DNA of 64,000 nt from Acidimicrobiia bacterium (GTDB lineage: Bacteria > Actinomycetota > Acidimicrobiia > Spongiisociales > UBA5794), in NCBI GenBank assembly GCA_003235475.1, contig QJWC01000031.1, forward strand, positions 1,042 through 65,041, in the 5' to 3' direction. The position numbers were made by a program, and so were the translations under genes. Each line of letters starts with the position of its first letter. The first letter of the stretch is position 1. Below, piece after piece: positions 1 through 64,000 of this stretch. The notes beneath the pieces were generated by a model. The model saw only the letters and a list, made by a program, of their open reading frames with translations. It did no database searches and was not told where the DNA came from.

Positions 1-1256
1 ACCGACACACCGACGGTTCTCGCATCGATCTGGCGGAGGTTGATCTTGCGGTGGCGCGCCTTCGCGAGGGTTTCTTCGGCGTCGGCGACTCGCACCGCGA
101 TCGTGTCGAACCACGTGTCGTTCACGAGTTCGAGCCCGGCTGCCGTCACCGCCTGGGCGAGCATCGACGTTCTCGCATGGACCGCTTCGGCGATTGTGGT
201 GAGTCCATCCGGGCCGTGGTACACCGCGTACATCCCTGCCATGACCGCGAGGAGCACCTGTGCCGTGCAGATGTTCGAGGTCGCCCGATCGCGTCGGATG
301 TGCTGCTCCCTCGTCTGGAGGGTGAGCCGGAGGCCTTGCCGCCCCACGCCATCGACCGAGACGCCCACGAGCCTCCCCGGCATCGATCGGCGGTAGTCAT
401 GGCGCGTCGACATGAACGCGGCATGCGGGCCGCCGAACATCATGGGCACGCCGAACCGCTGGGTGCTTCCGATGGCCACGTCAGCGCCCATCTCGCCCGG
501 TGGGGTGAGCAGCGTGCAGGCGAGGAGATCGGTGGCGACAGCGGCGAGGGCGCCGGCCGCATGGAGTGCATCGATGGTCGGGCGGAGATCCCTGACTCCG
601 CCGGTCGTGCCCGGGTACTGCAGGAGGGCACCGAACACGCTCCCGGGGTCCAGATCGGTCTCGGGGTCGCCAACCACCACGGTGAACCCGAGTGGGGTCG
701 CGCGGGTGTTCACGACCTCGATCGTCTGCGGATGACAACCCTCGTCGACGAAGAACGACATGTTCTCGCTCTTGCCGACACGCTTGAGGAGGGTCATGGC
801 CTCAGCTGCAGCGGTCGCCTCATCGAGCAGCGACGCGTTTGCCAGATCGAGTCCCGTCAGGTCAGAGACGACCGTCTGGTAGTTGAGCAGTGCCTCGAGA
901 CGGCCTTGGGAGATCTCTGGCTGGTAGGGCGTGTACGCCGTGTACCAGCCGGGGTTCTCGAGGATGTTGCGCTGGATGACCCCGGGCGTGACCGTTCCGT
1001 AATAGCCCATCCCGATGAAGGACGTGAAGACCTCGTTCTTCGCTGCTCGTTTGCGCAGCGCGGCGAGCGCTTCGGTCTCGGACAATGGCCCCCCCACATC
1101 GGGCAGCCTGTGGGACCGGATGATCTCCGGCACGGCGGCGTCGATGAGTTCGTCGAGTGAATCGACGCCGATCGCACCGAGCATGGCCTCGACATCCGTG
1201 GACGACGGCCCGATGTGTCGGTCGACGAAGCTGGCAGCGCTTGGGTTCGAGGTCAT
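1..1256 (-). CDS. gcvP: Glycine dehydrogenase (decarboxylating), glycine-cleavage P protein, N-terminal part; the 3' end runs off the left edge of the window
   Basis: Absent from the ORF track because it is open at the window edge. My reverse-strand translation from the ATG at 1256 reads [39 protein letters not shown]...[49 protein letters not shown]...[28 protein letters not shown], the canonical GcvP N-terminus. An AAGGAG RBS lies just upstream. The 51..1160 + ORF is its antisense shadow. Confidence 0.92.
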
Positions 1257-1269
1257 CGGTTGGCTCCTT

Positions 1270-1448
1270 GGGCACGCGTCGTTCCGTGCCCCGTCTGTCG
1301 CACAACCTGAGAGATTCGCCCTACGGCTTTCCCCTTCGGTGAGGGCTACGCCCTGCTTTCCAGAGGTGCCTGTTCCAAGCGGTCCGTTTGCCTGAGAGAT
1401 TCCCGGGGCGGTTGCTCCTTCGGCGCCGATGATCGGCTCTCCCGCAAG
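1270..1448 (-). promoter_or_regulatory. Tandem glycine riboswitch (two aptamers plus expression-platform hairpin) in the gcvP leader
   Basis: The reverse strand reads GGGAGAGCCGATCATCGGCGCCGAAGGAGCAACCGCCCCGGGAATCTCTCAGGCAAACGGACCGC, then a linker, then CTCTGGAAAGCAGGGCGTAGCCCTCACCGAAGGGGAAAGCCGTAGGGCGAATCTCTCAGGTTGTGCGACAG. These carry the GGAGAG/CTCTGGA, CCGAAGGRG and CTCTCAGG cores of the two glycine aptamers. A GGGCACG-N7-CGTGCCC hairpin follows, abutting the AAGGAG RBS. Confidence 0.9.
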
Positions 1449-1486
1449 GCGTCAGCAGCGTCAGAAGCGTACTCGCCCCGTACGCC

Positions 1487-2593
1487 TCACGTGGCACCCT
1501 CCGGCAGCTCGGACGGCGAGCCGTACCGACGCCGGAACACGAAGTACGCAACGGCGCCGGAGGGAATCGGGAGCCAGTACTGGAAGAGCCGGTACGCAAG
1601 CGTCGCAAGCGTCGCCGTCGGACCAGGGATCCCGGCGACGGTCAGCATCGCGACGAGCCCGAACTCCACGAATCCGAGGCCGCCCGGAGTGATCGGGATC
1701 ATGCCGAGGACCGCGGAACCCGCGAAAGCGAGCAGCACGAGGGACGGTCTGGCGTCTGCACCAACCGCGACCAAGGCGACGACGAGGACCATGTAGTCCA
1801 GCATCCAGTTGAGCACTGCTGCGATCAGGGCCTTCTGCCACCGCCGACCGAGTGCTTGGACGACCTCGTTCCTGCGTTGCAAGAACCCGTCCGCCGTCGG
1901 GTTCCAAGGCTTGTGGAACCGCTGTGCAGCCCACCCGACGACTCGCTCGACGAGCCGTCCGACGAACAGCAGGGGCCGGTCGAACTTCACAGCGAGGAAC
2001 ACGGCCGTGAACATCAGGATGAAGAGCGCAGTCCCCGTCAGCGCCACAGGCGCAAGACCCTCAGGAATCGGCGCCGAAACGGCCGCTATGAGGACCGCGA
2101 TGCCGGGCAGAGAGAACAGCACGAGATTGGATATGAACGAGCCGGCCGCGAGCGCGACCGCGGCCTGGCCGGTGGGAACACCCGACACGGAGAGCATCTG
2201 GAAGTAGGTCGCTCCCGCGGCGACGGCGCCGCCGGGCAGCACCTTTGCCATCGCGTTCGAAACGAGCTGGGAGCACGCTGCGACGAAGAGCGAGATGTCG
2301 GGCACGGCGATGTGCGTGAGGAACCACGCGGATACGAACGCGCCCACCATGAGCGCGAACATCAGAATGAACCACCACCAGTCGACCGATGCGAGTTGCG
2401 GCGCCTTGTCGAGCAACGAGACGATGGTCGGGAGGAAGTAGTACAAGACGACCAGCGCGATCCCCATGAAGATGAGGCGCGTGATGATCTTGCGGCGTCG
2501 CGAAGGGCCGTTGAGTCTTTTCGGAGTCACATCGTCAGTCATGCTGGAGTTCCGGGATACAGCGAGCAACGATAACGACCGGCACCGAACCAT
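1487..2593 (-). CDS. Polytopic membrane protein, flippase-like / lysyl-PG-synthase TM-region (UPF0104) family
   Basis: 368-aa ORF with a basic N-terminus (RRRKIITRLIF), about 8 hydrophobic helices, and a C-terminal GMIPITPGGLGFVEFGL motif typical of this family. An alternative ATG start lies at 2542 (MTDDVTPK). Confidence 0.7.
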   Translation of the reverse strand: MVRCRSLSLLAVSRNSSMTDDVTPKRLNGPSRRRKIITRLIFMGIALVVLYYFLPTIVSLLDKAPQLASVDWWWFILMFALMVGAFVSAWFLTHIAVPDISLFVAACSQLVSNAMAKVLPGGAVAAGATYFQMLSVSGVPTGQAAVALAAGSFISNLVLFSLPGIAVLIAAVSAPIPEGLAPVALTGTALFILMFTAVFLAVKFDRPLLFVGRLVERVVGWAAQRFHKPWNPTADGFLQRRNEVVQALGRRWQKALIAAVLNWMLDYMVLVVALVAVGADARPSLVLLAFAGSAVLGMIPITPGGLGFVEFGLVAMLTVAGIPGPTATLATLAYRLFQYWLPIPSGAVAYFVFRRRYGSPSELPEGAT

Positions 2594-2608
2594 CGGGTCC
2601 GATCGTGC

Positions 2609-3901
2609 TCAGACGTCTGCGGCGAGACGTCTCAGGTCATCGAGGTACGGCCAGTAGTCGACCTGGATCGTGTGTCGCGGGCGGTCCTGATATCTGTTGG
2701 CCAGCTCCTCGTGATATTTGGCGATCTCTGCCTTCATTGTCGCCGCGGTGGGAAGCGGGAGCCCGGTGATCAACTTCGCGACCCATTTGCCCTGCGCCTC
2801 GGCGAGCGGCGGCAGCGCGCCGACGGGTTGGATCAGCCCGACGAAGTACAGCCCCGGGGAATCGACCGCGACGACGCGCTTGTAGAGCTCGACCTGGTTC
2901 TCTGTTGTCTCGATGACATCCGGTGCCAGGAACGGATACGAGATCCTGTAGCCGGTGGCGAAGATGACGGTGTCAGCCGGAGCGCTCGACCCGTCGGTGA
3001 ACACGATCTCGCGCTCGGTGCTCCTCGAGATCCCGGGCTTCACAGCAACGTCGCCGTTCTTCACGAGCTGGAGGATGTCCGAGTTCACGGTGGGGTGGTG
3101 TGACAGGATCGGGCCTTCAGGCGTGGGGAACCCGAACGACCGCTGCCTTCCCCTCCCGAGTGTGAGGAGAACTTTGTAGAGCGTTCTCTGAACGCCGAGC
3201 GGAAGCGTCGAGGACCACGGCGTCGACCATTTATCGAGCGGACGGCCGAAAAGGAAGCGCGGGAAGACGTGCGCTCCCGATCGTGTCGAGAGGGTCACCG
3301 ACTTGGCATGCCAGGAGAGGTCGCACGCGATGTCGACGCCCGAGTTGCCGACTCCGACCACGACGACATCCTTCCCGATGAACGGCTGAGGCGTTCGATA
3401 CGCCTGTGAGTGCATCACCGATCCGGCGAAGGGCCCATCGATCTGGGGGATCACCGGCTCCCAGTGGTGGCCGCTCGCCACGACGACCGCTGAATACGCC
3501 TCCTGCCTGACCGAACCCGTTGCAAGCGACTCGACCTCAACCGTCCAGCCGCCCTCGGTGCGCTCGACCGAGATCACCTTGTGCCTGAACGAGATCATCT
3601 CCTCGAGGCCGAATGCCTGTGCGTATCGCTCGAGGTACTCGAGCACTTGCGAATGATGGAGGTACGGGGGAAGGCCACCAGAAACCGGCAAGTCAGCGAA
3701 CGCAAACCGTTCCTTCGACGTGTCGATGTGGAGCGAGGCGTATGCCGGTGACCGACCATTGTCGTTGTCGAATCTCCACAAGCCGCCGATATCGCTCCCG
3801 ATCTCGAAGCAGTCGAAGTCAATACCTTCGTCCGCGAGCGCCTTGATCGCAGCGAGGCCCGATACTCCCGCCCCGATCACGCATACCCGGCCCGATGTCA
3901 T
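2609..3901 (-). CDS. Flavin-containing monooxygenase (class B FMO)
   Basis: CVIGAGVSGLAA (FAD GxGxxG), FAGSVMHSQAY (FMO FxGxxxHxxxY motif), VVVVGVGNSGVD (NADPH GxGxxG), FATGY. Confidence 0.85.
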   Translation of the reverse strand: MTSGRVCVIGAGVSGLAAIKALADEGIDFDCFEIGSDIGGLWRFDNDNGRSPAYASLHIDTSKERFAFADLPVSGGLPPYLHHSQVLEYLERYAQAFGLEEMISFRHKVISVERTEGGWTVEVESLATGSVRQEAYSAVVVASGHHWEPVIPQIDGPFAGSVMHSQAYRTPQPFIGKDVVVVGVGNSGVDIACDLSWHAKSVTLSTRSGAHVFPRFLFGRPLDKWSTPWSSTLPLGVQRTLYKVLLTLGRGRQRSFGFPTPEGPILSHHPTVNSDILQLVKNGDVAVKPGISRSTEREIVFTDGSSAPADTVIFATGYRISYPFLAPDVIETTENQVELYKRVVAVDSPGLYFVGLIQPVGALPPLAEAQGKWVAKLITGLPLPTAATMKAEIAKYHEELANRYQDRPRHTIQVDYWPYLDDLRRLAADV

Positions 3902-3922
3902 GCCCGCATGAAACCACAGGCC

Positions 3923-4987
3923 TCAGGAAATCGACTCGATCCACGCACCGTGCGCCTGCCCCCATCCCAGCGTGCGCCGCTCTCCTCCCGGCCACATCGT
4001 GAGCGCGATCTCAGGACCTCCGTGATTCCATGCCTCGACCTTCGGAACATCGAACCAGGACCTCGCAAGCGGCGCGTTCGCACTCGCCGCCCCACCGGCT
4101 CGTTCGATGGTCCGTTCGATGCGCCGCTGGGTCTCCTCGGGGACGTACTGCCACATGACGGACTGTTGGATCACAGTCATCGTCCCTGAATGGGACAGGT
4201 CGAGCTGCGTCGCGAGCCAGTCGGCCGCGTCCGCGCGGTCGATGTCGACTGGTTCGCGCGCTGCCAGCTCGAGGGCAGCTTCCGTCCTTCCGAAACGCTC
4301 AACCTGGTCAGCCCACACGAACGAGAGCACTCGAAGGCGGGAGGATTCGTCACGGGCATCGATCGGTGCGACGTCGCAGCCGCGACGACCCTCGATTCGC
4401 AGCTTCTCCGTGATGGAGGGTGGATCACCGCGCCACTCGGCTTCGATCCTCACGGGCGAGGACGCGCTCCCCCACGACCACGACCCGAATTCGTATCGGT
4501 ACCGATCGAGATGGAGGTTCAAGCCTGCAGCAGCTCCGATCTCGAGCAACCGGATGCCACCCTTGAACTGTGACGCCGCCGTCCCGAGCGCGAGCAAGAG
4601 CGCTGCCGCCCGCCCGACCTCGTTCGTCTGGGGAGCCACCGAGAGCGAGTCTCTCAGATAACCGCGATGTTCGTGCACGGTGCCGAGAAGGTCGGCGCGC
4701 ATCGTGTCGACCTCCGGCATGCCGCCGACCGACGGGTAGTGGCGTGCGAGGTTCGGTGCCACGCCCATCAGGACCAAACGATGGAGCCCGCCCATCAACC
4801 GGAGGGGCAATGCGGCCTTGACGGGGTCACCAGGGAAGGCATCGACGACGGCGGCCACCGCGCCGCCCTCCTCGATGTCGTCTCTCGCGAAGGCGAGGAG
4901 CTGTGCGTACAACGCCGACCCCATCTGCTCGCACCACCCGCGCTGGCGTTCGAACGAGGCGGCGATGGTCTCGGCGCCGCCGGTCAT
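3923..4987 (-). CDS. DUF2332-like protein of unknown function
   Basis: 354-aa ORF with coding-like G/C third positions. Its ATG shares an ATGA overlap with the stop of the upstream SRAP gene. The sequence (FERQRGWCEQMGSALYAQLL...LPLRLMGGLHRLVL) matches my memory of the DUF2332 family. Confidence 0.6.
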   Translation of the reverse strand: MTGGAETIAASFERQRGWCEQMGSALYAQLLAFARDDIEEGGAVAAVVDAFPGDPVKAALPLRLMGGLHRLVLMGVAPNLARHYPSVGGMPEVDTMRADLLGTVHEHRGYLRDSLSVAPQTNEVGRAAALLLALGTAASQFKGGIRLLEIGAAAGLNLHLDRYRYEFGSWSWGSASSPVRIEAEWRGDPPSITEKLRIEGRRGCDVAPIDARDESSRLRVLSFVWADQVERFGRTEAALELAAREPVDIDRADAADWLATQLDLSHSGTMTVIQQSVMWQYVPEETQRRIERTIERAGGAASANAPLARSWFDVPKVEAWNHGGPEIALTMWPGGERRTLGWGQAHGAWIESIS

Positions 4988-5679
4988 TCGGCGTCGACAG
5001 CCGGGGTCGTGAGCGGCTCGATCAGCTCGGGAACGTTGTTGGCCACCTTGTTGACGAGGGTCGACACCGGATGAAGGGCAAGCGACGCCGACGGGTACGG
5101 GGTGATCAAGCCCGCTACCGCATCCTTATCGCGGTTCTCCCGATCGAGCCAGGCGTCCCACCGATCGGAACGGATGAACACGGGCATCCGGTTGTGGATT
5201 GGTTCCATGATCTCGTTGGGGGTCGTCGTCAGGATCGTGCACGTCACCAGGCGGTCGCCGGTCTCGGGGTCCTTCCAGCTCGACCAGAGCCCGGCGGCCG
5301 GGAGCGGCACTCCGTCAGTGCCGTGGATGTAGTGGGGCAGCTTTCCCTTCTCCCTGCGCTGCCATTCGTAGAAGCCGTCGAGGGGAATCAGGCATCGACG
5401 ACGCTCGAACGAGTCCCTGAACACGGGCTTGGTCGCTGCCGTCTCGACCCTCGCATTGATCGACTTCGCCCCGATCTTGACGTCTTTGGCCCAGAAGGGC
5501 ACCAACCCCCAGCGAAACGACGTGAGCGACCGCTCCCCTTCGTGTTCCGCGACGGCGTACACGGGCTGCGTCGGCGCGACGTTGTAGTTGACGGGCAGCG
5601 TTTCCGTGCGAACGAATTCCGCGCCGAAGTGCTCCGCATAGAACTCGGGCTTCTCGACCTGGACGAACCGACCGCACAT
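4984..5679 (-). CDS. SOS-response-associated peptidase (SRAP/YedK family, abasic-site DNA-protein crosslink enzyme)
   Basis: Start placed at MCGRF (Cys2 nucleophile) rather than at the 5' end of the 345-aa track ORF. Motifs seen: FRWGLVPFWAK, PLDGFYEWQ, IHNRMPVFI. Confidence 0.85.
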   Translation of the reverse strand: MCGRFVQVEKPEFYAEHFGAEFVRTETLPVNYNVAPTQPVYAVAEHEGERSLTSFRWGLVPFWAKDVKIGAKSINARVETAATKPVFRDSFERRRCLIPLDGFYEWQRREKGKLPHYIHGTDGVPLPAAGLWSSWKDPETGDRLVTCTILTTTPNEIMEPIHNRMPVFIRSDRWDAWLDRENRDKDAVAGLITPYPSASLALHPVSTLVNKVANNVPELIEPLTTPAVDAE

Positions 5680-5749
5680 GACCCGGATTGTCCCACGGGT
5701 GTGTGACGCACATGACCATCGCTCCCCTTGATGGTCAAGCCACCTACCG

Positions 5750-6688
5750 TTGTCGCCGATGAAGCCTGAGATGTACGCCATCAGATTCGAAGACGTGTCA
5801 AAGGCGTTTGGCGACGTCCAGGCCCTCGACGCCATCACGTTCGACGCGCCCGCAGGCGCTGTGACGGTGCTTCTGGGCCCGAACGGCGCAGGCAAGACCA
5901 CCACCGTCAGGCTGACGACGGGCGCGGTCGTCCCCAACCACGGCGGGATCCAGGTGCTCGGGCTGAACCCTCTGCACGATGGAGACGAGATCCGGTCACG
6001 CGTCGGCGTCGTCCCGCCCAAGCCAGCCTTCTACGACCAGCTCACGGGGTGGGAGAACCTTCAGTTCGCCGCCACGATCTTCGAATCAGATGAGGCGAGC
6101 GCGAGATCCGCAGCCGAGCGCTTCGGTATCGACCACGCGCTTGGCCAGGAGGTCGGTGGGTATTCGACGGGAATGCGCACCCGCCTGGCGCTTGCCCGAG
6201 CCGTGATCCACGATCCGGAAGTGCTGATGCTCGATGAGCCGACCGCCGGTCTGGATCCCGAGTCCGCCAAGGCCGTCCTCGACCTGATCCGTGAGATGGC
6301 CGGGCGCGGACGCACCATCATGATGTGCACCCACCTGTTGCACGAGGCTGAAGGAATCGCCGATCAGGTCGTCCTCATGGACGAGGGTGTCGTCCGAGCA
6401 CACGGGAGCCCAGCGAGCCTTGCTCGTCAATACATGCCCGACCCGATCGTGATCCTCGACGCCGAGGATCGCGACGCCCTCGAAGCAGTCGCACAGCTCG
6501 ACGGCGTGATGGCCACACGATGGGACGGCGCACTCCATGTCACGATCGACACTGAGGACAGGGTGCCCGACATCGTTGTTGAACTCGTCAAACGGGGCGT
6601 CCGCCTCACACGGGTCGATCCGATCTCGCCGACGCTCGAGGACCTCTACTTCGAGATGCAGCGCGCACACAGGGAGACGCACGCATGA
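5750..6688 (+). CDS. ABC transporter ATP-binding protein (ABC-2 exporter type)
   Basis: Walker A GPNGAGKTT, signature YSTGMRTRL, Walker B VLMLDEPTAGLD, H-loop CTHLL. The start could instead be the ATG at 5759 or 5771. Confidence 0.88.
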   Translation: MSPMKPEMYAIRFEDVSKAFGDVQALDAITFDAPAGAVTVLLGPNGAGKTTTVRLTTGAVVPNHGGIQVLGLNPLHDGDEIRSRVGVVPPKPAFYDQLTGWENLQFAATIFESDEASARSAAERFGIDHALGQEVGGYSTGMRTRLALARAVIHDPEVLMLDEPTAGLDPESAKAVLDLIREMAGRGRTIMMCTHLLHEAEGIADQVVLMDEGVVRAHGSPASLARQYMPDPIVILDAEDRDALEAVAQLDGVMATRWDGALHVTIDTEDRVPDIVVELVKRGVRLTRVDPISPTLEDLYFEMQRAHRETHA

Positions 6689-7509
6689 GATGGCGGATGG
6701 TGAGGGCCGTTGTGTTCGCCGACCTGTACCGGCTTCTGAAGACGAGGGACTACTGGATCCCGCTCATCATCCTCGGAGGGGTCTTCTTCATCGTGTTGCC
6801 CGCGATCCTTCTCGGCTCGATGTCGCTCGTCCGCGAAGGAGGGCTGGCCACCCAGATCGGTGACATCGTCGGAACGCTGCCTGACGCCATCCAGCAGAAC
6901 ATCCAGGGGGAGGCACCAGGCACGCGTGCCTCGTACGCCTTCGCTGTGTACCTCCTCGCGCCGATCGCGATCGTCGTCCCACTGACGATCTCGTCAGCTG
7001 TCGGCGCCAACTCGATCGTCGGCGAGCGCGAGCGGGGCACCGGCGAGTTCCTTGCGCACAGCCCGCTGACGCTCAACGAGATCTACTTCGGCAAGCTGCT
7101 CGCCTCGCTGCTCCCCGGCTACGCGGCGGGCATCGTCGGGTTCGGGCTCTACTCCATCGTCGTCAACGTGATCGTCGGCAGCCAGATCGGCGGGTGGTTC
7201 TTCCCGACGCTCGGCTGGATGGTGCTCGTGCTGTGGGTCGTTCCGCCCTTCATAACGATCGCCCTGGCGCTGATCCTCCGGCTGTCAGCTCGGGTTCGGT
7301 CTGCAGCGTCCGCGCATCAGGCTTCGAGCCTTGTCACGCTCCCGGTGATCCTCCTCAGCTACGGCGTCGCGAGCGGGCTGCTGTTCAGCCCGGTGCTTTC
7401 GGCGGCCATCTCCGGGCTTGTGGCCTGGGTCTTTGCCGCGATGCTGCTCGCCGGCGGGGCAAAAAGCATCAAACGGGAAAGGCTTCTCGGGGTGGCGGCT
7501 GAGGCCTAG
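6685..7509 (+). CDS. ABC-2 type transporter permease
   Basis: ATGA overlap with the preceding ATPase gene. 274 aa with about 6 hydrophobic helices and a large first extracytoplasmic loop. Confidence 0.75.
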   Translation: MRWRMVRAVVFADLYRLLKTRDYWIPLIILGGVFFIVLPAILLGSMSLVREGGLATQIGDIVGTLPDAIQQNIQGEAPGTRASYAFAVYLLAPIAIVVPLTISSAVGANSIVGERERGTGEFLAHSPLTLNEIYFGKLLASLLPGYAAGIVGFGLYSIVVNVIVGSQIGGWFFPTLGWMVLVLWVVPPFITIALALILRLSARVRSAASAHQASSLVTLPVILLSYGVASGLLFSPVLSAAISGLVAWVFAAMLLAGGAKSIKRERLLGVAAEA

Positions 7510-8015
7510 CCACCAGCGCCGAGTGCTCGTTGCATCAGCATCGTGCCGTAGTACGCGCCGTCCTTGAACCCGACCTCTTCGAGCACGCCGACCTCTTCGT
7601 AGCCGAACTTCCTGTGAAGCGCGATGGACCCTTCGTTGGGGAGGGCGATCACCGCTATCGCGGTGTGGAACCCAGCCTCCCGGAGGGCCTCGAGGAGGCT
7701 CTCGTACAGCAACGAGCCGTATCCCTTGCCGAGTTCACCCGGAGCGAGAACGACCGTCGTCTCGACGGATCCGCGGTAGGCAGCCTTGTCCCTCCACGGG
7801 CCCGACCACGACGTCCCGACGATCTCGCCTGCCCGCTCGGCGACGAGTACCGGATAGCCGTCGCGCGTGCGGCTGCGGACCCAGTCGAGCCGCTTCTGGT
7901 CCGTCCACGGCTCGGTGTCGAACGAGACGTGCGAGTCCACGATGTACTCGTTGTAGATGGCGTTGAGTGCGCCCACATCAGCCTCGGTCGCGGCGCGCAC
8001 CCCGACCGATGTCAA
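7506..8015 (-). CDS. GNAT N-acetyltransferase, phosphinothricin-acetyltransferase-like
   Basis: TTG start in a TTGA overlap with the upstream permease stop. VRAATEADVGALNAIYNEYIVDSHVSFDTEPW and the acetyl-CoA loop LGKGYGSLL fit the PAT/MddA-type subfamily. Confidence 0.8.
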   Translation of the reverse strand: MTSVGVRAATEADVGALNAIYNEYIVDSHVSFDTEPWTDQKRLDWVRSRTRDGYPVLVAERAGEIVGTSWSGPWRDKAAYRGSVETTVVLAPGELGKGYGSLLYESLLEALREAGFHTAIAVIALPNEGSIALHRKFGYEEVGVLEEVGFKDGAYYGTMLMQRALGAGG

Positions 8016-8833
8016 TGCTCACCCTTCTTGCGTCTGGAGCGTCGACCGCCCCCGACGGTGGACTCCCACTTGAAGAACCTGATGCCGAGAACGAGACAGA
8101 CCGCTCCCCACAGCGCCATGTAGCCGAGGTGGTCCCACTGCCACGGCGAGCCGGTATAGGTGGGGTTGAACGCGTCTGTGAATGGCACGACGAAGTGTTT
8201 CAGGGGGAAGAGGTTGGCCACAGAGTCCAACCACGCTGGTGAGTCCTCTGAAGGGACGAGGAAGACGCCGGAGATGAACGCGAGGGGGAGAAGCGTCGCG
8301 TTGGTCACCGCCGTTGCCGACTCCCCGGAGCTCACCAACCCGGCGACCAGCAGCCCGATCGATGCAAAGCACGCGACGCCGACGAAGAAAGTGAAGATCG
8401 CGGCGGGGAGCGTGGCCCCGTAGATCTGTATTCCGTAGAACGCGACGCCGACGACCAGCATCAGCACCACCGAGATCACTGCGATCCAGACCGCGCTGAC
8501 GACCTTGCCGCCTAGGTAGATGCCAGCTGGCAGCGGGGTCCCCCTCACTCGCTTCAGAATGCCCTCGTCCCGCTGGTAGGCGGTGACCGACGCGATGTTG
8601 GTGTACGACGCGGACACGGCGGCGAACACCGCCATCGCTGGGCCGAAGTACTGCGCGAGCTTCACGCCGAGCACTGGGATCTCCTCGTTCCCGAACACGA
8701 GCGAGAACACCATGAAGATGAACAGCGGGAACACGAGTGTGAAGAACGCTGCGACCAAGGTCCGGAAGAAGATCTTGTTCTGGTACCTCGTCTGATCGGC
8801 GAGCAGGGCAAAAGTGGATGGACGATCAGCCAT
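8012..8833 (-). CDS. ABC-2 type transporter permease (DrrB-like)
   Basis: 273 aa with six hydrophobic helices. It overlaps the upstream ATPase stop by 8 nt. Confidence 0.8.
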   Translation of the reverse strand: MADRPSTFALLADQTRYQNKIFFRTLVAAFFTLVFPLFIFMVFSLVFGNEEIPVLGVKLAQYFGPAMAVFAAVSASYTNIASVTAYQRDEGILKRVRGTPLPAGIYLGGKVVSAVWIAVISVVLMLVVGVAFYGIQIYGATLPAAIFTFFVGVACFASIGLLVAGLVSSGESATAVTNATLLPLAFISGVFLVPSEDSPAWLDSVANLFPLKHFVVPFTDAFNPTYTGSPWQWDHLGYMALWGAVCLVLGIRFFKWESTVGGGRRSRRKKGEH

Positions 8834-9728
8834 CGGCGCCGTCCTCCGTGAGATGCAGGTACACGTCTTCGAGGCTCGGTCGAGTCACGGTGAGATCTGC
8901 GAGGTCGACACCGTGGTCGAGTGCCCATCCCGTGATCGCATGAAGGGCGCGTGTGGGTTCGCTCGTCCTGACCGTCACGCGGCCGCTCTCGGAGATCTCC
9001 GGTGCGTCAAAGGGGAACCCTTCGAGTGCTGCGCGGTCCGGATGGAAGGACACCACGGTGTCTGCTTGCTCCCGACCGCCGAGGGTTCCAGGAGTTCCCT
9101 CAGCCACGATCACCCCCTCGTTGATCACCGCGATGCGATCCGCGAGGTACTGAGCCTCATCCATGTAGTGCGTCGTCAGGAGAACGGTCTTGCCGAGGGA
9201 TGTGAGGTTCTCCACGATCGCCCACGCCTGACGACGAGCCGATGGATCGAACCCAGTCGTCGGTTCGTCCATGAAGATCAACTCCGGGTCGCCGACGATG
9301 CCGAGCGCGAGCTCCAGCCTTCGTCGTTGGCCTCCCGAAAGCGTCTTGATCCGCGCATGCGCCTTGTCCTCGAGTCCGACGATCTCGATGAGCTCTGCGG
9401 TCGGTCTGCGCCGCGGGTACATCCCGCCATAGATGTCGATGGCCTCGGTCACCGAGAGGGACCCCTCGATCGCCGTCTCCTGGAGGATGATCCCGATGCG
9501 CTCACGGAAATCTCGGTCGCGCGAGGAAGGGTCGTAGCCGAGCACGTCGATGTCACCGCTTGTCGCCTTGCGGTGGCCCTCGAGAATCTCGACGGTCGTC
9601 GACTTCCCGGCGCCGTTCGGCCCGAGCAACGCGAAGACCTCACCGGCTTCAACCTCGAGGTCGATCCCCGCGACGGCGCGCACGTCCCCGTAGTCCTTCA
9701 CGAGGTTGGCGACATTGATCACTCCCAT
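8826..9728 (-). CDS. ABC transporter ATP-binding protein (DrrA-like)
   Basis: GPNGAGKST, LSGGQRRRLELA, LIFMDEPTTGFD, TTHYMDEA. Confidence 0.9.
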   Translation of the reverse strand: MGVINVANLVKDYGDVRAVAGIDLEVEAGEVFALLGPNGAGKSTTVEILEGHRKATSGDIDVLGYDPSSRDRDFRERIGIILQETAIEGSLSVTEAIDIYGGMYPRRRPTAELIEIVGLEDKAHARIKTLSGGQRRRLELALGIVGDPELIFMDEPTTGFDPSARRQAWAIVENLTSLGKTVLLTTHYMDEAQYLADRIAVINEGVIVAEGTPGTLGGREQADTVVSFHPDRAALEGFPFDAPEISESGRVTVRTSEPTRALHAITGWALDHGVDLADLTVTRPSLEDVYLHLTEDGADG

Positions 9729-9765
9729 GGCCCCAGTATCCCGTTCGGTCCCGACTTACGCACAC

Positions 9766-10644
9766 TCATCGCCAACGATGAGGCCGCTCGCGGATGCCCG
9801 TCCAGCCGAGTTCGTCGCACAGTTCGTGGAACGCCTCCCTGTCGACGCCCTTCCACTCAAGGTCCACGAGGGATTGCGGGATCTCAGCGTCGGTGCGGAG
9901 TGTGGCAAGGTCCCGATAGAGCATCGCAGCCTCCATGCCCTCCCGAAGCACCGCGGCAAGTTTCGATGCTCCCCGCACCTTCACCGCCCAGTCATCCTCG
10001 AATGCGGGAATCGACTCGAGGTGCCCGTACTCGGCAAGCAGGGCAGACGAGGATTTCGCACCCCACCCGGCGAGCCCCGGAATCCCGTCCGCGGTGTCGC
10101 CGACGAGGGCCAGGTAGTCGGGGATCGACTCGGGGGCAACGCCGAACTTCTCCCACACGCCCTCAGCGTCGATGAACGCGCCCTTGCGCCTGTCGAACCC
10201 CACGATTTTCGGGTGCCCGTAGAGCTGGCACATGTCCTTGTCCGGTGACATCACGACCACCTGGTCCACTTCAGGGGCATACTTCATCGCTGCCGCTGCG
10301 AGCCCGTCGTCTGCCTCCTGCTCGATCATCGACCACACGGCGACGCCGAGCGTTTCGAGCGCTCGCTCAGCGATCGGGAACTGCGCGTGGAGCTCGGGAG
10401 GTGTCCCCTCTCCTGTCTTGTACCCCTCGAACATGTCGTTCCTGAACGACTCGATGACGGTGTCGAAGGCTGCTCCGACATGGGTCACGCCGTCCTCGGC
10501 GAGCAACGAGAGGGTCGACTGCACCAAGCCGTACGTGGCACCGATCTCCCAACCCTCCGGCGTCGTGCGCGGCGGCGCCCCGAAGTGCGACCTGAACAGT
10601 TCATACGTTCCGTCGAGGAGGTGGACCGTGGTCATTGCCATCAT
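9766..10644 (-). CDS. Stand-alone 5'-3' exonuclease (FEN / Pol I N-terminal domain family)
   Basis: HLLDGTYELFRSHFG, EADDGLAAAA, SPDKDMCQL, and the H3TH motif YLALVGDTADGIPGLAGWGAKSS. Three clustered ATGs lie at 10644, 10641 and 10635, so the exact start is uncertain. The longer track ORF (to 10809) would run into the divergent gene. Confidence 0.8.
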   Translation of the reverse strand: MMAMTTVHLLDGTYELFRSHFGAPPRTTPEGWEIGATYGLVQSTLSLLAEDGVTHVGAAFDTVIESFRNDMFEGYKTGEGTPPELHAQFPIAERALETLGVAVWSMIEQEADDGLAAAAMKYAPEVDQVVVMSPDKDMCQLYGHPKIVGFDRRKGAFIDAEGVWEKFGVAPESIPDYLALVGDTADGIPGLAGWGAKSSSALLAEYGHLESIPAFEDDWAVKVRGASKLAAVLREGMEAAMLYRDLATLRTDAEIPQSLVDLEWKGVDREAFHELCDELGWTGIRERPHRWR

Positions 10645-10723
10645 TCTCGCGCGCTCGACGATTGGAGGGCACACCTGAACACAGATTGGTAGGTTGGCGA
10701 CGCCATTCACAAAAGGAGGACGG

Positions 10724-10987
10724 ATGGGCGACTTCTTGGCCACGGTCATCGGCGCACTCATTGCTGGCGTCATCATCGGGCCGCTCGCAAGGCTGGTGCT
10801 GCCCGGCAAGCAGAACGTGTCGATCGGAATGACGATCGTCCTGGGCGCTGTGGGTGCGTTTGTTGGTGGGATCGTCTACCAAGTCCTGGGCGGCGGCGAC
10901 ACGAGCGGTATCGACTGGATCAAGCTCTTCATCCAGGTTGCGGTCGCAGCCATCGCGGTCGTCATCTACAGCCGAATGAGGGGATAG
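10724..10987 (+). CDS. GlsB/YeaQ/YmgE (transglycosylase-associated) small stress membrane protein
   Basis: MGDFLATVIGALIAGVIIGPLARLVLPGKQN..., with three glycine-rich helices. The ATG at 10724 is preceded by AAAGGAGGA. Confidence 0.8.
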   Translation: MGDFLATVIGALIAGVIIGPLARLVLPGKQNVSIGMTIVLGAVGAFVGGIVYQVLGGGDTSGIDWIKLFIQVAVAAIAVVIYSRMRG

Positions 10988-11002
10988 ACCCCTTCGGGAA
11001 CG

Positions 11003-11039
11003 TGCCCCGTGTCGCGTCCCTCGGGCGCGGCACGGGGTC
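11003..11039 (+). terminator. GC-rich hairpin downstream of the GlsB-family gene
   Basis: CCCCGTGTCGCG (11005-11016) pairs with GCGCGGCACGGGG (11025-11037) around an 8-nt loop, with one mismatch. It lies inside the 5' extension of the 11002 track ORF, which argues for the later MFS start. Confidence 0.5.
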
Positions 11040-11070
11040 GCTTCCGCAAGCCAAACTCGGGAGATACCAC

Positions 11071-12318
11071 GTGAGCGCCGCACGCGAACTCATCGAATCG
11101 CGGTTGAGTCGCGCAACCTTCACCGTGATGATCTCGGCGATGATGGCGGTGACGGCCCTCGCCATCGACATGATGCTCCCTGCCTTCACGGAGATGCGTG
11201 TGTCGTTCGGCCTCGCCCCGGATTCCAATGCTCTCGCACCGGTCGTCACGTTCTTCTTCATCGGTGTCGCCCTCGGAACACCGATCCTCGGCCCGCTCTC
11301 GGACGCGCTCGGACGCAAACCGATCCTCTACATCGGTGGAGTCGTGTACGTGGCCGCGGCAATCGGCGCAGCGCTTGCGCCCTCCCTGCCTCTCCTCTTC
11401 CTCGCTCGGTTCGTCGGCGGTCTCGGGGCGGCCGGACCCCGGGTCGTGGCACTGTCAGTGGTTCGCGACGCCTACGAAGGACAAGCCATGGCTCGCGTCA
11501 TGTCGTTCGTGATGGCAGTCTTCATCCTCGTTCCGGTCGTTGCGCCGAGTGTCGGTTCGCTGTTCGTCGCAATCGGTCCCTGGCAGCTCACCTTCTGGGC
11601 GATCGCGGCGTACGGCGCCGTCGTCACGGTGTGGGCGATACGGCTTCCCGAAACCTTGCACCCGGACCATCGTCTCGCGCTGCAATTCAACAGGCTCGTC
11701 GCCGCCACGCGCATCGTGCTCGGCCACCGCTTCACGATGAGCCTCACCCTCGCCCAGACCGCCGCGTTCGGCTTCTTCGCCTCGCTGATCGCGTCGTCGC
11801 AGCTCTTCATCGAGGACATCTTCGGCCTCGGAGACTGGTTTGCGCTGATCTTCGCTGGACAGGCCGCGATCGTGGGCGTGGGGGTGGCTGTGAACACGCA
11901 GGTGCTCAAGAAGGTTCAGATCCGGTTCGTGCTCAGGGGCGTGTTCGTCGGATACATACTCGGCGGCGTGCTCCTCGTCTTCGTATCCCTTGCTTGGGGT
12001 GGCCGGCCTCCGTTGTGGGCATATCTCGTGGCAACCGTTCCGATCCTCTTCTCACACGCCTTTCTCATGCCGAACCTCAACGCCGCGTCGATGCTCCCGA
12101 TGGGTGCGATCGCAGGGACGGCCGCCGCGGTCATCGGAGCCACATCGATGCTGTTCGGAGCGGTCCTCGGGGCGTTGATCGACCGTGCCTACAACGGGAC
12201 CGTGACGCCGTTCGCCGTCTCCTCACTCGCGTTGGCACTCGTCGGCTTTGCCCTCTTCAAACGCGCTGATCGGATCTGGGACACAGCGATCGACCACCGA
12301 GTCGAAGCGCCGGTATAG
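11071..12318 (+). CDS. MFS transporter (Bcr/CflA drug-resistance-like)
   Basis: 12-TM pattern, with the motif LSDALGRKPIL between TM2 and TM3. GTG at 11071 is preceded by GGGAGA. The track start at 11002 overlaps the hairpin above. Confidence 0.8.
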   Translation: MSAARELIESRLSRATFTVMISAMMAVTALAIDMMLPAFTEMRVSFGLAPDSNALAPVVTFFFIGVALGTPILGPLSDALGRKPILYIGGVVYVAAAIGAALAPSLPLLFLARFVGGLGAAGPRVVALSVVRDAYEGQAMARVMSFVMAVFILVPVVAPSVGSLFVAIGPWQLTFWAIAAYGAVVTVWAIRLPETLHPDHRLALQFNRLVAATRIVLGHRFTMSLTLAQTAAFGFFASLIASSQLFIEDIFGLGDWFALIFAGQAAIVGVGVAVNTQVLKKVQIRFVLRGVFVGYILGGVLLVFVSLAWGGRPPLWAYLVATVPILFSHAFLMPNLNAASMLPMGAIAGTAAAVIGATSMLFGAVLGALIDRAYNGTVTPFAVSSLALALVGFALFKRADRIWDTAIDHRVEAPV

Positions 12319-12336
12319 GTCGGGGTGGTGGCCGCC

Positions 12337-13026
12337 ATGAAACGGATCGGTCTTCTTGGTGGGATGAGCTGGGAGTCGTCGGTCGAGTACGAGCGCATCA
12401 TCAACGAGGAGGTGCGCCGTCGCCTGGGCGGTGCCTCTTCAGCGGACCTCATCATCCGCTCGTACAACTTCGCCGAGATCGAGCAGCTTCAGGAAGAGGG
12501 TCGATGGGAGGCGGCCGGAAGGATCCTCGCTGCGGATGCGGTAACCCTCGAGAGGGCAGGTGCTGAGATCATCCTTCTCTGCACGAACACGATGCACACG
12601 GTCGCCGATGCCATCGAGGATGCCATCGACGTGACGTTCGTCCACATCGCAGATGCCACGGCCGCGGCAATCCATGAACGGGGCCTGTCGACCGTCGGCC
12701 TCCTCGGAACCCGCTACACGATGGAGCAGCCTTTCTATGTCGACCGGATGCGCATGCGCGGCATCGAGACCCTGGTTCCCGGAGAAGCGGACCGTGAGGT
12801 GCTCCACGAGGTGATCTTCGACGAGCTCGTGCGCGGCGTGATCTCACCCACCTCACGGCATGTCCTCGTCGACGTGAGCGACCGCCTCGTCGCACGAGGA
12901 GCGCAAGGGATCATCGCCGGATGCACGGAGATCGAGCTCCTGCTGCGCCCTTCCGATCTCGATGTTCCCTACTTCCAAACGACTGCCCTCCACGCCATCG
13001 CTGCGGTCGACGCATCCCTATCTTGA
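12337..13026 (+). CDS. Aspartate/glutamate racemase family protein
   Basis: KRIGLLGGMSWESS, with the two catalytic-Cys motifs LLCTNTMH and IIAGCTEI. Confidence 0.85.
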   Translation: MKRIGLLGGMSWESSVEYERIINEEVRRRLGGASSADLIIRSYNFAEIEQLQEEGRWEAAGRILAADAVTLERAGAEIILLCTNTMHTVADAIEDAIDVTFVHIADATAAAIHERGLSTVGLLGTRYTMEQPFYVDRMRMRGIETLVPGEADREVLHEVIFDELVRGVISPTSRHVLVDVSDRLVARGAQGIIAGCTEIELLLRPSDLDVPYFQTTALHAIAAVDASLS

Positions 13027-13141
13027 GAAAAAATTCACAAAACCTCTAGACGGCGCCCCTGCTATTGCTTAGACTGAAGGTGAGGAATAAACCGTGCTTG
13101 TGAAAAAAAGCACGAGCACACTCACAGGAAAGGAAAGCACG

Positions 13142-13867
13142 ATGACCAAACGGCTGAAAGCACTCGGGATCGTGATGCTTGTTTTCGGCGTGGTCTTTGC
13201 TGGCGCGGGAATCTACGCATACACGCAGGTTCGTGCCGGAGCGGACTCGCTCCAGGCGTTCAGCACAGCGCAGAACGTGACGCTGTCGTACAACGAGGAC
13301 GGCGTCCTGGTCGACCGTGGCACCACTGAAGGCGCCGAAGCGATCATGACCCTGCTCACCGACGAGTGGGGATACCCGGTCAAGGATTCGGAACTGAATC
13401 CGGATGATCCGCTCGTGAACACCGCATCTGAGTACATGTACCAGATGGCAACGATTGCCTATCACGTCCTCCACGGGACGCAGACCGTCACGCTGACGGA
13501 GGATGCCGAATTCAACGGCGAGCTGTTCCCGGCTGGCGAGTACCAGCTCGAGATCCGCACCGTTGGCGAGCGTGGTGAACTCGGCGGCTACTGGACCGAC
13601 TTCAACCGCTCGCACCCGATCGAGGGTCCCGCGCGGGGACAGGCATGGTCGGGCACCGCTCACGGGTTGATTGGTGAACTCGGCGTCGGCGCCGTCACGG
13701 CATCAACGCTCCAATTGAGCACTGGAATCTCAGCCATGATCTTCGGCGTGGGCCTCACGCTCATCCTGCTCGGAGCAGGACTGATCTGGTCAGCATCCGG
13801 TAAGGAAGAGGACGTTGTCTTCGCCCTTGCCGCACCCGAGCCCTCCAAAGAGCCGGCTGGGGTCTGA
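13142..13867 (+). CDS. Hypothetical bitopic protein (N-terminal and C-terminal TM helix around a roughly 170-aa exported domain)
   Basis: ATG at 13142 follows GGAAAGGAAAG. MTKRLKALGIVMLVFGVVFAGAGIYAY ... ISAMIFGVGLTLILLGAGLIW. I recognise no family. Confidence 0.55.
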   Translation: MTKRLKALGIVMLVFGVVFAGAGIYAYTQVRAGADSLQAFSTAQNVTLSYNEDGVLVDRGTTEGAEAIMTLLTDEWGYPVKDSELNPDDPLVNTASEYMYQMATIAYHVLHGTQTVTLTEDAEFNGELFPAGEYQLEIRTVGERGELGGYWTDFNRSHPIEGPARGQAWSGTAHGLIGELGVGAVTASTLQLSTGISAMIFGVGLTLILLGAGLIWSASGKEEDVVFALAAPEPSKEPAGV

Positions 13868-13888
13868 CGACGAAGTTCAGGCGAGTCA

Positions 13889-13918
13889 GGAGAGGGGACC
13901 CAAAAGGGTCCCCTCTCC
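13889..13918. terminator. Bidirectional hairpin between convergent genes
   Basis: GGAGAGGGGACCC-AAAA-GGGTCCCCTCTCC, a perfect 13-bp stem between the stop at 13867 (+) and the stop at 13999 (-). Confidence 0.6.
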
Positions 13919-13929
13919 TCGTTGTGCGC

Positions 13930-13970
13930 CTGCTCGTTGTCCGGCTGCTCGTTGTCCGGCTGCTCGTCTT
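13930..13970. repeat. 15-bp direct tandem repeat, about 2.7 copies
   Basis: CTGCTCGTTGTCCGG at 13930-13944 and 13945-13959, then a partial CTGCTCGTCTT at 13960-13970. Intergenic. Confidence 0.6.
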
Positions 13971-13998
13971 GCGACGGGGTCGCATCCCGGAAGGACCG

Positions 13999-14943
13999 TC
14001 AGCGCTGCTCGCGTGAGTACGGGATGGCAAGGGCGGCGGGCGCTCCCAGCTTGCGTGCCCGTTCCCCTGATGCAAGGACCAGCATCGCAAGGATTGCAAG
14101 CACGAACGGCAGCATCGCCAAGAGGTTCGAGGGGATGTCGACGCCCTGGGTCTGCAGGTAGAAGTTGAGCTGCCCGGCGGCACCGAAGAGGTAGGCGGCA
14201 AAGAGCGCTCGCCATGGACGCCAGCTCGCGAGGATGACGAGGGCGATTGCGATCCAGCCAGCCTGCCCGATGGGTTCGTCCGTCCAGCTCGGCACGAGTG
14301 CGAGCGAGATGTAGGCGCCACCCAGGCCCGCGAGTGCGCCACCGACCAGCACATGGATGTATCGCACCTTCGCGACATCGATGCCCGCCGACTCGGCGCT
14401 TGGCGGATCTTCGCCGACCGCCCGCAGCGCGAGGCCGGGCTTCGTTCTGAAGATGTAGTAGCTGGTAGCGGCCACGAGGAGCCATGACAGGTACACGAGG
14501 ATGTCGTGGCCGAAGACGAGGGGGCCGATCAGCGGAATGTCCGCCAGTCCCCCCGTGAGGAGAGGTTCGAACGACTTCGGGGCAGGTTCACCGGCAAGCT
14601 GGGTCTCGCCGGCGCGACCGATGAAGGTCGACAGCCCCGTGCCGAAGATGGTGAGTGCGAGGCCGGACACGATCTGGTTCACACGAAGGGTGATGGAGTT
14701 GAACGCGTGGATCGCGGCTGCCGCTGCACCGACGATCAACGACAGAAGCACCCCGAGCCAGAGGCTCTCGACGGTGAACACCGCCCAGAACCCCGCCACG
14801 GCTCCGACGAGCATCATCCCCTGGACGCCGAGGTTCAGGACGCCAGCTCGTTCGGCGAGGATCTCCCCGACGGCGGCGTAGACCACAGGTGTTCCCGCTG
14901 CGATGGCGAGGACCAGGAGGCCGATCTCGGCTGACTCGTTCAC
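13999..14943 (-). CDS. ABC transporter permease, BMP/nucleoside importer (YufQ/NupC-like)
   Basis: 314 aa, polytopic. GTG start in a GTGA overlap with the upstream permease gene. Confidence 0.85.
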   Translation of the reverse strand: MNESAEIGLLVLAIAAGTPVVYAAVGEILAERAGVLNLGVQGMMLVGAVAGFWAVFTVESLWLGVLLSLIVGAAAAAIHAFNSITLRVNQIVSGLALTIFGTGLSTFIGRAGETQLAGEPAPKSFEPLLTGGLADIPLIGPLVFGHDILVYLSWLLVAATSYYIFRTKPGLALRAVGEDPPSAESAGIDVAKVRYIHVLVGGALAGLGGAYISLALVPSWTDEPIGQAGWIAIALVILASWRPWRALFAAYLFGAAGQLNFYLQTQGVDIPSNLLAMLPFVLAILAMLVLASGERARKLGAPAALAIPYSREQR

Positions 14944-16082
14944 GCCGTTGCCCCCTCTGCCTCTGACACTTCTGTCGGAACCGCATCCGGACGTCGGATC
15001 CGATTCCTGATGAGGAACTCACCTGCGACGGCGAAGATCAGGATCGCGCCCTGAAGCATCACAGCGGTGGACGACGGCACACCGATCGACTGGAGCGCGG
15101 GCCCCGAGTTGATGAGCGCGCCGAGCAAGATTGCGACGGGAATCACAACGACGGGGTTGAGACGGGCGAGGGCGGCAACGATGATCCCGGTGAAGCCGAG
15201 ACCGAGCTCGAGGGAGCGAGGATCCATCTTCCCGAGAACGCCGGCGACCATGATCCCCCCGGCGAGCCCGGCTGCCGCCCCAGACATCAGGAACGTGGCG
15301 AAGAAGGTCCGGGACACCTTGACCCCGGCGTACCTCGCTGCGCCCGCGGAGTCGCCCGCGACGCGGTAGCCGAACCCCCACGGGGTGCGGAAGAGCACGA
15401 CCCAGATCAGGATCGCAACGACGACCGCGATGACGAACCCGAGATCGAGGCGGTGGAGGAAGCTTTTGAGGCCGGGGATCAGCTCACCGAACTCCGGAAG
15501 GCGCGCCCTGTCGCTGATCGGGCGGCCCTGCGGGAACTGGGTCGCGTCGGGGTCTCGCCACGGCGAAAAGCTGCCGAACACGAGGTAGTTCATCAAGTTG
15601 ATGGCGATGAAGTTGAGCATCAGCGTCGTGATGATCTCGTTCGTCCCGAGGTACACCCTCGGCGCGGCGGCGATACCTGCCCACAGGGCGCCACCGACCG
15701 CTCCCGCGGAGATGACGAGGACGACCGCGGCAACAGCCGGGACGTTGTCGCCCATCATGATCGCGACGCCGGACGCGAGCACCGCCCCGATCAGCAGCTG
15801 CCCCTCGCCGCCGATGTTCCAGACGAGCATCTTGAAGGCCACGGCTGCAGCGAGCCCCGTGAGGATGAGCGGCGTCGCCGACACGAGCGTCTCGCTGAAC
15901 CCCCGCCACGACCCGAACGCCGTCTTGAGCATCTTCGCGTAGACCTCGATAACGCTGTTGCCGGTGATCGCCAGGAAGATCGCACCGAGCACGAGGGCAG
16001 CCACGACCGAGGCGACGGGAACGGCGAGCTTCACCCAACTGTCTGCGACACCCCGCGGCTCGACGATGAAGCGACGTGTCAC
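14940..16082 (-). CDS. ABC transporter permease, BMP/nucleoside importer (YufP/NupB-like)
   Basis: 380 aa, polytopic. GTG start in a GTGA overlap with the ATPase gene. Confidence 0.85.
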   Translation of the reverse strand: MTRRFIVEPRGVADSWVKLAVPVASVVAALVLGAIFLAITGNSVIEVYAKMLKTAFGSWRGFSETLVSATPLILTGLAAAVAFKMLVWNIGGEGQLLIGAVLASGVAIMMGDNVPAVAAVVLVISAGAVGGALWAGIAAAPRVYLGTNEIITTLMLNFIAINLMNYLVFGSFSPWRDPDATQFPQGRPISDRARLPEFGELIPGLKSFLHRLDLGFVIAVVVAILIWVVLFRTPWGFGYRVAGDSAGAARYAGVKVSRTFFATFLMSGAAAGLAGGIMVAGVLGKMDPRSLELGLGFTGIIVAALARLNPVVVIPVAILLGALINSGPALQSIGVPSSTAVMLQGAILIFAVAGEFLIRNRIRRPDAVPTEVSEAEGATA

Positions 16083-17629
16083 GCGGCGCCTTCCTCGGTA
16101 TGCCCTGCCATGAGGAGGCCGATCTCCTCCGGCGTGGCCTCTTCGGCCGAGAATTCGCCGACAACCTTTCCTTCGTAGAAGACGAGGATCCTGTCGGACA
16201 GCGAGAGGAGCTCGTCGAGATCTTCGGACACGAGCAAGACGCCGATGCCCGCATCACGCTCGGCGAGGATCTGGTTGCGCACCTGTTCGGTCGCACCGAC
16301 GTCGAGGCCCCGCGTGGGCGACCTTGCCATCAGCACGATGTGGTCCTGGGAGACCTCCCTTGCAAACAGCACCTTCTGGAGGTTCCCTCCGGAAAGCAGG
16401 CGGACCGGGAGGCCCGGACGGACACCGCGCACGTCGAAGTCGTCGATGAGCTTGTCGCCGCGGCTCTTGAACACGTCTTGGTCGAGGAGACGGCCCTTGG
16501 CATACGGCGGCTTCCGATACCCTTTCAAAGCAAGGTTTTCTTCGGCCGTGAGCCCGCTGGCGAGCCCCACCCCGAGCCGACTCTGCGGGACGTACGCAAG
16601 TCCTGCGTCGATCCGGTGGGCCACCGTGCGCGACGTGACATCCTTGCCACCGAGCTCGACCGTACCGGCTGTTGGAGCCCGGAGCCCGGCGATCGCATGG
16701 GTCAGCTCCCGCTGGCCGTTGCCAGCTACTCCCGCGATCCCGACGACCTCACCCTGGCGAATGTCGATGGAGACGCCTCGGAGACCTTCGAGGCCACGGT
16801 CGTCGTTCACCGCGAGGTCCCGCACCGAGAGCACGACGGCGCCCCGATCCGCCGAACCCGAGCGCTTCGGGAGGTCGAGGTCGCGCCCGACCATCATGCG
16901 AGCGAGATCCTTCGGGGTCGCATCGACGGTGTCGGCTGAGCCCACGACTCGTCCGTCGCGGAAGACCGTGACCCGGTCGGACACCGCCTTCACCTCGTTG
17001 AGCTTGTGCGACACGAATATCAGGGAACGGCCGTCCTCGGCCATGAGACGCATCGTCCGGAAGAGCGCCTCGCCCTCCTGCGGCGTGAGGACCGCGGTCG
17101 GCTCGTCGAGGATCAGGACGCGGGCTTCGCGGTACAGGAGTTTGAGGATCTCGACGCGCTGCTGCTGCCCGACGGACAGCTGCCACACATACGCGTTGGG
17201 GTCGACCGGGAAGTCGTACCGGTCCCCGAGTTCGTGCGCTTTCGCGACGAGGTCCTTCTCCGAGAGCCTCGTCGGCACGTCGGGGTGACCCAGCGCGAGG
17301 TTCTCGGCGACCGTAAAGTTCATGACGAGCCGGAAGTGCTGGTACACCATCCCGACGCCAGCGGCCAGGGCGTCTTTCGGAGAACCGAACGCCACGGGCT
17401 CGCCGTCGAGCAGGATTTCTCCACTGTCCGGTCGATAGAGGCCTGCGAGGACGGAGCACATCGTTGACTTGCCTGCACCGTTCTCACCGAGGAGGGCGTG
17501 GACCTCGCCGACGCCGAGGTCGAAATCGACGTCGTCGTTCGCCTTGACACCGTAGAAGGACTTGTTGATGCCACGCATCCGAACCGCCGTCTGGGGTGGG
17601 TACGCGGCAGGTCCGGCCATGGGCGTCAC
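16079..17629 (-). CDS. ABC transporter ATP-binding protein with duplicated nucleotide-binding domains
   Basis: First NBD: GENGAGKST, LSVGQQQRVEIL, ILDEPTAVL. Second NBD: LLSGGNLQKV, LMARSPTRGLDV. An alternative ATG lies at 17620. Confidence 0.9.
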   Translation of the reverse strand: MTPMAGPAAYPPQTAVRMRGINKSFYGVKANDDVDFDLGVGEVHALLGENGAGKSTMCSVLAGLYRPDSGEILLDGEPVAFGSPKDALAAGVGMVYQHFRLVMNFTVAENLALGHPDVPTRLSEKDLVAKAHELGDRYDFPVDPNAYVWQLSVGQQQRVEILKLLYREARVLILDEPTAVLTPQEGEALFRTMRLMAEDGRSLIFVSHKLNEVKAVSDRVTVFRDGRVVGSADTVDATPKDLARMMVGRDLDLPKRSGSADRGAVVLSVRDLAVNDDRGLEGLRGVSIDIRQGEVVGIAGVAGNGQRELTHAIAGLRAPTAGTVELGGKDVTSRTVAHRIDAGLAYVPQSRLGVGLASGLTAEENLALKGYRKPPYAKGRLLDQDVFKSRGDKLIDDFDVRGVRPGLPVRLLSGGNLQKVLFAREVSQDHIVLMARSPTRGLDVGATEQVRNQILAERDAGIGVLLVSEDLDELLSLSDRILVFYEGKVVGEFSAEEATPEEIGLLMAGHTEEGAA

Positions 17630-17638
17630 ACTAGAACA

Positions 17639-17671
17639 CGAGGGACCCCTGCGCTGTGCAGGGGTCCCTCG
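17639..17671 (-). terminator. Perfect 14-bp intra-operon hairpin between the binding-protein gene and the ATPase gene
   Basis: CGAGGGACCCCTGC-GCTGT-GCAGGGGTCCCTCG. It lies in the 65-nt gap after the SBP stop at 17695. Confidence 0.55.
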
Positions 17672-17694
17672 TTACCAAACAATGTGTCGCTCGA

Positions 17695-18768
17695 TCAGCC
17701 AGCAGGATCTCCCACAACGCCTTGCACGAAGTAATCCATCGCGAAGATGTCGCCGAGGTCACGCTGGTTTCCGTCCTGGTCCGTCACGGTGGCCGGGAAA
17801 ACGCTGAACTCACCCGAGATGATCTGCGCCTTTCGCTCATCGACGAGCTTGCGCACATCGTCGGGAACCGACGAGCCATACGGGGCGATGTCGACCATGC
17901 CGTCTGCCATGTTTCCGTAGTACTGCTCTGTCGTCCACGTCCCCGCCCGCACGGCCTCCGCCGTCTTCAGGTAGAACGGTCCCCAGTTCCAGACGGGAGC
18001 CGTCAGCCATGCGTCAGGAGCGAACTCCTCCATGTCGGTGTTGTAGCCGGCCCACTTGGCACCCGCCGCTTCGGCGGCGAGGCCCGGAGCGGTGGAGTCC
18101 TGGTGCATCGAGATGACGTCCGCACCCGCGTCGAGGAGCGACTGTGCCGCGTTTCCTTCAACGGGTGGATCGAACCACGTCGACGTCCACACGACCTGCA
18201 CCGTCACGTCGGGATTGACCTCCTGCGCACCAAGCGTGAAGGCGTTGATGCCGCGAAGGACCTCTGGGATCGGAAAGGCTGCGACGTACCCGATGAGGTT
18301 CGTCTCGGTCACCGAACCGGCGACCATGCCTGCGAGGTAGCGGCCCTCCTCGGCAGCACCGAAGTAGGTGCCCATGTTGTCCGCGGTCTTGTAGCCCGTC
18401 GCATGGAGGAACGTGACCTCCGGGTGAGCCGCAGCTGCCTCGAGCATCGGATCCATGTAGCCGAAGGAGGTGCCGAAGATCAGGGTGTTCCCGTCCGCGA
18501 TGAGATCCTCGAACACGCGGAGGCTGTCCGCGCCCTCGGGGATGCTCTCGAGCGTCGTGACGTTGACGTTGTCCATGTTCGCTTCGAGGTACTTCGCGCC
18601 CTGGTCATGAGCCCACGACCAGCCCTTGTCGGACGTTGGTCCGACGTGCACGAAAGCAACCTTGAGTTCCTCGGTGTCGCCCTCTCCGCTGTCATCGCCG
18701 CACGCCGCAGCGACCAGGGAAAGCGCGAGAACCAGAATCGCCAGCGCCTTGAATCTGGTGGCCTTCAT
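17695..18768 (-). CDS. BMP-family (basic membrane lipoprotein, PnrA/Med-like) nucleoside-binding lipoprotein
   Basis: Signal peptide with lipobox LVAAAC. The body (VAFVHVGPTSDKGWSWAHD..., FGTSFGYMDP) is typical of the BMP family. Confidence 0.88.
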   Translation of the reverse strand: MKATRFKALAILVLALSLVAAACGDDSGEGDTEELKVAFVHVGPTSDKGWSWAHDQGAKYLEANMDNVNVTTLESIPEGADSLRVFEDLIADGNTLIFGTSFGYMDPMLEAAAAHPEVTFLHATGYKTADNMGTYFGAAEEGRYLAGMVAGSVTETNLIGYVAAFPIPEVLRGINAFTLGAQEVNPDVTVQVVWTSTWFDPPVEGNAAQSLLDAGADVISMHQDSTAPGLAAEAAGAKWAGYNTDMEEFAPDAWLTAPVWNWGPFYLKTAEAVRAGTWTTEQYYGNMADGMVDIAPYGSSVPDDVRKLVDERKAQIISGEFSVFPATVTDQDGNQRDLGDIFAMDYFVQGVVGDPAG

Positions 18769-18897
18769 TCAGTTTCCTCTCTTGTCCGAGTCCCGATCCC
18801 CGACGTCCGCGCATCCGGGGCACCGTGCGCCACTCTAGATCCTTTCCAGCAGACGGAACTTCGGGGTCGGACCGCTCGGCGGAACTATCGTCGCGGC

Positions 18898-20169
18898 ATG
18901 ACTCGGTGGATCGCAGAACGCGCGTGGCTCGGCGGTGACTCCTTCGTGTCCAACGTCGTGATCGAGACTGACGGCGGCTCCATCGTCGAGATATCGACGG
19001 GGCAGGGCCATGAGGACGCGATCTCGTTGCGTGGCATCGTGCTCCCCGGTCTCGTGTCCGCGCACTCGCACGCGTTTCACCGGATCCTCAGGGGGCGAAC
19101 GCACGGGGAGGGGGGCGATTTCTGGGCCTGGCGAACGCCGATGTACGAGGCGGCGAACGCCCTCACCCCCGAGTCGTACCGGTCGCTGGCCGGCTCAGTG
19201 TTCACGGAGATGCTCGGGGCGGGCATCACCACGGTCGGCGAGTTCCACTACGTGCATCACCGGCCAGACGGAACACCGTACGATGACCCGAACGCGTTCG
19301 CACGAGCGCTGTGCGACGCAGCTACTGCCACGGGCATTCGGCTCACGCTTGTCGACGCAGCGTACCTCGCCTCCGGAGTCGATGGCACTGCTCCGTTGCC
19401 GGAACAGGCGCGATTCTCGGACAGCGCGATCGCAAGTTGGGCGGACCGGGTGCGGGATCTCGCGACGTTCGCGTCACCGACAGTGAGGATCGCAGTGGCC
19501 GCCCACAGCATCCGTGGAGTTCCAAGGGAGGACCTCGCCGCCATCGCAGCGACGGCCGCGGACCTCGAATTGCCGATTCACGTGCACGCGTCTGAGCAGC
19601 CAGCAGAGGTCGAGGACTCGATGCGCGTCCACGGAGCGACACCGATTGCGGTGCTGGAGGCCGAGGCGATGCTCGGCCAGACGACCACCGTCGTCCACGC
19701 AACGCATGCGACGCCCGCCGACATCGACATTCTCGCTGCAACCGGAACCGGTGTGTGCCTCTGCCCGACAACGGAGGCTGACCTGGGCGACGGCATCGGG
19801 CCTGCAATCGAGCTGTCCAGGGCCGGTGTCGCGCTCAGTCTTGGGTCGGATTCGAACGCCGTCATCGACATCCTCCGAGAGGCACAGTCCGTGGAGCTGT
19901 TCGACCGTCTGCGGCTCGGCGCCCGCGGTCTGCACTCGCCCGTTTCCCTCCTTTCCGCCGCGACGACCAACGGCATGGCCGCACTCGGCTGGCCGTCAGG
20001 AGGACTTACTGCGGGTGTACCCGCGGACTTCATCGCGCTCGACACATCACACCCGGACCTGGTCAATGTCGAGCCGACACCGGCGGCTGTGGTGATGGCC
20101 GCGACGCGTGCTGCAGTCTCTGACGTCATAGTCGCCGGGCGCCAGGTCGTCGCGAGGGGCCCTGGCTGA
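18898..20169 (+). CDS. hutF: Formimidoylglutamate deiminase-like amidohydrolase
   Basis: ATG at 18898, internal to the long 17656 track ORF whose 5' part is antisense to the SBP gene. WIAERAWL...LPGLVSAHSHAFHR...FWAWRTPMY...VGEFHYVHH...HVHASEQ...VHATH...SDS follows my recollection of Pseudomonas HutF almost motif for motif. Confidence 0.8.
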   Translation: MTRWIAERAWLGGDSFVSNVVIETDGGSIVEISTGQGHEDAISLRGIVLPGLVSAHSHAFHRILRGRTHGEGGDFWAWRTPMYEAANALTPESYRSLAGSVFTEMLGAGITTVGEFHYVHHRPDGTPYDDPNAFARALCDAATATGIRLTLVDAAYLASGVDGTAPLPEQARFSDSAIASWADRVRDLATFASPTVRIAVAAHSIRGVPREDLAAIAATAADLELPIHVHASEQPAEVEDSMRVHGATPIAVLEAEAMLGQTTTVVHATHATPADIDILAATGTGVCLCPTTEADLGDGIGPAIELSRAGVALSLGSDSNAVIDILREAQSVELFDRLRLGARGLHSPVSLLSAATTNGMAALGWPSGGLTAGVPADFIALDTSHPDLVNVEPTPAAVVMAATRAAVSDVIVAGRQVVARGPG

Positions 20170-20759
20170 TGGCTGTCCGCCCGATTCCCCGGATAGGTGA
20201 CCCTGTTCTCCGCCGTCCGACGGACGACGTCACCGCGGGCCAATTCGCAGATTCGGCGTTCCAACAGCTCGTCGATGACATGATCGAGACGATGCAAGAT
20301 GCGAACGGCGCTGGCATCGCGGCGAACCAGGTCGGTGTGTCGCTCAATGTCTGCGTCATCGGCGTCGACCGGAACGCGCGGTATCCGTACAAACCGCCGA
20401 TACCCCTCACGGTGCTCGCCAACCCCGTCATCAGGCCGCTCGACGAGGAGCGGTGGCTCAACAACGAGGGTTGCCTGAGCGTGCCGATACGAGGCGACCT
20501 GTACCGAAGGATGAACATCGAAGTGTCGGCCCAGGATCGCCACGGAAATCCGTTCACACAGATCTACAGGGGGCTTTCGGCAGGGACCGTCCAACACGAG
20601 GTCGACCACCTCGGCGGACGCCTCATCGTCGATCGGATGAATGATCCGACGTCGATGACCACGTGGGAGAACTTCCAACGACACGGCCTCGAGGCATACC
20701 TCGAACGCATTGCCCCGATCATCGCCCGAACAGAACCGCGGACGGATCACACCGAGTAG
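20169..20759 (+). CDS. def: Peptide deformylase
   Basis: GIAANQVG, EGCLSVP and HEVDHLGG motifs. The ATG shares its A with the TGA of hutF (TGATG). Confidence 0.9.
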   Translation: MAVRPIPRIGDPVLRRPTDDVTAGQFADSAFQQLVDDMIETMQDANGAGIAANQVGVSLNVCVIGVDRNARYPYKPPIPLTVLANPVIRPLDEERWLNNEGCLSVPIRGDLYRRMNIEVSAQDRHGNPFTQIYRGLSAGTVQHEVDHLGGRLIVDRMNDPTSMTTWENFQRHGLEAYLERIAPIIARTEPRTDHTE

Positions 20760-20770
20760 ACGGGAGACGC

Positions 20771-21262
20771 ATGGCACGGCTGGACAACCATACGCTCGAG
20801 GTTTCGGTGGACATCGATGCTCCGATCGAGGCGGTCTGGGAACTCGTTTCCGACATCAACCTCTCCGCTCACTTCCAGAGCGAGTTCATCGGGGCTGAAT
20901 GGGTCGGCGACGTGCGCGGTCCCGGATCGGTTTTCGTGGGTCGCAATGAACGGAAGGGACGCTCCTGGGAGACCACGTGCTACGTCGTCTCCTACGACCC
21001 TCCACACGCGTTCGGGTGGGCTGTCGATGACAAGGACGCGCCGGGGGCAACGTGGACCTTCCGCCTCGACGAGATCGATCACGGCACGCGGCTTCGATAC
21101 GAGCGGGTGATCGGACCGGGCCCGAGCTACCTCAGATATGCCGTCGAGAAGTACCCCGAGCGTGAAGAGGAGATCGTCGCCACCCGCAGCGCCGAGCACG
21201 CAGCGAACATGCAGCTGGTTATCGACGGTGTGAAGCGCCTTGCCGAGGGAACGGCGGACTAG
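20771..21262 (+). CDS. SRPBCC (polyketide cyclase/dehydrase-like) family protein
   Basis: ATG at 20771. LEVSVDIDAPIEAVWELVSDIN..., about 160 aa, the typical START/Bet v1-like length. Confidence 0.7.
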   Translation: MARLDNHTLEVSVDIDAPIEAVWELVSDINLSAHFQSEFIGAEWVGDVRGPGSVFVGRNERKGRSWETTCYVVSYDPPHAFGWAVDDKDAPGATWTFRLDEIDHGTRLRYERVIGPGPSYLRYAVEKYPEREEEIVATRSAEHAANMQLVIDGVKRLAEGTAD

Positions 21263-21669
21263 GAGTCTCCCTCGGACGCCTTCCTGAGCTCGTTGTAGGC
21301 GTGCACCAACGCGCTCACGGCTTGGCCGTGGTTCTCGTCATCCATCTGCCCGGGGATCCCACCACCGGAGAGAATGCTGTGGACGTAGAGCGCGTTGCCG
21401 CGGCCGTACGCGTTGCCATTCCCGTTCCCGCGTTCCATCGCCTTCGAGATGGCTGCGACGGCGCGCTCCCGACCCGTGAGGCCGTGGCCCGCATCGGACG
21501 CATCGGGTTGACCATGCGCAAACGCGGTCTTCTGGGCCTTTGCGAGGCCTTCGAGCGCTGCGTGGGCCGCGCGGTCGAGTCCGGTCGCCCCTTCGTGTGC
21601 ACTGGCCGACGGCGCGACGACGGTGAGCGCGAGCATCCCCGCGGCGATCAGCACTGCAGTCCTTCTCAT
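21259..21669 (-). CDS. Small secreted His- and Gly/Asn-containing hypothetical protein
   Basis: MRRTAVLIAAGMLALTVVAPSASA signal peptide, then HEGATG...ERGNGNGNAYGRGNA. I recognise no family. Confidence 0.5.
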   Translation of the reverse strand: MRRTAVLIAAGMLALTVVAPSASAHEGATGLDRAAHAALEGLAKAQKTAFAHGQPDASDAGHGLTGRERAVAAISKAMERGNGNGNAYGRGNALYVHSILSGGGIPGQMDDENHGQAVSALVHAYNELRKASEGDS

Positions 21670-21710
21670 GCCAACCACCGTAAGTGGTCGAGTTACTGCT
21701 GTCAACGGTG

Positions 21711-22181
21711 TCACGATTCGAACCCTTCGAGCCGATCGCTGTACTCGGGACAGAAGGAGCCAACGGCCTCGCCGAATATCCAGCCCGCAAGGTCGATCAC
21801 CTCCTCGGGTGCATCGTCGACCGAACCGTCGGTGAGCAATCCGAGGTAGTCGGCGAGGACCTCGAACGGTGGCTCGCCCTCCGAAAGGCGCTCGCAGAGC
21901 AACTTTGCGGTGGCAACGAAGACTTCAGGATCCGCTTCGAGCGCATCGGCATACGGCGAATCCTTGAGCAGGACAGCGAGGTCGGAGACGAAGGCAACGA
22001 CGTCGTTCGAAACGCCTTCGACGATCTCGCCGTCAGCCGCCACCGTCGTGGTGGTCTCACCGGGGAGGGTGTCCGATTCGGCAACGGTGGTCGTCGTCGC
22101 ATCGGTCTCGGACGGCGATGTGGTGCACGCGGCAACGAGCACGGAGAGGGCGATGGCAACAGAAATCGAGGACTTGCGCAT
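21711..22181 (-). CDS. Putative lipoprotein
   Basis: MRKSSISVAIALSVLVAAC lipobox, a Thr-rich linker, and two further Cys residues in the acidic body. Confidence 0.55.
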   Translation of the reverse strand: MRKSSISVAIALSVLVAACTTSPSETDATTTTVAESDTLPGETTTTVAADGEIVEGVSNDVVAFVSDLAVLLKDSPYADALEADPEVFVATAKLLCERLSEGEPPFEVLADYLGLLTDGSVDDAPEEVIDLAGWIFGEAVGSFCPEYSDRLEGFES

Positions 22182-22248
22182 CACGCGAGGGTATCGGCGA
22201 TGACGGGTTCCGACTCCCCGGACACGTCTGAATCGGTACGCTTCACCC

Positions 22249-22659
22249 ATGGACGAAATAGACCACATCACGAGAGAGCTCGCCAGGGTTGACGTAGAGC
22301 TCAGGTCGCTGCCCGATGACGCGTTCGAGCAGCGCTACCGCCTGCGCATGGAACAGGACACACTTCGACAGCAGGCTGCACGGTTCGCAGAGGACCTCGA
22401 CAAAGGCAGGTCCGACGAAGACCTGCTCGCAGAACTCTCAGGGCTCCGCACCCAGCTTGCGCTGATCGAACGCCAGAAGATCGATCTCGTCGTCCAGGCG
22501 GGAGGAGGCGCGGAACCGTCCAACATGACCAACCTCGGCGGCGTCGACATCAACCGTCGCATCGTCGAGGCTTCGGGCGCAGGCCGTATCCAAGCCCGCA
22601 TCGGAAGAATCAAAGGAATCCTCACCGACCGCGGCGTCGAGGTCCCCGAGCCGCGCTGA
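22249..22659 (+). CDS. Hypothetical coiled-coil protein
   Basis: 136-aa ORF with coding-like codon bias and heptad-like charged segments (ELRSLPDDAFEQRYRLRMEQDTLRQQAARFAEDL). I recognise no family. Confidence 0.5.
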   Translation: MDEIDHITRELARVDVELRSLPDDAFEQRYRLRMEQDTLRQQAARFAEDLDKGRSDEDLLAELSGLRTQLALIERQKIDLVVQAGGGAEPSNMTNLGGVDINRRIVEASGAGRIQARIGRIKGILTDRGVEVPEPR

Positions 22660-22668
22660 CTGGGTCGG

Positions 22669-23514
22669 TCACGTCACCGCAAAGATCCTGCGTACTCCTG
22701 TAAGGCCGCGCAGCTCGTGTTCGCCGCGGTCGTCGAATGCCACGCCTGCGTCGCCTGCGAGACCGGCCGTTACCGACGAGACGAGGATCTCGCCCCCTTG
22801 GGCAAGGCCAAGCACGCGCGACGCCTCGTGGACGGCGACTCCCCGGATGTCGGTACCTGTCAATTCGATCTCGCCGGTGTGGAGAGCGACCCTGATGCTG
22901 ATCCCGAGGTCGGCGGCTGCACTTCGGAGGGCGATCGCACACCGGACGGCCCTCGCCACTCCATCGAACGTCGCGAGGACTCCGTCCCCGGTGTTCTTGA
23001 CCACGGTGCCGTGGAAGTGCTCGACCGTCTCCCTCGTCCGAATCTCGTGGGTGGTGAGGGTGTCCGCCCAGGTTCGATCGCCGAGGCGCATCGCCGTGCC
23101 TGTCGAGTCGACGATGTCCGTGAACAGGACCGTGGCGAGCACGCGTTCAGAGAAGGTCTCGAGTGGGGCGATCCAACCGCGCGCACCCGTCCACGCAATC
23201 GTCTCGCAAGGTTCGTCGCCGATGACCCACGCGTCGTGACGAGCCGGAATGTCCATCAAGTCGAGGGGTCCAGCCTCGAATTCGGTGCCGTCGTCGAGCA
23301 GGACCCCCATGCGGCCCTTGAGCACCACTCCGATGTGGCGGGTCTCGCACCACTCGGTGCCAACGAGTGGCTTCACATGCTCAGACCACCTCCACCCGGG
23401 CGTCTGGATGTCATGGGATACGGTCATCCCGCCCTTCGTGATCATCTCCGAACGGACCGTATCGATCTCGACCACCTCGTCCGCATCGGCGAAGTTCCGG
23501 ACGTATTGCTCCAT
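22669..23514 (-). CDS. Cupin-domain sensor fused to a class III adenylate/guanylate cyclase
   Basis: Start at MEQYVRNF (ATG 23514); the 5' part of the 439-aa track ORF looks non-coding. The N-terminal roughly 120 aa are cupin-like (GVVLKGRMGVLLDDGTEFEAGPLDLMDIPARHDAWV). The cyclase core shows LFTDIVDSTG, KNTGDGVLATF and HTGEIE. Confidence 0.8.
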   Translation of the reverse strand: MEQYVRNFADADEVVEIDTVRSEMITKGGMTVSHDIQTPGWRWSEHVKPLVGTEWCETRHIGVVLKGRMGVLLDDGTEFEAGPLDLMDIPARHDAWVIGDEPCETIAWTGARGWIAPLETFSERVLATVLFTDIVDSTGTAMRLGDRTWADTLTTHEIRTRETVEHFHGTVVKNTGDGVLATFDGVARAVRCAIALRSAAADLGISIRVALHTGEIELTGTDIRGVAVHEASRVLGLAQGGEILVSSVTAGLAGDAGVAFDDRGEHELRGLTGVRRIFAVT

Positions 23515-23607
23515 GGGGCCTCCCTGATCGAGGGATCGTAGCGACCGTCCCTGCGACCGGCCGAATGGACCGCCGTCTACGCTGGGCCGCCCGACGAAAG
23601 GCGCACC

Positions 23608-24027
23608 GTGGACATCATCGATCGGCACTTTGCGGCGGAGAATGCCCACGACGTGGAAGGCACACTCGCCACCTACACGGACGACATCCTGTGGGACGAC
23701 ATCACGCATCCGGAGTCCCCGTTTCGCGGCAAGGACGAGGTCGGATCGGTGTACAGCACGATCATCGACGCGATCCCTGATGTCCATCTGCGATCCATCA
23801 GACGATTCAGCGGGGAGGACGGGCGGTATGTGGTCGACGAATCGATCATCACCGGCCATGTCCATGGCGAGTGGGCTGGGGTCGTGGGAGGCGGTGCTCC
23901 CGTGGAGATTCGCATTCTGCACGTATTCGAGATTCGGGACGGCTTGATCTGCTTCGAGAACGCGTGGTTCGACGCGGCCGAGGTGCAACGTCAGATCGCC
24001 GCATGGAAGGACGCCGGCGCAGCCTGA
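23608..24027 (+). CDS. SnoaL-like / NTF2-fold (ester cyclase-like) protein
   Basis: GTG start. IDRHFAAENAHDVEGTLATYTDDILWDD...FEIRDGLICFENAWFD is the typical SnoaL pattern. Confidence 0.7.
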   Translation: MDIIDRHFAAENAHDVEGTLATYTDDILWDDITHPESPFRGKDEVGSVYSTIIDAIPDVHLRSIRRFSGEDGRYVVDESIITGHVHGEWAGVVGGGAPVEIRILHVFEIRDGLICFENAWFDAAEVQRQIAAWKDAGAA

Positions 24028-24031
24028 CGTC

Positions 24032-24670
24032 CTAGAGCGAGTTCGTGCGGTTGTCGGAGTCCCTGCCGACGACGAACCACACAGCCTTCACGGGTGTGTC
24101 TCCCTTGTTGTACAGCCGGTGCGGGCGCTCCGAATCGAAGGCGATCGAATCGCCTGGTTCGAGGGTGAAGTCGTTGAAGCCGATCTGGATGCCGAGCGTC
24201 CCGCTGACGATGTAGCCGTATTCCCTTCCATGGTGGCGCATCAGGGATTCGTCCGGGGTCGATGCCCCACCCACCTCGTAGGTCGCGAACAGGAAGTCGA
24301 CACCGTCCTCCGTGACGGCCGAGAGCTCCTCCCACTTGACGCCCGAAGCCAGGTCGATCGACTGCCGGCTACCCGGATTCACCACCGGTGTCGGCGAGGC
24401 AGACTCCACGGCGCGGGGCGACGGTGCGTCGTCAGCCCCCCGCAGAACGCTGTCGAGGGACACGCCGAGTTCGGTGACGATCGCATAGAGCGTCCCGACC
24501 GACGGCTTCGTGCTTCCGCTCTCGAGCTGGGAGATCAGACTCGGCGAGAGGCCGAGGCGACCGGCGAGTTTGCGCTGGCTGAGGCCCGCCCGTTCGCGCT
24601 CCTCGCGCAGACGGTCGCCGATGCCATCAAGTGCGTCCGGCACCGCGTGCGTCTGGGGAGTGTTCGTCAC
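24032..24670 (-). CDS. XRE-family HTH transcriptional regulator with C-terminal cupin domain
   Basis: GTG at 24670 in a GTGA overlap with the SDR stop. The HTH reads IGDRLREERERAGLSQRKLAGRLGLSPSLISQLESG. The cupin reads REYGYIVSGTLGIQIGFNDFTLEPGDSIAFDSERPHRLYN. Confidence 0.8.
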   Translation of the reverse strand: MTNTPQTHAVPDALDGIGDRLREERERAGLSQRKLAGRLGLSPSLISQLESGSTKPSVGTLYAIVTELGVSLDSVLRGADDAPSPRAVESASPTPVVNPGSRQSIDLASGVKWEELSAVTEDGVDFLFATYEVGGASTPDESLMRHHGREYGYIVSGTLGIQIGFNDFTLEPGDSIAFDSERPHRLYNKGDTPVKAVWFVVGRDSDNRTNSL

Positions 24671-25365
24671 ATCAACATCCAGCCGCCGTCGATGTGCAGG
24701 TTCTCGCCGTTCATGGCCGGGTTCTCGAGGAGGAAGGCCGTCGCGCCCACCACGTCGGCCATCGTGGCCAGCCGCTTGGTGGGCGTCCGGGCGATCGTGG
24801 CATCGAGCGCGGCCTGGTTCCCAGCCCAATAGGGGCTGTCACCGACGATGCCCGGATGGAGCGCATTGAACCGGATGGGTGCGAGCTGGATGGCAAGCGT
24901 CCGGATGAGGCTGCTCACGCCGCCGTTCACGGTCGTCACCGTCGTCGAACCCGGGTACGGGCGATCCTTCGCACGACCACCGAAGAGCACCACCGCTGAA
25001 TCGTCCGACATGCGGTCCGTCAGTGCATGCACGACCTTCGTGTACCCCACGAGCTTCATCACTGCGAGCGCGACAGCGTCCTCGATCGTGTAGTCGTGCA
25101 TCGGGTTGTTGTCCCTCGCAATGCCCACGAGCACGAGGTAGGCCACGGGCCCGATATCGCTCAGCGCTTCATCGATTGAATGCGGGTCGCTGAGGTCGAA
25201 TCCGATCCCGGTGACGCCGTCGCCGATCTCTGCGGCGATGGCGGCTGCCCGGTCGGTGTCACGTCCAGTAATGACGACGTGGCGGCCCTGCGAGTGATAG
25301 TGCCGTGCGATCTCGCGCCCGATCCCCCCGGTTCCACCGACGACGACGACACTTCCCTCGGGCAT
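24667..25365 (-). CDS. SDR-family oxidoreductase (atypical)
   Basis: VVVVGGTGGIGREIA Rossmann motif, 232 aa. A clean YxxxK is not obvious to me (GYTKVV). Confidence 0.7.
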   Translation of the reverse strand: MPEGSVVVVGGTGGIGREIARHYHSQGRHVVITGRDTDRAAAIAAEIGDGVTGIGFDLSDPHSIDEALSDIGPVAYLVLVGIARDNNPMHDYTIEDAVALAVMKLVGYTKVVHALTDRMSDDSAVVLFGGRAKDRPYPGSTTVTTVNGGVSSLIRTLAIQLAPIRFNALHPGIVGDSPYWAGNQAALDATIARTPTKRLATMADVVGATAFLLENPAMNGENLHIDGGWMLM

Positions 25366-25451
25366 GCTCGTGCACTCCTTGTTCGGTCAATGTGTCACAC
25401 TATACGATCTGACACGGGTGTGCAGCCATACTGAACAACGCGAGAGGGCGC

Positions 25452-26660
25452 ATGGGCCTCGACCACGACATCGGCATCGTCGGAGCGGGCCTCATCGGGC
25501 TCGCAACGGCCCGAGCGCTGGTCGAGAGCCTTCCCGGACGGTCCATCGTGGTGATGGACAAGGCCGATTCCGTCGCAACACACCAGAGCGCCCACAACAG
25601 CGGGGTCATCCACTCCGGCCTCTACTACCGGCCGGGAACACTCAAGGCTGACCTGTGCGCGTCGGGGCGCACGCTCATGTACGACTTCTGCGAGGAGCGC
25701 GGGATCCCCCACCGTCGCACCGGAAAGCTGGTCATCGCATCGAACGAGCGTGAGATTCCCGCTCTCGACGAGCTCGCACGCAGGGCTACAGCGAACGGAC
25801 TCACCGGGATCGAGCGACTCGGACCTCGAGGCATCACCGAGTACGAGCCGGAGGCCGTGGGACTCGCTGCACTCCACGTGCCTGACGCCGGTGTCGTCGA
25901 TTACCCAACCGTCGCCTCGCACATTGCACTCGAGCTCGAGGCCAGCGGCGTCTCAATCCTTCTCGATGCCGGTGTCACCGACATTCGACACGCTACTGAT
26001 GGCGTATCGGTGCTGGCTGGAGAAAACGCCCTGAAAGTCGCTGTTCTGGTCAATTGTGCCGGGCTCCATTCCGACCGCATTGCATTGCTCTCCGGCCTCG
26101 AACCCGCCGTGCGGATCGTGCCGTTTCGCGGCGAGTACTACCGGCTGAGCGACCAGGCAGAACGCCTTGTGCAGGGCCTTGTCTATCCGGTGCCCGATCC
26201 GAGGTTCCCGTTCCTCGGCGTGCACTTCACCCGTCGTATCGACGGCGCGGTGGAGGTCGGCCCGAACGCTGTGCTCGCCCTCGGTAGGGAGAACTACCGC
26301 GGGACGCCAGTCGATTGGGGCGACGTCCGGGACACCTTCGCATATCGAGGATTTCGGCGCCTCGCCACGGCCCACCTGGCGTCCGGCGTCAAGGAACTCG
26401 TCAACTCGCGGTCACGGCGCATGTACGCGCGGCTCGCCAGGAATCTCGTGCCCGCCGTGCGGACCAAGGATCTCCTCCCCGGCGGGTCCGGCGTGCGAGC
26501 ACAGGCAGTGACCCGCGATGGCAAGCTCGTCGACGACTTCGTCATCCAGAAGACCGACGCGACCATCCAGGTCCTCAACGCACCGTCGCCGGGTGCCACT
26601 GCGAGCCTCGCGATCGGGAGGCACATCGCGGCGCAGGTCGAAACGATCCTCCGCCAGTAA
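25452..26660 (+). CDS. lhgO: L-2-hydroxyglutarate oxidase-like FAD-dependent oxidoreductase
   Basis: IGIVGAGLIGLATA FAD motif and HQSAHNSGVIHSGLYYRPGTLKA, which I associate with LhgO/YgaF-type enzymes; 402 aa. Confidence 0.7.
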   Translation: MGLDHDIGIVGAGLIGLATARALVESLPGRSIVVMDKADSVATHQSAHNSGVIHSGLYYRPGTLKADLCASGRTLMYDFCEERGIPHRRTGKLVIASNEREIPALDELARRATANGLTGIERLGPRGITEYEPEAVGLAALHVPDAGVVDYPTVASHIALELEASGVSILLDAGVTDIRHATDGVSVLAGENALKVAVLVNCAGLHSDRIALLSGLEPAVRIVPFRGEYYRLSDQAERLVQGLVYPVPDPRFPFLGVHFTRRIDGAVEVGPNAVLALGRENYRGTPVDWGDVRDTFAYRGFRRLATAHLASGVKELVNSRSRRMYARLARNLVPAVRTKDLLPGGSGVRAQAVTRDGKLVDDFVIQKTDATIQVLNAPSPGATASLAIGRHIAAQVETILRQ

Positions 26661-26692
26661 TCCTCTCACGAATTGTGTAGTGTCACTGATCA

Positions 26693-27583
26693 GTGACGGG
26701 TCAAAACACTTCAGTCGCAGTGATCGGTGCTGGCCGCATGGGCTCTGCAATGGTGCGGACGCTCCGTCGATGCGGGTTCCCCGTGATCGTGTGGAACCGG
26801 AGCTCGGACCGGGCAGACGCGGTCGCCTCCGCAACGGGCGCATCGGCCGCCTCGGCGATGGCGGACGCAGTAGAAGGCGCAACCGTCGTGATCACCAGCC
26901 TTGCCGACGATCGGGCGGTTGCCGATGTCTACCTCGGCGACAATGGGCTAGCTGCCGCCGTTGGCCCCGATCACGTCGTCATCGAAACGAGCACGGTGGA
27001 GCCTGCCACGCAACAGACGGTGGGCGCCGCGGTCGAAGCGTCTGGCGCAGCATTCCTCGATGCCCCCGTATCCGGAAGCGTTTCAACGGTCGAATCCGGG
27101 ACGCTGACCATCATGGTGGGTGGGGACGAGCAGACGATCGAACGGGTTCGGCCCGTGCTCGACTGCCTCGCGTCACGCGTGATCCACGTCGGAGGCCGGG
27201 GGAAGGGTGCCGCCACGAAGCTGGCCGTGAACGGCCTCGTCCACGGTCTCAACATCGCCCTCGCCGAGTCCCTCGTGCTCGCTGAACGCGCTGGTGTCGA
27301 TCGGTCGACCGCGTACGAGGTCTTCGCCTCGGGGGCCGGTGGCGCACCGTTCGTTCTGTACAAGCGAGGTGCGTACGAGCATCCGGAAGAGACCCCCGTG
27401 GCTTTCAGCCTCGACCTCGTCGCAAAGGACCTCGTCCTCATCACCCGTCTCGGTGAGGAAGTTGGGGCGCCCATGAAGCAAGCTCAAGCCAGCCTTTCGA
27501 TCGTGAACGAAGCGATCGATGCTGGCCTCGGCGACCAGGACATGAGCGCCGTCGCTGTGCACATGCGAAAGGAAGGCAGCTGA
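26693..27583 (+). CDS. NAD(P)-dependent beta-hydroxyacid dehydrogenase (3-hydroxyisobutyrate / tartronate-semialdehyde reductase family)
   Basis: VAVIGAGRMGSAM, DAPVSGS, GKGAATKLAVN (catalytic Lys region). Confidence 0.8.
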   Translation: MTGQNTSVAVIGAGRMGSAMVRTLRRCGFPVIVWNRSSDRADAVASATGASAASAMADAVEGATVVITSLADDRAVADVYLGDNGLAAAVGPDHVVIETSTVEPATQQTVGAAVEASGAAFLDAPVSGSVSTVESGTLTIMVGGDEQTIERVRPVLDCLASRVIHVGGRGKGAATKLAVNGLVHGLNIALAESLVLAERAGVDRSTAYEVFASGAGGAPFVLYKRGAYEHPEETPVAFSLDLVAKDLVLITRLGEEVGAPMKQAQASLSIVNEAIDAGLGDQDMSAVAVHMRKEGS

Positions 27584-28479
27584 TGGCGCACATCGTCAAA
27601 CCGAAGGCCCAGCTTGCCTTCACCGTGCCAACTGAGTTCCACGGTCGTTCGACGGGCTACACGCTCGACCGGATCGTCAACGAGGAGGACGGCGCGGTTC
27701 AGATGGGATTCTGCATCGCCCACCTCGAGCCAGGCGGCTTCGTCGACACGCACGTCCACTCCTATGAGGAGTCGATCTACGTGATGGAGGGAACGCTGAC
27801 GCTCGACACGCCCGAGGAGAGCGTGCTCCTGGTCGAAGGGGACTACGCCCTGATCCCTGTCGGCATGACCCACGCCCTCCGCAACACCTCCGGAGCCATC
27901 GTCGAGTTCGCCGAGATGAAGGCCCCGCTCCCGAGGGCCCGGTTCGGCTATGACACACAGTTTCCTCCCGCGATGACGGTCGGCGCTGCCGCACCGATCG
28001 ACGTACGAGACCCCAGGAACCGCTACTTCGGACACATCGACGCCGCATCGATGGATCCCACCCTCCAGACACAGGACCGGCTCGCGGTGAGCGCGAGCAT
28101 GCGGACGGCCCTCCTCGTCTACAGCGGTATCACCGTGAAGATGATGGTCGACTCCGACCTCGGCGCCGACCTCTCGACGATGTTCATGGTCCAGTACGAA
28201 CAGGGCGGGTACGCCGGCGCCCACGACCATCCCCTCGAAGAGACCTACCTCATCCTCGACGGGCAGGTCGAGGCGAAGTTCGACGGAGAGAGCTTCGTCC
28301 TCGGCCCTGGGGACACGGCATGGGCAGGCGTCGGGTGCGTCCACGAGTTCCGCAACGTCGGCGACGGGTTCGTTCGTTGGCTCGAAACGCAGGCACCCGC
28401 ACCCCCGCCCCGGCATTCGTACCGATTCGCCCGTGACTGGGCCTACCTCGAAAACGCCCTGGCAGAACAACAGCAGTGA
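27583..28479 (+). CDS. Bicupin protein
   Basis: Two cupin modules: GGFVDTHVHSYEESIYVMEGTL...GDYALIPVGMTHALRN and GGYAGAHDHPLEETYLILDGQV...GDTAWAGVGCVHEFRN. The ATG shares its A with the preceding TGA. Confidence 0.75.
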   Translation: MAHIVKPKAQLAFTVPTEFHGRSTGYTLDRIVNEEDGAVQMGFCIAHLEPGGFVDTHVHSYEESIYVMEGTLTLDTPEESVLLVEGDYALIPVGMTHALRNTSGAIVEFAEMKAPLPRARFGYDTQFPPAMTVGAAAPIDVRDPRNRYFGHIDAASMDPTLQTQDRLAVSASMRTALLVYSGITVKMMVDSDLGADLSTMFMVQYEQGGYAGAHDHPLEETYLILDGQVEAKFDGESFVLGPGDTAWAGVGCVHEFRNVGDGFVRWLETQAPAPPPRHSYRFARDWAYLENALAEQQQ

Positions 28480-28501
28480 GAGAACCGACAAGGAGCACCC
28501 C

Positions 28502-29755
28502 ATGGCCGACTTTCCCGTAGCGACAACTCCCAGTCCAGGCGTGATGGGCGTCGATTGGGAAAACCGTGTCGACTTCGAACGCCTCCGCCAGTACCGAATC
28601 GCACGTGTCCGTCAGATGCTCGACGAACACGACCTCGGCGCGGTCCTTCTGTTCGAGACGTCCAACATCCGATACGCGACCGCGACCCAGATCGGGTACT
28701 GGGCGTTCAACAAGGGTGAGCGGTGGGCGCTGGTCACTCGCGAGGGTCGCCCGAAGGTGTGGGACTTCGGTTCAGCGGCCAAGGCGCACCGTCTCCAACT
28801 CCCCCACATGTACGACGCGGAGAACTCCGTCGGCGGCAACACCGGGCTCCAGGGCGCCATCGGCCCTGAGACAGGGCTTCACGCGCGGGCGGTGCGCGAG
28901 ATCAAGGGAGCCCTCGAGGACGCGGGGGTCGCCGACCAGAAATTGGGCGTCGACCTTGCGGAAACCGCAGTCTTCCTCGCCCTGCAGGGTGCGGGCCTCA
29001 ACGTCGTCGACGGCCAGCAGGCGATGATGCGGGCGAGAGAGATCAAGAACCCGGACGAGATCACGCTCCTCACGCAGGCCTGCGCCATGGTCGACGGCGT
29101 GTACCAGCACATCTTCGAGGCGCTGAAGCCCGGCATCCGGGAATCCGATGTCGTCGGCATGGCCCACGCTCGCCTCTTCGAGATGGGCTCGGAGTTCGTC
29201 GAGGCGATCAACTCGATCGCAGGTGAGCGGTGCAGCCCCCACCCGCATGTCTTCAGCGATCGCCTCATCCGGCCGGGCGACCAGGCGTACTTCGACATCA
29301 TCCACGTCTTCAACGGGTATCGAACCTGTTACTACCGGACATTCGCGGTCGGCCGTGCATCGCAGGCACACCACGATGCGTTCAAGAAGTCGAGGGAGTG
29401 GATGGACGCGGCGATCGATCTCGTCAAACCGGGAACCACGACTGACCAGATCGCGCTCGCATGGCCGAAGGCTGAGGAATTCGGCTTCGAGGACGAGATG
29501 GATGCGTTCGGGCTCCAGTTCGGCCACGGCGTGGGCGTCGGCCTGCACGAGCGGCCCATCATCAGCAGGCTGAACTCGCTGGACAACCCGGTGGAGATCG
29601 AGGAGGGCATGGTCTTCGCCCTCGAAACGTATGCGCCTGCGTCCGATGGGCGTTCGGCGGCGCGGATCGAGGAGGAAGTCGTCGTCACCGCCGACGGCTG
29701 CAAGGTGATCACCCTGTTCCCATGTGAGGAGTTGATGGTCGCGAATGCCTACTGA
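28502..29755 (+). CDS. M24-family (creatinase/prolidase fold) hydrolase with creatinase-like N-domain
   Basis: ATG at 28502 after AAGGAG. N-domain: LGAVLLFETSNIRYATA. Pita-bread domain: AYFDIIHVFNGYRTCYYRTF, GHGVGVGLHERP, VFALETY, ARIEEEVVVT. Confidence 0.8.
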   Translation: MADFPVATTPSPGVMGVDWENRVDFERLRQYRIARVRQMLDEHDLGAVLLFETSNIRYATATQIGYWAFNKGERWALVTREGRPKVWDFGSAAKAHRLQLPHMYDAENSVGGNTGLQGAIGPETGLHARAVREIKGALEDAGVADQKLGVDLAETAVFLALQGAGLNVVDGQQAMMRAREIKNPDEITLLTQACAMVDGVYQHIFEALKPGIRESDVVGMAHARLFEMGSEFVEAINSIAGERCSPHPHVFSDRLIRPGDQAYFDIIHVFNGYRTCYYRTFAVGRASQAHHDAFKKSREWMDAAIDLVKPGTTTDQIALAWPKAEEFGFEDEMDAFGLQFGHGVGVGLHERPIISRLNSLDNPVEIEEGMVFALETYAPASDGRSAARIEEEVVVTADGCKVITLFPCEELMVANAY

Positions 29756-30806
29756 TCCCGCGTACGACTACGCGCTGCGCCCGCCGCGGCTTCCGGATCC
29801 CGAGGACCGGTCCCTCGACGACGCGCCGATCGATCAGGAGACGCGCCTCGCGCTGTACCGCAAACTCCAGGAGCTGCGCCAGTGGAGCAAGCGTGCCCAC
29901 GACTTGTTCCTCCAGAACCTCGTGAAGGGTACGACCCACCTCTCGTTGGGCATGGAGGCGATCGCCACGGGATTCGGCATGGCCCTGAAACCGGGCGACT
30001 ACACGTTCGCCACGTACCGCGGTCACGCCCATTCGCTCGCGAGGGGCATGGATCCCGGAAAAGCCCTCGCGGAGCTTCTCGGCCGGGAGAACGGCGTGCT
30101 CGGCGGCAAGGGCGGTTCGATGCACCTGACCGACGTCGAGAAGGGGATGATGGGCTCGTACGCCATCATCGGCGCGCACCTGTGCATCGCAAACGGCGCC
30201 GCATGGTCGGCAAAGATGAGGGGCACGGACCAGGTTGCTGTCGCGTTCTTCGGCGACGGAACCACCAACATCGGAGCGTTCCATGAAGCCCTCAACATGG
30301 CGGTCATCTGGAAGCTGCCGGTCGTGTTCGTGTGCGAGAACAACCTCTACATGGAGTACACGCCGATCGATGCGATCACTGCGGTCCCAAATCCCGCAGC
30401 GGACCGTGCTGGTGCGTACGGCCTGGATCCGATCATCATCGACGGGAATGACCCGGATGCCGTGTACCTCGCCGCCGTCGACGCGCTCGAGCGTGCCAGG
30501 CGGGGCGACGGCCCTTCGCTCATCGAGGCCGTCACCTACAGAACCGGGGGCCACTCGAGGGCAGACCCGGCCAAGTACCGCCCCGAGGCGGAGGTCGAGG
30601 CGTGGAAGGACCGCGACCCCGTTCCCGTGTACCACCAGCGTCTCCTCCGGATCGGTGTTCCCGAGGCTGAGCTCGGTGACATCACCCGTGAGGTGGCCGC
30701 GACGATCGACGCGGCAACGGAATTCGCAAAGGCTGGCGCGCATCCGGGCGAGGAGACGTTGATGACCGAGGTCTGGGCTGACGGAGGTTCGGCATGGCGG
30801 AACTGA
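29745..30806 (+). CDS. Thiamine-diphosphate-dependent 2-oxoacid/acetoin dehydrogenase E1 component, alpha subunit
   Basis: YRGHAHSLARG, and the ThDP motif FFGDGTTNIGAFHEALNMA...VCENNLY. 11-nt overlap with the upstream gene. Confidence 0.88.
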   Translation: MPTDPAYDYALRPPRLPDPEDRSLDDAPIDQETRLALYRKLQELRQWSKRAHDLFLQNLVKGTTHLSLGMEAIATGFGMALKPGDYTFATYRGHAHSLARGMDPGKALAELLGRENGVLGGKGGSMHLTDVEKGMMGSYAIIGAHLCIANGAAWSAKMRGTDQVAVAFFGDGTTNIGAFHEALNMAVIWKLPVVFVCENNLYMEYTPIDAITAVPNPAADRAGAYGLDPIIIDGNDPDAVYLAAVDALERARRGDGPSLIEAVTYRTGGHSRADPAKYRPEAEVEAWKDRDPVPVYHQRLLRIGVPEAELGDITREVAATIDAATEFAKAGAHPGEETLMTEVWADGGSAWRN

Positions 30807-31783
30807 GCTACCGCGATGCGGTCGCCTACGGGATCGCCCAGGAGATGCGCCGCGACCCAGCCCTCGTGATGCTCGGTGAGGACATCGCGGCGGCTGGCGG
30901 CGTTTTCAAGACGACCGTCGGCCTTGTCGAGGAGTTCGGCCCTGATCGCGTCCGCGACACGCCGATCTCAGAGCAGGCGATCCTCGGGGCCGCGATGGGC
31001 GCCGCGATGACGGGCATACCAGTGATCGCCGAGATCATGTTCTCCGACTTCCTCGCCGTGTGCTGGGACATGATCGCCAACGAGATCGCAAAGAGCCGGT
31101 ACATGACCAACGGGCAGGTGAGCTTCCCCCTCGTGATCCGCACGGCGAACGGCGGGGGTGCCCGCTTCGGAGCCCAGCACTCGCAGAGCGTGGAGAACTG
31201 GGCAATGATGATCCCCGGACTCAAGGTGGTCGCCCCATCGACGCCCGAGGACGTCGTCGGCCTCATGGCTGCGTCGATACGCGATCCCGACCCCGTCATC
31301 TTCTTCGAGCACAAGTCGCTCATGGCTGGCAAGGCCGAGGTCCCCGACGGTGAGATCGTCGACGAACTCGGTACAGCCCGAGTCGTCCGAGAGGGTTCCG
31401 ACGTCACCATCGCCGCGTTGGCGCTGATGGTGCCCCGCGCACTCGAAGCAGCTGACCGCCTCGCGGAGAACGGCATCTCAGCCGAGGTCATCGACGTGCG
31501 GTCGCTGGTTCCCCTCGACACGGCGACCCTGCTTTCATCCACGGCGAAGACCGGGAGGTTCTTCACGGTCGAGGAGAACCCGCGCTTGTGCGGATGGGGT
31601 GCAGAGCTCGTGTCGATCATCAGCGAAGAGGCGTTCTGGAACCTCGATGGCCCATGTGTGCGCATCACGACGCCACACATCCCGCTCCCATCCGCGGCCT
31701 CCCTCGAGGACCTCGCCCTTCCGTCCGTCGATCGCATCGTCGAGACCGTGACACGGTCCGTCGATGGTGGAGGAAGCGCATGA
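30794..31783 (+). CDS. 2-oxoacid/acetoin dehydrogenase E1 component, beta subunit
   Basis: LSYRDAVAYGIAQEMRRDPALVMLGEDI...DTPISEQAILGAAMGAAMTG...FPLVIRTANGGGARFGAQHSQS. 13-nt overlap with the alpha gene. Confidence 0.9.
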   Translation: MAELSYRDAVAYGIAQEMRRDPALVMLGEDIAAAGGVFKTTVGLVEEFGPDRVRDTPISEQAILGAAMGAAMTGIPVIAEIMFSDFLAVCWDMIANEIAKSRYMTNGQVSFPLVIRTANGGGARFGAQHSQSVENWAMMIPGLKVVAPSTPEDVVGLMAASIRDPDPVIFFEHKSLMAGKAEVPDGEIVDELGTARVVREGSDVTIAALALMVPRALEAADRLAENGISAEVIDVRSLVPLDTATLLSSTAKTGRFFTVEENPRLCGWGAELVSIISEEAFWNLDGPCVRITTPHIPLPSAASLEDLALPSVDRIVETVTRSVDGGGSA

Positions 31784-33039
31784 CCGACTTCCTGCTGAAG
31801 GGCGCGACCGTTCTCACTCTCGGCGCCCGCACTCAGAACCACGTCGAGGCCGATGTGCTCGTCGAGCGCGGCTCCGTGTCCGAGGTTGGATCCGGGCTCC
31901 GATCCCGCGCCGCCGAGGCCATCGATGCTTCGAACACGATCGTGATGCCCGGTTTCGTCGACAGCCACCGGCGCTGCTGGACCTCCCTCTTCAAGAACGA
32001 GGGGAGTGTGCCGACCGCTGCCACTCCCGGTCCGCAGGACGTCTACGCAGGGACGCTCGCAGCACTCCTCGGCGCTGCCGAGGCGGGAGTCACGACCGTC
32101 GCCGACTGGTACGACGGGCCCCCCGCGCCCGGACACGTCGAGGGCGTGCTCCGCGCGCATGCCGAGGCGGGCATCCGTACCGTCCTGGTGCTCGCGCCCG
32201 CGGAACATGCCGAGTCCGTTTGGCGGAGGGCCGTGCAGCGCCATGGCGTCGCGCCAACGGAGCTCACGACACTCGCCGCGGGCGTCCACTCGGCCGCCGC
32301 GTTGTCTGACGCACGGCGCGCGGCCAACGAGCTCGGCCTCCGTCTCCATGTGAAGGGGACGGCCCGCGATGCCGGAATGTTCGCTGCGGCGAAGGGGGAC
32401 CTCGATCCGGGCGTCACGGTGATCCACGCAGCCGGCCTGGCGGACGATGATCTCGACGCGATCGCGGACTCAGGGGCAGGGGTCGCGCTCACGCCGGTCG
32501 CCGACATGACGACCGGGCCCGGCTCGCCGCCGATGCAGACCTTCCTCGACCGGGACATCCGCCCCGGGCTCGGCGTCGGCCATGAGCTCCAGGGACCCGG
32601 CGACATACTCGCGCAGATCAGGGCTGCGATATCGATACAGCACGCCACCTACTTCGACCTCAAGCTGGCTGGAAAGGGAGGGCTCCCGAACCTTCTCACC
32701 ACGCGCCACGTGATCCGCTACGGAACGAGCGACGGCGCAAACGCGCTCGGACTCGGTGGCACCACAGGGTCCATCGAGGCCGGGAAGCAAGCAGACCTGA
32801 TCATGCTCCGGACCGATACACCGAACCTCTATCCCGTCAACGACCCGATCGGTGCCGTCGTGTGGGGGGTTGACACGTCGAACCTCGACCTGGTTCTCGT
32901 CGGCGGCCGACCAGTAGTGAGGGCCGGTGTGACGCAAGCGGATGTCGCAGAAGTCAGGTCCCTGGTCGCGGAGGCTCGTGCTCGCCTCGGCCTGCCCTCG
33001 CCGATCCTTGCTGGCGCCGCGCCGGGAGGTGCATTGTGA
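31780..33039 (+). CDS. Amidohydrolase-superfamily protein (cytosine-deaminase/TRZ-ATZ-like), apparently catalytically degenerate paralog
   Basis: ATG at 31780 in an ATGA overlap with the E1-beta stop. Clear paralog of the C-terminal domain of the 37113 gene (VMPGFVDSHRRCW versus VMPGFVDTHRHIW). The HxH reads HRR and the strand-8 Asp position reads GVGHE versus SVDVE. Confidence 0.8.
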   Translation: MTDFLLKGATVLTLGARTQNHVEADVLVERGSVSEVGSGLRSRAAEAIDASNTIVMPGFVDSHRRCWTSLFKNEGSVPTAATPGPQDVYAGTLAALLGAAEAGVTTVADWYDGPPAPGHVEGVLRAHAEAGIRTVLVLAPAEHAESVWRRAVQRHGVAPTELTTLAAGVHSAAALSDARRAANELGLRLHVKGTARDAGMFAAAKGDLDPGVTVIHAAGLADDDLDAIADSGAGVALTPVADMTTGPGSPPMQTFLDRDIRPGLGVGHELQGPGDILAQIRAAISIQHATYFDLKLAGKGGLPNLLTTRHVIRYGTSDGANALGLGGTTGSIEAGKQADLIMLRTDTPNLYPVNDPIGAVVWGVDTSNLDLVLVGGRPVVRAGVTQADVAEVRSLVAEARARLGLPSPILAGAAPGGAL

Positions 33040-34085
33040 CAACCCCGCGCCAACAGCCATCGTCGGCCCTCACATCGCTCGTCGTTGGCTCCAGGTTCGT
33101 TCCGGTCTACATCGCACTGGCGCTGCTCGTCGTCGTGGCGTGGATCTGGGCCCCTCAGGCGCTGTCGAGCATCTCGCTGAGAGCCATCGCCCCGTACGGA
33201 GCCGTGCTCGGCATCGCAGCACTCGGCCAGATGATCGTCATCATGATCGGCGGTATCGACCTGAGCGTTCCCGGCACGATGAGCCTCGCCGCGGTGATCA
33301 TGATCGGCGTCGGCCACGGCGCCGACGAGAACATCGGTAAGGCGATGGTGATCGCATTCGCGGCGGCTGCGGTGGTCGGCCTCGCGAACGGCTTGCTCAT
33401 CGGCGGATTGAAGCTCAACCCCCTCATCGTCACCCTCGCAGCCGGATCCATCGTCACCGGAGTCGTGTTCCGGTACGCGGAGAAGATCACCGTCCAGAAC
33501 CCCGTTCCGGAGGGGTTGACCGATTGGGTCGCCAAGAGGTACTTCGGATTAGGTGCGGTCTTCTGGATCGGGATCGCCGTCACGGTGATCGTGAGCGTGA
33601 TTCTCCGGTACACAGTTGCAGGTCGCCGATTCCAGGCAATCGGCGCGAATCCGGTGGCTGCGAACGTCGTCGGCGTCAGGGTGAACTGGTACCAGATCAT
33701 GGCGTACGTGTTCGCGGCGCTCCTATACGCAGCCGCGGCGATCGCCCTCGCAGGCCTCCTGAGGCGACCGGGCGCCTCGGTCGGCAACGAGTACCTGCTC
33801 GCGCCCATCGCGGCCGTCGTGATCGGAGGCGCATCCCTCACGGGCGGACTGGCAAGCCCGTTCTCGACCTTCACGGCGGGCCTCTTCCTCATCGGCCTTC
33901 GCCAGATGATGCTCACGATGGGCCTGCCGACGGCGCTCCAGAACGTGGCGTTCGGGCTCGTCATCATCGCCGGGATGCTCGTGTCCGGCGACCGGATCAC
34001 CAAGGGCGTGGAGCAGCTCCTCCGGGAGCGAAGACGTCCAACCCGAACTGAGGTGGAAGAGATATTGACCCCGATGAACCAATGA
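33036..34085 (+). CDS. ABC transporter permease, CUT2 (ribose/sugar-like) type
   Basis: GTG in a GTGA overlap. 349 aa, polytopic, with the GQMIVIMIGGIDLSVPG motif typical of RbsC/branched-type permeases. Confidence 0.85.
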   Translation: MTTPRQQPSSALTSLVVGSRFVPVYIALALLVVVAWIWAPQALSSISLRAIAPYGAVLGIAALGQMIVIMIGGIDLSVPGTMSLAAVIMIGVGHGADENIGKAMVIAFAAAAVVGLANGLLIGGLKLNPLIVTLAAGSIVTGVVFRYAEKITVQNPVPEGLTDWVAKRYFGLGAVFWIGIAVTVIVSVILRYTVAGRRFQAIGANPVAANVVGVRVNWYQIMAYVFAALLYAAAAIALAGLLRRPGASVGNEYLLAPIAAVVIGGASLTGGLASPFSTFTAGLFLIGLRQMMLTMGLPTALQNVAFGLVIIAGMLVSGDRITKGVEQLLRERRRPTRTEVEEILTPMNQ

Positions 34086-34162
34086 GGCGAGGACAACGCG
34101 CCTCTCAGACTCCGGCACCCCCACCGGGAGCCGACAAGCGAAGGAAGCGGATGGGAGCACCC

Positions 34163-35518
34163 ATGAAACAGATACGACTACTTGCCGTGTTTGCCGTGTT
34201 TGCGCTGATCGTCGCCGCGTGCGGCAGCAGCGACGGCGGAGACACGACAACAACGAGTGGAGACACCACTACGACAACGGCGGCGACGACAACGACCGCG
34301 GGCCCCGGCGGCGATGAGAACCCGCTCGCCATGTATGGCGAGCGTATCGACGCAGACCCGGCGCTCGTCGAGAAGGCACTGGGTCCGGTCGAGCCCTCTG
34401 ACGACGCAAGCTGGAACATCATCCTTGCTGCGATCGCCAGGGCCGATCAGAACCCGGACCAGGCGACGATCGACAAGGCGCTCGAGTGCTTCAACAACCA
34501 GGAGTGCGACACCGGCTCTGGCGGGGCGGGCGTCATGGGGTATGCCGATGGCGGTGGTGATCAGGTCAACGTCTGGCGTGCGGTCAGCCACATGGAGGCG
34601 ATCCTCCAGGCGCTGACGTACTCGGAGATCGGCAAGATCATCTCGACGGCGGCGAACTTCGACCCGGATCCAAGCGTTGCCGCGAACGACATTCGGTTCC
34701 TCATCAACAGCGGCGTCGACTTCATCGTCGGCTACCCGGACGCTGGCATCGCGATCGCCGATGCGATCAAGGAAGCGGACGACGCGGGCATCCCGTACGT
34801 CTCGTTCTCGGCCGGCTATGTCGGTCTGCCTGATCAGGACGGCGCACTCGTCCCCGGAGAGGACTACCTCACCGTGGTCGGTGAGAACCTGTGTGCGCTC
34901 GGCGAGAGCTTCGCTCAGGTCCTGAACGATGGCGTTGGTACCGGTGAGGTCGCGGTTCTCGGTGGCTCATCGGGCAACGCACTGTCACTTGGCTGGCAGC
35001 GGTGCATCTTCCCGGCATTGAGCGAGGGCATCACAGCAGTGAATGCCCCGCCGAACGCCGACACCACCGTGGGCGACACCTTCTGGTATGACCCGCTCAT
35101 TCCTGACGTGTTCCGGGGTCTCTTGACCACGAATCCGGGCATCAAGGGCTGGGCATACGAATACTCGGATGGAATGAACACCGGGCTGAGCGTGTACGAG
35201 GAACTCGGCATCCCAGTCGCGAATCTCACGGTTGCCTTGCGTACCGACGAGCAGACACTGTTCTGTGACTGGGTGGATCGCAACGAACCGACGTACAACA
35301 TCTTCTACTCGGCTGGTGGCAACTTCCAGTCGCGTGTCGCGGTAACAGCGGCGATGTTGGGACTTCAGGAACCGAGCGTGGTGCCGGCCGAGGTCGTCGT
35401 GCCACACGTGATGCGACCGGTGACGGCTGCAGATTGCAATCCGGACCGCGTGAACCCGTACGTCTCGGGAACGTCGCTGGTGCCGGATGCGGTGCTTGCG
35501 CTGATGTTCGCCGGCTGA
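34163..35518 (+). CDS. Substrate-binding lipoprotein (periplasmic-binding-protein type I fold), unusually long
   Basis: MKQIRLLAVFAVFALIVAAC lipobox, then a Thr-rich linker (DTTTTSGDTTTTTAATTTTAG). An alternative ATG lies at 34151. Confidence 0.75.
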   Translation: MKQIRLLAVFAVFALIVAACGSSDGGDTTTTSGDTTTTTAATTTTAGPGGDENPLAMYGERIDADPALVEKALGPVEPSDDASWNIILAAIARADQNPDQATIDKALECFNNQECDTGSGGAGVMGYADGGGDQVNVWRAVSHMEAILQALTYSEIGKIISTAANFDPDPSVAANDIRFLINSGVDFIVGYPDAGIAIADAIKEADDAGIPYVSFSAGYVGLPDQDGALVPGEDYLTVVGENLCALGESFAQVLNDGVGTGEVAVLGGSSGNALSLGWQRCIFPALSEGITAVNAPPNADTTVGDTFWYDPLIPDVFRGLLTTNPGIKGWAYEYSDGMNTGLSVYEELGIPVANLTVALRTDEQTLFCDWVDRNEPTYNIFYSAGGNFQSRVAVTAAMLGLQEPSVVPAEVVVPHVMRPVTAADCNPDRVNPYVSGTSLVPDAVLALMFAG

Positions 35519-35547
35519 TCCGACAAGGGCATCCCGAGGAAGCGTCG

Positions 35548-37116
35548 ATGAAAGAGGAATTGGTTCTCGAGCTGAGCGGCGTATCACGCCAGTTCGGTGC
35601 GGTGCGGGCGTTGACCAACGTCAGCTTCGAATGCCGAGCTGGCGAGATCCACGCTCTCGTCGGCGAGAACGGCTCCGGCAAGTCGACGCTCCTCGGGATC
35701 GCCAGTGGCTTCGTGGACCCCGATCTGGGCACCGTCCGGATCGGGGGCCACAAGCTCCGTACGGACTCCCCTGCCCTGGCGCGCAAGCTCGGCCTTGCGA
35801 TGGCGTATCAGGAGACATCCCTCGTCCTGGCGGAGCCCGTGAAGAACAACCTGTTCCTCGCAACTCCGCCCGAGATGCGCCCGCCCTACTGGCGCCGCAA
35901 GAAGTGGGCACGGAGGCAACTCGCGGAGTTCGACCTCGACCTCGAGCTGTTTCCCGACGCCCCGGCCGGGTTCTTGACGTTCGCAGACCGCCAGCTCTTC
36001 GAGGTGGCCAAGGCGCTGGCGACCAACCCGAAGGTCCTGCTCCTCGACGAACCGACGACGGCGCTCGGGCCCGACGAGGTGGAGGCCCTCCACCGCACGA
36101 TCAAGCAATGTGCCACGCAGGGCATCGGAGTCGTCTACGTGAGCCACCGCCTGCCCGAGGTCCTCGAGATCGCCGATCGCATCACCGTATTGCGCGATGG
36201 CGAGTATCAGGGCACCTTCGATGCCCACAAGACGAGCGAGGAACAGCTCGTCGAACTGATCGTCGGGCGGCCGTTCGATTCTGCATTCCCACATCGAGCC
36301 GCCACCACAACCGAGCCGGAGGACGTCCTGGTCGTAGAGGGTCTCCAGGGTGAGGCGTTCGGGCCCGTTTCGTTCACCTTGCTGTCGGGGGAGGTGGTCG
36401 GCCTTGCTGGCGCTGAGGGCAACGGACAAGCAGCGTTGCTCGACACACTCGCGGGCCGTACACCGCCGAAGGCTGGCCGCGTCGAATGTGTCGGCAAGGA
36501 TCTCGCCCTCATTTCCACGCACGAGGCAGTCGCCGCAGGCATCCAGCTCCTCCCTGGCGATCGGAAACACCAAGCCCTCATGGGGGTCCTCGGCGTGCGT
36601 GTGAATGCCACGATCCAATCACTCAACAAGTTCAGCGTCTCGGGGATCCTGCGGCGACGGTCCGAGCGAAAGGGCGTCCGATCCCTCGTTGAACAGCTCG
36701 AGATCCGCACCCCCTCGCTCGAGCAACCCGTTGAGTTCCTGTCCGGCGGGAACGCCCAGAAGGTCTCCGTATCGCGCACGTTCCTCAGGGAACCTGCGGT
36801 GATCCTTGCTTTCGAACCAACGCAAGGAGTTGACGTCGGCTCACGTTTCGACATCTACAAGGCACTCCGAACCCGCATCGACGAGGGTGCCGCCATGCTC
36901 GTGAAGTCGAGCGATCCGATCGAGCTCGCTGGCCTATGCGACAGGGTGCTCGTGATGTCCCGTGGCCAGATCGTGGAGGAAATCCCCGGGGAGGAGCTGA
37001 CCGAGCTCCGAATCGTGGAATCGATCGTCCGCGGCCCTGGGATGTCAAAGGCGGCCCGGTCGCCCCTCGGCGTGGCGATGCCGACAGCCTCGTCGGCGGA
37101 AGGGACCGAGTCGTGA
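35548..37116 (+). CDS. Sugar-type ABC transporter ATP-binding protein with two nucleotide-binding domains
   Basis: ATG at 35548 after GAGGAAG. GENGSGKSTL, LLLDEPTTAL; second NBD LSGGNAQKV, LAFEPTQGVDV. Confidence 0.9.
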   Translation: MKEELVLELSGVSRQFGAVRALTNVSFECRAGEIHALVGENGSGKSTLLGIASGFVDPDLGTVRIGGHKLRTDSPALARKLGLAMAYQETSLVLAEPVKNNLFLATPPEMRPPYWRRKKWARRQLAEFDLDLELFPDAPAGFLTFADRQLFEVAKALATNPKVLLLDEPTTALGPDEVEALHRTIKQCATQGIGVVYVSHRLPEVLEIADRITVLRDGEYQGTFDAHKTSEEQLVELIVGRPFDSAFPHRAATTTEPEDVLVVEGLQGEAFGPVSFTLLSGEVVGLAGAEGNGQAALLDTLAGRTPPKAGRVECVGKDLALISTHEAVAAGIQLLPGDRKHQALMGVLGVRVNATIQSLNKFSVSGILRRRSERKGVRSLVEQLEIRTPSLEQPVEFLSGGNAQKVSVSRTFLREPAVILAFEPTQGVDVGSRFDIYKALRTRIDEGAAMLVKSSDPIELAGLCDRVLVMSRGQIVEEIPGEELTELRIVESIVRGPGMSKAARSPLGVAMPTASSAEGTES

Positions 37117-39566
37117 CGGCCCGGACCGATGCCGCTCGCATCCTGGCGCGCAAGATCATGCGCAATGCGCGTGACAAGAACAAATGGCGCAAGGTCGTCA
37201 AGTTCAGGCTGTGGATGCCCATTGTCCTCCAGGTCCTTCTGGTTGCGATCGTGCTCGCCTACACCGAGTACCGCTTCCCGGGTTTCATCAGCGCCAACAC
37301 CGAGCAGACGCTTCTGCTGGCACTCCCCCTGATCATCGTCACCGCAGCCCAGACGAACGCCATCCTCGTCGGGTACCTCGACCTGTCCGTTGGGGCCGTG
37401 GTCAGCCTGAGCGTTGTCACTGCGTCCTTCCTCATCGGATCGGACGCCTCAGGATTCGACATCGCGATCGGCATCGTGGCGATCATCGGCGCGGGGCTCG
37501 CGGTCGGTGCCGTGAATGCCGCGCTCATCCGCGGCGTGAAGATCCCCTCGATCGTCGCAACCCTCGCAACGCTCAGCATCGTGAGCGGGATTGCCGCAAC
37601 GATGCGACCCACCGCCCAGGGCGTCATCAACAAGGAGCTCGTGAGCTTCCTGCAGTCCAGCATCGGTCCGATCCCTGTCTTCTTCATCGTCGCACTGGTC
37701 GGGGCAGGCCTCGCGGACGCATGGCTGCACGGCACGGGGAGCGGACTCGAACTGCGTGCGACCGGTTTTGACGAACGGTCAGCGAAGCGGGGAGGCGTAC
37801 GGACGAATTGGGTCCGCGTGAGGGCGCTCCTGCTCTCGGCGGGCCTTGCCGCCGTTGGGGCCTTCTTCGTCATCGCGGCACAGTCATCTGTTGGAAACGC
37901 CCAGATCGGCTCCCCGTACGCGCTGCGGTCGATCACCGCTGCGGTCCTCGGTGGCGCGGCGATCGCGGGTGGACGGGCGACCTTCCTCGGTGGCTCTGTT
38001 GCCTCCGTCCTCCTCGCTCTGATTCTCACCGTCGTCCCCTACCTCGACTGGACCAAGGAAGACGGGGCGATGATCATCGGCATCCTCGTCATCCTTGGCA
38101 TCATCATCTTCCAGCTCGGCGACCTCAAAGAGCTGGCCAAGCGCAACTACAAGCGGGTTCGGCGCCTGATCGTTGGAAGTCGAGTAGAGAAAGCCGCTGA
38201 GATTCCGGACCTGTATGAGCCCGGCATCGACTTCAGCGTTGCGCCGTCCGGCCTGACCCTGATACGAGGCGGAACGGTGCTGAGCGTGGATCCGGCCGTC
38301 GGTGACCACGCCGTCGCCGATGTCCTCATCGACGGGGACACGATCCGCGAGGTGCGCCCGAACATCGAGGCAAACGGCGCACGGGTGATCGACGCCCATG
38401 GCATGATCGTCATGCCCGGGTTCGTCGACACCCACCGGCACATCTGGGAAGGCCTGCTCCGCAACATCGGGACCGATGTCCCTCTCGAAGGGCGCACGAG
38501 CTACATCTCGCACGTGTTGCACAAGCTCGCGCCGGCCTACAGCCCGGAGGATGCGTACGTCGGAAACCTCCTGTCGTGCGTGGGGGCCCTCGACGCGGGT
38601 GTCACGACATTGCTCGACTGGTCCCACATCCAGGGAAGCCCGGCGCACACCGATGCGGTCATCCACGCACTCCAGGATTCCGGCATGAGGGCCGTGTTCG
38701 CCTACGGATTCCCCTGGTGGGGCAAGTGGGAGGAGCGCCAACCGAGTTGGTTCGTCCGCGCCGCGACCGAGTACTTCTCGACCAAGGACCAGATGCTCAC
38801 TCTCGCCCTTGCTGCACCCGGCCCCGAGTTCACTGACTTCGAGGTGACGAGGGACCATTGGAAGCTGGCACGCGAGGCCGATGCACGGATCTCGACGCAT
38901 GTCGGCGTCGGCTCGTACGGACTCGACGCGAAGGTCCAGGAGTTCGGTGAGGCGGGCCTGCTCGGTGACGACACGACCTACATCCACTGCACGACGCTCA
39001 ACGACACGGAGATCCAGATGATCGTCGACTCCGGCGGAACCGTGTCCTTGGCCTCGCCGGTCGAGATGATGATGGGTCACGGCATGCCACCCATCCAGAA
39101 GTTCCTCGATCGGGGGCTGAGCCCCAGTTTGTCCGTCGACGTCGAGACGAACGTTCCGAACGACATGTTCAACCAGATGCGGTCTGCCATGGCGCTGCAG
39201 CACACGCTGGCGGAGCAGGGCGGAAGGGACAAGGTCAGCGCCTCGGATGTGATCGCATGGGCGACGATCGTCGGGGCGAAGGCGAACGGCCTCGACCACA
39301 AGACGGGATCGCTGACGCCCGGAAAGCAGGCGGACCTCGTCATGCTGCGGACCGACCGGATGAACGTGACCCCGCTCAACGATCCTGCGACCGCCGTCGT
39401 CCTCGGAATGGACACGGGGAACGTCGACACCGTGATGGTGGCAGGGCGCATCATGAAGAGCGGCGGCAGAATCACCGGCCTGCGGTGGTCCGCCCTGATG
39501 GAAGCCGCAGCCAATGCTCGCGATCGGGTCCTTGCGAGGTCCGGCTTCAAGCCCCCCAGGATCTAG
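37113..39566 (+). CDS. CUT2-type ABC permease fused in frame to a C-terminal amidohydrolase (cytosine-deaminase/TRZ-ATZ-like) domain
   Basis: GTG at 37113 in a GTGA overlap with the ATPase stop (alternative ATG at 37158). The permease part runs to about 38121 (AQTNAILVGYLDLSVGAV...GAMIIGILVILGIIIFQLG). A charged linker of about 44 aa follows (DLKELAKRNYKRVRRLIVGSRVEKAAEIPDLYEPG...). The amidohydrolase starts at about 38253 (LTLIRGGTVLSVDP...MPGFVDTHRHIW...ISTHVGVG...YIHCTTL...SLSVDVETN). There is no stop codon and no ATG/GTG with an RBS at the junction. Confidence 0.75.
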   Translation: MTARTDAARILARKIMRNARDKNKWRKVVKFRLWMPIVLQVLLVAIVLAYTEYRFPGFISANTEQTLLLALPLIIVTAAQTNAILVGYLDLSVGAVVSLSVVTASFLIGSDASGFDIAIGIVAIIGAGLAVGAVNAALIRGVKIPSIVATLATLSIVSGIAATMRPTAQGVINKELVSFLQSSIGPIPVFFIVALVGAGLADAWLHGTGSGLELRATGFDERSAKRGGVRTNWVRVRALLLSAGLAAVGAFFVIAAQSSVGNAQIGSPYALRSITAAVLGGAAIAGGRATFLGGSVASVLLALILTVVPYLDWTKEDGAMIIGILVILGIIIFQLGDLKELAKRNYKRVRRLIVGSRVEKAAEIPDLYEPGIDFSVAPSGLTLIRGGTVLSVDPAVGDHAVADVLIDGDTIREVRPNIEANGARVIDAHGMIVMPGFVDTHRHIWEGLLRNIGTDVPLEGRTSYISHVLHKLAPAYSPEDAYVGNLLSCVGALDAGVTTLLDWSHIQGSPAHTDAVIHALQDSGMRAVFAYGFPWWGKWEERQPSWFVRAATEYFSTKDQMLTLALAAPGPEFTDFEVTRDHWKLAREADARISTHVGVGSYGLDAKVQEFGEAGLLGDDTTYIHCTTLNDTEIQMIVDSGGTVSLASPVEMMMGHGMPPIQKFLDRGLSPSLSVDVETNVPNDMFNQMRSAMALQHTLAEQGGRDKVSASDVIAWATIVGAKANGLDHKTGSLTPGKQADLVMLRTDRMNVTPLNDPATAVVLGMDTGNVDTVMVAGRIMKSGGRITGLRWSALMEAAANARDRVLARSGFKPPRI

Positions 39567-39622
39567 GGCCACCAGCCGCTGAGTCGTTTGGTACCTTTGT
39601 TTCCAGGGAAGGGAGAGGAAGC

Positions 39623-41728
39623 ATGCTTCGCGCGTGTCCGTCGCAGCGCTGGCTCGGCTCGATCCTGCGGGTCGTGCTGGCAGCGGTCGTCGCGACGCTG
39701 GTCTTCCTCGTCGGCGCTTCACCCGCGGCTGCTGCCGGTCTCAAGTGGGAAGCGGAGATCGTCTTCACGCTCGACACGGACGCGGGCAGGGTGCGCCAGA
39801 CCACCACCTTCGACGTCACCAACACCACGCCCAACACCACCAAGGGCTACGTCACGACCCGGTACTACTACGACGGCGTGGTGCTCACGATTCCCAACGA
39901 GGCGGTCGGTATCACCGTCGAGGGCGACCGGGGCGGTGTCACGTTCGAGGTCGGGGCGCTCGGACCGCCGAGTGACCCCTTCAAGGAGGTGAGCGTCGAC
40001 TTCAACCGCAACCTCTTCTACCGGCAGACACAATCGATCGTGGTCGGTTTCGACCTGGTTGCAGACCTGCCGCGATCGGACTCCGCCGTCCGTGTGAACG
40101 ACGCGTACGCCTCCTTCGGCGTGTACGCCTTCGGTGACCCCGAGTCGACCGTCGTCAAGGTCATCGTGGAGGATCGGTTCGATGTGGAACTCGAGGGTGG
40201 AAACTTCACCTCGTCACGCGCCGACGGGTTGGTCACGTACACGGATGACTCGATCGAGGACCCGCCCAACTACTTCGTGTTCGTCACTGCGCGTGACGAT
40301 GACCGGCTCAAGGTCAACTCGATTGAGATCGAGGACGTGACCGTCACCATCAAGAGCTGGCCGAACGACCGGAGATGGGAGAGGAACGTCACCCGATCCG
40401 TGACCGATGGTTTCAGCGTCCTCCAGCAGCTGACGGGCCTCGACTGGGACCTCGAAGACGACCTCGAGATCATCGAGGCGTTCGAACCGAACCTCGCCGG
40501 GTATGGCGGCTGGTACATCATTGGATCGGACACGATCGAGATCGGCGAGTACGCCAGCTCCCACCTCGTCCTCCACGAGCTGTCGCACGCGTGGTTCACG
40601 TTCGACCTCTTCGGCGAGCGTTGGATCAATGAGGGCTTGGCGGAGGCGTACGCGGAGGAGGCCGTTGCACGGGCGGACCTCGAAGCGCTGTCCGACTACG
40701 AGCGTGCAGACGAGCCCTCGGGTTCCGCCTTGTTCTCGTTCCCCCTCACGGAGTGGGAGGACCTGCTCAAAGGGACCGAAGGCGACGTCCGAAGGGAGGA
40801 GTACGGATACAACACGTCGAGCTGGGTCATCACGACCATCACCGACGAAATCGGATTCGACCAGATGCGCGACGTGCTCGCCGCCGCCGACCAGAACCTC
40901 ACGGCGTATCGGGGTTCCGTCGAACCGGAGACAGTTCCGGCATACGACGGATGGGAGCGCCTCCTCGACCTGGTCGAGGAGCTCGGCGGGTCCGAGACCG
41001 CACGGGAGCTGTTCGAGAAGTACGTCATCACCGACGACGTCGACCTCGACGCGAGATACAACGCGCGAGACGGCTATCACGCACTCCAGGACGCCGCCGG
41101 GGATCACGCCCTCCCGATCTACATCCGGAAGCCGATGTCCGACTGGGAGTTCGACGTGGCCGAGGAGCGCATCGAGGAAGCACACGACGTGATCGATCAC
41201 GCGGCGAAGGTGTCTGAGCAGGCATCCTCGATGGACCTCGCGGCGCCCGACCTGCTCGGGGGCACCTTCAGCACGACCGACAGCGGATTCGATCCGATAC
41301 ACGCCTCCCTCGACACCGCTGACGAAGCTCTCAGGGCGATCGGAGCCGCCGAGGACGATGTCGCTGCAGACCATCCCTTCCTCACCGATATCGGCCTGTG
41401 GGGCGTCGACCTCGACATCACGGTCGATGCGATACGAACGGACTTCGAGGAGGGCGACTTCGACGCCGTGAAGGCCGGAAGGTCAACCCTCGCCGAGCAG
41501 CTCGATGATGCCGCCAACTCCGGGCGGAACCGTGCCTTCCTCGGTGGTGGCGGAATCGCAGCGCTGCTCCTCCTCATTGCGTTCCTGGCCTTCTTCCTGA
41601 ACAAGCGACGCCGCAGGAGGGTCGCGCTTGTGACCGAAGGAACGGCGTCCATCGAGGTGCATCGCGAAGGGGATGCTCCAGACCGTGACGAAGAAGGCGC
41701 GGCCGGCCCGAGCGACGAGTCCACGTAG
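39623..41728 (+). CDS. Exported, C-terminally membrane-anchored gluzincin (M1-like) metallopeptidase
   Basis: ATG at 39623 after GGGAGAGGAAG. Signal peptide LRVVLAAVVATLVFLVGASPAAAA. HELSHAWFTFDLFGERWINEGLAEAY gives HExxH-X18-E with the WxNEG motif. A C-terminal TM helix (IAALLLLIAFLAFFL) is followed by KRRRRR. Confidence 0.75.
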   Translation: MLRACPSQRWLGSILRVVLAAVVATLVFLVGASPAAAAGLKWEAEIVFTLDTDAGRVRQTTTFDVTNTTPNTTKGYVTTRYYYDGVVLTIPNEAVGITVEGDRGGVTFEVGALGPPSDPFKEVSVDFNRNLFYRQTQSIVVGFDLVADLPRSDSAVRVNDAYASFGVYAFGDPESTVVKVIVEDRFDVELEGGNFTSSRADGLVTYTDDSIEDPPNYFVFVTARDDDRLKVNSIEIEDVTVTIKSWPNDRRWERNVTRSVTDGFSVLQQLTGLDWDLEDDLEIIEAFEPNLAGYGGWYIIGSDTIEIGEYASSHLVLHELSHAWFTFDLFGERWINEGLAEAYAEEAVARADLEALSDYERADEPSGSALFSFPLTEWEDLLKGTEGDVRREEYGYNTSSWVITTITDEIGFDQMRDVLAAADQNLTAYRGSVEPETVPAYDGWERLLDLVEELGGSETARELFEKYVITDDVDLDARYNARDGYHALQDAAGDHALPIYIRKPMSDWEFDVAEERIEEAHDVIDHAAKVSEQASSMDLAAPDLLGGTFSTTDSGFDPIHASLDTADEALRAIGAAEDDVAADHPFLTDIGLWGVDLDITVDAIRTDFEEGDFDAVKAGRSTLAEQLDDAANSGRNRAFLGGGGIAALLLLIAFLAFFLNKRRRRRVALVTEGTASIEVHREGDAPDRDEEGAAGPSDEST

Positions 41729-41782
41729 CAGCCAGACATCTGTGGGGTCTGCCTCTGAACCCCTACAATCCCGCCTACGTCA

Positions 41783-41855
41783 GGGCCTGTAGCTCCAATG
41801 GCAGAGCAGCGGACTTTTAATCCGAAGTGTGTGGGTTCGAGTCCCACCGGGCCCA
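41783..41855 (+). tRNA. tRNA-Lys (anticodon UUU)
   Basis: GGGCCTG-TA-GCTC-CAATGGCA-GAGC-A-GCGGA-CTTTTAA-TCCGA-AGTGT-GTGGG-TTCGAGT-CCCAC-CGGGCCC-A. 73-nt cloverleaf folded by hand, with a GTTCGAGTC T-loop and no encoded CCA. TACAAT lies about 12 nt upstream. Confidence 0.9.
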
Positions 41856-41872
41856 CGCATCCAAGGTCGAGT

Positions 41873-43273
41873 TCAGACGAGTTCGAGAAGCGGCTCGTCC
41901 GCGAGGGATCGCAGTCGCTCGAGCCCTTCCTCGGCCACACCCGACAGCCGAGCGAGCGCCCTTCTGACTTCGGTCGAGTCTCGCTGCAACCGGTCGATGC
42001 GAGCGGGATTCAGAGCGCACTTGTTCGACCACTCTGCAATGTCGGGCTCGGCGCCGTAGCGCGCGGCGGCGACTGTTCCGCGGACCTGCATGCTTGCCCA
42101 GTTGCCCGGATTGTCGGGGAGGTTGTTCGGAGGGCACAACCGGTTGCGCTCGACGTCATCCTCTCGGGTCGCTTCCACGTAGCCGGCCAGCGCCGCGCAA
42201 AAGCATGGAAACCCTGCACGGATCGTCTGCACTCGGATCGTATCCGGGGACCAGATCGGCACCAGCGGTGGATATCGCAGTCCAGGGGCCGCACAATGCA
42301 CGATCAGGGAACCGGGCGCGAGCGGGACCGAGCCGTGTTCGAGTTGGATCTCGGTCTTCGTCACTCGGTTGATGTGACCCTTCCGAACCACGTTCTCCAC
42401 GGTTTGCAGGAGCCGAAGCTCCCACTCGCCGAGCGTCGGGGTCTTGGCCATGGTCGGAAGCACGCCGGAGTCGATTCGCAGCATCACCCCTGCGTCCTCC
42501 AGACGAAGGAAGAAGTCGTCCGGCGATCGAGCGGCTGCGGCGGCTGCCATCGTGTCAGCGGCAAGTCCGAGAGCCACCACCGGGTCCGGCTGAACGACAG
42601 CCCGGTTGAGCATCCACGGGTCGCGGGGGCGCACCCACGTGATCCGATCCACATCGACACCGTTGCCGACCAGCCACACGATTGCGTCCGTTGCCGTCTT
42701 TCCCGATCCGACGATCACGAACCGCTCGGGTGCGCCCGCCAGCCGCGCAAGTTCGTTCACGGCGACGACGGGCACCCCCTCGTCCACACCAAACGGCGGA
42801 GGTGTGGTCGCGGGGATGGCTGGCGAGAGGTAGGTGGCGTCGACGAGCCGTCGTCGCACATCGACGCGCACTGTCTCGCCGGACACGAGCGAAGTCACAA
42901 GGTTGGCCTGTCCGTCGCTGTGGTACTCGCTACCGCCGAGGAACGTCACACGGCCCGACGCGATGAACCGGCGGTGGAGGATGTCGTCGTAGTAGGCCTG
43001 GATCTCCGATCGACGCGCCCGCTCGTAGAGACCCGCCTCGGGGCCGTCCTTCTGGATCGATCCGTCACCCAGCACGGTGGACGCGACGCCGTAGAACAGC
43101 GAGGCCTGGTGGAGCTGCACGAACGGGTACGCATCCTCCCAGTGGCCGCCCGGCGCATGACGTCGGTCGACGAGTGTGACGTGCACGTCTGCGTGGTCGA
43201 TGAGCGAGTCGGTGAATGCCATACCCATGGCACCAGCACCCACAACGAGGTAGTCGGTGTCGATCGATCGCAT
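41873..43273 (-). CDS. FAD/NAD(P)-binding oxidoreductase (two-dinucleotide-binding-domain flavoprotein)
   Basis: Start at MRSIDTDYLVVGAGAMGMAF (ATG 43273). A second Rossmann motif, FVIVGSGKTATDA, is present. The specific subfamily is unclear to me. Confidence 0.7.
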   Translation of the reverse strand: MRSIDTDYLVVGAGAMGMAFTDSLIDHADVHVTLVDRRHAPGGHWEDAYPFVQLHQASLFYGVASTVLGDGSIQKDGPEAGLYERARRSEIQAYYDDILHRRFIASGRVTFLGGSEYHSDGQANLVTSLVSGETVRVDVRRRLVDATYLSPAIPATTPPPFGVDEGVPVVAVNELARLAGAPERFVIVGSGKTATDAIVWLVGNGVDVDRITWVRPRDPWMLNRAVVQPDPVVALGLAADTMAAAAAARSPDDFFLRLEDAGVMLRIDSGVLPTMAKTPTLGEWELRLLQTVENVVRKGHINRVTKTEIQLEHGSVPLAPGSLIVHCAAPGLRYPPLVPIWSPDTIRVQTIRAGFPCFCAALAGYVEATREDDVERNRLCPPNNLPDNPGNWASMQVRGTVAAARYGAEPDIAEWSNKCALNPARIDRLQRDSTEVRRALARLSGVAEEGLERLRSLADEPLLELV

Positions 43274-43415
43274 CACACGCACAATAGATGCCTTCCAAGT
43301 GGGTCCTCCTGGTGATCCCCAGTCCGGAGCCACGAGGTAGGGTGTGTCCACTCACTCGACGTGCGCCATGGGTATTGCGGCGCAGTCGGTGACCCGACGA
43401 TGCGAGGTCGCTCCG

Positions 43416-45707
43416 ATGAAAAGTTCCCGTCATTTGACCCTCACGAACTGGGGTGCGTACGAGGTCGAGAGCGACGGCACGGACATCACGGCCGTCCACC
43501 CGTTCGCGAAGGATCCCGATCCGTCCGCCATCGGCCAGTCGATGAAGGCGGTCCGCCGCAGCCGCGTCGACAAGCCATCGATTCGGGAGAGCTGGCTGAA
43601 GCAAGGCCCTGGAGCAAGGAGCGACCAGAGGGGATACGAGCGATTCGTCGAGGTCGAGTGGGACGTCGCCATCGAGCTCCTTGCCGCTGAGATCGATCGC
43701 GTCCGCACCGACTTCGGGAACGAAGCCATCTTCGGCGGGAGCTACGGATGGGCGAGCGCCGGACGCTTCCACCACGCCCTCTCACAGGTCCACCGGTTCC
43801 TGGCCTCGATCGGGGGCTACGTGAGCCAGGTGGACGACTACTCGATCGCCAGCGGCCATGTGATCACGCCGCACATCTTCGGGTTCTCCTTCGACGAGAT
43901 GATGGATGAAGCCCAACCGCATCTCGAGGAGATCGCCGAGAACACGGAGCTCGTCGTCTCGTTCGGTGGGATGCCCCTGAAGAACAGCCAGGTCATGTAC
44001 GGCGGCCAGGGGCAGCACTTGCTCGCGAGCAGGCTGGAAACCTGCCGGGACCGCGGCGTGAGATTCGTGAACTTCTCGCCGCTCGGTGAGGACTTCATCG
44101 ACGCCGTGGAAGCAGAGTGGATCCCCATGTTCCCGAGCACCGACACGGCCGTCATGCTCGGGCTTGCGCACTCGATCCTTGTGGCTGGTGACCACGACGA
44201 GGACTTCCTGACGACGTACTGCACGGGATGGGATCAACTTCGGGCATACCTCCTCGGCGAACCGGACGGTGTCCCAAAGACGGCCGAGTGGGCGGGTGCC
44301 ATCTCGTCTGTTGACCCTCAGCGCATACGATCCCTCGCTGCGGACATGGCCCACCATCGGACGCTTGTCACGGCGAGTTGGTCGATCCAGCGGACGGACC
44401 ACGGCGAACAGACCTATTGGATGGCGTCTGCGCTCGCAGCGATGCTCGGACAGGTGGGGCTCCCCGGAGGCGGTGTCGGCTTCGGGTACGGCGCGGTCGG
44501 CTACACGGGCAACGGCATCGGGTACCACGTCATCCCGCGCCTTGGGCAGGGAAGGAACAACGTCTCGACGTACATCCCGGTGGCACGGATCGCCGACATG
44601 CTCCTCCACGGCGGCAAGGAGTACGACTACAACGGGAAGCGGCTGACCTACCCGGACATCAAGATGGTGTACTGGGCCGGCGGGAATCCCTTCCATCACC
44701 ACCAGGACCTCAACCGCCTCGAGCAGGCGTGGCAGCGACCTGACACGATCGTCGTGCACGAGCCGTTCTGGAATTCACTGGCCCGCCACGCCGACATCGT
44801 CCTCCCCGCGACGACGCCCCTCGAACGGAATGACATCGGCGGAAGCAGCATGGACAACTTCATCTTCTGGATGCCGAAGGTGATCGATCCCGTCGGTGAC
44901 GCCAGGAACGACTACGACATCTTCTCCGATCTCGCTCGACTCCTCGGCGCAGGCGAACGGTTCACCGAGGGTCGCACGTCCGACGAATGGATCGAGCACC
45001 TCTACTCCGAGTTCCACACCCGCCACCCCGAGTACCCGAGCCTCGACGAACTCAGGGATGCTGGCTATTTCGAGATCCCCCGTGAGTGGATTCCGGCGCC
45101 CCCGTCGCGGCTGGCCGCGTACCGGGATGACCCGACCGGGGCAGCTCTCGACACGCCGTCAGGGAGGATCGAACTGTTCTCCGAGACCGTCGCATCGTTC
45201 GGGTACGACGATTGCCCCGGGCATCCGACGTGGATGGAACCGAGGGAGTGGCCCGGCGGTGCCAGCGCCTATTCGCTGTCGCTCGTCTCCAATCAGCCCA
45301 AGACGAGACTGCATTCGCAATGGGATCACGGCGAGACGAGCATCGGCGGCAAGAAGGACGGACGCGAGCGGCTTGGCATGACCCCGGTCGATGCCGCCGC
45401 ACGCGGCATCGACGACGGTGATCTCGTCCGTGTGTTCAACGATCGGGGAGCCTGCATGGCGTCCGTTTCGATCCGCGACGACATTGCCCACGGAGTCGTG
45501 CAGCTGCCGACCGGTGCGTGGTGGGATCCCATCGAGCCGGGCGGCATGTGTCGGAGCGGAAACCCCAACGTGCTCACGCACGACTTCGGGACGTCATCGA
45601 TGGCACAAGGCCCCTCCACCACCTGCCTCGTCGAGGTCGAGAAGTTCGTCGGCGAAGCTCCTGCAGTGAGGGCCCACGAGCTGCCCGAGCTCGTCCCGAA
45701 CACCTGA
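43416..45707 (+). CDS. Cytoplasmic molybdopterin S-/N-oxide reductase (DMSO reductase family, BisC/TorZ-like)
   Basis: ATG at 43416 after GAGG, with no Tat signal. HLTLTNWGAYEVE...IFGGSYGWASAGRFHHA...VMYGGQG...KMVYWAGGNPFHHHQD is the BisC-type pattern. Confidence 0.8.
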   Translation: MKSSRHLTLTNWGAYEVESDGTDITAVHPFAKDPDPSAIGQSMKAVRRSRVDKPSIRESWLKQGPGARSDQRGYERFVEVEWDVAIELLAAEIDRVRTDFGNEAIFGGSYGWASAGRFHHALSQVHRFLASIGGYVSQVDDYSIASGHVITPHIFGFSFDEMMDEAQPHLEEIAENTELVVSFGGMPLKNSQVMYGGQGQHLLASRLETCRDRGVRFVNFSPLGEDFIDAVEAEWIPMFPSTDTAVMLGLAHSILVAGDHDEDFLTTYCTGWDQLRAYLLGEPDGVPKTAEWAGAISSVDPQRIRSLAADMAHHRTLVTASWSIQRTDHGEQTYWMASALAAMLGQVGLPGGGVGFGYGAVGYTGNGIGYHVIPRLGQGRNNVSTYIPVARIADMLLHGGKEYDYNGKRLTYPDIKMVYWAGGNPFHHHQDLNRLEQAWQRPDTIVVHEPFWNSLARHADIVLPATTPLERNDIGGSSMDNFIFWMPKVIDPVGDARNDYDIFSDLARLLGAGERFTEGRTSDEWIEHLYSEFHTRHPEYPSLDELRDAGYFEIPREWIPAPPSRLAAYRDDPTGAALDTPSGRIELFSETVASFGYDDCPGHPTWMEPREWPGGASAYSLSLVSNQPKTRLHSQWDHGETSIGGKKDGRERLGMTPVDAAARGIDDGDLVRVFNDRGACMASVSIRDDIAHGVVQLPTGAWWDPIEPGGMCRSGNPNVLTHDFGTSSMAQGPSTTCLVEVEKFVGEAPAVRAHELPELVPNT

Positions 45708-45730
45708 GTCTCGCGAGCTACGTTCGCGGA

Positions 45731-46675
45731 TCAACGAGCCAGCGAATCGGTGACCGACACGGTCCACTCGGTCATCGCGGTACCGCCATGCCCGTCAGCA
45801 TCCGCGATCAAGAATTCGGTGGCACCGACCGCCTCGGCAAGCTGCAACGGAAAGTCGAGGGGTGAGCTGATGTCCAGTCGTCCGTGTGCGAGGTACGTGG
45901 GGATCCCTCGTATGAGGCCTGCGTTCCTCAGGATGTGGTCGTCGTCGAGGAAGGCTGCATTCGCCCAGTAGTGAGTGACGATGCGGGCGAAGCACAAGCG
46001 AAAGCTCGGATCCTCGTCGCGCAATCCCGGCGCACCGTCGGTCGCGAGCGAGACGTGGGCATCTTCCCATGCGCACCACGCTCGAGCGGCAGGACCGTGG
46101 ACTTCGGGGTCCGGGCTCATCAACAGGCGGTGGTACGCCTCTGCGAGGTTTCCGCTCCGCAGATCCTCCGGAAGATGATCACGGAATACCCGCCATTCCT
46201 CCGGGAACACGCGTCCCACGGTGCGAGTCACCCATTCGACGGCGGAGCTGTTGGTGGATACCACCGATCCGAGAACCAGCTCGGTCACTGCATCGGGATG
46301 CGCCTCCGCGTAGACCAGACCGAGTGTCGTTCCCCATGATCCACCCCACACCAGCCACCTGTCGACGGAGAGATGACGGCGCAGCTTCTCGATGTCGTCG
46401 ACAAGATGCGGCGTGGTGTTGGTCGACAGATCGACAGTGGGTTCACCTGCGTATGGCGTGCTCGCACCGCAGTTGCGCTGATCGAACTGGATGATGCGGT
46501 ATCGAGCCGGGTCGAAGAGCCTTCGGTGCCGGGGGGACGAACCAGAGCCAGGGCCACCATGCAGGAGGATCGCGGGCTTGCCATCGGGGTTTCCGGCCTC
46601 ACTCCAGTGAAGCGTGTGGCCGGCGCCCACGTCGAGGGTGTCGGTACGGAACGGATCTGTGATCTCATGCGCCAT
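45731..46675 (-). CDS. pip: Prolyl aminopeptidase (proline iminopeptidase, alpha/beta hydrolase)
   Basis: LLHGGPGSGSS, RIIQFDQRNCGAS, nucleophile elbow GGSWGTTL. Start at MAHEITDPF (ATG 46675). Confidence 0.85.
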   Translation of the reverse strand: MAHEITDPFRTDTLDVGAGHTLHWSEAGNPDGKPAILLHGGPGSGSSPRHRRLFDPARYRIIQFDQRNCGASTPYAGEPTVDLSTNTTPHLVDDIEKLRRHLSVDRWLVWGGSWGTTLGLVYAEAHPDAVTELVLGSVVSTNSSAVEWVTRTVGRVFPEEWRVFRDHLPEDLRSGNLAEAYHRLLMSPDPEVHGPAARAWCAWEDAHVSLATDGAPGLRDEDPSFRLCFARIVTHYWANAAFLDDDHILRNAGLIRGIPTYLAHGRLDISSPLDFPLQLAEAVGATEFLIADADGHGGTAMTEWTVSVTDSLAR

Positions 46676-46771
46676 GTCTCGATTATTGCCCGCCCGTGAC
46701 ACACAAATCATGTTCGGTATGGGACGCATGGGCGCGTGGGATGTGGTTGGCTAGGACCGACAGGAGGTTTC

Positions 46772-47842
46772 ATGCCGATCACAACGGTTGAGCAGTTGCG
46801 GGACCATCTCGAGCTCGCCATACAGGTCGAACTCTCGACGATCCCCCCATACCTGTACGCGATGTATTCGATCGAGGATCAGCAGTCAGACGCCGTGCTT
46901 CTCATCCGAAGCATCGTTGCTGAGGAGATGCTCCATGCGGCGCTCTGCACGAACGTGCTCCTCGCCGTCGGAGGGACTCCCGACTTCGCGTCGGAGGCGT
47001 ACATCCCGAGATACCCGCTCGACCTGCCGCACCACATCCCGCCCCTGCGGCTCGACCTGGCACCCGCGTCCGAGGATCTGATCCGGAGAGTGCTCATGAG
47101 GATCGAGCAGCCCGAGACGCACGGCGCACCAGATCAGCCGGACCAGTACGAAACGCTCGGTCAGTTCTATCACGCCCTCGAGAACGGGGTGAAGGAACTC
47201 GCGGCCTCAACGGAACTGTTCACGAACCCGCAGCGTTCCGCGCAGATGGGGGACCCGGACTTCTACCGACCCGTCGCGCTCGATGCGGAGGACAGCGGGG
47301 GGCTCGTCCTTGTCGACGACCTCGACTCAGCGGTCGAGGCGTTCGAGATCATCGTTCACCAGGGCGAGGGCTTGAGCGACGAGCGGTGGGCGGACCCATC
47401 CCACCAGGAGCTCACCCACTACTCCAAGCTCGTCCAGATCGCTGACGGCGACTCACCTCTCGGCGCAGTCCGTCCGGTTCGCACGAATCCGACGACCGCA
47501 TCGTTCCCTGAAGACATCCGCATCGTCGCCGACCTCTTCAACGCGGCGTACCGAGGGATGTACCTCACCATGCGAAGGCTCTTCGGCGACGAAGGACTCC
47601 AACGCAAAGCCGTTGGCGTCCTGTACATCCTGATGGTCGACATCATGAGCCCGCTCGCCCACTGGTTGGTGCAGCAGACGCTCGATGACGGCACCGTTGC
47701 GAGTCCCACGTTCGAGATCTACGCCTTCCGGGGCTCCGACAGGCTCAAAGAGATGGAAGAGATGGCACAGAGCGCCGCGGAGATGCACGAGGAACTGTCG
47801 CCGGTGTACGAGACAATCCGCGCCCTCGAGTTCATCCTCTAG
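46772..47842 (+). CDS. Ferritin-like domain protein (VioB N-terminal-like di-iron fold)
   Basis: LRDHLELAIQVELSTIPPYLYAMYSI...IVAEEMLHAALCTNVLLAVGG is the pattern I associate with the Pfam Ferritin-like family. Confidence 0.65.
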   Translation: MPITTVEQLRDHLELAIQVELSTIPPYLYAMYSIEDQQSDAVLLIRSIVAEEMLHAALCTNVLLAVGGTPDFASEAYIPRYPLDLPHHIPPLRLDLAPASEDLIRRVLMRIEQPETHGAPDQPDQYETLGQFYHALENGVKELAASTELFTNPQRSAQMGDPDFYRPVALDAEDSGGLVLVDDLDSAVEAFEIIVHQGEGLSDERWADPSHQELTHYSKLVQIADGDSPLGAVRPVRTNPTTASFPEDIRIVADLFNAAYRGMYLTMRRLFGDEGLQRKAVGVLYILMVDIMSPLAHWLVQQTLDDGTVASPTFEIYAFRGSDRLKEMEEMAQSAAEMHEELSPVYETIRALEFIL

Positions 47843-47898
47843 CCAGCGCAAGTTGCCGATCGGGCGGTGACCCCCCTGCATCGCGCCCCGTGCGATGC

Positions 47899-47983
47899 CG
47901 TCCCCCTTGAAGGGGGGACGTGATACCTCCGAATCGCCCCCTTTCAAGGGGGACGGCAAGCGTCAGCGAGCCAGGGGGATCAC
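47899..47983. repeat. Intergenic palindromic repeat: one extra hairpin plus one full copy of a roughly 50-nt element also present, inverted, at 62649-62698
   Basis: Hairpin CGTCCCCCTTGAAGGGGGGACG at 47899-47920. The core CGCCCCCTTTCAAGGGGGACGGCAAGCGTCAGCGAGCCAGGGGGATCA at 47935-47982 aligns by eye with the reverse complement of 62649-62698 (about 40 of 48 positions). Confidence 0.7.
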
Positions 47984-47987
47984 CTCG

Positions 47988-49976
47988 CTAGAGGGACGGC
48001 GTGCTCCACACGATCTCGGACACATCGACGGGGTCGGTGATGCCCTTCAACTCCTTCGGACCGAGGGCCCGGATCTCGTGGCTGGTCTCGACGCCGTCGA
48101 GCGTGGACGTGCTGATGTGGATGTGGCCCCCGTCTGCCGACGACATGATCCTCGCCGCGATGTGGACCCCTTGCCCCGAGTAGTTCGCGTCCCGCTCGGT
48201 GGCTTCCGACGTGTGGATACCGATGCGCACCTCCGGTGCGAATCCGTGGTCGCGTCGGTGCGTGGCCAACCGCTTCTGGACGACGACAGCCCAGTCGATG
48301 GCGGCATCGGGGTCGGTGAACGCCACGAAATAGCCATCTCCTGTGTGGCTGACGACCTCGCCGCCGGCATCATCGATGGTCTCGTCCATCAGCCGGTCGT
48401 GCCAGCGGATGAGGTCCTCCCACGCCGAGTCCCCGATGAGGCCGATGAGGTCCGTGGACGTGACGATGTCGGTGAAGACGAACGTCCTCGTCACGCGATC
48501 CCCCTTCGAGTCGTGCGGGGACTCACCGAGAAGTTCGCTCAGACGATCGGCATCGCGGTCGGCACCGAGCTTGGCCATAACCGTGCGCGCAGCCCGGTAT
48601 TCCATCGCCGCGCCCTCCGCATCGCCCTGCGCTTCGAGTGCCGCCCCGAGCAGTGCCCGGGCGCGTGCACTCTCGTACGGCATGTCGATGTCCCTCCACT
48701 GGCGCCATGCATCGCTCAACATGGTGACGGCCGCGTCGACGTCGCCCTTGGCGAGATCGATCGCTCCCCGGCACGTTGCCGCGAACGCCGTCCACGATGC
48801 GGCGCCATAGTCATTGGCGACCTCGTCGAGTTCCTTCCACGCCTGCTCTGCCCGCTCGACGTCTCCTGCGGCAAGGGCGATGTCCACCATCGAGGGAAGG
48901 AGTCGTGCGCGCTGCAACCTCGAGGACCTTCCGCTGTCGGCGAGGGGAATCCTGTCGAGGGCGCGTGTCAATGAGCCAAAGGCGCCCTCGACGTCTCCTT
49001 GGTCCATCATGAGGAGGGATCGGCCCGGCTGACCGCTGAGGCCGTATTCGTATGCCTTGTCGAACGCAGCCTGGGCTCCCTTGAGATCGCCCCTCCGGCG
49101 GCGCGACTCACCGATCTCGTACTGGGCGAATCCGATGCCGTCGAAGAGCTGGAACTTCTGAAGCTCGATGCACGCCTGTCGCGCTGCCTTCTCGGCTTCA
49201 GGGAAGTGGCCCTTCAGCCGCTGGAGTTCTGCACGATGGACCTGGCAGACACCCGGATACCCGCCCACGGCCTTCCCGCGCATCCACCGCTCAGCCTCCT
49301 CCGTCCACTCCGACGCTCGCTTGAACTCCCCGAGGTCCCGACACAGCGCGATCGTGTTGCAGTAGACGTCGCCCGTCGAACGCAGATCAGATCGACCGGA
49401 CAGCGCTGTGAGCGTTGCGGCGTCGGCGAGACGCAGGGCCTCCTCCCAATCGCCCTGTTGGCTCTTCGAATATCCGGTGAAGCTCGTGGCAAGCGCCTCG
49501 ATCCCTGCGTCACCTATGCCCACGGCCTTCTCACGTGCCTCGGCAAACAACGAGATCGCGCCTTCCCAGTCGCGCTCTCGCATCGCCATGATGCCTCGGA
49601 ACACGCGGAGCCAGCCGTGCGCGAAGGACTCGGGCTGCCCATCGAGCAGCGCTTCGGTCTTTGCCATCCATCCGCCCGCGACGGCCATCGCCTGCCGACG
49701 AGCTGCGAGATAGGCGAGCTTCGCGGTCACGCGGGCTGCCTCGACTGGGTTGCCCTCGTGCTCGAATGCGGCGGCCGCCTCCTCGAACGCGACGAGCGCG
49801 TCGTCTGCATCGCCAGACCACCATGCCGCCTCACCCCACAGGTCGAGACCGAGCGCGTCGAGCTCCGATGCGTCGTGAGGGCCGTCGAGAAGCTCCCGTG
49901 CCTCGGTCCAATCCGACCGTTCCACTGCGAGACGGGCCAGCTCCAGGATGTCCTGATTCACCATGCGTTCTGCCAT
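47988..49976 (-). CDS. TPR-repeat region with C-terminal class III adenylate/guanylate cyclase domain
   Basis: About 470 aa of TPR-like helical repeats, then FVFTDIVTSTDLIG, SHTGDGYFVAF, IGIHTSEA. Confidence 0.8.
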   Translation of the reverse strand: MAERMVNQDILELARLAVERSDWTEARELLDGPHDASELDALGLDLWGEAAWWSGDADDALVAFEEAAAAFEHEGNPVEAARVTAKLAYLAARRQAMAVAGGWMAKTEALLDGQPESFAHGWLRVFRGIMAMRERDWEGAISLFAEAREKAVGIGDAGIEALATSFTGYSKSQQGDWEEALRLADAATLTALSGRSDLRSTGDVYCNTIALCRDLGEFKRASEWTEEAERWMRGKAVGGYPGVCQVHRAELQRLKGHFPEAEKAARQACIELQKFQLFDGIGFAQYEIGESRRRRGDLKGAQAAFDKAYEYGLSGQPGRSLLMMDQGDVEGAFGSLTRALDRIPLADSGRSSRLQRARLLPSMVDIALAAGDVERAEQAWKELDEVANDYGAASWTAFAATCRGAIDLAKGDVDAAVTMLSDAWRQWRDIDMPYESARARALLGAALEAQGDAEGAAMEYRAARTVMAKLGADRDADRLSELLGESPHDSKGDRVTRTFVFTDIVTSTDLIGLIGDSAWEDLIRWHDRLMDETIDDAGGEVVSHTGDGYFVAFTDPDAAIDWAVVVQKRLATHRRDHGFAPEVRIGIHTSEATERDANYSGQGVHIAARIMSSADGGHIHISTSTLDGVETSHEIRALGPKELKGITDPVDVSEIVWSTPSL

Positions 49977-50027
49977 GTCATCGGCTCCCGAATCTACCGA
50001 CAGGATTCCCGCCCTGTAGCGGACGGC

Positions 50028-53000
50028 CTATTTCTCCGGGTAACCGGGGTGGGCGACGAAGGTGCCGGCGTCGGACTTCACTGGAATGTGCGGCATCGAC
50101 TCCTGTACGCCCTTGAGGATCGTGTACATCACCGCCGCCGGCTCGAGCGAGAGTGCCTCACCGTCCGCTGCTGCGACCGACGCCCCCACCAGCGCCAGAT
50201 CGTGGTCGAGCGTCGCGGTGAACGACGGGGACGCGTACTCGACCTTGCCGTTGAGGGAGATCCGGTGGGTCTCGCCATCGAAGCGTCCCTCCATCACCGA
50301 GCCTTCGAACATCATGAACGCGTTCGAGTGTTGCGCCTCGAAGTCCTCCCGGTCGAGGTACAGCCGCGGCTTGTCCTTGTAGGGCTCACCAGACGTGGGG
50401 CACGCGGTGACGCAGTTGCCGCACTCGTTGCAGAAGTCGGTCAGCACGGCGATCTGGTACTGCTGGCCGGCCGTGAACCGGGAGGTCTCGCCCGCGACCA
50501 CCGCACCGTCGGCGACCGACAGGGATGGCAGGTCGGCCGTCACCGGGGACATCTCGTAGGTCATGAGCGCCATGTTCGGGCACACCCCGACGCACAGGCT
50601 GCAGATCTCATGGCAGTCGAGGCACCGGGAGGCTTCGGCCATCGCCTCCTCGGCCGTGTACGACAGCACGGTCTCGTCGAAACCATCGCGCTGGTCGAGG
50701 GGCGAGAACCGAATGGGAACGCGGTACTCGCGCCGTGAGCGTCGAATCACCATGTTGTGCAGGTCGATGGGACGCTCCTCTTCGGCCGGCTTGACCCTCG
50801 GCGAGTCGTGCTTCGCCATGATCGCTTCCGCAACCCGCTTGCCGTCTGCGGCAGCCTTCACGATCGATGACGGCCCGTCGGCTGCGACGTCGCCGCCTGC
50901 GTACACGCCGGGGATCGACGACTCGTAGGTCGCAGGATCCACCGCGATGTAGCCGCGGTTCGTGAGGTCCGGCACCTCGTCCCCGAAGAAGTCGAGCACC
51001 GAGTGCTGTGAAATGGCGAGGATCAGGGTGTCGAGCTCGAGCTCGAACTCCGAGTCAGGCACGTCGAAGGGGATCTTGCGGCCGGAGTCGTCCCGGTCGC
51101 CGCGGTACTCCGTCCGAGTGCAGATCAGGCCGGCGAGCGTGCCGTCCTCGACGTGGAGGCCGTGTGGCTTGGCGAGCTCGACGATGTGGATGCCCTCTTC
51201 CCTGATCGCGTGGATCTCCTCGGGGTCTGCCGGCATCTGGTCGACCGTGCGCCGGTAGACGAGGTAGACGTCCTCGGCTCCGACCCGCAGGGCCGACCGC
51301 ACACAGTCCATCGCCGTGTCACCCGCACCGATGACACCGACCCGCTTGCCGATCGCCACCGGACGCTCCTCCCGTACGGACCGAAGGAAGCCGATCCCGT
51401 CCATGACGCCGTCCGCGTCCTCGCCCGGCAGGTTCAGCTTCTTGGCGAGCTGGGCACCAACCGCCACGAAGACGTAGTCGAACCCGTCGGCTCGGAGGCC
51501 TTCGAGTGTGAAGTCCTCCCCCGCCTTCTGGCTGTACCGGATCTCCACGCCGAGGTCGTCGAGGACCGCGAGATCCTGGTCGATGTCCTTCTGTGGCAAG
51601 CGATACGAGGGGATCGCGCCGCCCACCATTCCGCCCGCGTAGGGGTGTGCTTCGAAGATCGTCACGGCGAAACCGGCGTGCGCGAGTTCCTGGGCGGCAG
51701 CCAATCCAGCCGGTCCCGCACCGATGATCGCCACGCTGACGCCGGTCGACGGGTTGGTCGTGAAGAGCACCGGCACCTCTTCGTGCTCCATGATGAACCG
51801 CTTCATGTGCCGGATCGCGAGCGGCTGGTCGAAATGCGTTCGGATGCAGGTGTTCTCACATAGGTGATCGCACACTCGCCCGAGGACGGACGGCAGCGGG
51901 TTGTCCTCACGAGCGAGCTCGACTGCTTTGAGGAAGTTGCCCTCGCGGACCGCGTTCATGTACTGCGGGACCTTCTGGTCGACAGGGCATTCGTCGACGC
52001 ACGGCGCTTCGATGCAGTCGAAGAAGTCGAGGGTTCTCGGGGTCTTCGACCGATCCATGCGGAACGAGTGCTTCTGGTAGCGCCAGTCCGTGCGGACATC
52101 CTCGGCGTACTGGCGAAGATTCACGCGGGCGAGCGCGTTCGTCACGAGTCGGGAGATCTCCTTCGAGCGCATCGCATCGAACCCGGCGGCCGCTGACCAG
52201 GAGTCGACGGCATCGAGCAGTCGGCCGTTGCCGTCGTGCGCGCGCAGCGCCGACAGGATGCCTGTGCAGTGCTCCGCCGTGAGGTCGAGGCCGCTCGCTG
52301 TCAACGAGGCGTATCGCAAGAGCACAGGGAACTCCTCGATCGCATCCTGTTGGAGGGCTGTCTTGCACATGAAGTCCGTCGTGTCGACGGCACCGACCTT
52401 GTCGTAGGCGGCCTCGACGTTCTCCATGTACTGGAGCATCCGGAGGTACCCGCCTGACTTCAGCAGGTCCGAGCACACCGTGATGGTCTTCATCCCGCCG
52501 CGCAGGAGGTCGGCGACATTGAAACAGTCGGCTCCCCCGGCGAACGAGAGCATCAGGTCTCCGCGGAACTCCTCCGAGATCCGCGATGCAAGGTTCGTCG
52601 TGACAGCGTGGAGCGCCCTGCCAGACAGGTACATCATCTCGTCCTTGTCGAACTCTGTCCGCCAGTTCTCCACCTCGAGCGTGTTCGTCAGCTTCAGCCC
52701 GAACGTCAGGTTGCGCTCTGCCGCGACCCGGCGCAGGTTGTGGAACATCGGCACAGCGTCGACGTACATCAAGTCGTGCCCGAACGCTTCATCGGGAATC
52801 GGGATGTCGTCGAACCCGAGCCCCTCGTTGATGATCCCCCGAACGCGGTCGGCGCCGAGCAGGGTCGGGTTGCACTTCACGGACGTGTGCAGGCCCCGTT
52901 CCTCCATCAGGTACAGGGAGATCCTCTCGATCTCATCAGGAGGGCAGCCGTGCATCGTGGAGAGCGTGATCGTGTCGGAGAGCTGCCTCGGGATGTCGAT

Positions 53001-53585
53001 GTCGCGGACCTCCGGGTAGTACTCGGCCACGATGTCGATGTACTTCGGCAGGTACTCGCTCGCATCAGCCATCACGTCGAAGTACCACTGCACGTTCGGC
53101 TTCAGCATCCCTTCGAGGTTGTACCCGACGGACATGTTGAAGACCATGCCTGGCCGCTCGCCATGCCAACCGAACTTGTGGTGGAGCGCGTGGATCAGCA
53201 CCCATGCCCTGAGGTACTCGTCGAACGACTGGAAGACCTTGAGTTCCTGGGACCACTCGACGTTGTAGCCCTCGTCCTCGACGTCGATGCACGGCTTGTT
53301 GACGTCGAGCTCGTCGAGCGTCTGGATCGTCTTGAGTTCGATGAGGCGGGCCCCGACGAGCCACGACACGATGATGTTCTGGGCCATCTGCGTGTGGGGT
53401 CCTGCGGCCACCCCGAAGGGTGTGTCCATCTCGACGCCGTACTTCGTGATGCGATACGGATGGTCTGGGCTCGGGACGAAGAAGGCGGAGCGCGGGACGT
53501 TGAAGAGTGAGCCCTTTTCGTCGAGCTCGGTGAAGACCCACTTCGTGAGCTGCTCCATCGAGATCGGGTGGAACCTATCGGACAT
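50028..53585 (-). CDS. ygfK: YgfK-type multidomain Fe-S flavoprotein (DPD-like TIM barrel, GltD-like FAD/NAD(P) domains, ferredoxin clusters)
   Basis: The N-terminus FHPISMEQLTKWVF...FGVAAGPHTQMAQNIIVSWLVGARLIELKTIQ...NKPCIDVEDEGYNVEWSQE...LSTMHGCPPDEIE tracks my recollection of E. coli YgfK. VAIIGAGPAGLAAAQEL and VGVIGAGDTAMDC are the GltD-like motifs. Ferredoxin motifs: CLDCHEICSLCVGVCP and CNECGNCVTACP. Confidence 0.85.
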   Translation of the reverse strand: MSDRFHPISMEQLTKWVFTELDEKGSLFNVPRSAFFVPSPDHPYRITKYGVEMDTPFGVAAGPHTQMAQNIIVSWLVGARLIELKTIQTLDELDVNKPCIDVEDEGYNVEWSQELKVFQSFDEYLRAWVLIHALHHKFGWHGERPGMVFNMSVGYNLEGMLKPNVQWYFDVMADASEYLPKYIDIVAEYYPEVRDIDIPRQLSDTITLSTMHGCPPDEIERISLYLMEERGLHTSVKCNPTLLGADRVRGIINEGLGFDDIPIPDEAFGHDLMYVDAVPMFHNLRRVAAERNLTFGLKLTNTLEVENWRTEFDKDEMMYLSGRALHAVTTNLASRISEEFRGDLMLSFAGGADCFNVADLLRGGMKTITVCSDLLKSGGYLRMLQYMENVEAAYDKVGAVDTTDFMCKTALQQDAIEEFPVLLRYASLTASGLDLTAEHCTGILSALRAHDGNGRLLDAVDSWSAAAGFDAMRSKEISRLVTNALARVNLRQYAEDVRTDWRYQKHSFRMDRSKTPRTLDFFDCIEAPCVDECPVDQKVPQYMNAVREGNFLKAVELAREDNPLPSVLGRVCDHLCENTCIRTHFDQPLAIRHMKRFIMEHEEVPVLFTTNPSTGVSVAIIGAGPAGLAAAQELAHAGFAVTIFEAHPYAGGMVGGAIPSYRLPQKDIDQDLAVLDDLGVEIRYSQKAGEDFTLEGLRADGFDYVFVAVGAQLAKKLNLPGEDADGVMDGIGFLRSVREERPVAIGKRVGVIGAGDTAMDCVRSALRVGAEDVYLVYRRTVDQMPADPEEIHAIREEGIHIVELAKPHGLHVEDGTLAGLICTRTEYRGDRDDSGRKIPFDVPDSEFELELDTLILAISQHSVLDFFGDEVPDLTNRGYIAVDPATYESSIPGVYAGGDVAADGPSSIVKAAADGKRVAEAIMAKHDSPRVKPAEEERPIDLHNMVIRRSRREYRVPIRFSPLDQRDGFDETVLSYTAEEAMAEASRCLDCHEICSLCVGVCPNMALMTYEMSPVTADLPSLSVADGAVVAGETSRFTAGQQYQIAVLTDFCNECGNCVTACPTSGEPYKDKPRLYLDREDFEAQHSNAFMMFEGSVMEGRFDGETHRISLNGKVEYASPSFTATLDHDLALVGASVAAADGEALSLEPAAVMYTILKGVQESMPHIPVKSDAGTFVAHPGYPEK

Positions 53586-53600
53586 CGCCTCTCCCCTCCC

Positions 53601-54623
53601 TCACAGCCTGGCGTGGAGTCGTGCAGCCTGTTCCCTGGCGACCGCCCGGATCTCGTCTGCATCGACCCGTGTCGGCTTGCCGTCCGCGAGGATCGTCTCA
53701 CCGTCGACCTTCACCTCGAGGGGTCGGATGCCGGGCGTGAACGCGATGTGCCATGGATCCATGGGGTCGTATGACCACGTCACCTCGTCGTCTCGGGCTT
53801 CCGGCACGATGTCCCATCCCGTCTCCAGCCATCGCCACGCAGGGTCGGGGCCGACCGTGATGTCGACCGATCGTTGCATCACATAGGCGAGCCTGAAGGA
53901 CTCGAGGACGTTTCCGCCGATGCCGTCGGTTCCGAGGGCGACGGGGTTCGAGAACCGTGCCGGGTTCGCATACCCGACGGCATTGTTCAAGTTGGACATC
54001 GGATTGTGGAGGATCGTGCCCCTCAGCGTGTGGTCCGTCGGCAGGTGGACGCAGTGGCTCAACAGCCAGTCGTCGGTCGTGAGCCCTTCGAGCCTGTTCG
54101 GTGCGTCGATATCCCCGATTCCTTCACACACGTGGATGTGGACGCCGACGCCGAGGTCCGCGGCGAGCCCGGCTGCCGCTTCGAGGGAATCGTCCGAGCA
54201 GGTGAACGCGGCATGGATGCCGACCATCCCGTTGCCGCCTGCCTTGATGAACCGTTCGTTCTCCTCGAGGCCCCGCTTCGCTCCGTCGGCGCCATGCCGA
54301 TCCGTGATCCCGTACGCGACGAGGAGCCGTACGCCGACCTCGGCACACGCCTCGGCGATCACGTCGAGGCTCCCCTCGATCGCATTCGGCGACTCGTGGT
54401 GGTCGACGATGGCGGTGGTTCCGTTCTCGAGCGCTTCGAGGGCGCCGAGGAGGGCGGACGCCCTGATCATGTCGAGGTCGAGCGCCGTGTCGAGCCTCCA
54501 CCAGACCTGTTCGAGGACTTCCTGGAAATTCGAAGCCACCTTCGGGGGCGCCGGCATGCCGCGGGCGAGCGCCGAGTAGAGGTGGTGGTGGGCGCAGACG
54601 AGGCCCGGAGTGGTTGCGGTCAT
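53601..54623 (-). CDS. ssnA: SsnA-like amidohydrolase lacking the usual N-terminal beta-sandwich segment
   Basis: ATGA overlap with the upstream stop. The protein opens directly on the metal motif MTATTPGLVCAHHHLYSALARG, then GIHAAFTC, VHIHVCEG, LSHCVH, GTDG. Confidence 0.7.
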   Translation of the reverse strand: MTATTPGLVCAHHHLYSALARGMPAPPKVASNFQEVLEQVWWRLDTALDLDMIRASALLGALEALENGTTAIVDHHESPNAIEGSLDVIAEACAEVGVRLLVAYGITDRHGADGAKRGLEENERFIKAGGNGMVGIHAAFTCSDDSLEAAAGLAADLGVGVHIHVCEGIGDIDAPNRLEGLTTDDWLLSHCVHLPTDHTLRGTILHNPMSNLNNAVGYANPARFSNPVALGTDGIGGNVLESFRLAYVMQRSVDITVGPDPAWRWLETGWDIVPEARDDEVTWSYDPMDPWHIAFTPGIRPLEVKVDGETILADGKPTRVDADEIRAVAREQAARLHARL

Positions 54624-57232
54624 GCGCCGACCGGCTGGTGAACACTGAACGGGAGCTGGTTTCGGCGGATGCCGTCGACCTCGTAGAACGCGCCCGCAAC
54701 GGCACCGGCGGTCGGCACGAGCCCGATCTCACCCACGCCCTTGACGCCGTACGGAGACCTCGGCTGCGGTGCTTCGACGAGGACCACCTCGATCTCAGGA
54801 ATGTCCTTCGGGCGGAGCACACCCAGGCTCCGCAAGGTCATGTTGGTCGGCATCGCCTGCTCGTCGGTCGGGAACTCCTCGGTGAGGGCGTACCCGAGCC
54901 CCATGTGCACGGCACCCTCGACCTGCCCCTCACAAAGGGTTGGGTTGATCACGCGCCCGACGTCGTTCACAGCGACGACCTTCTCGATTGTGCCGGTCTC
55001 CCGATCGGCGATCACAAGCTGCCCCCCGTATCCGAACGCCGAGTGGATGATCGGGTTCTCGACGCCCTCTTCGAGCGAGTTCGTCCAATCGACGACGTAC
55101 TCACCGACGTAGTCCACGTTCGGCTTTCGGCCGTCTTCGATCGCAATGCGGCATGCGTCCTGCACGGAGCCAGCCCCCATGAGCGTGCCACGGGATCCGG
55201 TGGTCTGTCCTGCACCGAGTTCCCGGCTCGTGTCGACTTTGACGGTGATCTTCTCGGGTGCGACGTCGAGTTCCTCCGCAGCGACCTGCATTGCCACGGT
55301 GTGAACGCCCTGACCCATCTCGGTCCAGCAGTGGCGGACCTCGACGTTGCCATCGTCATCGAAGCGGACGACAGCCTTCGCAATTTCGACGAATCCGTTC
55401 CCGAGCCCCGAGTTCTTGAGGGCGAGGCCGAGACCGACAGCCTTGCCAGCCGCCTTTGCGTCGTCGTAGTAGGGCTTGATGGCGTCGAGGCACTGCCGGA
55501 TCCCGAGGCAGCCGTCGTCCATGACCTGGCCCGGACCCCAGGTATCGCCAGGCTTCACGATGTTACGGTTCCGCATCTCCCAGGTGCTGATGCCGACCTT
55601 GTCGGCGAGGCGGTCGAGCATGCCCTCGGTCGCGAACTGCGCCTGGTTCGCCCCGAAACCTCGGAACGCACCGCACACCGGGTTGTTCGTGCGAACCGCA
55701 ACTGCGGACACGTCGATGTTCGGGACCGTGTACGGCCCGCTCGCGTGGCCGGCGGCACGCTCCAGCACCTTCATCCCGACCGACGCGTACGGCCCCGAGT
55801 CGCCGATCATCCTCGCCTTGTAGGCGACGAGCTTCCCGTTCTCGTCGCAGCCGGCGGTCGCTTCGATCCGAATCGGGTGCCGCTTGGCATGCATGAGAAG
55901 CGACTGCTCGCGCGTCAGGGTGCACTTGACCGGCCGGTTGAGAAGGTGGGCTGCGAGCGCCGCGTGCGCCTGGTTCGACATGTCCTCCTTGCCGCCGAAC
56001 GCACCACCGTTCGAGACGAGTTCGACCGTCACCTTGTCCGTGTCGACGCCGAGAACCGCCGCGATCTGGTCGCGGTCGTCCCACACACCCTGACCACCCG
56101 AGTACACGTGCAGCGCGCCGCCTTCCAGCGGCACGGCGAGCGTCGACTCTGGCTCGAGGAACGCGTGCTCAACCCGCTGGGTGTGGAAGGTCTCGGTCAC
56201 CGTGTGCGCGGCGTCAGCGAGGGCGAAATCGACATCGCCGCGGCTGTAGACGGACTTCGAGAGCACGTTGCCGTCGAGTCCCCACACGGCGTCCTCGTCC
56301 GATGCGAGGGCGACGTCGGGATCCGTGTAGACCTTGAGCTCCTGGTACTCGATGTCGACCAATCCGGCTGCCATACGAGCCACTTCGACGTCGTCGGCGA
56401 CCACGACCGCCATCACGTCCCCGAGGTATGAGGTCCGCTGGCCGGGGCCGATCATGACCGGCCAGTCCTTGTGGATGATGCCGACGCGCTGGTCCCCCGG
56501 AATGTCCTGTTGGGTATACACGGCGACGACGCCGTCGACGTCGAGCGCACGAGACGTGTCGATCGAGAGAACGTCCGCCCTAGCGAAGTCGGCGAGGCGC
56601 AGCCCTGCGTGGAGCATGCCGGGAATGCGGATGTCGTCGACATAGCCGCGGTCGCCGAGGGCCAGCTCCTGGGCTTCGTACTTCTTGCCGCGCTCGCCGA
56701 TCTTCGTGGGCAGGCTCGGGGCCGTGATCTCGACCTCGTCTCGGAGCATGTCGATCGCGTCGAAGATCTTCGTGTACCCAGTGCACCGGCAGAGGTGGGC
56801 GCCGAGGCGGCCGGCGGCGGTCTCGCGCGTCAGGTCCTTGCCCTTCTGGTCGATCAGCGCCTTGGTCCTGACGAGGATCCCGGGGGTGCAGAAGCCGCAC
56901 TGGAGGGCACCGGTCGCCGCAAAGGCATCTGCATATCGGTCGCGCTCCGCGGGATCGAACCCCTCGAGGGTCGTGACCTCCTTGCCGGCGGCTTTCTCCA
57001 TCGACACGAGGCAGCTTTGGATCGGCTTCCCGTCAAGGAGCACCGTGCATGCGCCGCACTGCCCGGAAGGCGCACAGCCGTCCTTCGGGGAGGTGACGTC
57101 GAGCTCTTCGCGCAGCGCGCGCAGGAGGTGGGGGTGGGACGCCGACACCTCGACTGGCGTCCCATTGACCACGAGGCTCGTCATGTCGCTCGTTCCGGGC
57201 GCGGCGGTGGTCGTGGCGTCCATACCTTGCAC
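54620..57232 (-). CDS. xdhD: Fused [2Fe-2S]-molybdopterin hydroxylase (XdhD / aldehyde-oxidoreductase-Mop architecture, xanthine dehydrogenase family)
   Basis: GTG at 57232, 8 nt after GGGAGGGG. Fe-S motifs: CAPSGQCGACTV, CGFCTPG, CRCTGY. Mo domain: GGAFGGKEDM, FRGFGANQ, KGVGEIGLVP. There is no FAD domain. Confidence 0.85.
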   Translation of the reverse strand: MQGMDATTTAAPGTSDMTSLVVNGTPVEVSASHPHLLRALREELDVTSPKDGCAPSGQCGACTVLLDGKPIQSCLVSMEKAAGKEVTTLEGFDPAERDRYADAFAATGALQCGFCTPGILVRTKALIDQKGKDLTRETAAGRLGAHLCRCTGYTKIFDAIDMLRDEVEITAPSLPTKIGERGKKYEAQELALGDRGYVDDIRIPGMLHAGLRLADFARADVLSIDTSRALDVDGVVAVYTQQDIPGDQRVGIIHKDWPVMIGPGQRTSYLGDVMAVVVADDVEVARMAAGLVDIEYQELKVYTDPDVALASDEDAVWGLDGNVLSKSVYSRGDVDFALADAAHTVTETFHTQRVEHAFLEPESTLAVPLEGGALHVYSGGQGVWDDRDQIAAVLGVDTDKVTVELVSNGGAFGGKEDMSNQAHAALAAHLLNRPVKCTLTREQSLLMHAKRHPIRIEATAGCDENGKLVAYKARMIGDSGPYASVGMKVLERAAGHASGPYTVPNIDVSAVAVRTNNPVCGAFRGFGANQAQFATEGMLDRLADKVGISTWEMRNRNIVKPGDTWGPGQVMDDGCLGIRQCLDAIKPYYDDAKAAGKAVGLGLALKNSGLGNGFVEIAKAVVRFDDDGNVEVRHCWTEMGQGVHTVAMQVAAEELDVAPEKITVKVDTSRELGAGQTTGSRGTLMGAGSVQDACRIAIEDGRKPNVDYVGEYVVDWTNSLEEGVENPIIHSAFGYGGQLVIADRETGTIEKVVAVNDVGRVINPTLCEGQVEGAVHMGLGYALTEEFPTDEQAMPTNMTLRSLGVLRPKDIPEIEVVLVEAPQPRSPYGVKGVGEIGLVPTAGAVAGAFYEVDGIRRNQLPFSVHQPVGA

Positions 57233-57273
57233 TCTACAAACCCCTCCCGGGCGTCACGACAGCGATACCTCTC

Positions 57274-58248
57274 CTACATCGTGAGGGCCATGACGGCCTT
57301 CTGCGCATGCAGACGGTTCTCGGCCTGGTCGAACACACGGCTCCAGCGGCCATCGATGACCTCGTCGGCCACCTCGATGTTGCGGTCTGCGGGGAGCGGG
57401 TGCATGTAGATCGCATCCTCGTCCGCCATCTCCATGCGCCTCGCGTCGACGATCCAGTCCTTGTACTGCGCCGAAATCTTCGCTGATTCCTCATGGTCAG
57501 ACGTGGTGAGCATCGAGCCCCATGCCTTGGCGTAGACGACGTCGGCACCGACCATGCCCTCTTCGAAGTCCTCGACGATCTCGAAACTTCCGTGGGCGGC
57601 GCGGGCGTTCTCCTCTGCCTGCGCAACGATCTCCGGCATCAGCTTGAACTCCGGTGGACGGGTCAGGCGCACGTTTGCCCCGTACCGCGTCATCAGCAGG
57701 ATCACGCTTTGGGGGACGCTGATCGGCTTCTGGTAGCTCGCCGCGTACGCGTAGCTCATGTTGATCGTGAGCTTCGACGGGTCGCCCTTCTGCTCGATGA
57801 TCGTGAGCAGGTCGGCGAGCGCCTGGAACGGGTGGTACCAGTCGCACTGCATGTTGAGTACGGGTGTTCGGCTCGCCTCGGCAACCGCGCGGATGTAGTC
57901 GTTGCCGATTCCCCAGTCGACGTTGCGGATGGCGATGCCGTCGTTGTAGCGGCCGAGGATCTCCCCGATCTCCTTCCACGTGTCGCCGTGGCCGATCTGG
58001 GTGGTGGTCGAGTCGAGGAACATCGCATGTCCGCCGAGCTGCGCCATGCCTGCCTCGAAGGACGCACGGGTGCGGGTCGAAGAGAAGAAGAAGAGCATTG
58101 CGAGCACCTTGTCGCGGAGGAGGGCATGGTCCTCACCGAGCGCACGGCGGCGCTTGAGGTCGAGCGCGATGTCGAGGACGGTGTCAAGTTCGTCCTTCGT
58201 CCACTCTTGTGTGGTGATCATGTCCCGTCCGTGCAGATACGTCTGCAT
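57274..58248 (-). CDS. ygeW: YgeW-like carbamoyltransferase (ATCase/OTCase superfamily)
   Basis: FFFSSTRTRASFEAG, HPFQALADL, HPLPADR. The segment SYQKPISVPQSVILLMTRYGANV resembles the SYGKPLSVPQGIIGLMTRFG segment I recall from E. coli YgeW. It is shorter (324 aa) than my recollection of YgeW. Confidence 0.7.
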   Translation of the reverse strand: MQTYLHGRDMITTQEWTKDELDTVLDIALDLKRRRALGEDHALLRDKVLAMLFFFSSTRTRASFEAGMAQLGGHAMFLDSTTTQIGHGDTWKEIGEILGRYNDGIAIRNVDWGIGNDYIRAVAEASRTPVLNMQCDWYHPFQALADLLTIIEQKGDPSKLTINMSYAYAASYQKPISVPQSVILLMTRYGANVRLTRPPEFKLMPEIVAQAEENARAAHGSFEIVEDFEEGMVGADVVYAKAWGSMLTTSDHEESAKISAQYKDWIVDARRMEMADEDAIYMHPLPADRNIEVADEVIDGRWSRVFDQAENRLHAQKAVMALTM

Positions 58249-58261
58249 GCGTGCTCCTTTG

Positions 58262-59026
58262 CTATTCAGGGTTGGGTTTCCGCCTGATCAGGCGGAAACG
58301 GAGAAGGTCGTCCCGGAAGAACGACGTTGCTCTGACAAGTGGCGTGTTGTCCTCGTCGAATCCGATCTCATCGAAGCACACGGCTGCCGTGCCGACCGGG
58401 ACGCCGAGCAACCCCGCGGTGTGCTCGTCGAGCTTGACGGGAACGATCTCGGAGAGGAAGTAACTGAGCCGTCGATCGGAGTGCCGCTCGAGGAACGTGT
58501 AGAGCGGCTCGCTTCCGTCGTAGGTCATGGCCTCGTCGGTGAGCCTGGCAGACGGGATCCGGTTGACCGCGACTGCCACGGGCAGGTCGTCGCCTCTGAA
58601 GACCTTCTCCATCACGACCAGCTTCGTGCCCACTGGGATGTCGAGCTCCTCGGCGATGGCCTTCGTCGCCTTCTCCTCATCGATGCTGATGACATCGACG
58701 GAAGGCTCGTACCCGTGTGCGGTGAGGACGTCCTCGTAGGACCAGATCTCCTCAAGCCGTGACTTGATCTGGAGGCCGTGCTCGTTGATGAACGTGCCCG
58801 AACCCTGCCTGCGGTAGACGACGCCCTCGTTGGCGAGGCGGGACAGCGCGTCCCGAACGGTGGTCCGGCTGACCCCGAGTTCGGCGGAGAGCTCAACCTC
58901 AGGAGGGATCCGCCCGTCCTCGAACTCGCCGTCTGCGATCCGCTGCTTGAGGTGCGCCTTCACCTGTTCGGTGAGTGACGGGCTGCGAGAGATCACGATG
59001 CGGCGGCCTTCCGGTCGGTCGGACAA
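58262..59026 (-). CDS. GntR-family (HutC subfamily, UTRA effector domain) transcriptional regulator
   Basis: The wHTH reads LPPEVELSAELGVSRTTVRDALSRLANEGVVYRRQGSGTFI. The stop lies only 13 nt from the ygeW-like start. The track start is a TTG at 59026 with no RBS. A GTG at 58996 preceded by GGAAGG may be the real start. Confidence 0.85.
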   Translation of the reverse strand: MSDRPEGRRIVISRSPSLTEQVKAHLKQRIADGEFEDGRIPPEVELSAELGVSRTTVRDALSRLANEGVVYRRQGSGTFINEHGLQIKSRLEEIWSYEDVLTAHGYEPSVDVISIDEEKATKAIAEELDIPVGTKLVVMEKVFRGDDLPVAVAVNRIPSARLTDEAMTYDGSEPLYTFLERHSDRRLSYFLSEIVPVKLDEHTAGLLGVPVGTAAVCFDEIGFDEDNTPLVRATSFFRDDLLRFRLIRRKPNPE

Positions 59027-59044
59027 CCAATTTCGCTGGTTGTC
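59022..59044. promoter_or_regulatory. Perfect inverted repeat, candidate GntR operator
   Basis: GACAACCA (59022-59029), ATTTCGC, TGGTTGTC (59037-59044). It lies just downstream of a minus-strand TTGGGC-18-TATGAT promoter-like pair (59079-59050). Confidence 0.4.
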
Positions 59045-59100
59045 GGTTCATCATACCAATTGTGGATGAGAACGCCCAACACGGCAAAACCGCGCTTGCG

Positions 59101-59129
59101 TTGTGTGAACGCGCGACCACCGGCATAAT
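59101..59129 (+). promoter_or_regulatory. Candidate sigma-70-like promoter for the three-subunit hydroxylase operon
   Basis: TTGTGT (59101-59106), 17 nt, CATAAT (59124-59129), about 45 nt before the GTG at 59174. It overlaps a GCGTT-N5-AACGC inverted repeat (59098-59112). Confidence 0.35.
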
Positions 59130-59173
59130 CGGACATGGTGCAGCCAAGGAGCGCCGACGGGAGTTGATCTTCA

Positions 59174-59974
59174 GTGGAATTCGTCGCCGCCAAAGACCTT
59201 GACGAGGCACTCGTAGCGAAGGCGAACCATCCTGACGCCGAGTTCCTCGCAGGCGGCACCGATCTCATGGTGGAGGTCAACCTGGCCCATCACCGGCCGT
59301 CTTCCGCGATCGGCCTTCGCCGCGTCGACGAACTGCGCGAGATGACCGATCTCCGCATCGGGGCAGGCGTGACCTGGGCGACCCTCGAGTCCCATCCCCA
59401 CCGAGCGCTCGCCCAAGCGGCCAGGACCGTGGGGTCTCCCCAGATCCGCGCTGCCGGGACGCTCGGGGGAAACATCGGGACCGCGAGCCCTGCAGGCGAT
59501 GGGCTCCCGTGGATCGCCGCGCTCGACGGCACGATCGAGCTTCGATCGAAAGACAGGGGGACCCGCGTGATGCCATGGAGGGAGTTCTTCGTCGGCGTGA
59601 AGCGCACCGCGATCCTGCCTGACGAAGCCATCGTCGCTGTGCGGATTCCGGAGGACACACCGGCCCGTCAGGAGTTCGCCAAGATCGGCGTGCGTAACGC
59701 GATGGTGATCTCGACCGTCTCCTGCGTCGTCACCCATGGCGACAACGGGACCACGGTGGCCCTCGGCTCCGTTGCCCCGACCCCGATGCGCGCAACGCGG
59801 GCCGAGGAGATGATCAACGCCGAGAAGAACCCGTCCGAAGCGGCGCTCGCAGAGTTCGCCCGCATCGTCTCCGAGGAGGTCCGCCCCATCACCGACCACC
59901 GGTCAACCGAGTCCTACCGACGACACGGCGCAGGAGTGCTCGCACGCCGACTGCTCGAGAGGTGCCTCTCGTGA
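59174..59974 (+). CDS. Molybdenum hydroxylase FAD-binding (medium, CoxM/XdhB-like) subunit
   Basis: LAGGTDLMVEVN, GTLGGNIGTASPAGD, ITDHRSTESYRRH. Confidence 0.88.
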   Translation: MEFVAAKDLDEALVAKANHPDAEFLAGGTDLMVEVNLAHHRPSSAIGLRRVDELREMTDLRIGAGVTWATLESHPHRALAQAARTVGSPQIRAAGTLGGNIGTASPAGDGLPWIAALDGTIELRSKDRGTRVMPWREFFVGVKRTAILPDEAIVAVRIPEDTPARQEFAKIGVRNAMVISTVSCVVTHGDNGTTVALGSVAPTPMRATRAEEMINAEKNPSEAALAEFARIVSEEVRPITDHRSTESYRRHGAGVLARRLLERCLS

Positions 59975-60435
59975 TCGTGTCCCTCACCATCAACGGCGAA
60001 CCGAAAACCGCGACGATCGGCGGGTTCGAGAGTCTGCTGCGCGTCCTGCGCGACGACCTCGGCCTGCTCGGCAGCAAGAACGCGTGCGAGCAGGGCGAAT
60101 GCGGGTCGTGCTCCGTGGTTCTCGACGGGGAGGTCGTGTGTGCCTGCCTCGTGATGGCCGCAGACTGCGAGGGTTCCGACGTCACCACGGTCGAGGCGTA
60201 CGGCACCGGCGACGACCTGCACCCCTTCCAACAGGCCATGCTCGACGAACACGGTGTCCAGTGCGGCTTCTGCACCCCCGGCATCGTCGTGACGGGGATC
60301 CGACTGCTCGAAGAGAACCCAACGCCGACCGAGGACGAGATCCGCGAGGCCCTGTCCGGGAACATCTGCCGATGCACGGGCTACGGCGGGATCCTGAGGG
60401 CGTTCGATCGGCTCGCAAAGGAAGGCACCGAATGA
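59971..60435 (+). CDS. Molybdenum hydroxylase [2Fe-2S] (small, CoxS-like) subunit
   Basis: CEQGECGSCSV, CGFCTPG, CRCTGY. GTG at 59971 lies in a GTGA overlap with the upstream stop. The track start, GTG at 59962, is the alternative. Confidence 0.88.
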   Translation: MIVSLTINGEPKTATIGGFESLLRVLRDDLGLLGSKNACEQGECGSCSVVLDGEVVCACLVMAADCEGSDVTTVEAYGTGDDLHPFQQAMLDEHGVQCGFCTPGIVVTGIRLLEENPTPTEDEIREALSGNICRCTGYGGILRAFDRLAKEGTE

Positions 60436-62651
60436 CGACCCGCACGAAGCCGCGCGTCCGTGGTGGCATCGGCGAGGACGTCGTTCGTCCGGACGGCATC
60501 CCGAAGCTGACCGGCAACTTCGCCTTCGCCTCGGACCTCGTCGCAGACGGGATGCTGTGGGCAGCAACGCTCCGCAGCCCCCACGCCCATGCGGTCATCG
60601 TCAGCCTCGACACCACGCCTGCTCTCGCGATCCCGGGCGTGCGTGCCGTCATCACCCAGGACGACGTGCCAGGGCATCCTCTCTTCGGGCAGGAGAAAGC
60701 CGACCAGCCCGTCCTTTGCGACGGCGTTGCCCGATATTGGGGCGAGCCCGTGGCAGTGGTCGCGGCCGACGATCCGGAGACCGCTCGCCGGGGTGTTGAG
60801 GCGATCGCAATCGAGTGGGAGCCTCTTGCCCCCGTCTCCGACCCCGAGGCGGCCGAGAACTCGGATCACATCTTCAGAAGGATCAACGTGCGCAGGGGAG
60901 ACCTCGGCGCCAAGGGCGAGGTTGTCGTCGAGGGGTACTACGAGATCGGAACCCAGGATCAGGCGCCACTCGGAACGGAGGCCGGGCTTGCGATTCCCGA
61001 TGGCGAGGGCGGCATCGACCTGTGGGTCACGTCACAGTGGGTCCACATCGACCACGGTCAGATCGTTCGCTGCCTCGACCTTCCTGATCACATGGTGCGA
61101 TGCCATCCAGCGGGAATCGGTGGTGCGTTCGGAGCCCGCGAGGACATGTCGATGCACGTCCATATCTCCCTGCTCGCGCTGATCACGAGGCGCCCGATCA
61201 AGATGGTCTACGACAGGTCGGAGTCCTTCGTCGGCCACGTGAAGCGCCACTCGGCGCGTATGTGGTACCGGCACGAGGCGACTCCTGAGGGCCGCCTCGT
61301 CAGGGTGACGGCCAAGGTGATCCTCGACGGCGGTGCGTACATGCACACGAGTGCCGCAGTGACCGGCAACGCCGCCTTCTTCGCCGTGGGCCCCTATGTG
61401 TGCGACAACGTCGAGTTGGACGTGGTGTCCGTCAAGACGAACAACCCGCCTGCTGGCGCGATGCGCGGGTTCGGTGTCGTCCAGACGTGCTTCGGGGCCG
61501 AGTCACAGATGGACCGGCTCGCCCAAGAGCTGGACATGGAGCCCCTCGCCCTCCGAAGGTTGAACGCCCTGGAAGCCGGTCAGCCGTTCTCGACCACCGG
61601 ACAGATCATCGAAGGCGCCTTCCCGACGACGGCCATCATCGATGCGCTCGAGTCATTTCCGCTCCCCCCGCCCCTCGAGTCGGACGACCCGGTGCACCTC
61701 CCTGGCGGGACGGGCCTGACGACACCCCGATCGGCGGTCGTCAGGGGCATCGGTTATGCGCTCAGCGCGAAGAACCTCGCGTTCTCGGAAGGGTTCGACG
61801 ACTACGCAGAGGCACGCGTCGTCCTCACACCGGTGGGCGCCGAGGTCCACACCGCGGCGATGGAGGTCGGCCAGGGTTTGGTCACTCTCCTCCAGCAGAT
61901 CGCCCGAACGGTGCTCGGCACGGGACACGTCGCCGTGGTCTGGGACGACACCTCGCAGATCGGCTCCGCAGGCTCGACCTCCGCAAGCAGGCAGACGCAG
62001 ATGACAGGTGGCGCAGTCCACGCAGCAGCGGTCGCCCTCCGCGACAAGGTGCTCGACGACCACGGTGCGGACGAGCTCAGGGAGGACGGTGCGTACCGTG
62101 ACGGCGAGCGGGTGGCGACCCTCGAAGAGATCTGCGCATCGGGGCCCGTGGACCACTGGATTCGCTTCCGGCATCCCGAGACCGAGGAGCCGGACGAGAA
62201 CGGCCAGGGAAACCTCCACCCCGGCTACGCCCTCGCCGGCCATCGGGCGGTCGTCGACGTCGATCCGGAGCTCGGCCTCGTCCGGGTCGTGCAGATCGAC
62301 ACGGCGCAGGATGTCGGCAAGGTGCTGAATCCCAAGGCGTTGATGGGACAGGTCGAGGGCGGCATCCTGCAAGGTGTCGGCCTCGCAACGATGGAGGAGC
62401 TCGTCATCGACAAGGGAATCATCCGGAATCCCACCTTCACCGACTACCTCCTTCCCACGTCACTCGACGCACCCCACGTCAACGCGGTGTTCATCGAAGA
62501 GGGCGACCACTGGGGACCGTTCGGCGCGAAGGGCGCTGGCGAACCCCCGACGATCAGCTCGACCCCAGCCGTCGCAGCCGCTATCCGGCAGGCGACCGGC
62601 AAGGCGCTCACCAGGGTCCCCATACTCCCCCAGGACATCACAGGCACCTGA
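60432..62651 (+). CDS. Xanthine-dehydrogenase-family molybdopterin-binding (large) subunit
   Basis: ATG at 60432 in an ATGA overlap. GGAFGAREDM, MRGFGVVQ, AKGAGEPPTIS. The 5' part of the 60084 track ORF overlaps the Fe-S gene out of context. Confidence 0.88.
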   Translation: MTTRTKPRVRGGIGEDVVRPDGIPKLTGNFAFASDLVADGMLWAATLRSPHAHAVIVSLDTTPALAIPGVRAVITQDDVPGHPLFGQEKADQPVLCDGVARYWGEPVAVVAADDPETARRGVEAIAIEWEPLAPVSDPEAAENSDHIFRRINVRRGDLGAKGEVVVEGYYEIGTQDQAPLGTEAGLAIPDGEGGIDLWVTSQWVHIDHGQIVRCLDLPDHMVRCHPAGIGGAFGAREDMSMHVHISLLALITRRPIKMVYDRSESFVGHVKRHSARMWYRHEATPEGRLVRVTAKVILDGGAYMHTSAAVTGNAAFFAVGPYVCDNVELDVVSVKTNNPPAGAMRGFGVVQTCFGAESQMDRLAQELDMEPLALRRLNALEAGQPFSTTGQIIEGAFPTTAIIDALESFPLPPPLESDDPVHLPGGTGLTTPRSAVVRGIGYALSAKNLAFSEGFDDYAEARVVLTPVGAEVHTAAMEVGQGLVTLLQQIARTVLGTGHVAVVWDDTSQIGSAGSTSASRQTQMTGGAVHAAAVALRDKVLDDHGADELREDGAYRDGERVATLEEICASGPVDHWIRFRHPETEEPDENGQGNLHPGYALAGHRAVVDVDPELGLVRVVQIDTAQDVGKVLNPKALMGQVEGGILQGVGLATMEELVIDKGIIRNPTFTDYLLPTSLDAPHVNAVFIEEGDHWGPFGAKGAGEPPTISSTPAVAAAIRQATGKALTRVPILPQDITGT

Positions 62652-62698
62652 TCCCCCTGGCTCGCTCCGCTCGCCCGTCCCCCTTGAAAGGGGGACGC
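62649..62698. repeat. Second, inverted copy of the palindrome-containing intergenic element
   Basis: TGATCCCCCTGGCTCGCTCCGCTCGCCCGTCCCCCTTGAAAGGGGGACGC. It starts on the TGA of the large-subunit gene and ends 6 nt before the convergent glycerate-kinase stop. Confidence 0.7.
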
Positions 62699-62703
62699 GA
62701 CCG

Positions 62704-63948
62704 TCACCTCCTGTGGACGAGGATCAAGTCGCCGACGTTCGTTCCCGTCGGGCCGGTGACGACGAGCGAACCCGCTGCATCGTGGAAGGCGTGCGAGTCG
62801 TTGTTGGTCAGCGCAGCCTGCGCGTCCATACCGTTCTTCGCTGCCGTGGCGACGGTCGCGCCGTCAGCGAAAGCCCCTGCGGCATCAGACATGCCGTCGA
62901 TGCCGTCCGTGCCGATCGACAGCAGGGTGAGGTCGTCTCGGCCGTCGAGGGCGATGGCCGCCGCGAGGGCGAGTTCCTGGTTCCGGCCGCCCCGACCGTT
63001 GCCCGTCACCGTCACCGTGGTTTCCCCTGCGTAGACGTGCGACTCGCCTGGCTTGAGTGCTTTGGCGTGGTCGATCACCTGCAGCGCGATCTCGCGCGCC
63101 TCGCCCTCGAGGGTGGTCGATACGACGGTCGCACCGTCCAGTGACGCCGCTGCGGCGTGGGCAGCCATGGTCCCGTCACCGACGACCATGACCGTCTGGC
63201 GGTCGAACACGTCACCGCCCTTCGGCGTTTCCGACGTGTCCTTCGCGAGGTGACGTCGCACCGCCGGGGGCACTGCGACGTCAGCCACGATGCTCCTTGC
63301 GTCTGCAAGCGTCGAGGGGTCAGGCACGGTGGGTCCGGACGCAATGACATCGAGCGGGTTCCCGACCACGTCCGACAGGATCAGGGTCAACAGGGTTGCG
63401 TCCGGTCCGATGGCCTCGGCGAGCCGTCCGCCCTTCACGCCCGAGAGGTGTTTTCGGACCGTGTTCACCTCGTTGATCGTCGCTCCGGACCGAAGCAGGA
63501 CCGAGGTCGTCTGCACGAGGTCGTACAAGGTGAGCCCCGGTGCCGGGACCGTGCACAGCGACGATCCGCCACCCGAGATCAGCACCAACACGAGGTCGCC
63601 GGCGCCACATGTCGAGGCCGTATCGAGGACGCGACGACCCGCCGATTCGCTCGTGGCATCCGGGATCGGGTGCGACGCCACGAGAACGTCGAGGCCCGCA
63701 GCACTCGTGGGCACGGACGACACGACGACACCGGACACTGGTAGATCGCCGCACCACTCCACTGCGGCGGATGCCATGGCGGGTGCAGCCTTGCCGATGG
63801 CGATCACCACGCAGCGCTCGTGGCCGTCGCGGTCGACCGACAGATCGCTCAACGCATTGGTCACCGCGCGGTGCGGGTCGACCGCTTCGATCCCCGCCAT
63901 TGCGGCGGACAGCAACAGGTCGCGCGTGTCCGAGGTCAGGCTTCGCAC
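62704..63948 (-). CDS. Glycerate 2-kinase / hydroxypyruvate-reductase-like protein (MOFRL, TtuD family)
   Basis: GTG start. AVDPHRAVTNAL, VVIAIGKAAPAMA, LISGGGSSL, TDGIDG. Confidence 0.8.
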   Translation of the reverse strand: MRSLTSDTRDLLLSAAMAGIEAVDPHRAVTNALSDLSVDRDGHERCVVIAIGKAAPAMASAAVEWCGDLPVSGVVVSSVPTSAAGLDVLVASHPIPDATSESAGRRVLDTASTCGAGDLVLVLISGGGSSLCTVPAPGLTLYDLVQTTSVLLRSGATINEVNTVRKHLSGVKGGRLAEAIGPDATLLTLILSDVVGNPLDVIASGPTVPDPSTLADARSIVADVAVPPAVRRHLAKDTSETPKGGDVFDRQTVMVVGDGTMAAHAAAASLDGATVVSTTLEGEAREIALQVIDHAKALKPGESHVYAGETTVTVTGNGRGGRNQELALAAAIALDGRDDLTLLSIGTDGIDGMSDAAGAFADGATVATAAKNGMDAQAALTNNDSHAFHDAAGSLVVTGPTGTNVGDLILVHRR

Positions 63949-64000
63949 CAGTCCTTGAACAAGGCGAGCGATTCGGCGATGTCGTCGACGCCGATCCCCG
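63936..64000 (-). CDS. 3' end of an unidentified CDS running in from the right edge
   Basis: My reverse-strand reading gives ...GIGVDDIAESLALFKDWCEA, then TGA at 63938-63936. It overlaps the glycerate-kinase start by 13 nt. Too short to assign. Confidence 0.4.
   Translation of the reverse strand, partial: GIGVDDIAESLALFKDWCEA

Follow-up and report, generated by a model that had tools for sequence, protein, structure and literature searches.

Five co-oriented genes on the minus strand of an Acidimicrobiia genome fragment (the window, 64,000 nt in full) probably encode the regulated "upper" half of an Acidimicrobiia reductive (2,8-dioxopurine/yanthine) uric-acid pathway, judging by the families and motifs of their products. 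The five genes form one half of a larger cluster that is split in two and not a minimal, irreducible core as suggested in the first-pass annotation: a second operon coding for a further carbamoyltransferase (CT2), a carbamate kinase, and two PLP enzymes continues past the window end. The earlier assignment to the ygfK/ssnA/ygeW purine-associated gene set was upheld, with the YgfK and TIGR03311 models passed and SsnA and YgeW motifs kept.

An ORF check of positions 50028-59026 recovered all five co-oriented genes with the coordinates, 13-nt gap, and ATGA overlap first noted (Table 1). The third-codon-position GC of 0.84-0.88 in each gene was as expected for real genes at a genome GC of 65%, and all five proteins gave strong Pfam and NCBIfam matches in profile searches, confirming the set as real. 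The nearest relatives were MAGs labelled Acidimicrobiia (phylum Actinomycetota), in line with the actinobacterial host guessed from the letters alone. The host is probably aerobic and the window encodes an O2-dependent flavin monooxygenase at 2609-3901.

Table 1. Features of the two operons and the intervening xanthine dehydrogenase (XDH) genes.
Feature	Position	Strand	Basis or remark
YgfK-type Fe-S flavoprotein, 1185 aa	50028..53585	-	TIGR03315, 891.6 vs. cut-off 835.3 bits
Short SsnA-type amidohydrolase, 340 aa	53601..54623	-	Best NCBIfam families SsnA, below cut-off
Fused 2Fe-2S/molybdopterin hydroxylase without FAD domain	54620..57232	-	TIGR03311 match
CT1, compact YgeW-like carbamoyltransferase, 324 aa	57274..58248	-	OTCace_N and OTCace domains
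GntR/HutC-family regulator (GntR HTH and UTRA effector domain)	58262..59026	-	Pfam GntR 74 bits, UTRA 85 bits
Candidate operator TCATCATACCAAT	59048..59060	.	Intergenic, between regulator and divergent XDH
FAD subunit of PucCDE-like XDH	59174-59974	+	Pfam FAD_binding_5/CO_deh_flav_C
2Fe-2S subunit of PucCDE-like XDH	59971-60435	+	Pfam Fer2_2
Mo subunit of PucCDE-like XDH	60432-62651	+	Pfam MoCoBD_1/2
Glycerate 2-kinase (DUF4147/MOFRL), last gene of second operon	62704..63900	-	Pfam and NCBIfam
Aminotransferase 3' end, second operon	63936-64000	-	Rest past window end

Products of the first operon

The fused hydroxylase, which probably begins at the ATG at 57223, contains Fer2_2, a/b-hammerhead, and both MoCo-binding domains, its Fe-S and Mo parts being joined by ~25 residues, and no FAD domain was detected in the Pfam search. 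It passed TIGR03311 ("selenium-dependent XDH", DOPDH-like; 846.7 vs. a cut-off of 830.45) and may be selenium-dependent. The "XdhD architecture" described earlier held for the domain order but not for identity as XdhD, which was rejected with TIGR03313 at 193 vs. 1102 bits and the Glu606-bearing XdhD insertion absent; the protein shares just 24% identity with E. coli XdhD. In the alignment with rat XDH, residues E416 and R492 occupy the positions of E802 and R880, suggesting a purine-type active site, and a GVGE motif, located by motif search without alignment to a solved XDH, places E835 at what we take to be the catalytic Glu site (bovine E1261). The nearest solved full-length structures were Desulfovibrio aldehyde oxidoreductases, which have the FAD-less fusion in common with the hydroxylase, and the best PDB match of the active-site segment was the Se-dependent nicotinate dehydrogenase 3hrd. 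The C. sporogenes DOPDH, also a fused Fe-S/Mo enzyme, works in both directions and makes no use of NAD(P)H.

The amidohydrolase ATG overlaps the hydroxylase TGA (ATGA), suggesting translational coupling, and predicted hydroxylase-SsnA fusion proteins were also found (e.g., P0219, 1169 aa). The earlier SsnA-like call was borne out by the best-matching families and signature motifs (HxH, WWRLD, DHHxSP, SN(L/M)NNxVGY, and ALGTDGIG) but not by the scores, which fell under both SsnA cut-offs (256 vs. 444 and 235.5 vs. 455.5) with only model positions 58-333 covered. Aligned with residues 56-438 of E. coli SsnA, the protein shows 31% identity; the first ~53 aa of SsnA and its C-terminal beta-sandwich strands are missing. 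Over 120 clusters with 81-89% identity share the short form, every one being ~340 aa long, and a low-confidence AF2 model appears to match amidohydrolase barrels.

Similarly, CT1, which begins 13 nt downstream of the regulator ORF, scored under every NCBIfam cut-off (OTCase, 269.6 vs. 306 bits; YgeW, 186 vs. 453 bits), such that its YgeW-like label is carried by YgeW-specific motifs (QCD-x2-HPxQ, (W/Y)AYxxSYxKP(L/I)SVPQ, and K-x-W) and not by the YgeW profile. CT1 shares 38% identity with E. coli YgeW, lacks three YgeW insertions and the YgeW C-terminal tail, and has orthologues in relatives with 64-94% identity.

The YgfK gene follows the amidohydrolase after 15 nt and codes for Fer4_20 and Pyr_redox_2 domains (Pfam). 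Compared with E. coli YgfK, identity is 43% over the N-terminal domain and 32% over the remaining sequence. Passing the TIGR03315 equivalog cut-off, the protein is predicted to be equivalent to NADPH:2,8-dioxopurine oxidoreductase (DOPOR). The YgfK, SsnA, and YgeW reactions, said in the first-pass annotation to be unresolved, were biochemically assigned in 2025 (PMC12507026; bioRxiv 10.1101/2025.04.24.650524). Work on the homologues identified YgfK as an NADPH:2,8-dioxopurine reductase, with the E. coli enzyme active in vitro with NADPH alone, and YgeW plus YqeA as yielding ATP; in the assays of Li et al. product was seen only once SsnA was added to YgfK. The TIGR03315 and TIGR03311 models were built on ygfK/ssnA purine clusters of selD-positive genomes (PMC2276186).

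The second operon and shared regulation

A metagenome contig (L008) that is 99.77% identical to the window from 64000 to 55337 carries the whole second operon, which is co-oriented with the first and extends ~7 kb past the window end. Its gene order is CT2, carbamate kinase, two PALP genes, 2-hydroxyacid dehydrogenase, aminotransferase, and glycerate kinase (GlxK). CT2 is an ATCase-like carbamoyltransferase, the carbamate kinase passed the arcC model (376 vs. 358 bits) and is 52% identical to YqeA, and the two PLP enzymes (PALP) are ThrC-like and CysK-like. The apparent restriction to four core genes is valid within the window, where no homologues of HyuA, YgeX, YgeY, YqeA, YqeB, or YqeC were found, but not beyond it and is due to where the window ends: missing partners lie in the neighboring operon, making this a split cluster. 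A search of ~74 kb revealed no hydantoinase that could carry out the second ring opening, the other three amidohydrolases of the window being HutF-like or PRK08204-like, and the same ~74 kb had no homologues of YqeB, YqeC, MocA, or YgfM.

A complete three-subunit XDH is placed between the two minus-strand operons, with pucD (688.6 vs. 783.65), pucE, and XdhB as best NCBIfam matches, each below cut-off. The distance between the regulator ORF and the start of the FAD-subunit gene is 148 nt, or 178 nt when counted from the called regulator start. The remark that the hydroxylase had no FAD subunit therefore held for the protein itself but not for its neighborhood, and the view of YgfK as its obvious electron conduit was not supported.

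The regulator was confirmed by Pfam as a HutC-type GntR, with a likely start at 58996 giving 244 aa (JGI gene call; L008 counterpart, 14905-15639). Orthologues with 53-61% identity adjoin carbamoyltransferases in loci L001, L040, L055, L058, L078, L083, and L085. The candidate operator 13-mer is present at both operon starts: its pattern has a single match in the window (chance expectation, 0.02), and L008 has just one more copy, placed 20 nt ahead of the CT2 operon. Relatives carry similar CATGTTGTATG...ATACCAAT motifs between their GntR and CT2 genes. As the pattern was defined from the two sites already in view, the matches are no more than suggestive of a common operator; one HutC-type GntR would probably control both operons via this shared AT-rich element.

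Recurrence in relatives

The hydroxylase-short SsnA-YgfK triad was identified in at least 591 species genomes from the Acidimicrobiia and Chloroflexota, almost never with HyuA, YgeY, or YgeX and often with two carbamoyltransferases plus a carbamate kinase. Of the 63 loci whose sequence extended far enough to judge, 50 had YgfK as the next gene after the short SsnA. Among the 39 loci with full 10-kb flanks, the recurring genes were YgfK (36), the hydroxylase (30), CT2 (19), PALP2 (18), CT1 (17), and carbamate kinase (13), and 16 of the loci had an XDH-type FAD subunit no more than 10 kb from the triad; the dehydrogenase/aminotransferase/glycerate kinase trio occurred in 0-3 and its linkage is unconserved. 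Genes for Bmp/PnrA nucleoside ABC transporters and adenosine deaminase, as well as guanine-deaminase-like genes, were recurrent in relatives. Canonical HyuA, YgeX, YgeY, YqeB, and YqeC were each found adjoining the triad in some clade members. The lack of ygeX, ygeY, and hyuA noted earlier was thus nearly clade-wide, but the triad does not stand alone in relatives, where CT2, carbamate kinase, and PLP genes adjoin it.

Proposed pathway and alternatives

In the proposed pathway, the adjacent PucCDE-like XDH would convert hypoxanthine and xanthine to urate, and the FAD-less TIGR03311-type hydroxylase would strip the urate 6-oxo group to give 2,8-dioxopurine. YgfK would then carry out an NADPH-dependent ring reduction, an unfavorable step that would be pulled forward by hydrolytic ring opening through the barrel-only, translationally coupled SsnA. 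CT1 would phosphorolyse one ureido group of the ring-opened product and, in the lower half encoded by the second operon, the ATCase-derived CT2 would probably take off the other, the carbamate kinase would convert carbamoyl phosphate to ATP, and the two PLP enzymes would probably stand in for YgeX in processing the C3 amine. Counting for this reading are the NCBIfam equivalog passes, homologue biochemistry, motifs, and XDH-like residues, along with the second operon, recurrence, the relatives' purine context, fusion proteins, and shared candidate operator. Counting against it are SsnA and YgeW membership under curated cut-offs, a hydroxylase 24% identical to E. coli XdhD without the Glu606 insertion, no hydantoinase, YqeB, YqeC, MocA, or YgfM in ~74 kb, no evident low-potential electron donor for urate reduction, and a probably aerobic host for a pathway described so far as anaerobic.

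The proposal that the five genes are a self-sufficient core, with YgfK donating electrons to the FAD-less hydroxylase, draws on the HyuA, YgeX, YgeY, YqeA, YqeB, and YqeC homologues absent inside the window, the missing FAD domain, and the strongly conserved triad order with its predicted fusions. It is nevertheless very improbable and already largely refuted by the co-oriented second operon, probably under a common operator, whose CT2, carbamate kinase, and PLP genes adjoin the triad in relatives. With no carbamate kinase and no C3 processing to follow it, carbamoyl transfer would also leave the pathway incomplete, and an FAD-subunit gene lies close to the regulator. An oxidative hydroxylase, converting for instance a mono-oxopurine to 2,8-dioxopurine and passing electrons via its Fe-S clusters to YgfK, is unlikely. 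It would couple hydroxylation and ring reduction such that an external low-potential donor was unneeded, and is consistent with the reversible C. sporogenes DOPDH that does not use NAD(P)H, an operon encoding neither ferredoxin nor FAD partner, a fixed order and predicted fusions suggestive of a complex, and a probable aerobic host in which low-potential urate reduction is less obvious. However, the neighboring conventional XDH would supply urate and not mono-oxopurines, which are hypothetical substrates in this purely inferential scheme, and NADPH alone suffices for E. coli YgfK in vitro.

The same families might instead process another oxidized N-heterocycle (another oxopurine isomer, an 8-oxoguanine-derived product, a pterin, or an oxidized pyrimidine), with both carbamoyltransferases acting on its ureido products; this has a modest chance of being correct. 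The low SsnA and YgeW scores, distance from XdhD, ThrC-like and CysK-like enzymes in place of the missing HyuA, YgeY, and YgeX, and a free-living rather than gut habitat point that way, as does the dehydrogenase, aminotransferase, and glycerate kinase end of the second operon that would fit a C3 product other than pyruvate. Set against it are the equivalog-level YgfK and TIGR03311 matches, the residues aligned to XDH E802 and R880, the linkage of a conventional XDH and of purine transporter and deaminase genes in relatives, the canonical HyuA, YgeX, and YgeY adjoining the same triad in some clade members, and the rarity of the trio beside the triad.

For the reductive urate pathway favored here, no description of a soil-bacterium version such as this one, from free-living Acidimicrobiia, was found in the literature searched. 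The absence of HyuA, YgeY, and YgeX across the clade marks a genuine variant, other than the one first proposed; new here are the recurrence of the triad, the near-absence of these three proteins, and the frequent pairing of two carbamoyltransferases with a carbamate kinase.

Two co-oriented operons and a candidate operator

The window (GC ~65%, uniform throughout) carried five tightly packed ORFs at 50028-59026 on the minus strand, with a third-position GC of 0.84-0.88. The first-pass annotation had described five co-oriented genes with short spacings, and both the ORFs and the gaps were recovered accordingly. It had also read the five genes as an irreducible catalytic core, a view for which a second operon carrying the missing genes would be contrary evidence. 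Two contigs of JGI metagenome 3300027985, which stop inside or near the cluster, brought the total stretch examined to ~74 kb: Ga0259481_10000866, 99.98% identical to window 55749->43601, and Ga0259481_10006489, 99.77% identical to window 64000->55337. The latter carried a tight seven-gene operon (~7 kb past 64000), co-oriented with the window operon and ending in a glycerate kinase gene. Since this second operon, with an ATCase-like carbamoyltransferase (CT2), a carbamate kinase and two PLP enzymes (PALP), sits beside the first just past the window, the locus is an ordinary split cluster and a self-sufficient core of five genes is essentially refuted.

Features of the two operons and the adjoining xanthine dehydrogenase genes (window positions unless L008, the JGI metagenome contig overlapping the window end, is named)
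Feature	Position	Strand	Remarks
YgfK	50028-53585	-	1185 aa; last of five
Amidohydrolase (short SsnA)	53601-54623	-	340 aa; 15 nt to YgfK
Fused Fe-S/Mo hydroxylase	54620-57232, probable start 57223	-	867-870 aa; ATGA overlap with amidohydrolase
CT1 carbamoyltransferase	57274-58248	-	324 aa; 41-50 nt to next gene
GntR/UTRA regulator	58262-59026, called start 58996	-	244-254 aa; 13 nt to next gene
XDH FAD subunit, PucCDE-like	59174-59974	+	divergent from regulator
XDH 2Fe-2S subunit, PucCDE-like	59971-60435	+	divergent from regulator
XDH Mo subunit, PucCDE-like	60432-62651	+	divergent from regulator
Glycerate 2-kinase	62704-63900	-	after three-subunit XDH
CT2	second operon		316 aa; ATCase-like (TIGR00670 262 vs 237); PyrB Arg229 replaced
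Carbamate kinase	second operon, L008 3887-4828		313 aa; TIGR00746 376.3 vs 358.25; 52% identical to YqeA
PALP enzyme 1	second operon		427 aa; ThrC-like
PALP enzyme 2	second operon		486 aa; weakly CysK-like
2-Hydroxyacid dehydrogenase	second operon		384 aa; glyoxylate/hydroxypyruvate-reductase-like
Aminotransferase	second operon		397 aa; class I
Glycerate 2-kinase	second operon, last gene; the one listed above at window 62704-63900		398 aa; DUF4147/MOFRL

The regulator belonged to the HutC subfamily of the GntR family, with an N-terminal GntR winged helix (PF00392, 74.2 bits) and a C-terminal UTRA domain (PF07702, 85.5 bits). The AT-rich 13-mer TCATCATACMAAT, a pattern picked after both of its sites had been seen, occurred at only two places in the ~74 kb, namely the regulator/XDH intergenic region (59048-59060) and L008 2900-2912, 20 nt upstream of CT2, both in the 5' regions of the two operons. 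Akin motifs, CATGTTGTATG...ATACCAAT, were kept in the GntR/CT2 intergenic regions of relatives. The 13-mer is a candidate HutC-type operator, and its presence at both operon starts together with the related motifs makes a common regulon plausible. A promoter/terminator scan of 47800-59400 scored at or below chance and was uninformative for this high-GC organism.

The second operon ended in the dehydrogenase, aminotransferase and glycerate 2-kinase genes (L008 7621-11197, corresponding to window 62704-64000 and beyond), which hints that the C3 product is routed via hydroxypyruvate and glycerate, not pyruvate, in this genome. This trio accompanied the hydroxylase, short SsnA and YgfK genes (the triad) in 0-3 of 39 surveyed loci; a glycerate-directed pathway end was therefore rejected as a general feature and is a speculation limited to this genome.

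The window encoded no carbamate kinase, PLP lyase, hydantoinase, M20 peptidase, YqeB or YqeC, and tblastn of the window with all E. coli cluster proteins returned no HyuA, YgeX, YgeY, YqeA, YqeB, YqeC, MocA or YgfM; a repeat search with the orthologues of the clade itself did not find the missing partners either. HyuA, in its E. coli and clade versions, had no match in the window or in L008 1-9900, and no YqeB/YqeC homologue occurred in the window or the 10 kb past its end. No YgeY homologue was detected and YgeX was only weakly similar (22%) to the ThrC-like PALP enzyme. Three other window amidohydrolases (18976-20169, 31588-33039 and 38256-39566) were rejected as HyuA analogues because of their placement as HutF-like (the first) and PRK08204-like (the other two), and a 'hydantoin racemase' Pfam match at 12325-13026 was an Asp/Glu-type amino-acid racemase.

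Among the remaining window genes, those downstream of YgfK encoded a TPR-adenylate cyclase, a ferritin-like protein, an alpha/beta hydrolase and a BisC/TorA-like Mo enzyme. The TPR/MalT-like adenylate/guanylate cyclase protein (47988-49976, minus strand) started 51 nt 3' of YgfK on the same strand, and no such protein was found beside the triad in 39 full-flank relatives; a second cyclase-domain protein was encoded at 22669-23988 (minus strand). The HutF-like formimidoylglutamate deiminase at 18976-20169 (518 vs 362 bits) had as its neighbour a nucleoside ABC transporter of the Bmp/PnrA type (13999-18768, minus strand). A single unbroken ORF (36936-39566, plus strand) joined an ABC-transporter permease (BPD_transp_2) to a PRK08204-type amidohydrolase (496 vs 391 bits), which may be a true fusion or two same-frame genes lacking an intervening stop codon; the PRK08204-like amidohydrolase at 31588-33039 lay on the other side of this transporter operon (33036-38100). 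Two long ORFs, 39257-41728 (plus strand, 823 aa) and 41873-43351 (minus strand, 492 aa), had gene-like codon-position GC and no Pfam or NCBIfam match. The host is probably aerobic, as suggested by an O2-dependent flavin monooxygenase encoded in the window.

Published urate chemistry and placement of the enzymes

The reactions of YgfK, SsnA and YgeW, which the first-pass annotation considered not yet worked out, were resolved by two 2025 studies (Li et al., PMC12507026; Liu et al., bioRxiv 10.1101/2025.04.24.650524). Urate is converted to 2,8-dioxopurine (yanthine) by XdhD-YgfM in E. coli and by the FAD-less selenium-dependent DOPDH 'XdhAC' in C. sporogenes, and SsnA opens the ring to ureidomethyl-hydantoin, from which HyuA forms 2,3-diureidopropionate (PMC12507026; bioRxiv 10.1101/2025.04.24.650524). 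The ring is reduced by YgfK with NAD(P)H, specifically NADPH according to Liu et al. (bioRxiv 10.1101/2025.04.24.650524). YgeW phosphorolyses one ureido group, YqeA uses the carbamoyl phosphate to form ATP, YgeY takes off the other ureido group and YgeX converts diaminopropionate to pyruvate (PMC12507026; bioRxiv 10.1101/2025.04.24.650524); the two studies disagree on the ureido group attacked by E. coli YgeW (PMC12507026 vs bioRxiv 10.1101/2025.04.24.650524).

The hydroxylase, described in the first-pass annotation as being of XdhD architecture, is not XdhD. The protein failed the XdhD model TIGR03313 (192.8 vs 1101.9 bits), shared only 24% identity with E. coli XdhD and, when aligned with E. 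coli XdhD and XdhA, was missing the insertion that carries Glu606, a residue implicated in urate orientation (Li et al., PMC12507026). Its operon encoded no YgfM, and the sole FAD subunit was part of the divergent three-subunit XDH. As a fused 2Fe-2S and Mo-binding polypeptide of ~850 aa without FAD, it scored above the equivalog cut-off of TIGR03311 ('selenium-dependent xanthine dehydrogenase'; 846.7 vs 830.45, model positions 2-841 of 848), and from this model and the architecture it appears orthologous to C. sporogenes DOPDH. For the active-site segment, the nearest match was 3hrd, a Se-dependent nicotinate dehydrogenase (141.8 bits, against 89.7 for rat XDH); the overall architecture was that of the FAD-less Desulfovibrio aldehyde oxidoreductases, and E416 and R492 aligned with rat XDH E802 and R880. 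A GVGE motif (E835), located by motif search only, occupies what we take to be the catalytic Glu site.

YgfK passed the NCBIfam equivalog TIGR03315 over the whole protein (891.6 bits vs a cut-off of 835.3) and combined the N-terminal FMN-type domain with the GltD-like Fe-S/FAD/NADPH module that define YgfK/DOPOR membership, including Fer4_20 and Pyr_redox_2 domains. Its central part matched dihydropyrimidine dehydrogenase and GltD structures, and identity to E. coli YgfK was 43% in the N-terminal domain and 32% in the remainder. A PDB sequence search found no solved YgfK or SsnA structure.

The best families of the amidohydrolase were SsnA, with scores far under the cut-offs (235.5 vs 455.5 and 256 vs 444 for TIGR03314 and PRK07203) because the protein is truncated; it matched SsnA model positions 58-333 only. 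It was 31% identical to E. coli SsnA over residues 56-438 and shared the metal-binding and signature motifs HxH, WWRLD, DHHxSP, SN(L/M)NNxVGY and ALGTDGIG. It had neither the first ~53 residues of E. coli SsnA nor its C-terminal strands, which by analogy with related amidohydrolases are taken as the beta-sandwich accessory domain. Canonical-length relatives (~440 aa) were 40-50% identical to the short protein over the core. A low-confidence AF2 model (pLDDT 64; residues 200-270 unreliable, from a shallow 14-sequence alignment), used solely for the barrel fold, matched amidohydrolase barrels of the TrzN/TM0936 group.

CT1 fell below every curated cut-off, both for the YgeW models (172.8 vs 500 and 186.2 vs 453 for TIGR03316 and PRK07200) and for the OTCase models (269.6 vs 306 and 255.1 vs 280.85). 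An ornithine carbamoyltransferase was rejected given these scores and the changed ornithine-binding motifs, HPLP standing in place of HCLP and Lys replacing the Asp of DxxxSMG. CT1 was 38% identical to E. coli YgeW and carried YgeW-specific motifs absent from ArgI and PyrB: QCD-x2-HPxQ, (W/Y)AYxxSYxKP(L/I)SVPQ and K-x-W (D-x-W in OTCase). It lacked the three insertions and the C-terminal tail of full-length YgeW (~396 aa), and 'compact YgeW-like' is a fair description from these sequence features.

Conservation of the triad among relatives

Scanning one genome per GTDB species identified short SsnA relatives in at least 591 species, and the best 80 of these were MAGs labelled Acidimicrobiia/Actinomycetota and Chloroflexia/Limnocylindria. 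Among the 39 loci with full 10-kb flanks, the neighbours were YgfK (36/39), the fused hydroxylase (30/39), CT2 (19/39), PALP2 (18/39), CT1 (17/39), an XDH-type FAD subunit (16/39), carbamate kinase (13/39), YqeC (7/39), YqeB (6/39), HyuA (1/39), YgeX (1/39) and YgeY (0/39). Across the best 80 loci, canonical HyuA stood beside the triad in three, YgeX in two, YgeY in one, YqeC in ten and YqeB in nine; through these occasional canonical partners the clade is linked to the pathway as published. Genes for adenosine deaminase, guanine-deaminase-like proteins and nucleoside ABC transporters of the Bmp/PnrA type also recurred nearby, and in 7-9 related loci such a transporter lay immediately upstream of the hydroxylase gene.

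Several Acidimicrobiia carried, beside the triad, the selenium-cofactor-trait markers YqeB and YqeC, with identities to the E. coli proteins as high as 47% and 36%, respectively (10-kb flanks of loci L022, L030, L031, L035, L046, L052, L063, L074 and L087). L030, L035, L046 and L087 also carried a second, XdhD-like hydroxylase and a YgfM-like FAD subunit; none of these four components was found in the window. In three surveyed loci without a hydroxylase, a luciferase-like gene (e.g., L033 8854-10011), possibly for an F420-dependent oxidoreductase, lay directly beside the short SsnA.

Database clusters of the short SsnA at 81-89% identity numbered more than 120, almost all of exactly 340 aa, and YgfK lay directly 3' in 50 of 63 loci. 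Between MAGs labelled Acidimicrobiia and those labelled Chloroflexia (window compared with L010-L089), the short SsnA was 78-86% identical, the hydroxylase 46-50% and YgfK 59-70%. Such conservation is unusually strong for an amidohydrolase; a tightly formed complex could account for it, as could horizontal transfer of this gene on its own. Five predicted proteins (P0219, 1169 aa; P0023; P0147; P0265; P0190) combined the short SsnA with the hydroxylase, or with the C-terminus of the latter, in a single polypeptide and may be Rosetta-stone fusions or gene-calling/frameshift artefacts at the ATGA overlap. The conservation and the predicted fusions fit, without proving, tight physical coupling.

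The presence of SsnA in Actinomycetota and Chloroflexota had already been noted by Li et al., whose SsnA network was built on IPR017700 (PMC12507026). The barrel-only clade probably falls below the IPR017700/TIGR03314 threshold of that survey, and as the short SsnA lies under the TIGR03314 cut-off, the network probably missed it.

Relation to known systems and a proposed pathway

The operon pair shares with the E. coli cluster (ygeW-ygeX-ygeY-hyuA-yqeA ... ygfK-ssnA-ygfM-xdhD) YgfK, an adjoining SsnA-type amidohydrolase, a YgeW-like enzyme, a carbamate kinase (here in the neighbouring operon) and a linked conventional XDH. It differs in the hydroxylase without YgfM or the Glu606 insertion, in the SsnA without a beta-sandwich domain, in having the ATCase-like CT2 and two other PLP enzymes and no HyuA, YgeY or YgeX, and in the absence of yqeB, yqeC or mocA nearby. 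Regulation is by a HutC-type GntR protein as opposed to the sigma54 activator YgeV in E. coli, and the host is a free-living high-GC member of the Acidimicrobiia. The DOPDH (XdhAC) and DOPOR (YgfK) of C. sporogenes are alike in the ~850-aa fused Fe-S/Mo hydroxylase without an FAD subunit, in YgfK as the next step and in the carbamoyltransferase and carbamate kinase logic for ATP; however, selenium dependence (SelD, YqeBC) was shown for C. sporogenes, a strict gut anaerobe. The SsnA clusters of Chloroflexota in which Li et al. noted a putative F420-dependent reductase of the luciferase family (PMC12507026) resemble the three surveyed luciferase-like loci; in the window and in most of the loci surveyed, YgfK is used instead. 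PydA (dihydropyrimidine dehydrogenase) and PydB (dihydropyrimidinase) similarly combine NADPH/Fe-S/flavin reduction of a uracil-like ring with opening by an amidohydrolase, but differ in domain order; the present system also has a purine substrate, coupling to a molybdenum hydroxylase, and phosphorolysis in place of beta-ureidopropionase for ureido removal.

In the proposed pathway, the PucCDE-like XDH would supply urate, the TIGR03311-type hydroxylase would convert it to 2,8-dioxopurine, and YgfK and the barrel-only SsnA would reduce and then open the ring. CT1 and the ATCase-derived CT2 would remove both ureido groups by phosphorolysis, CT2 perhaps acting on the alpha (N-carbamoyl-amino-acid-like) group and CT1 on the side-chain (citrulline-like) group; carbamate kinase would harvest ATP and the PLP enzymes would dispose of the C3 diamine.

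Overall, we consider it reasonably probable that the operon pair is an Acidimicrobiia version of the reductive urate pathway. The sub-threshold scores of SsnA and YgeW and the different lower pathway would also suit the same enzyme families acting on a different heterocyclic substrate, which we regard as rather unlikely; that the hydroxylase runs oxidatively, redox-coupled to YgfK, is speculative and quite improbable. Beyond the reductive urate assignment lies a more far-reaching and doubtful proposal: a hydantoinase-free, 'double-phosphorolytic' urate pathway might occur widely among Acidimicrobiia and Chloroflexota that are free-living and probably aerobic (591 or more species genomes). In it, a complex of hydroxylase, barrel-only SsnA and YgfK would channel the unstable reduced 2,8-dioxopurine, two dedicated carbamoyltransferases (one YgeW-like, the other ATCase-derived) would take off both ureido groups, and carbamate kinase would use the carbamoyl phosphate, for a yield of as much as 2 ATP per purine with no need for oxygen.

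Both the pathway and the enzyme families in it are already known, and the searchable literature yielded nothing on an environmental or Acidimicrobiia variant. Undescribed there are the barrel-only SsnA clade, the compact YgeW, the paired carbamoyltransferases replacing YgeY, the near-absence of HyuA and the abundance of such loci in lineages that are free-living and probably aerobic.

The reductive urate pathway was solved only in 2025 and presented as anaerobic, mainly host-associated and selenium-dependent (PMC12507026; bioRxiv 10.1101/2025.04.24.650524). The present locus suggests that hundreds of Acidimicrobiia/Chloroflexota genomes from soil, sediment and water carry a compact version of the triad, conserved to a very high degree, with a lower pathway that differs in its two carbamoyltransferases and carbamate kinase, its other PLP enzymes and the lack of a nearby hydantoinase or M20 peptidase. 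If the assignment holds, it would widen the ecological range of the pathway and change the view of purine nitrogen recycling in oxic environments, provide a naturally minimised SsnA and a compact YgeW for structural work, and offer a possible way to a higher pathway ATP yield, relevant to engineering uricolytic probiotics. Were the double-phosphorolytic proposal true, reductive urate breakdown would be no anaerobe- or gut-specific trait and would constitute a major environmental route for purine nitrogen and energy.
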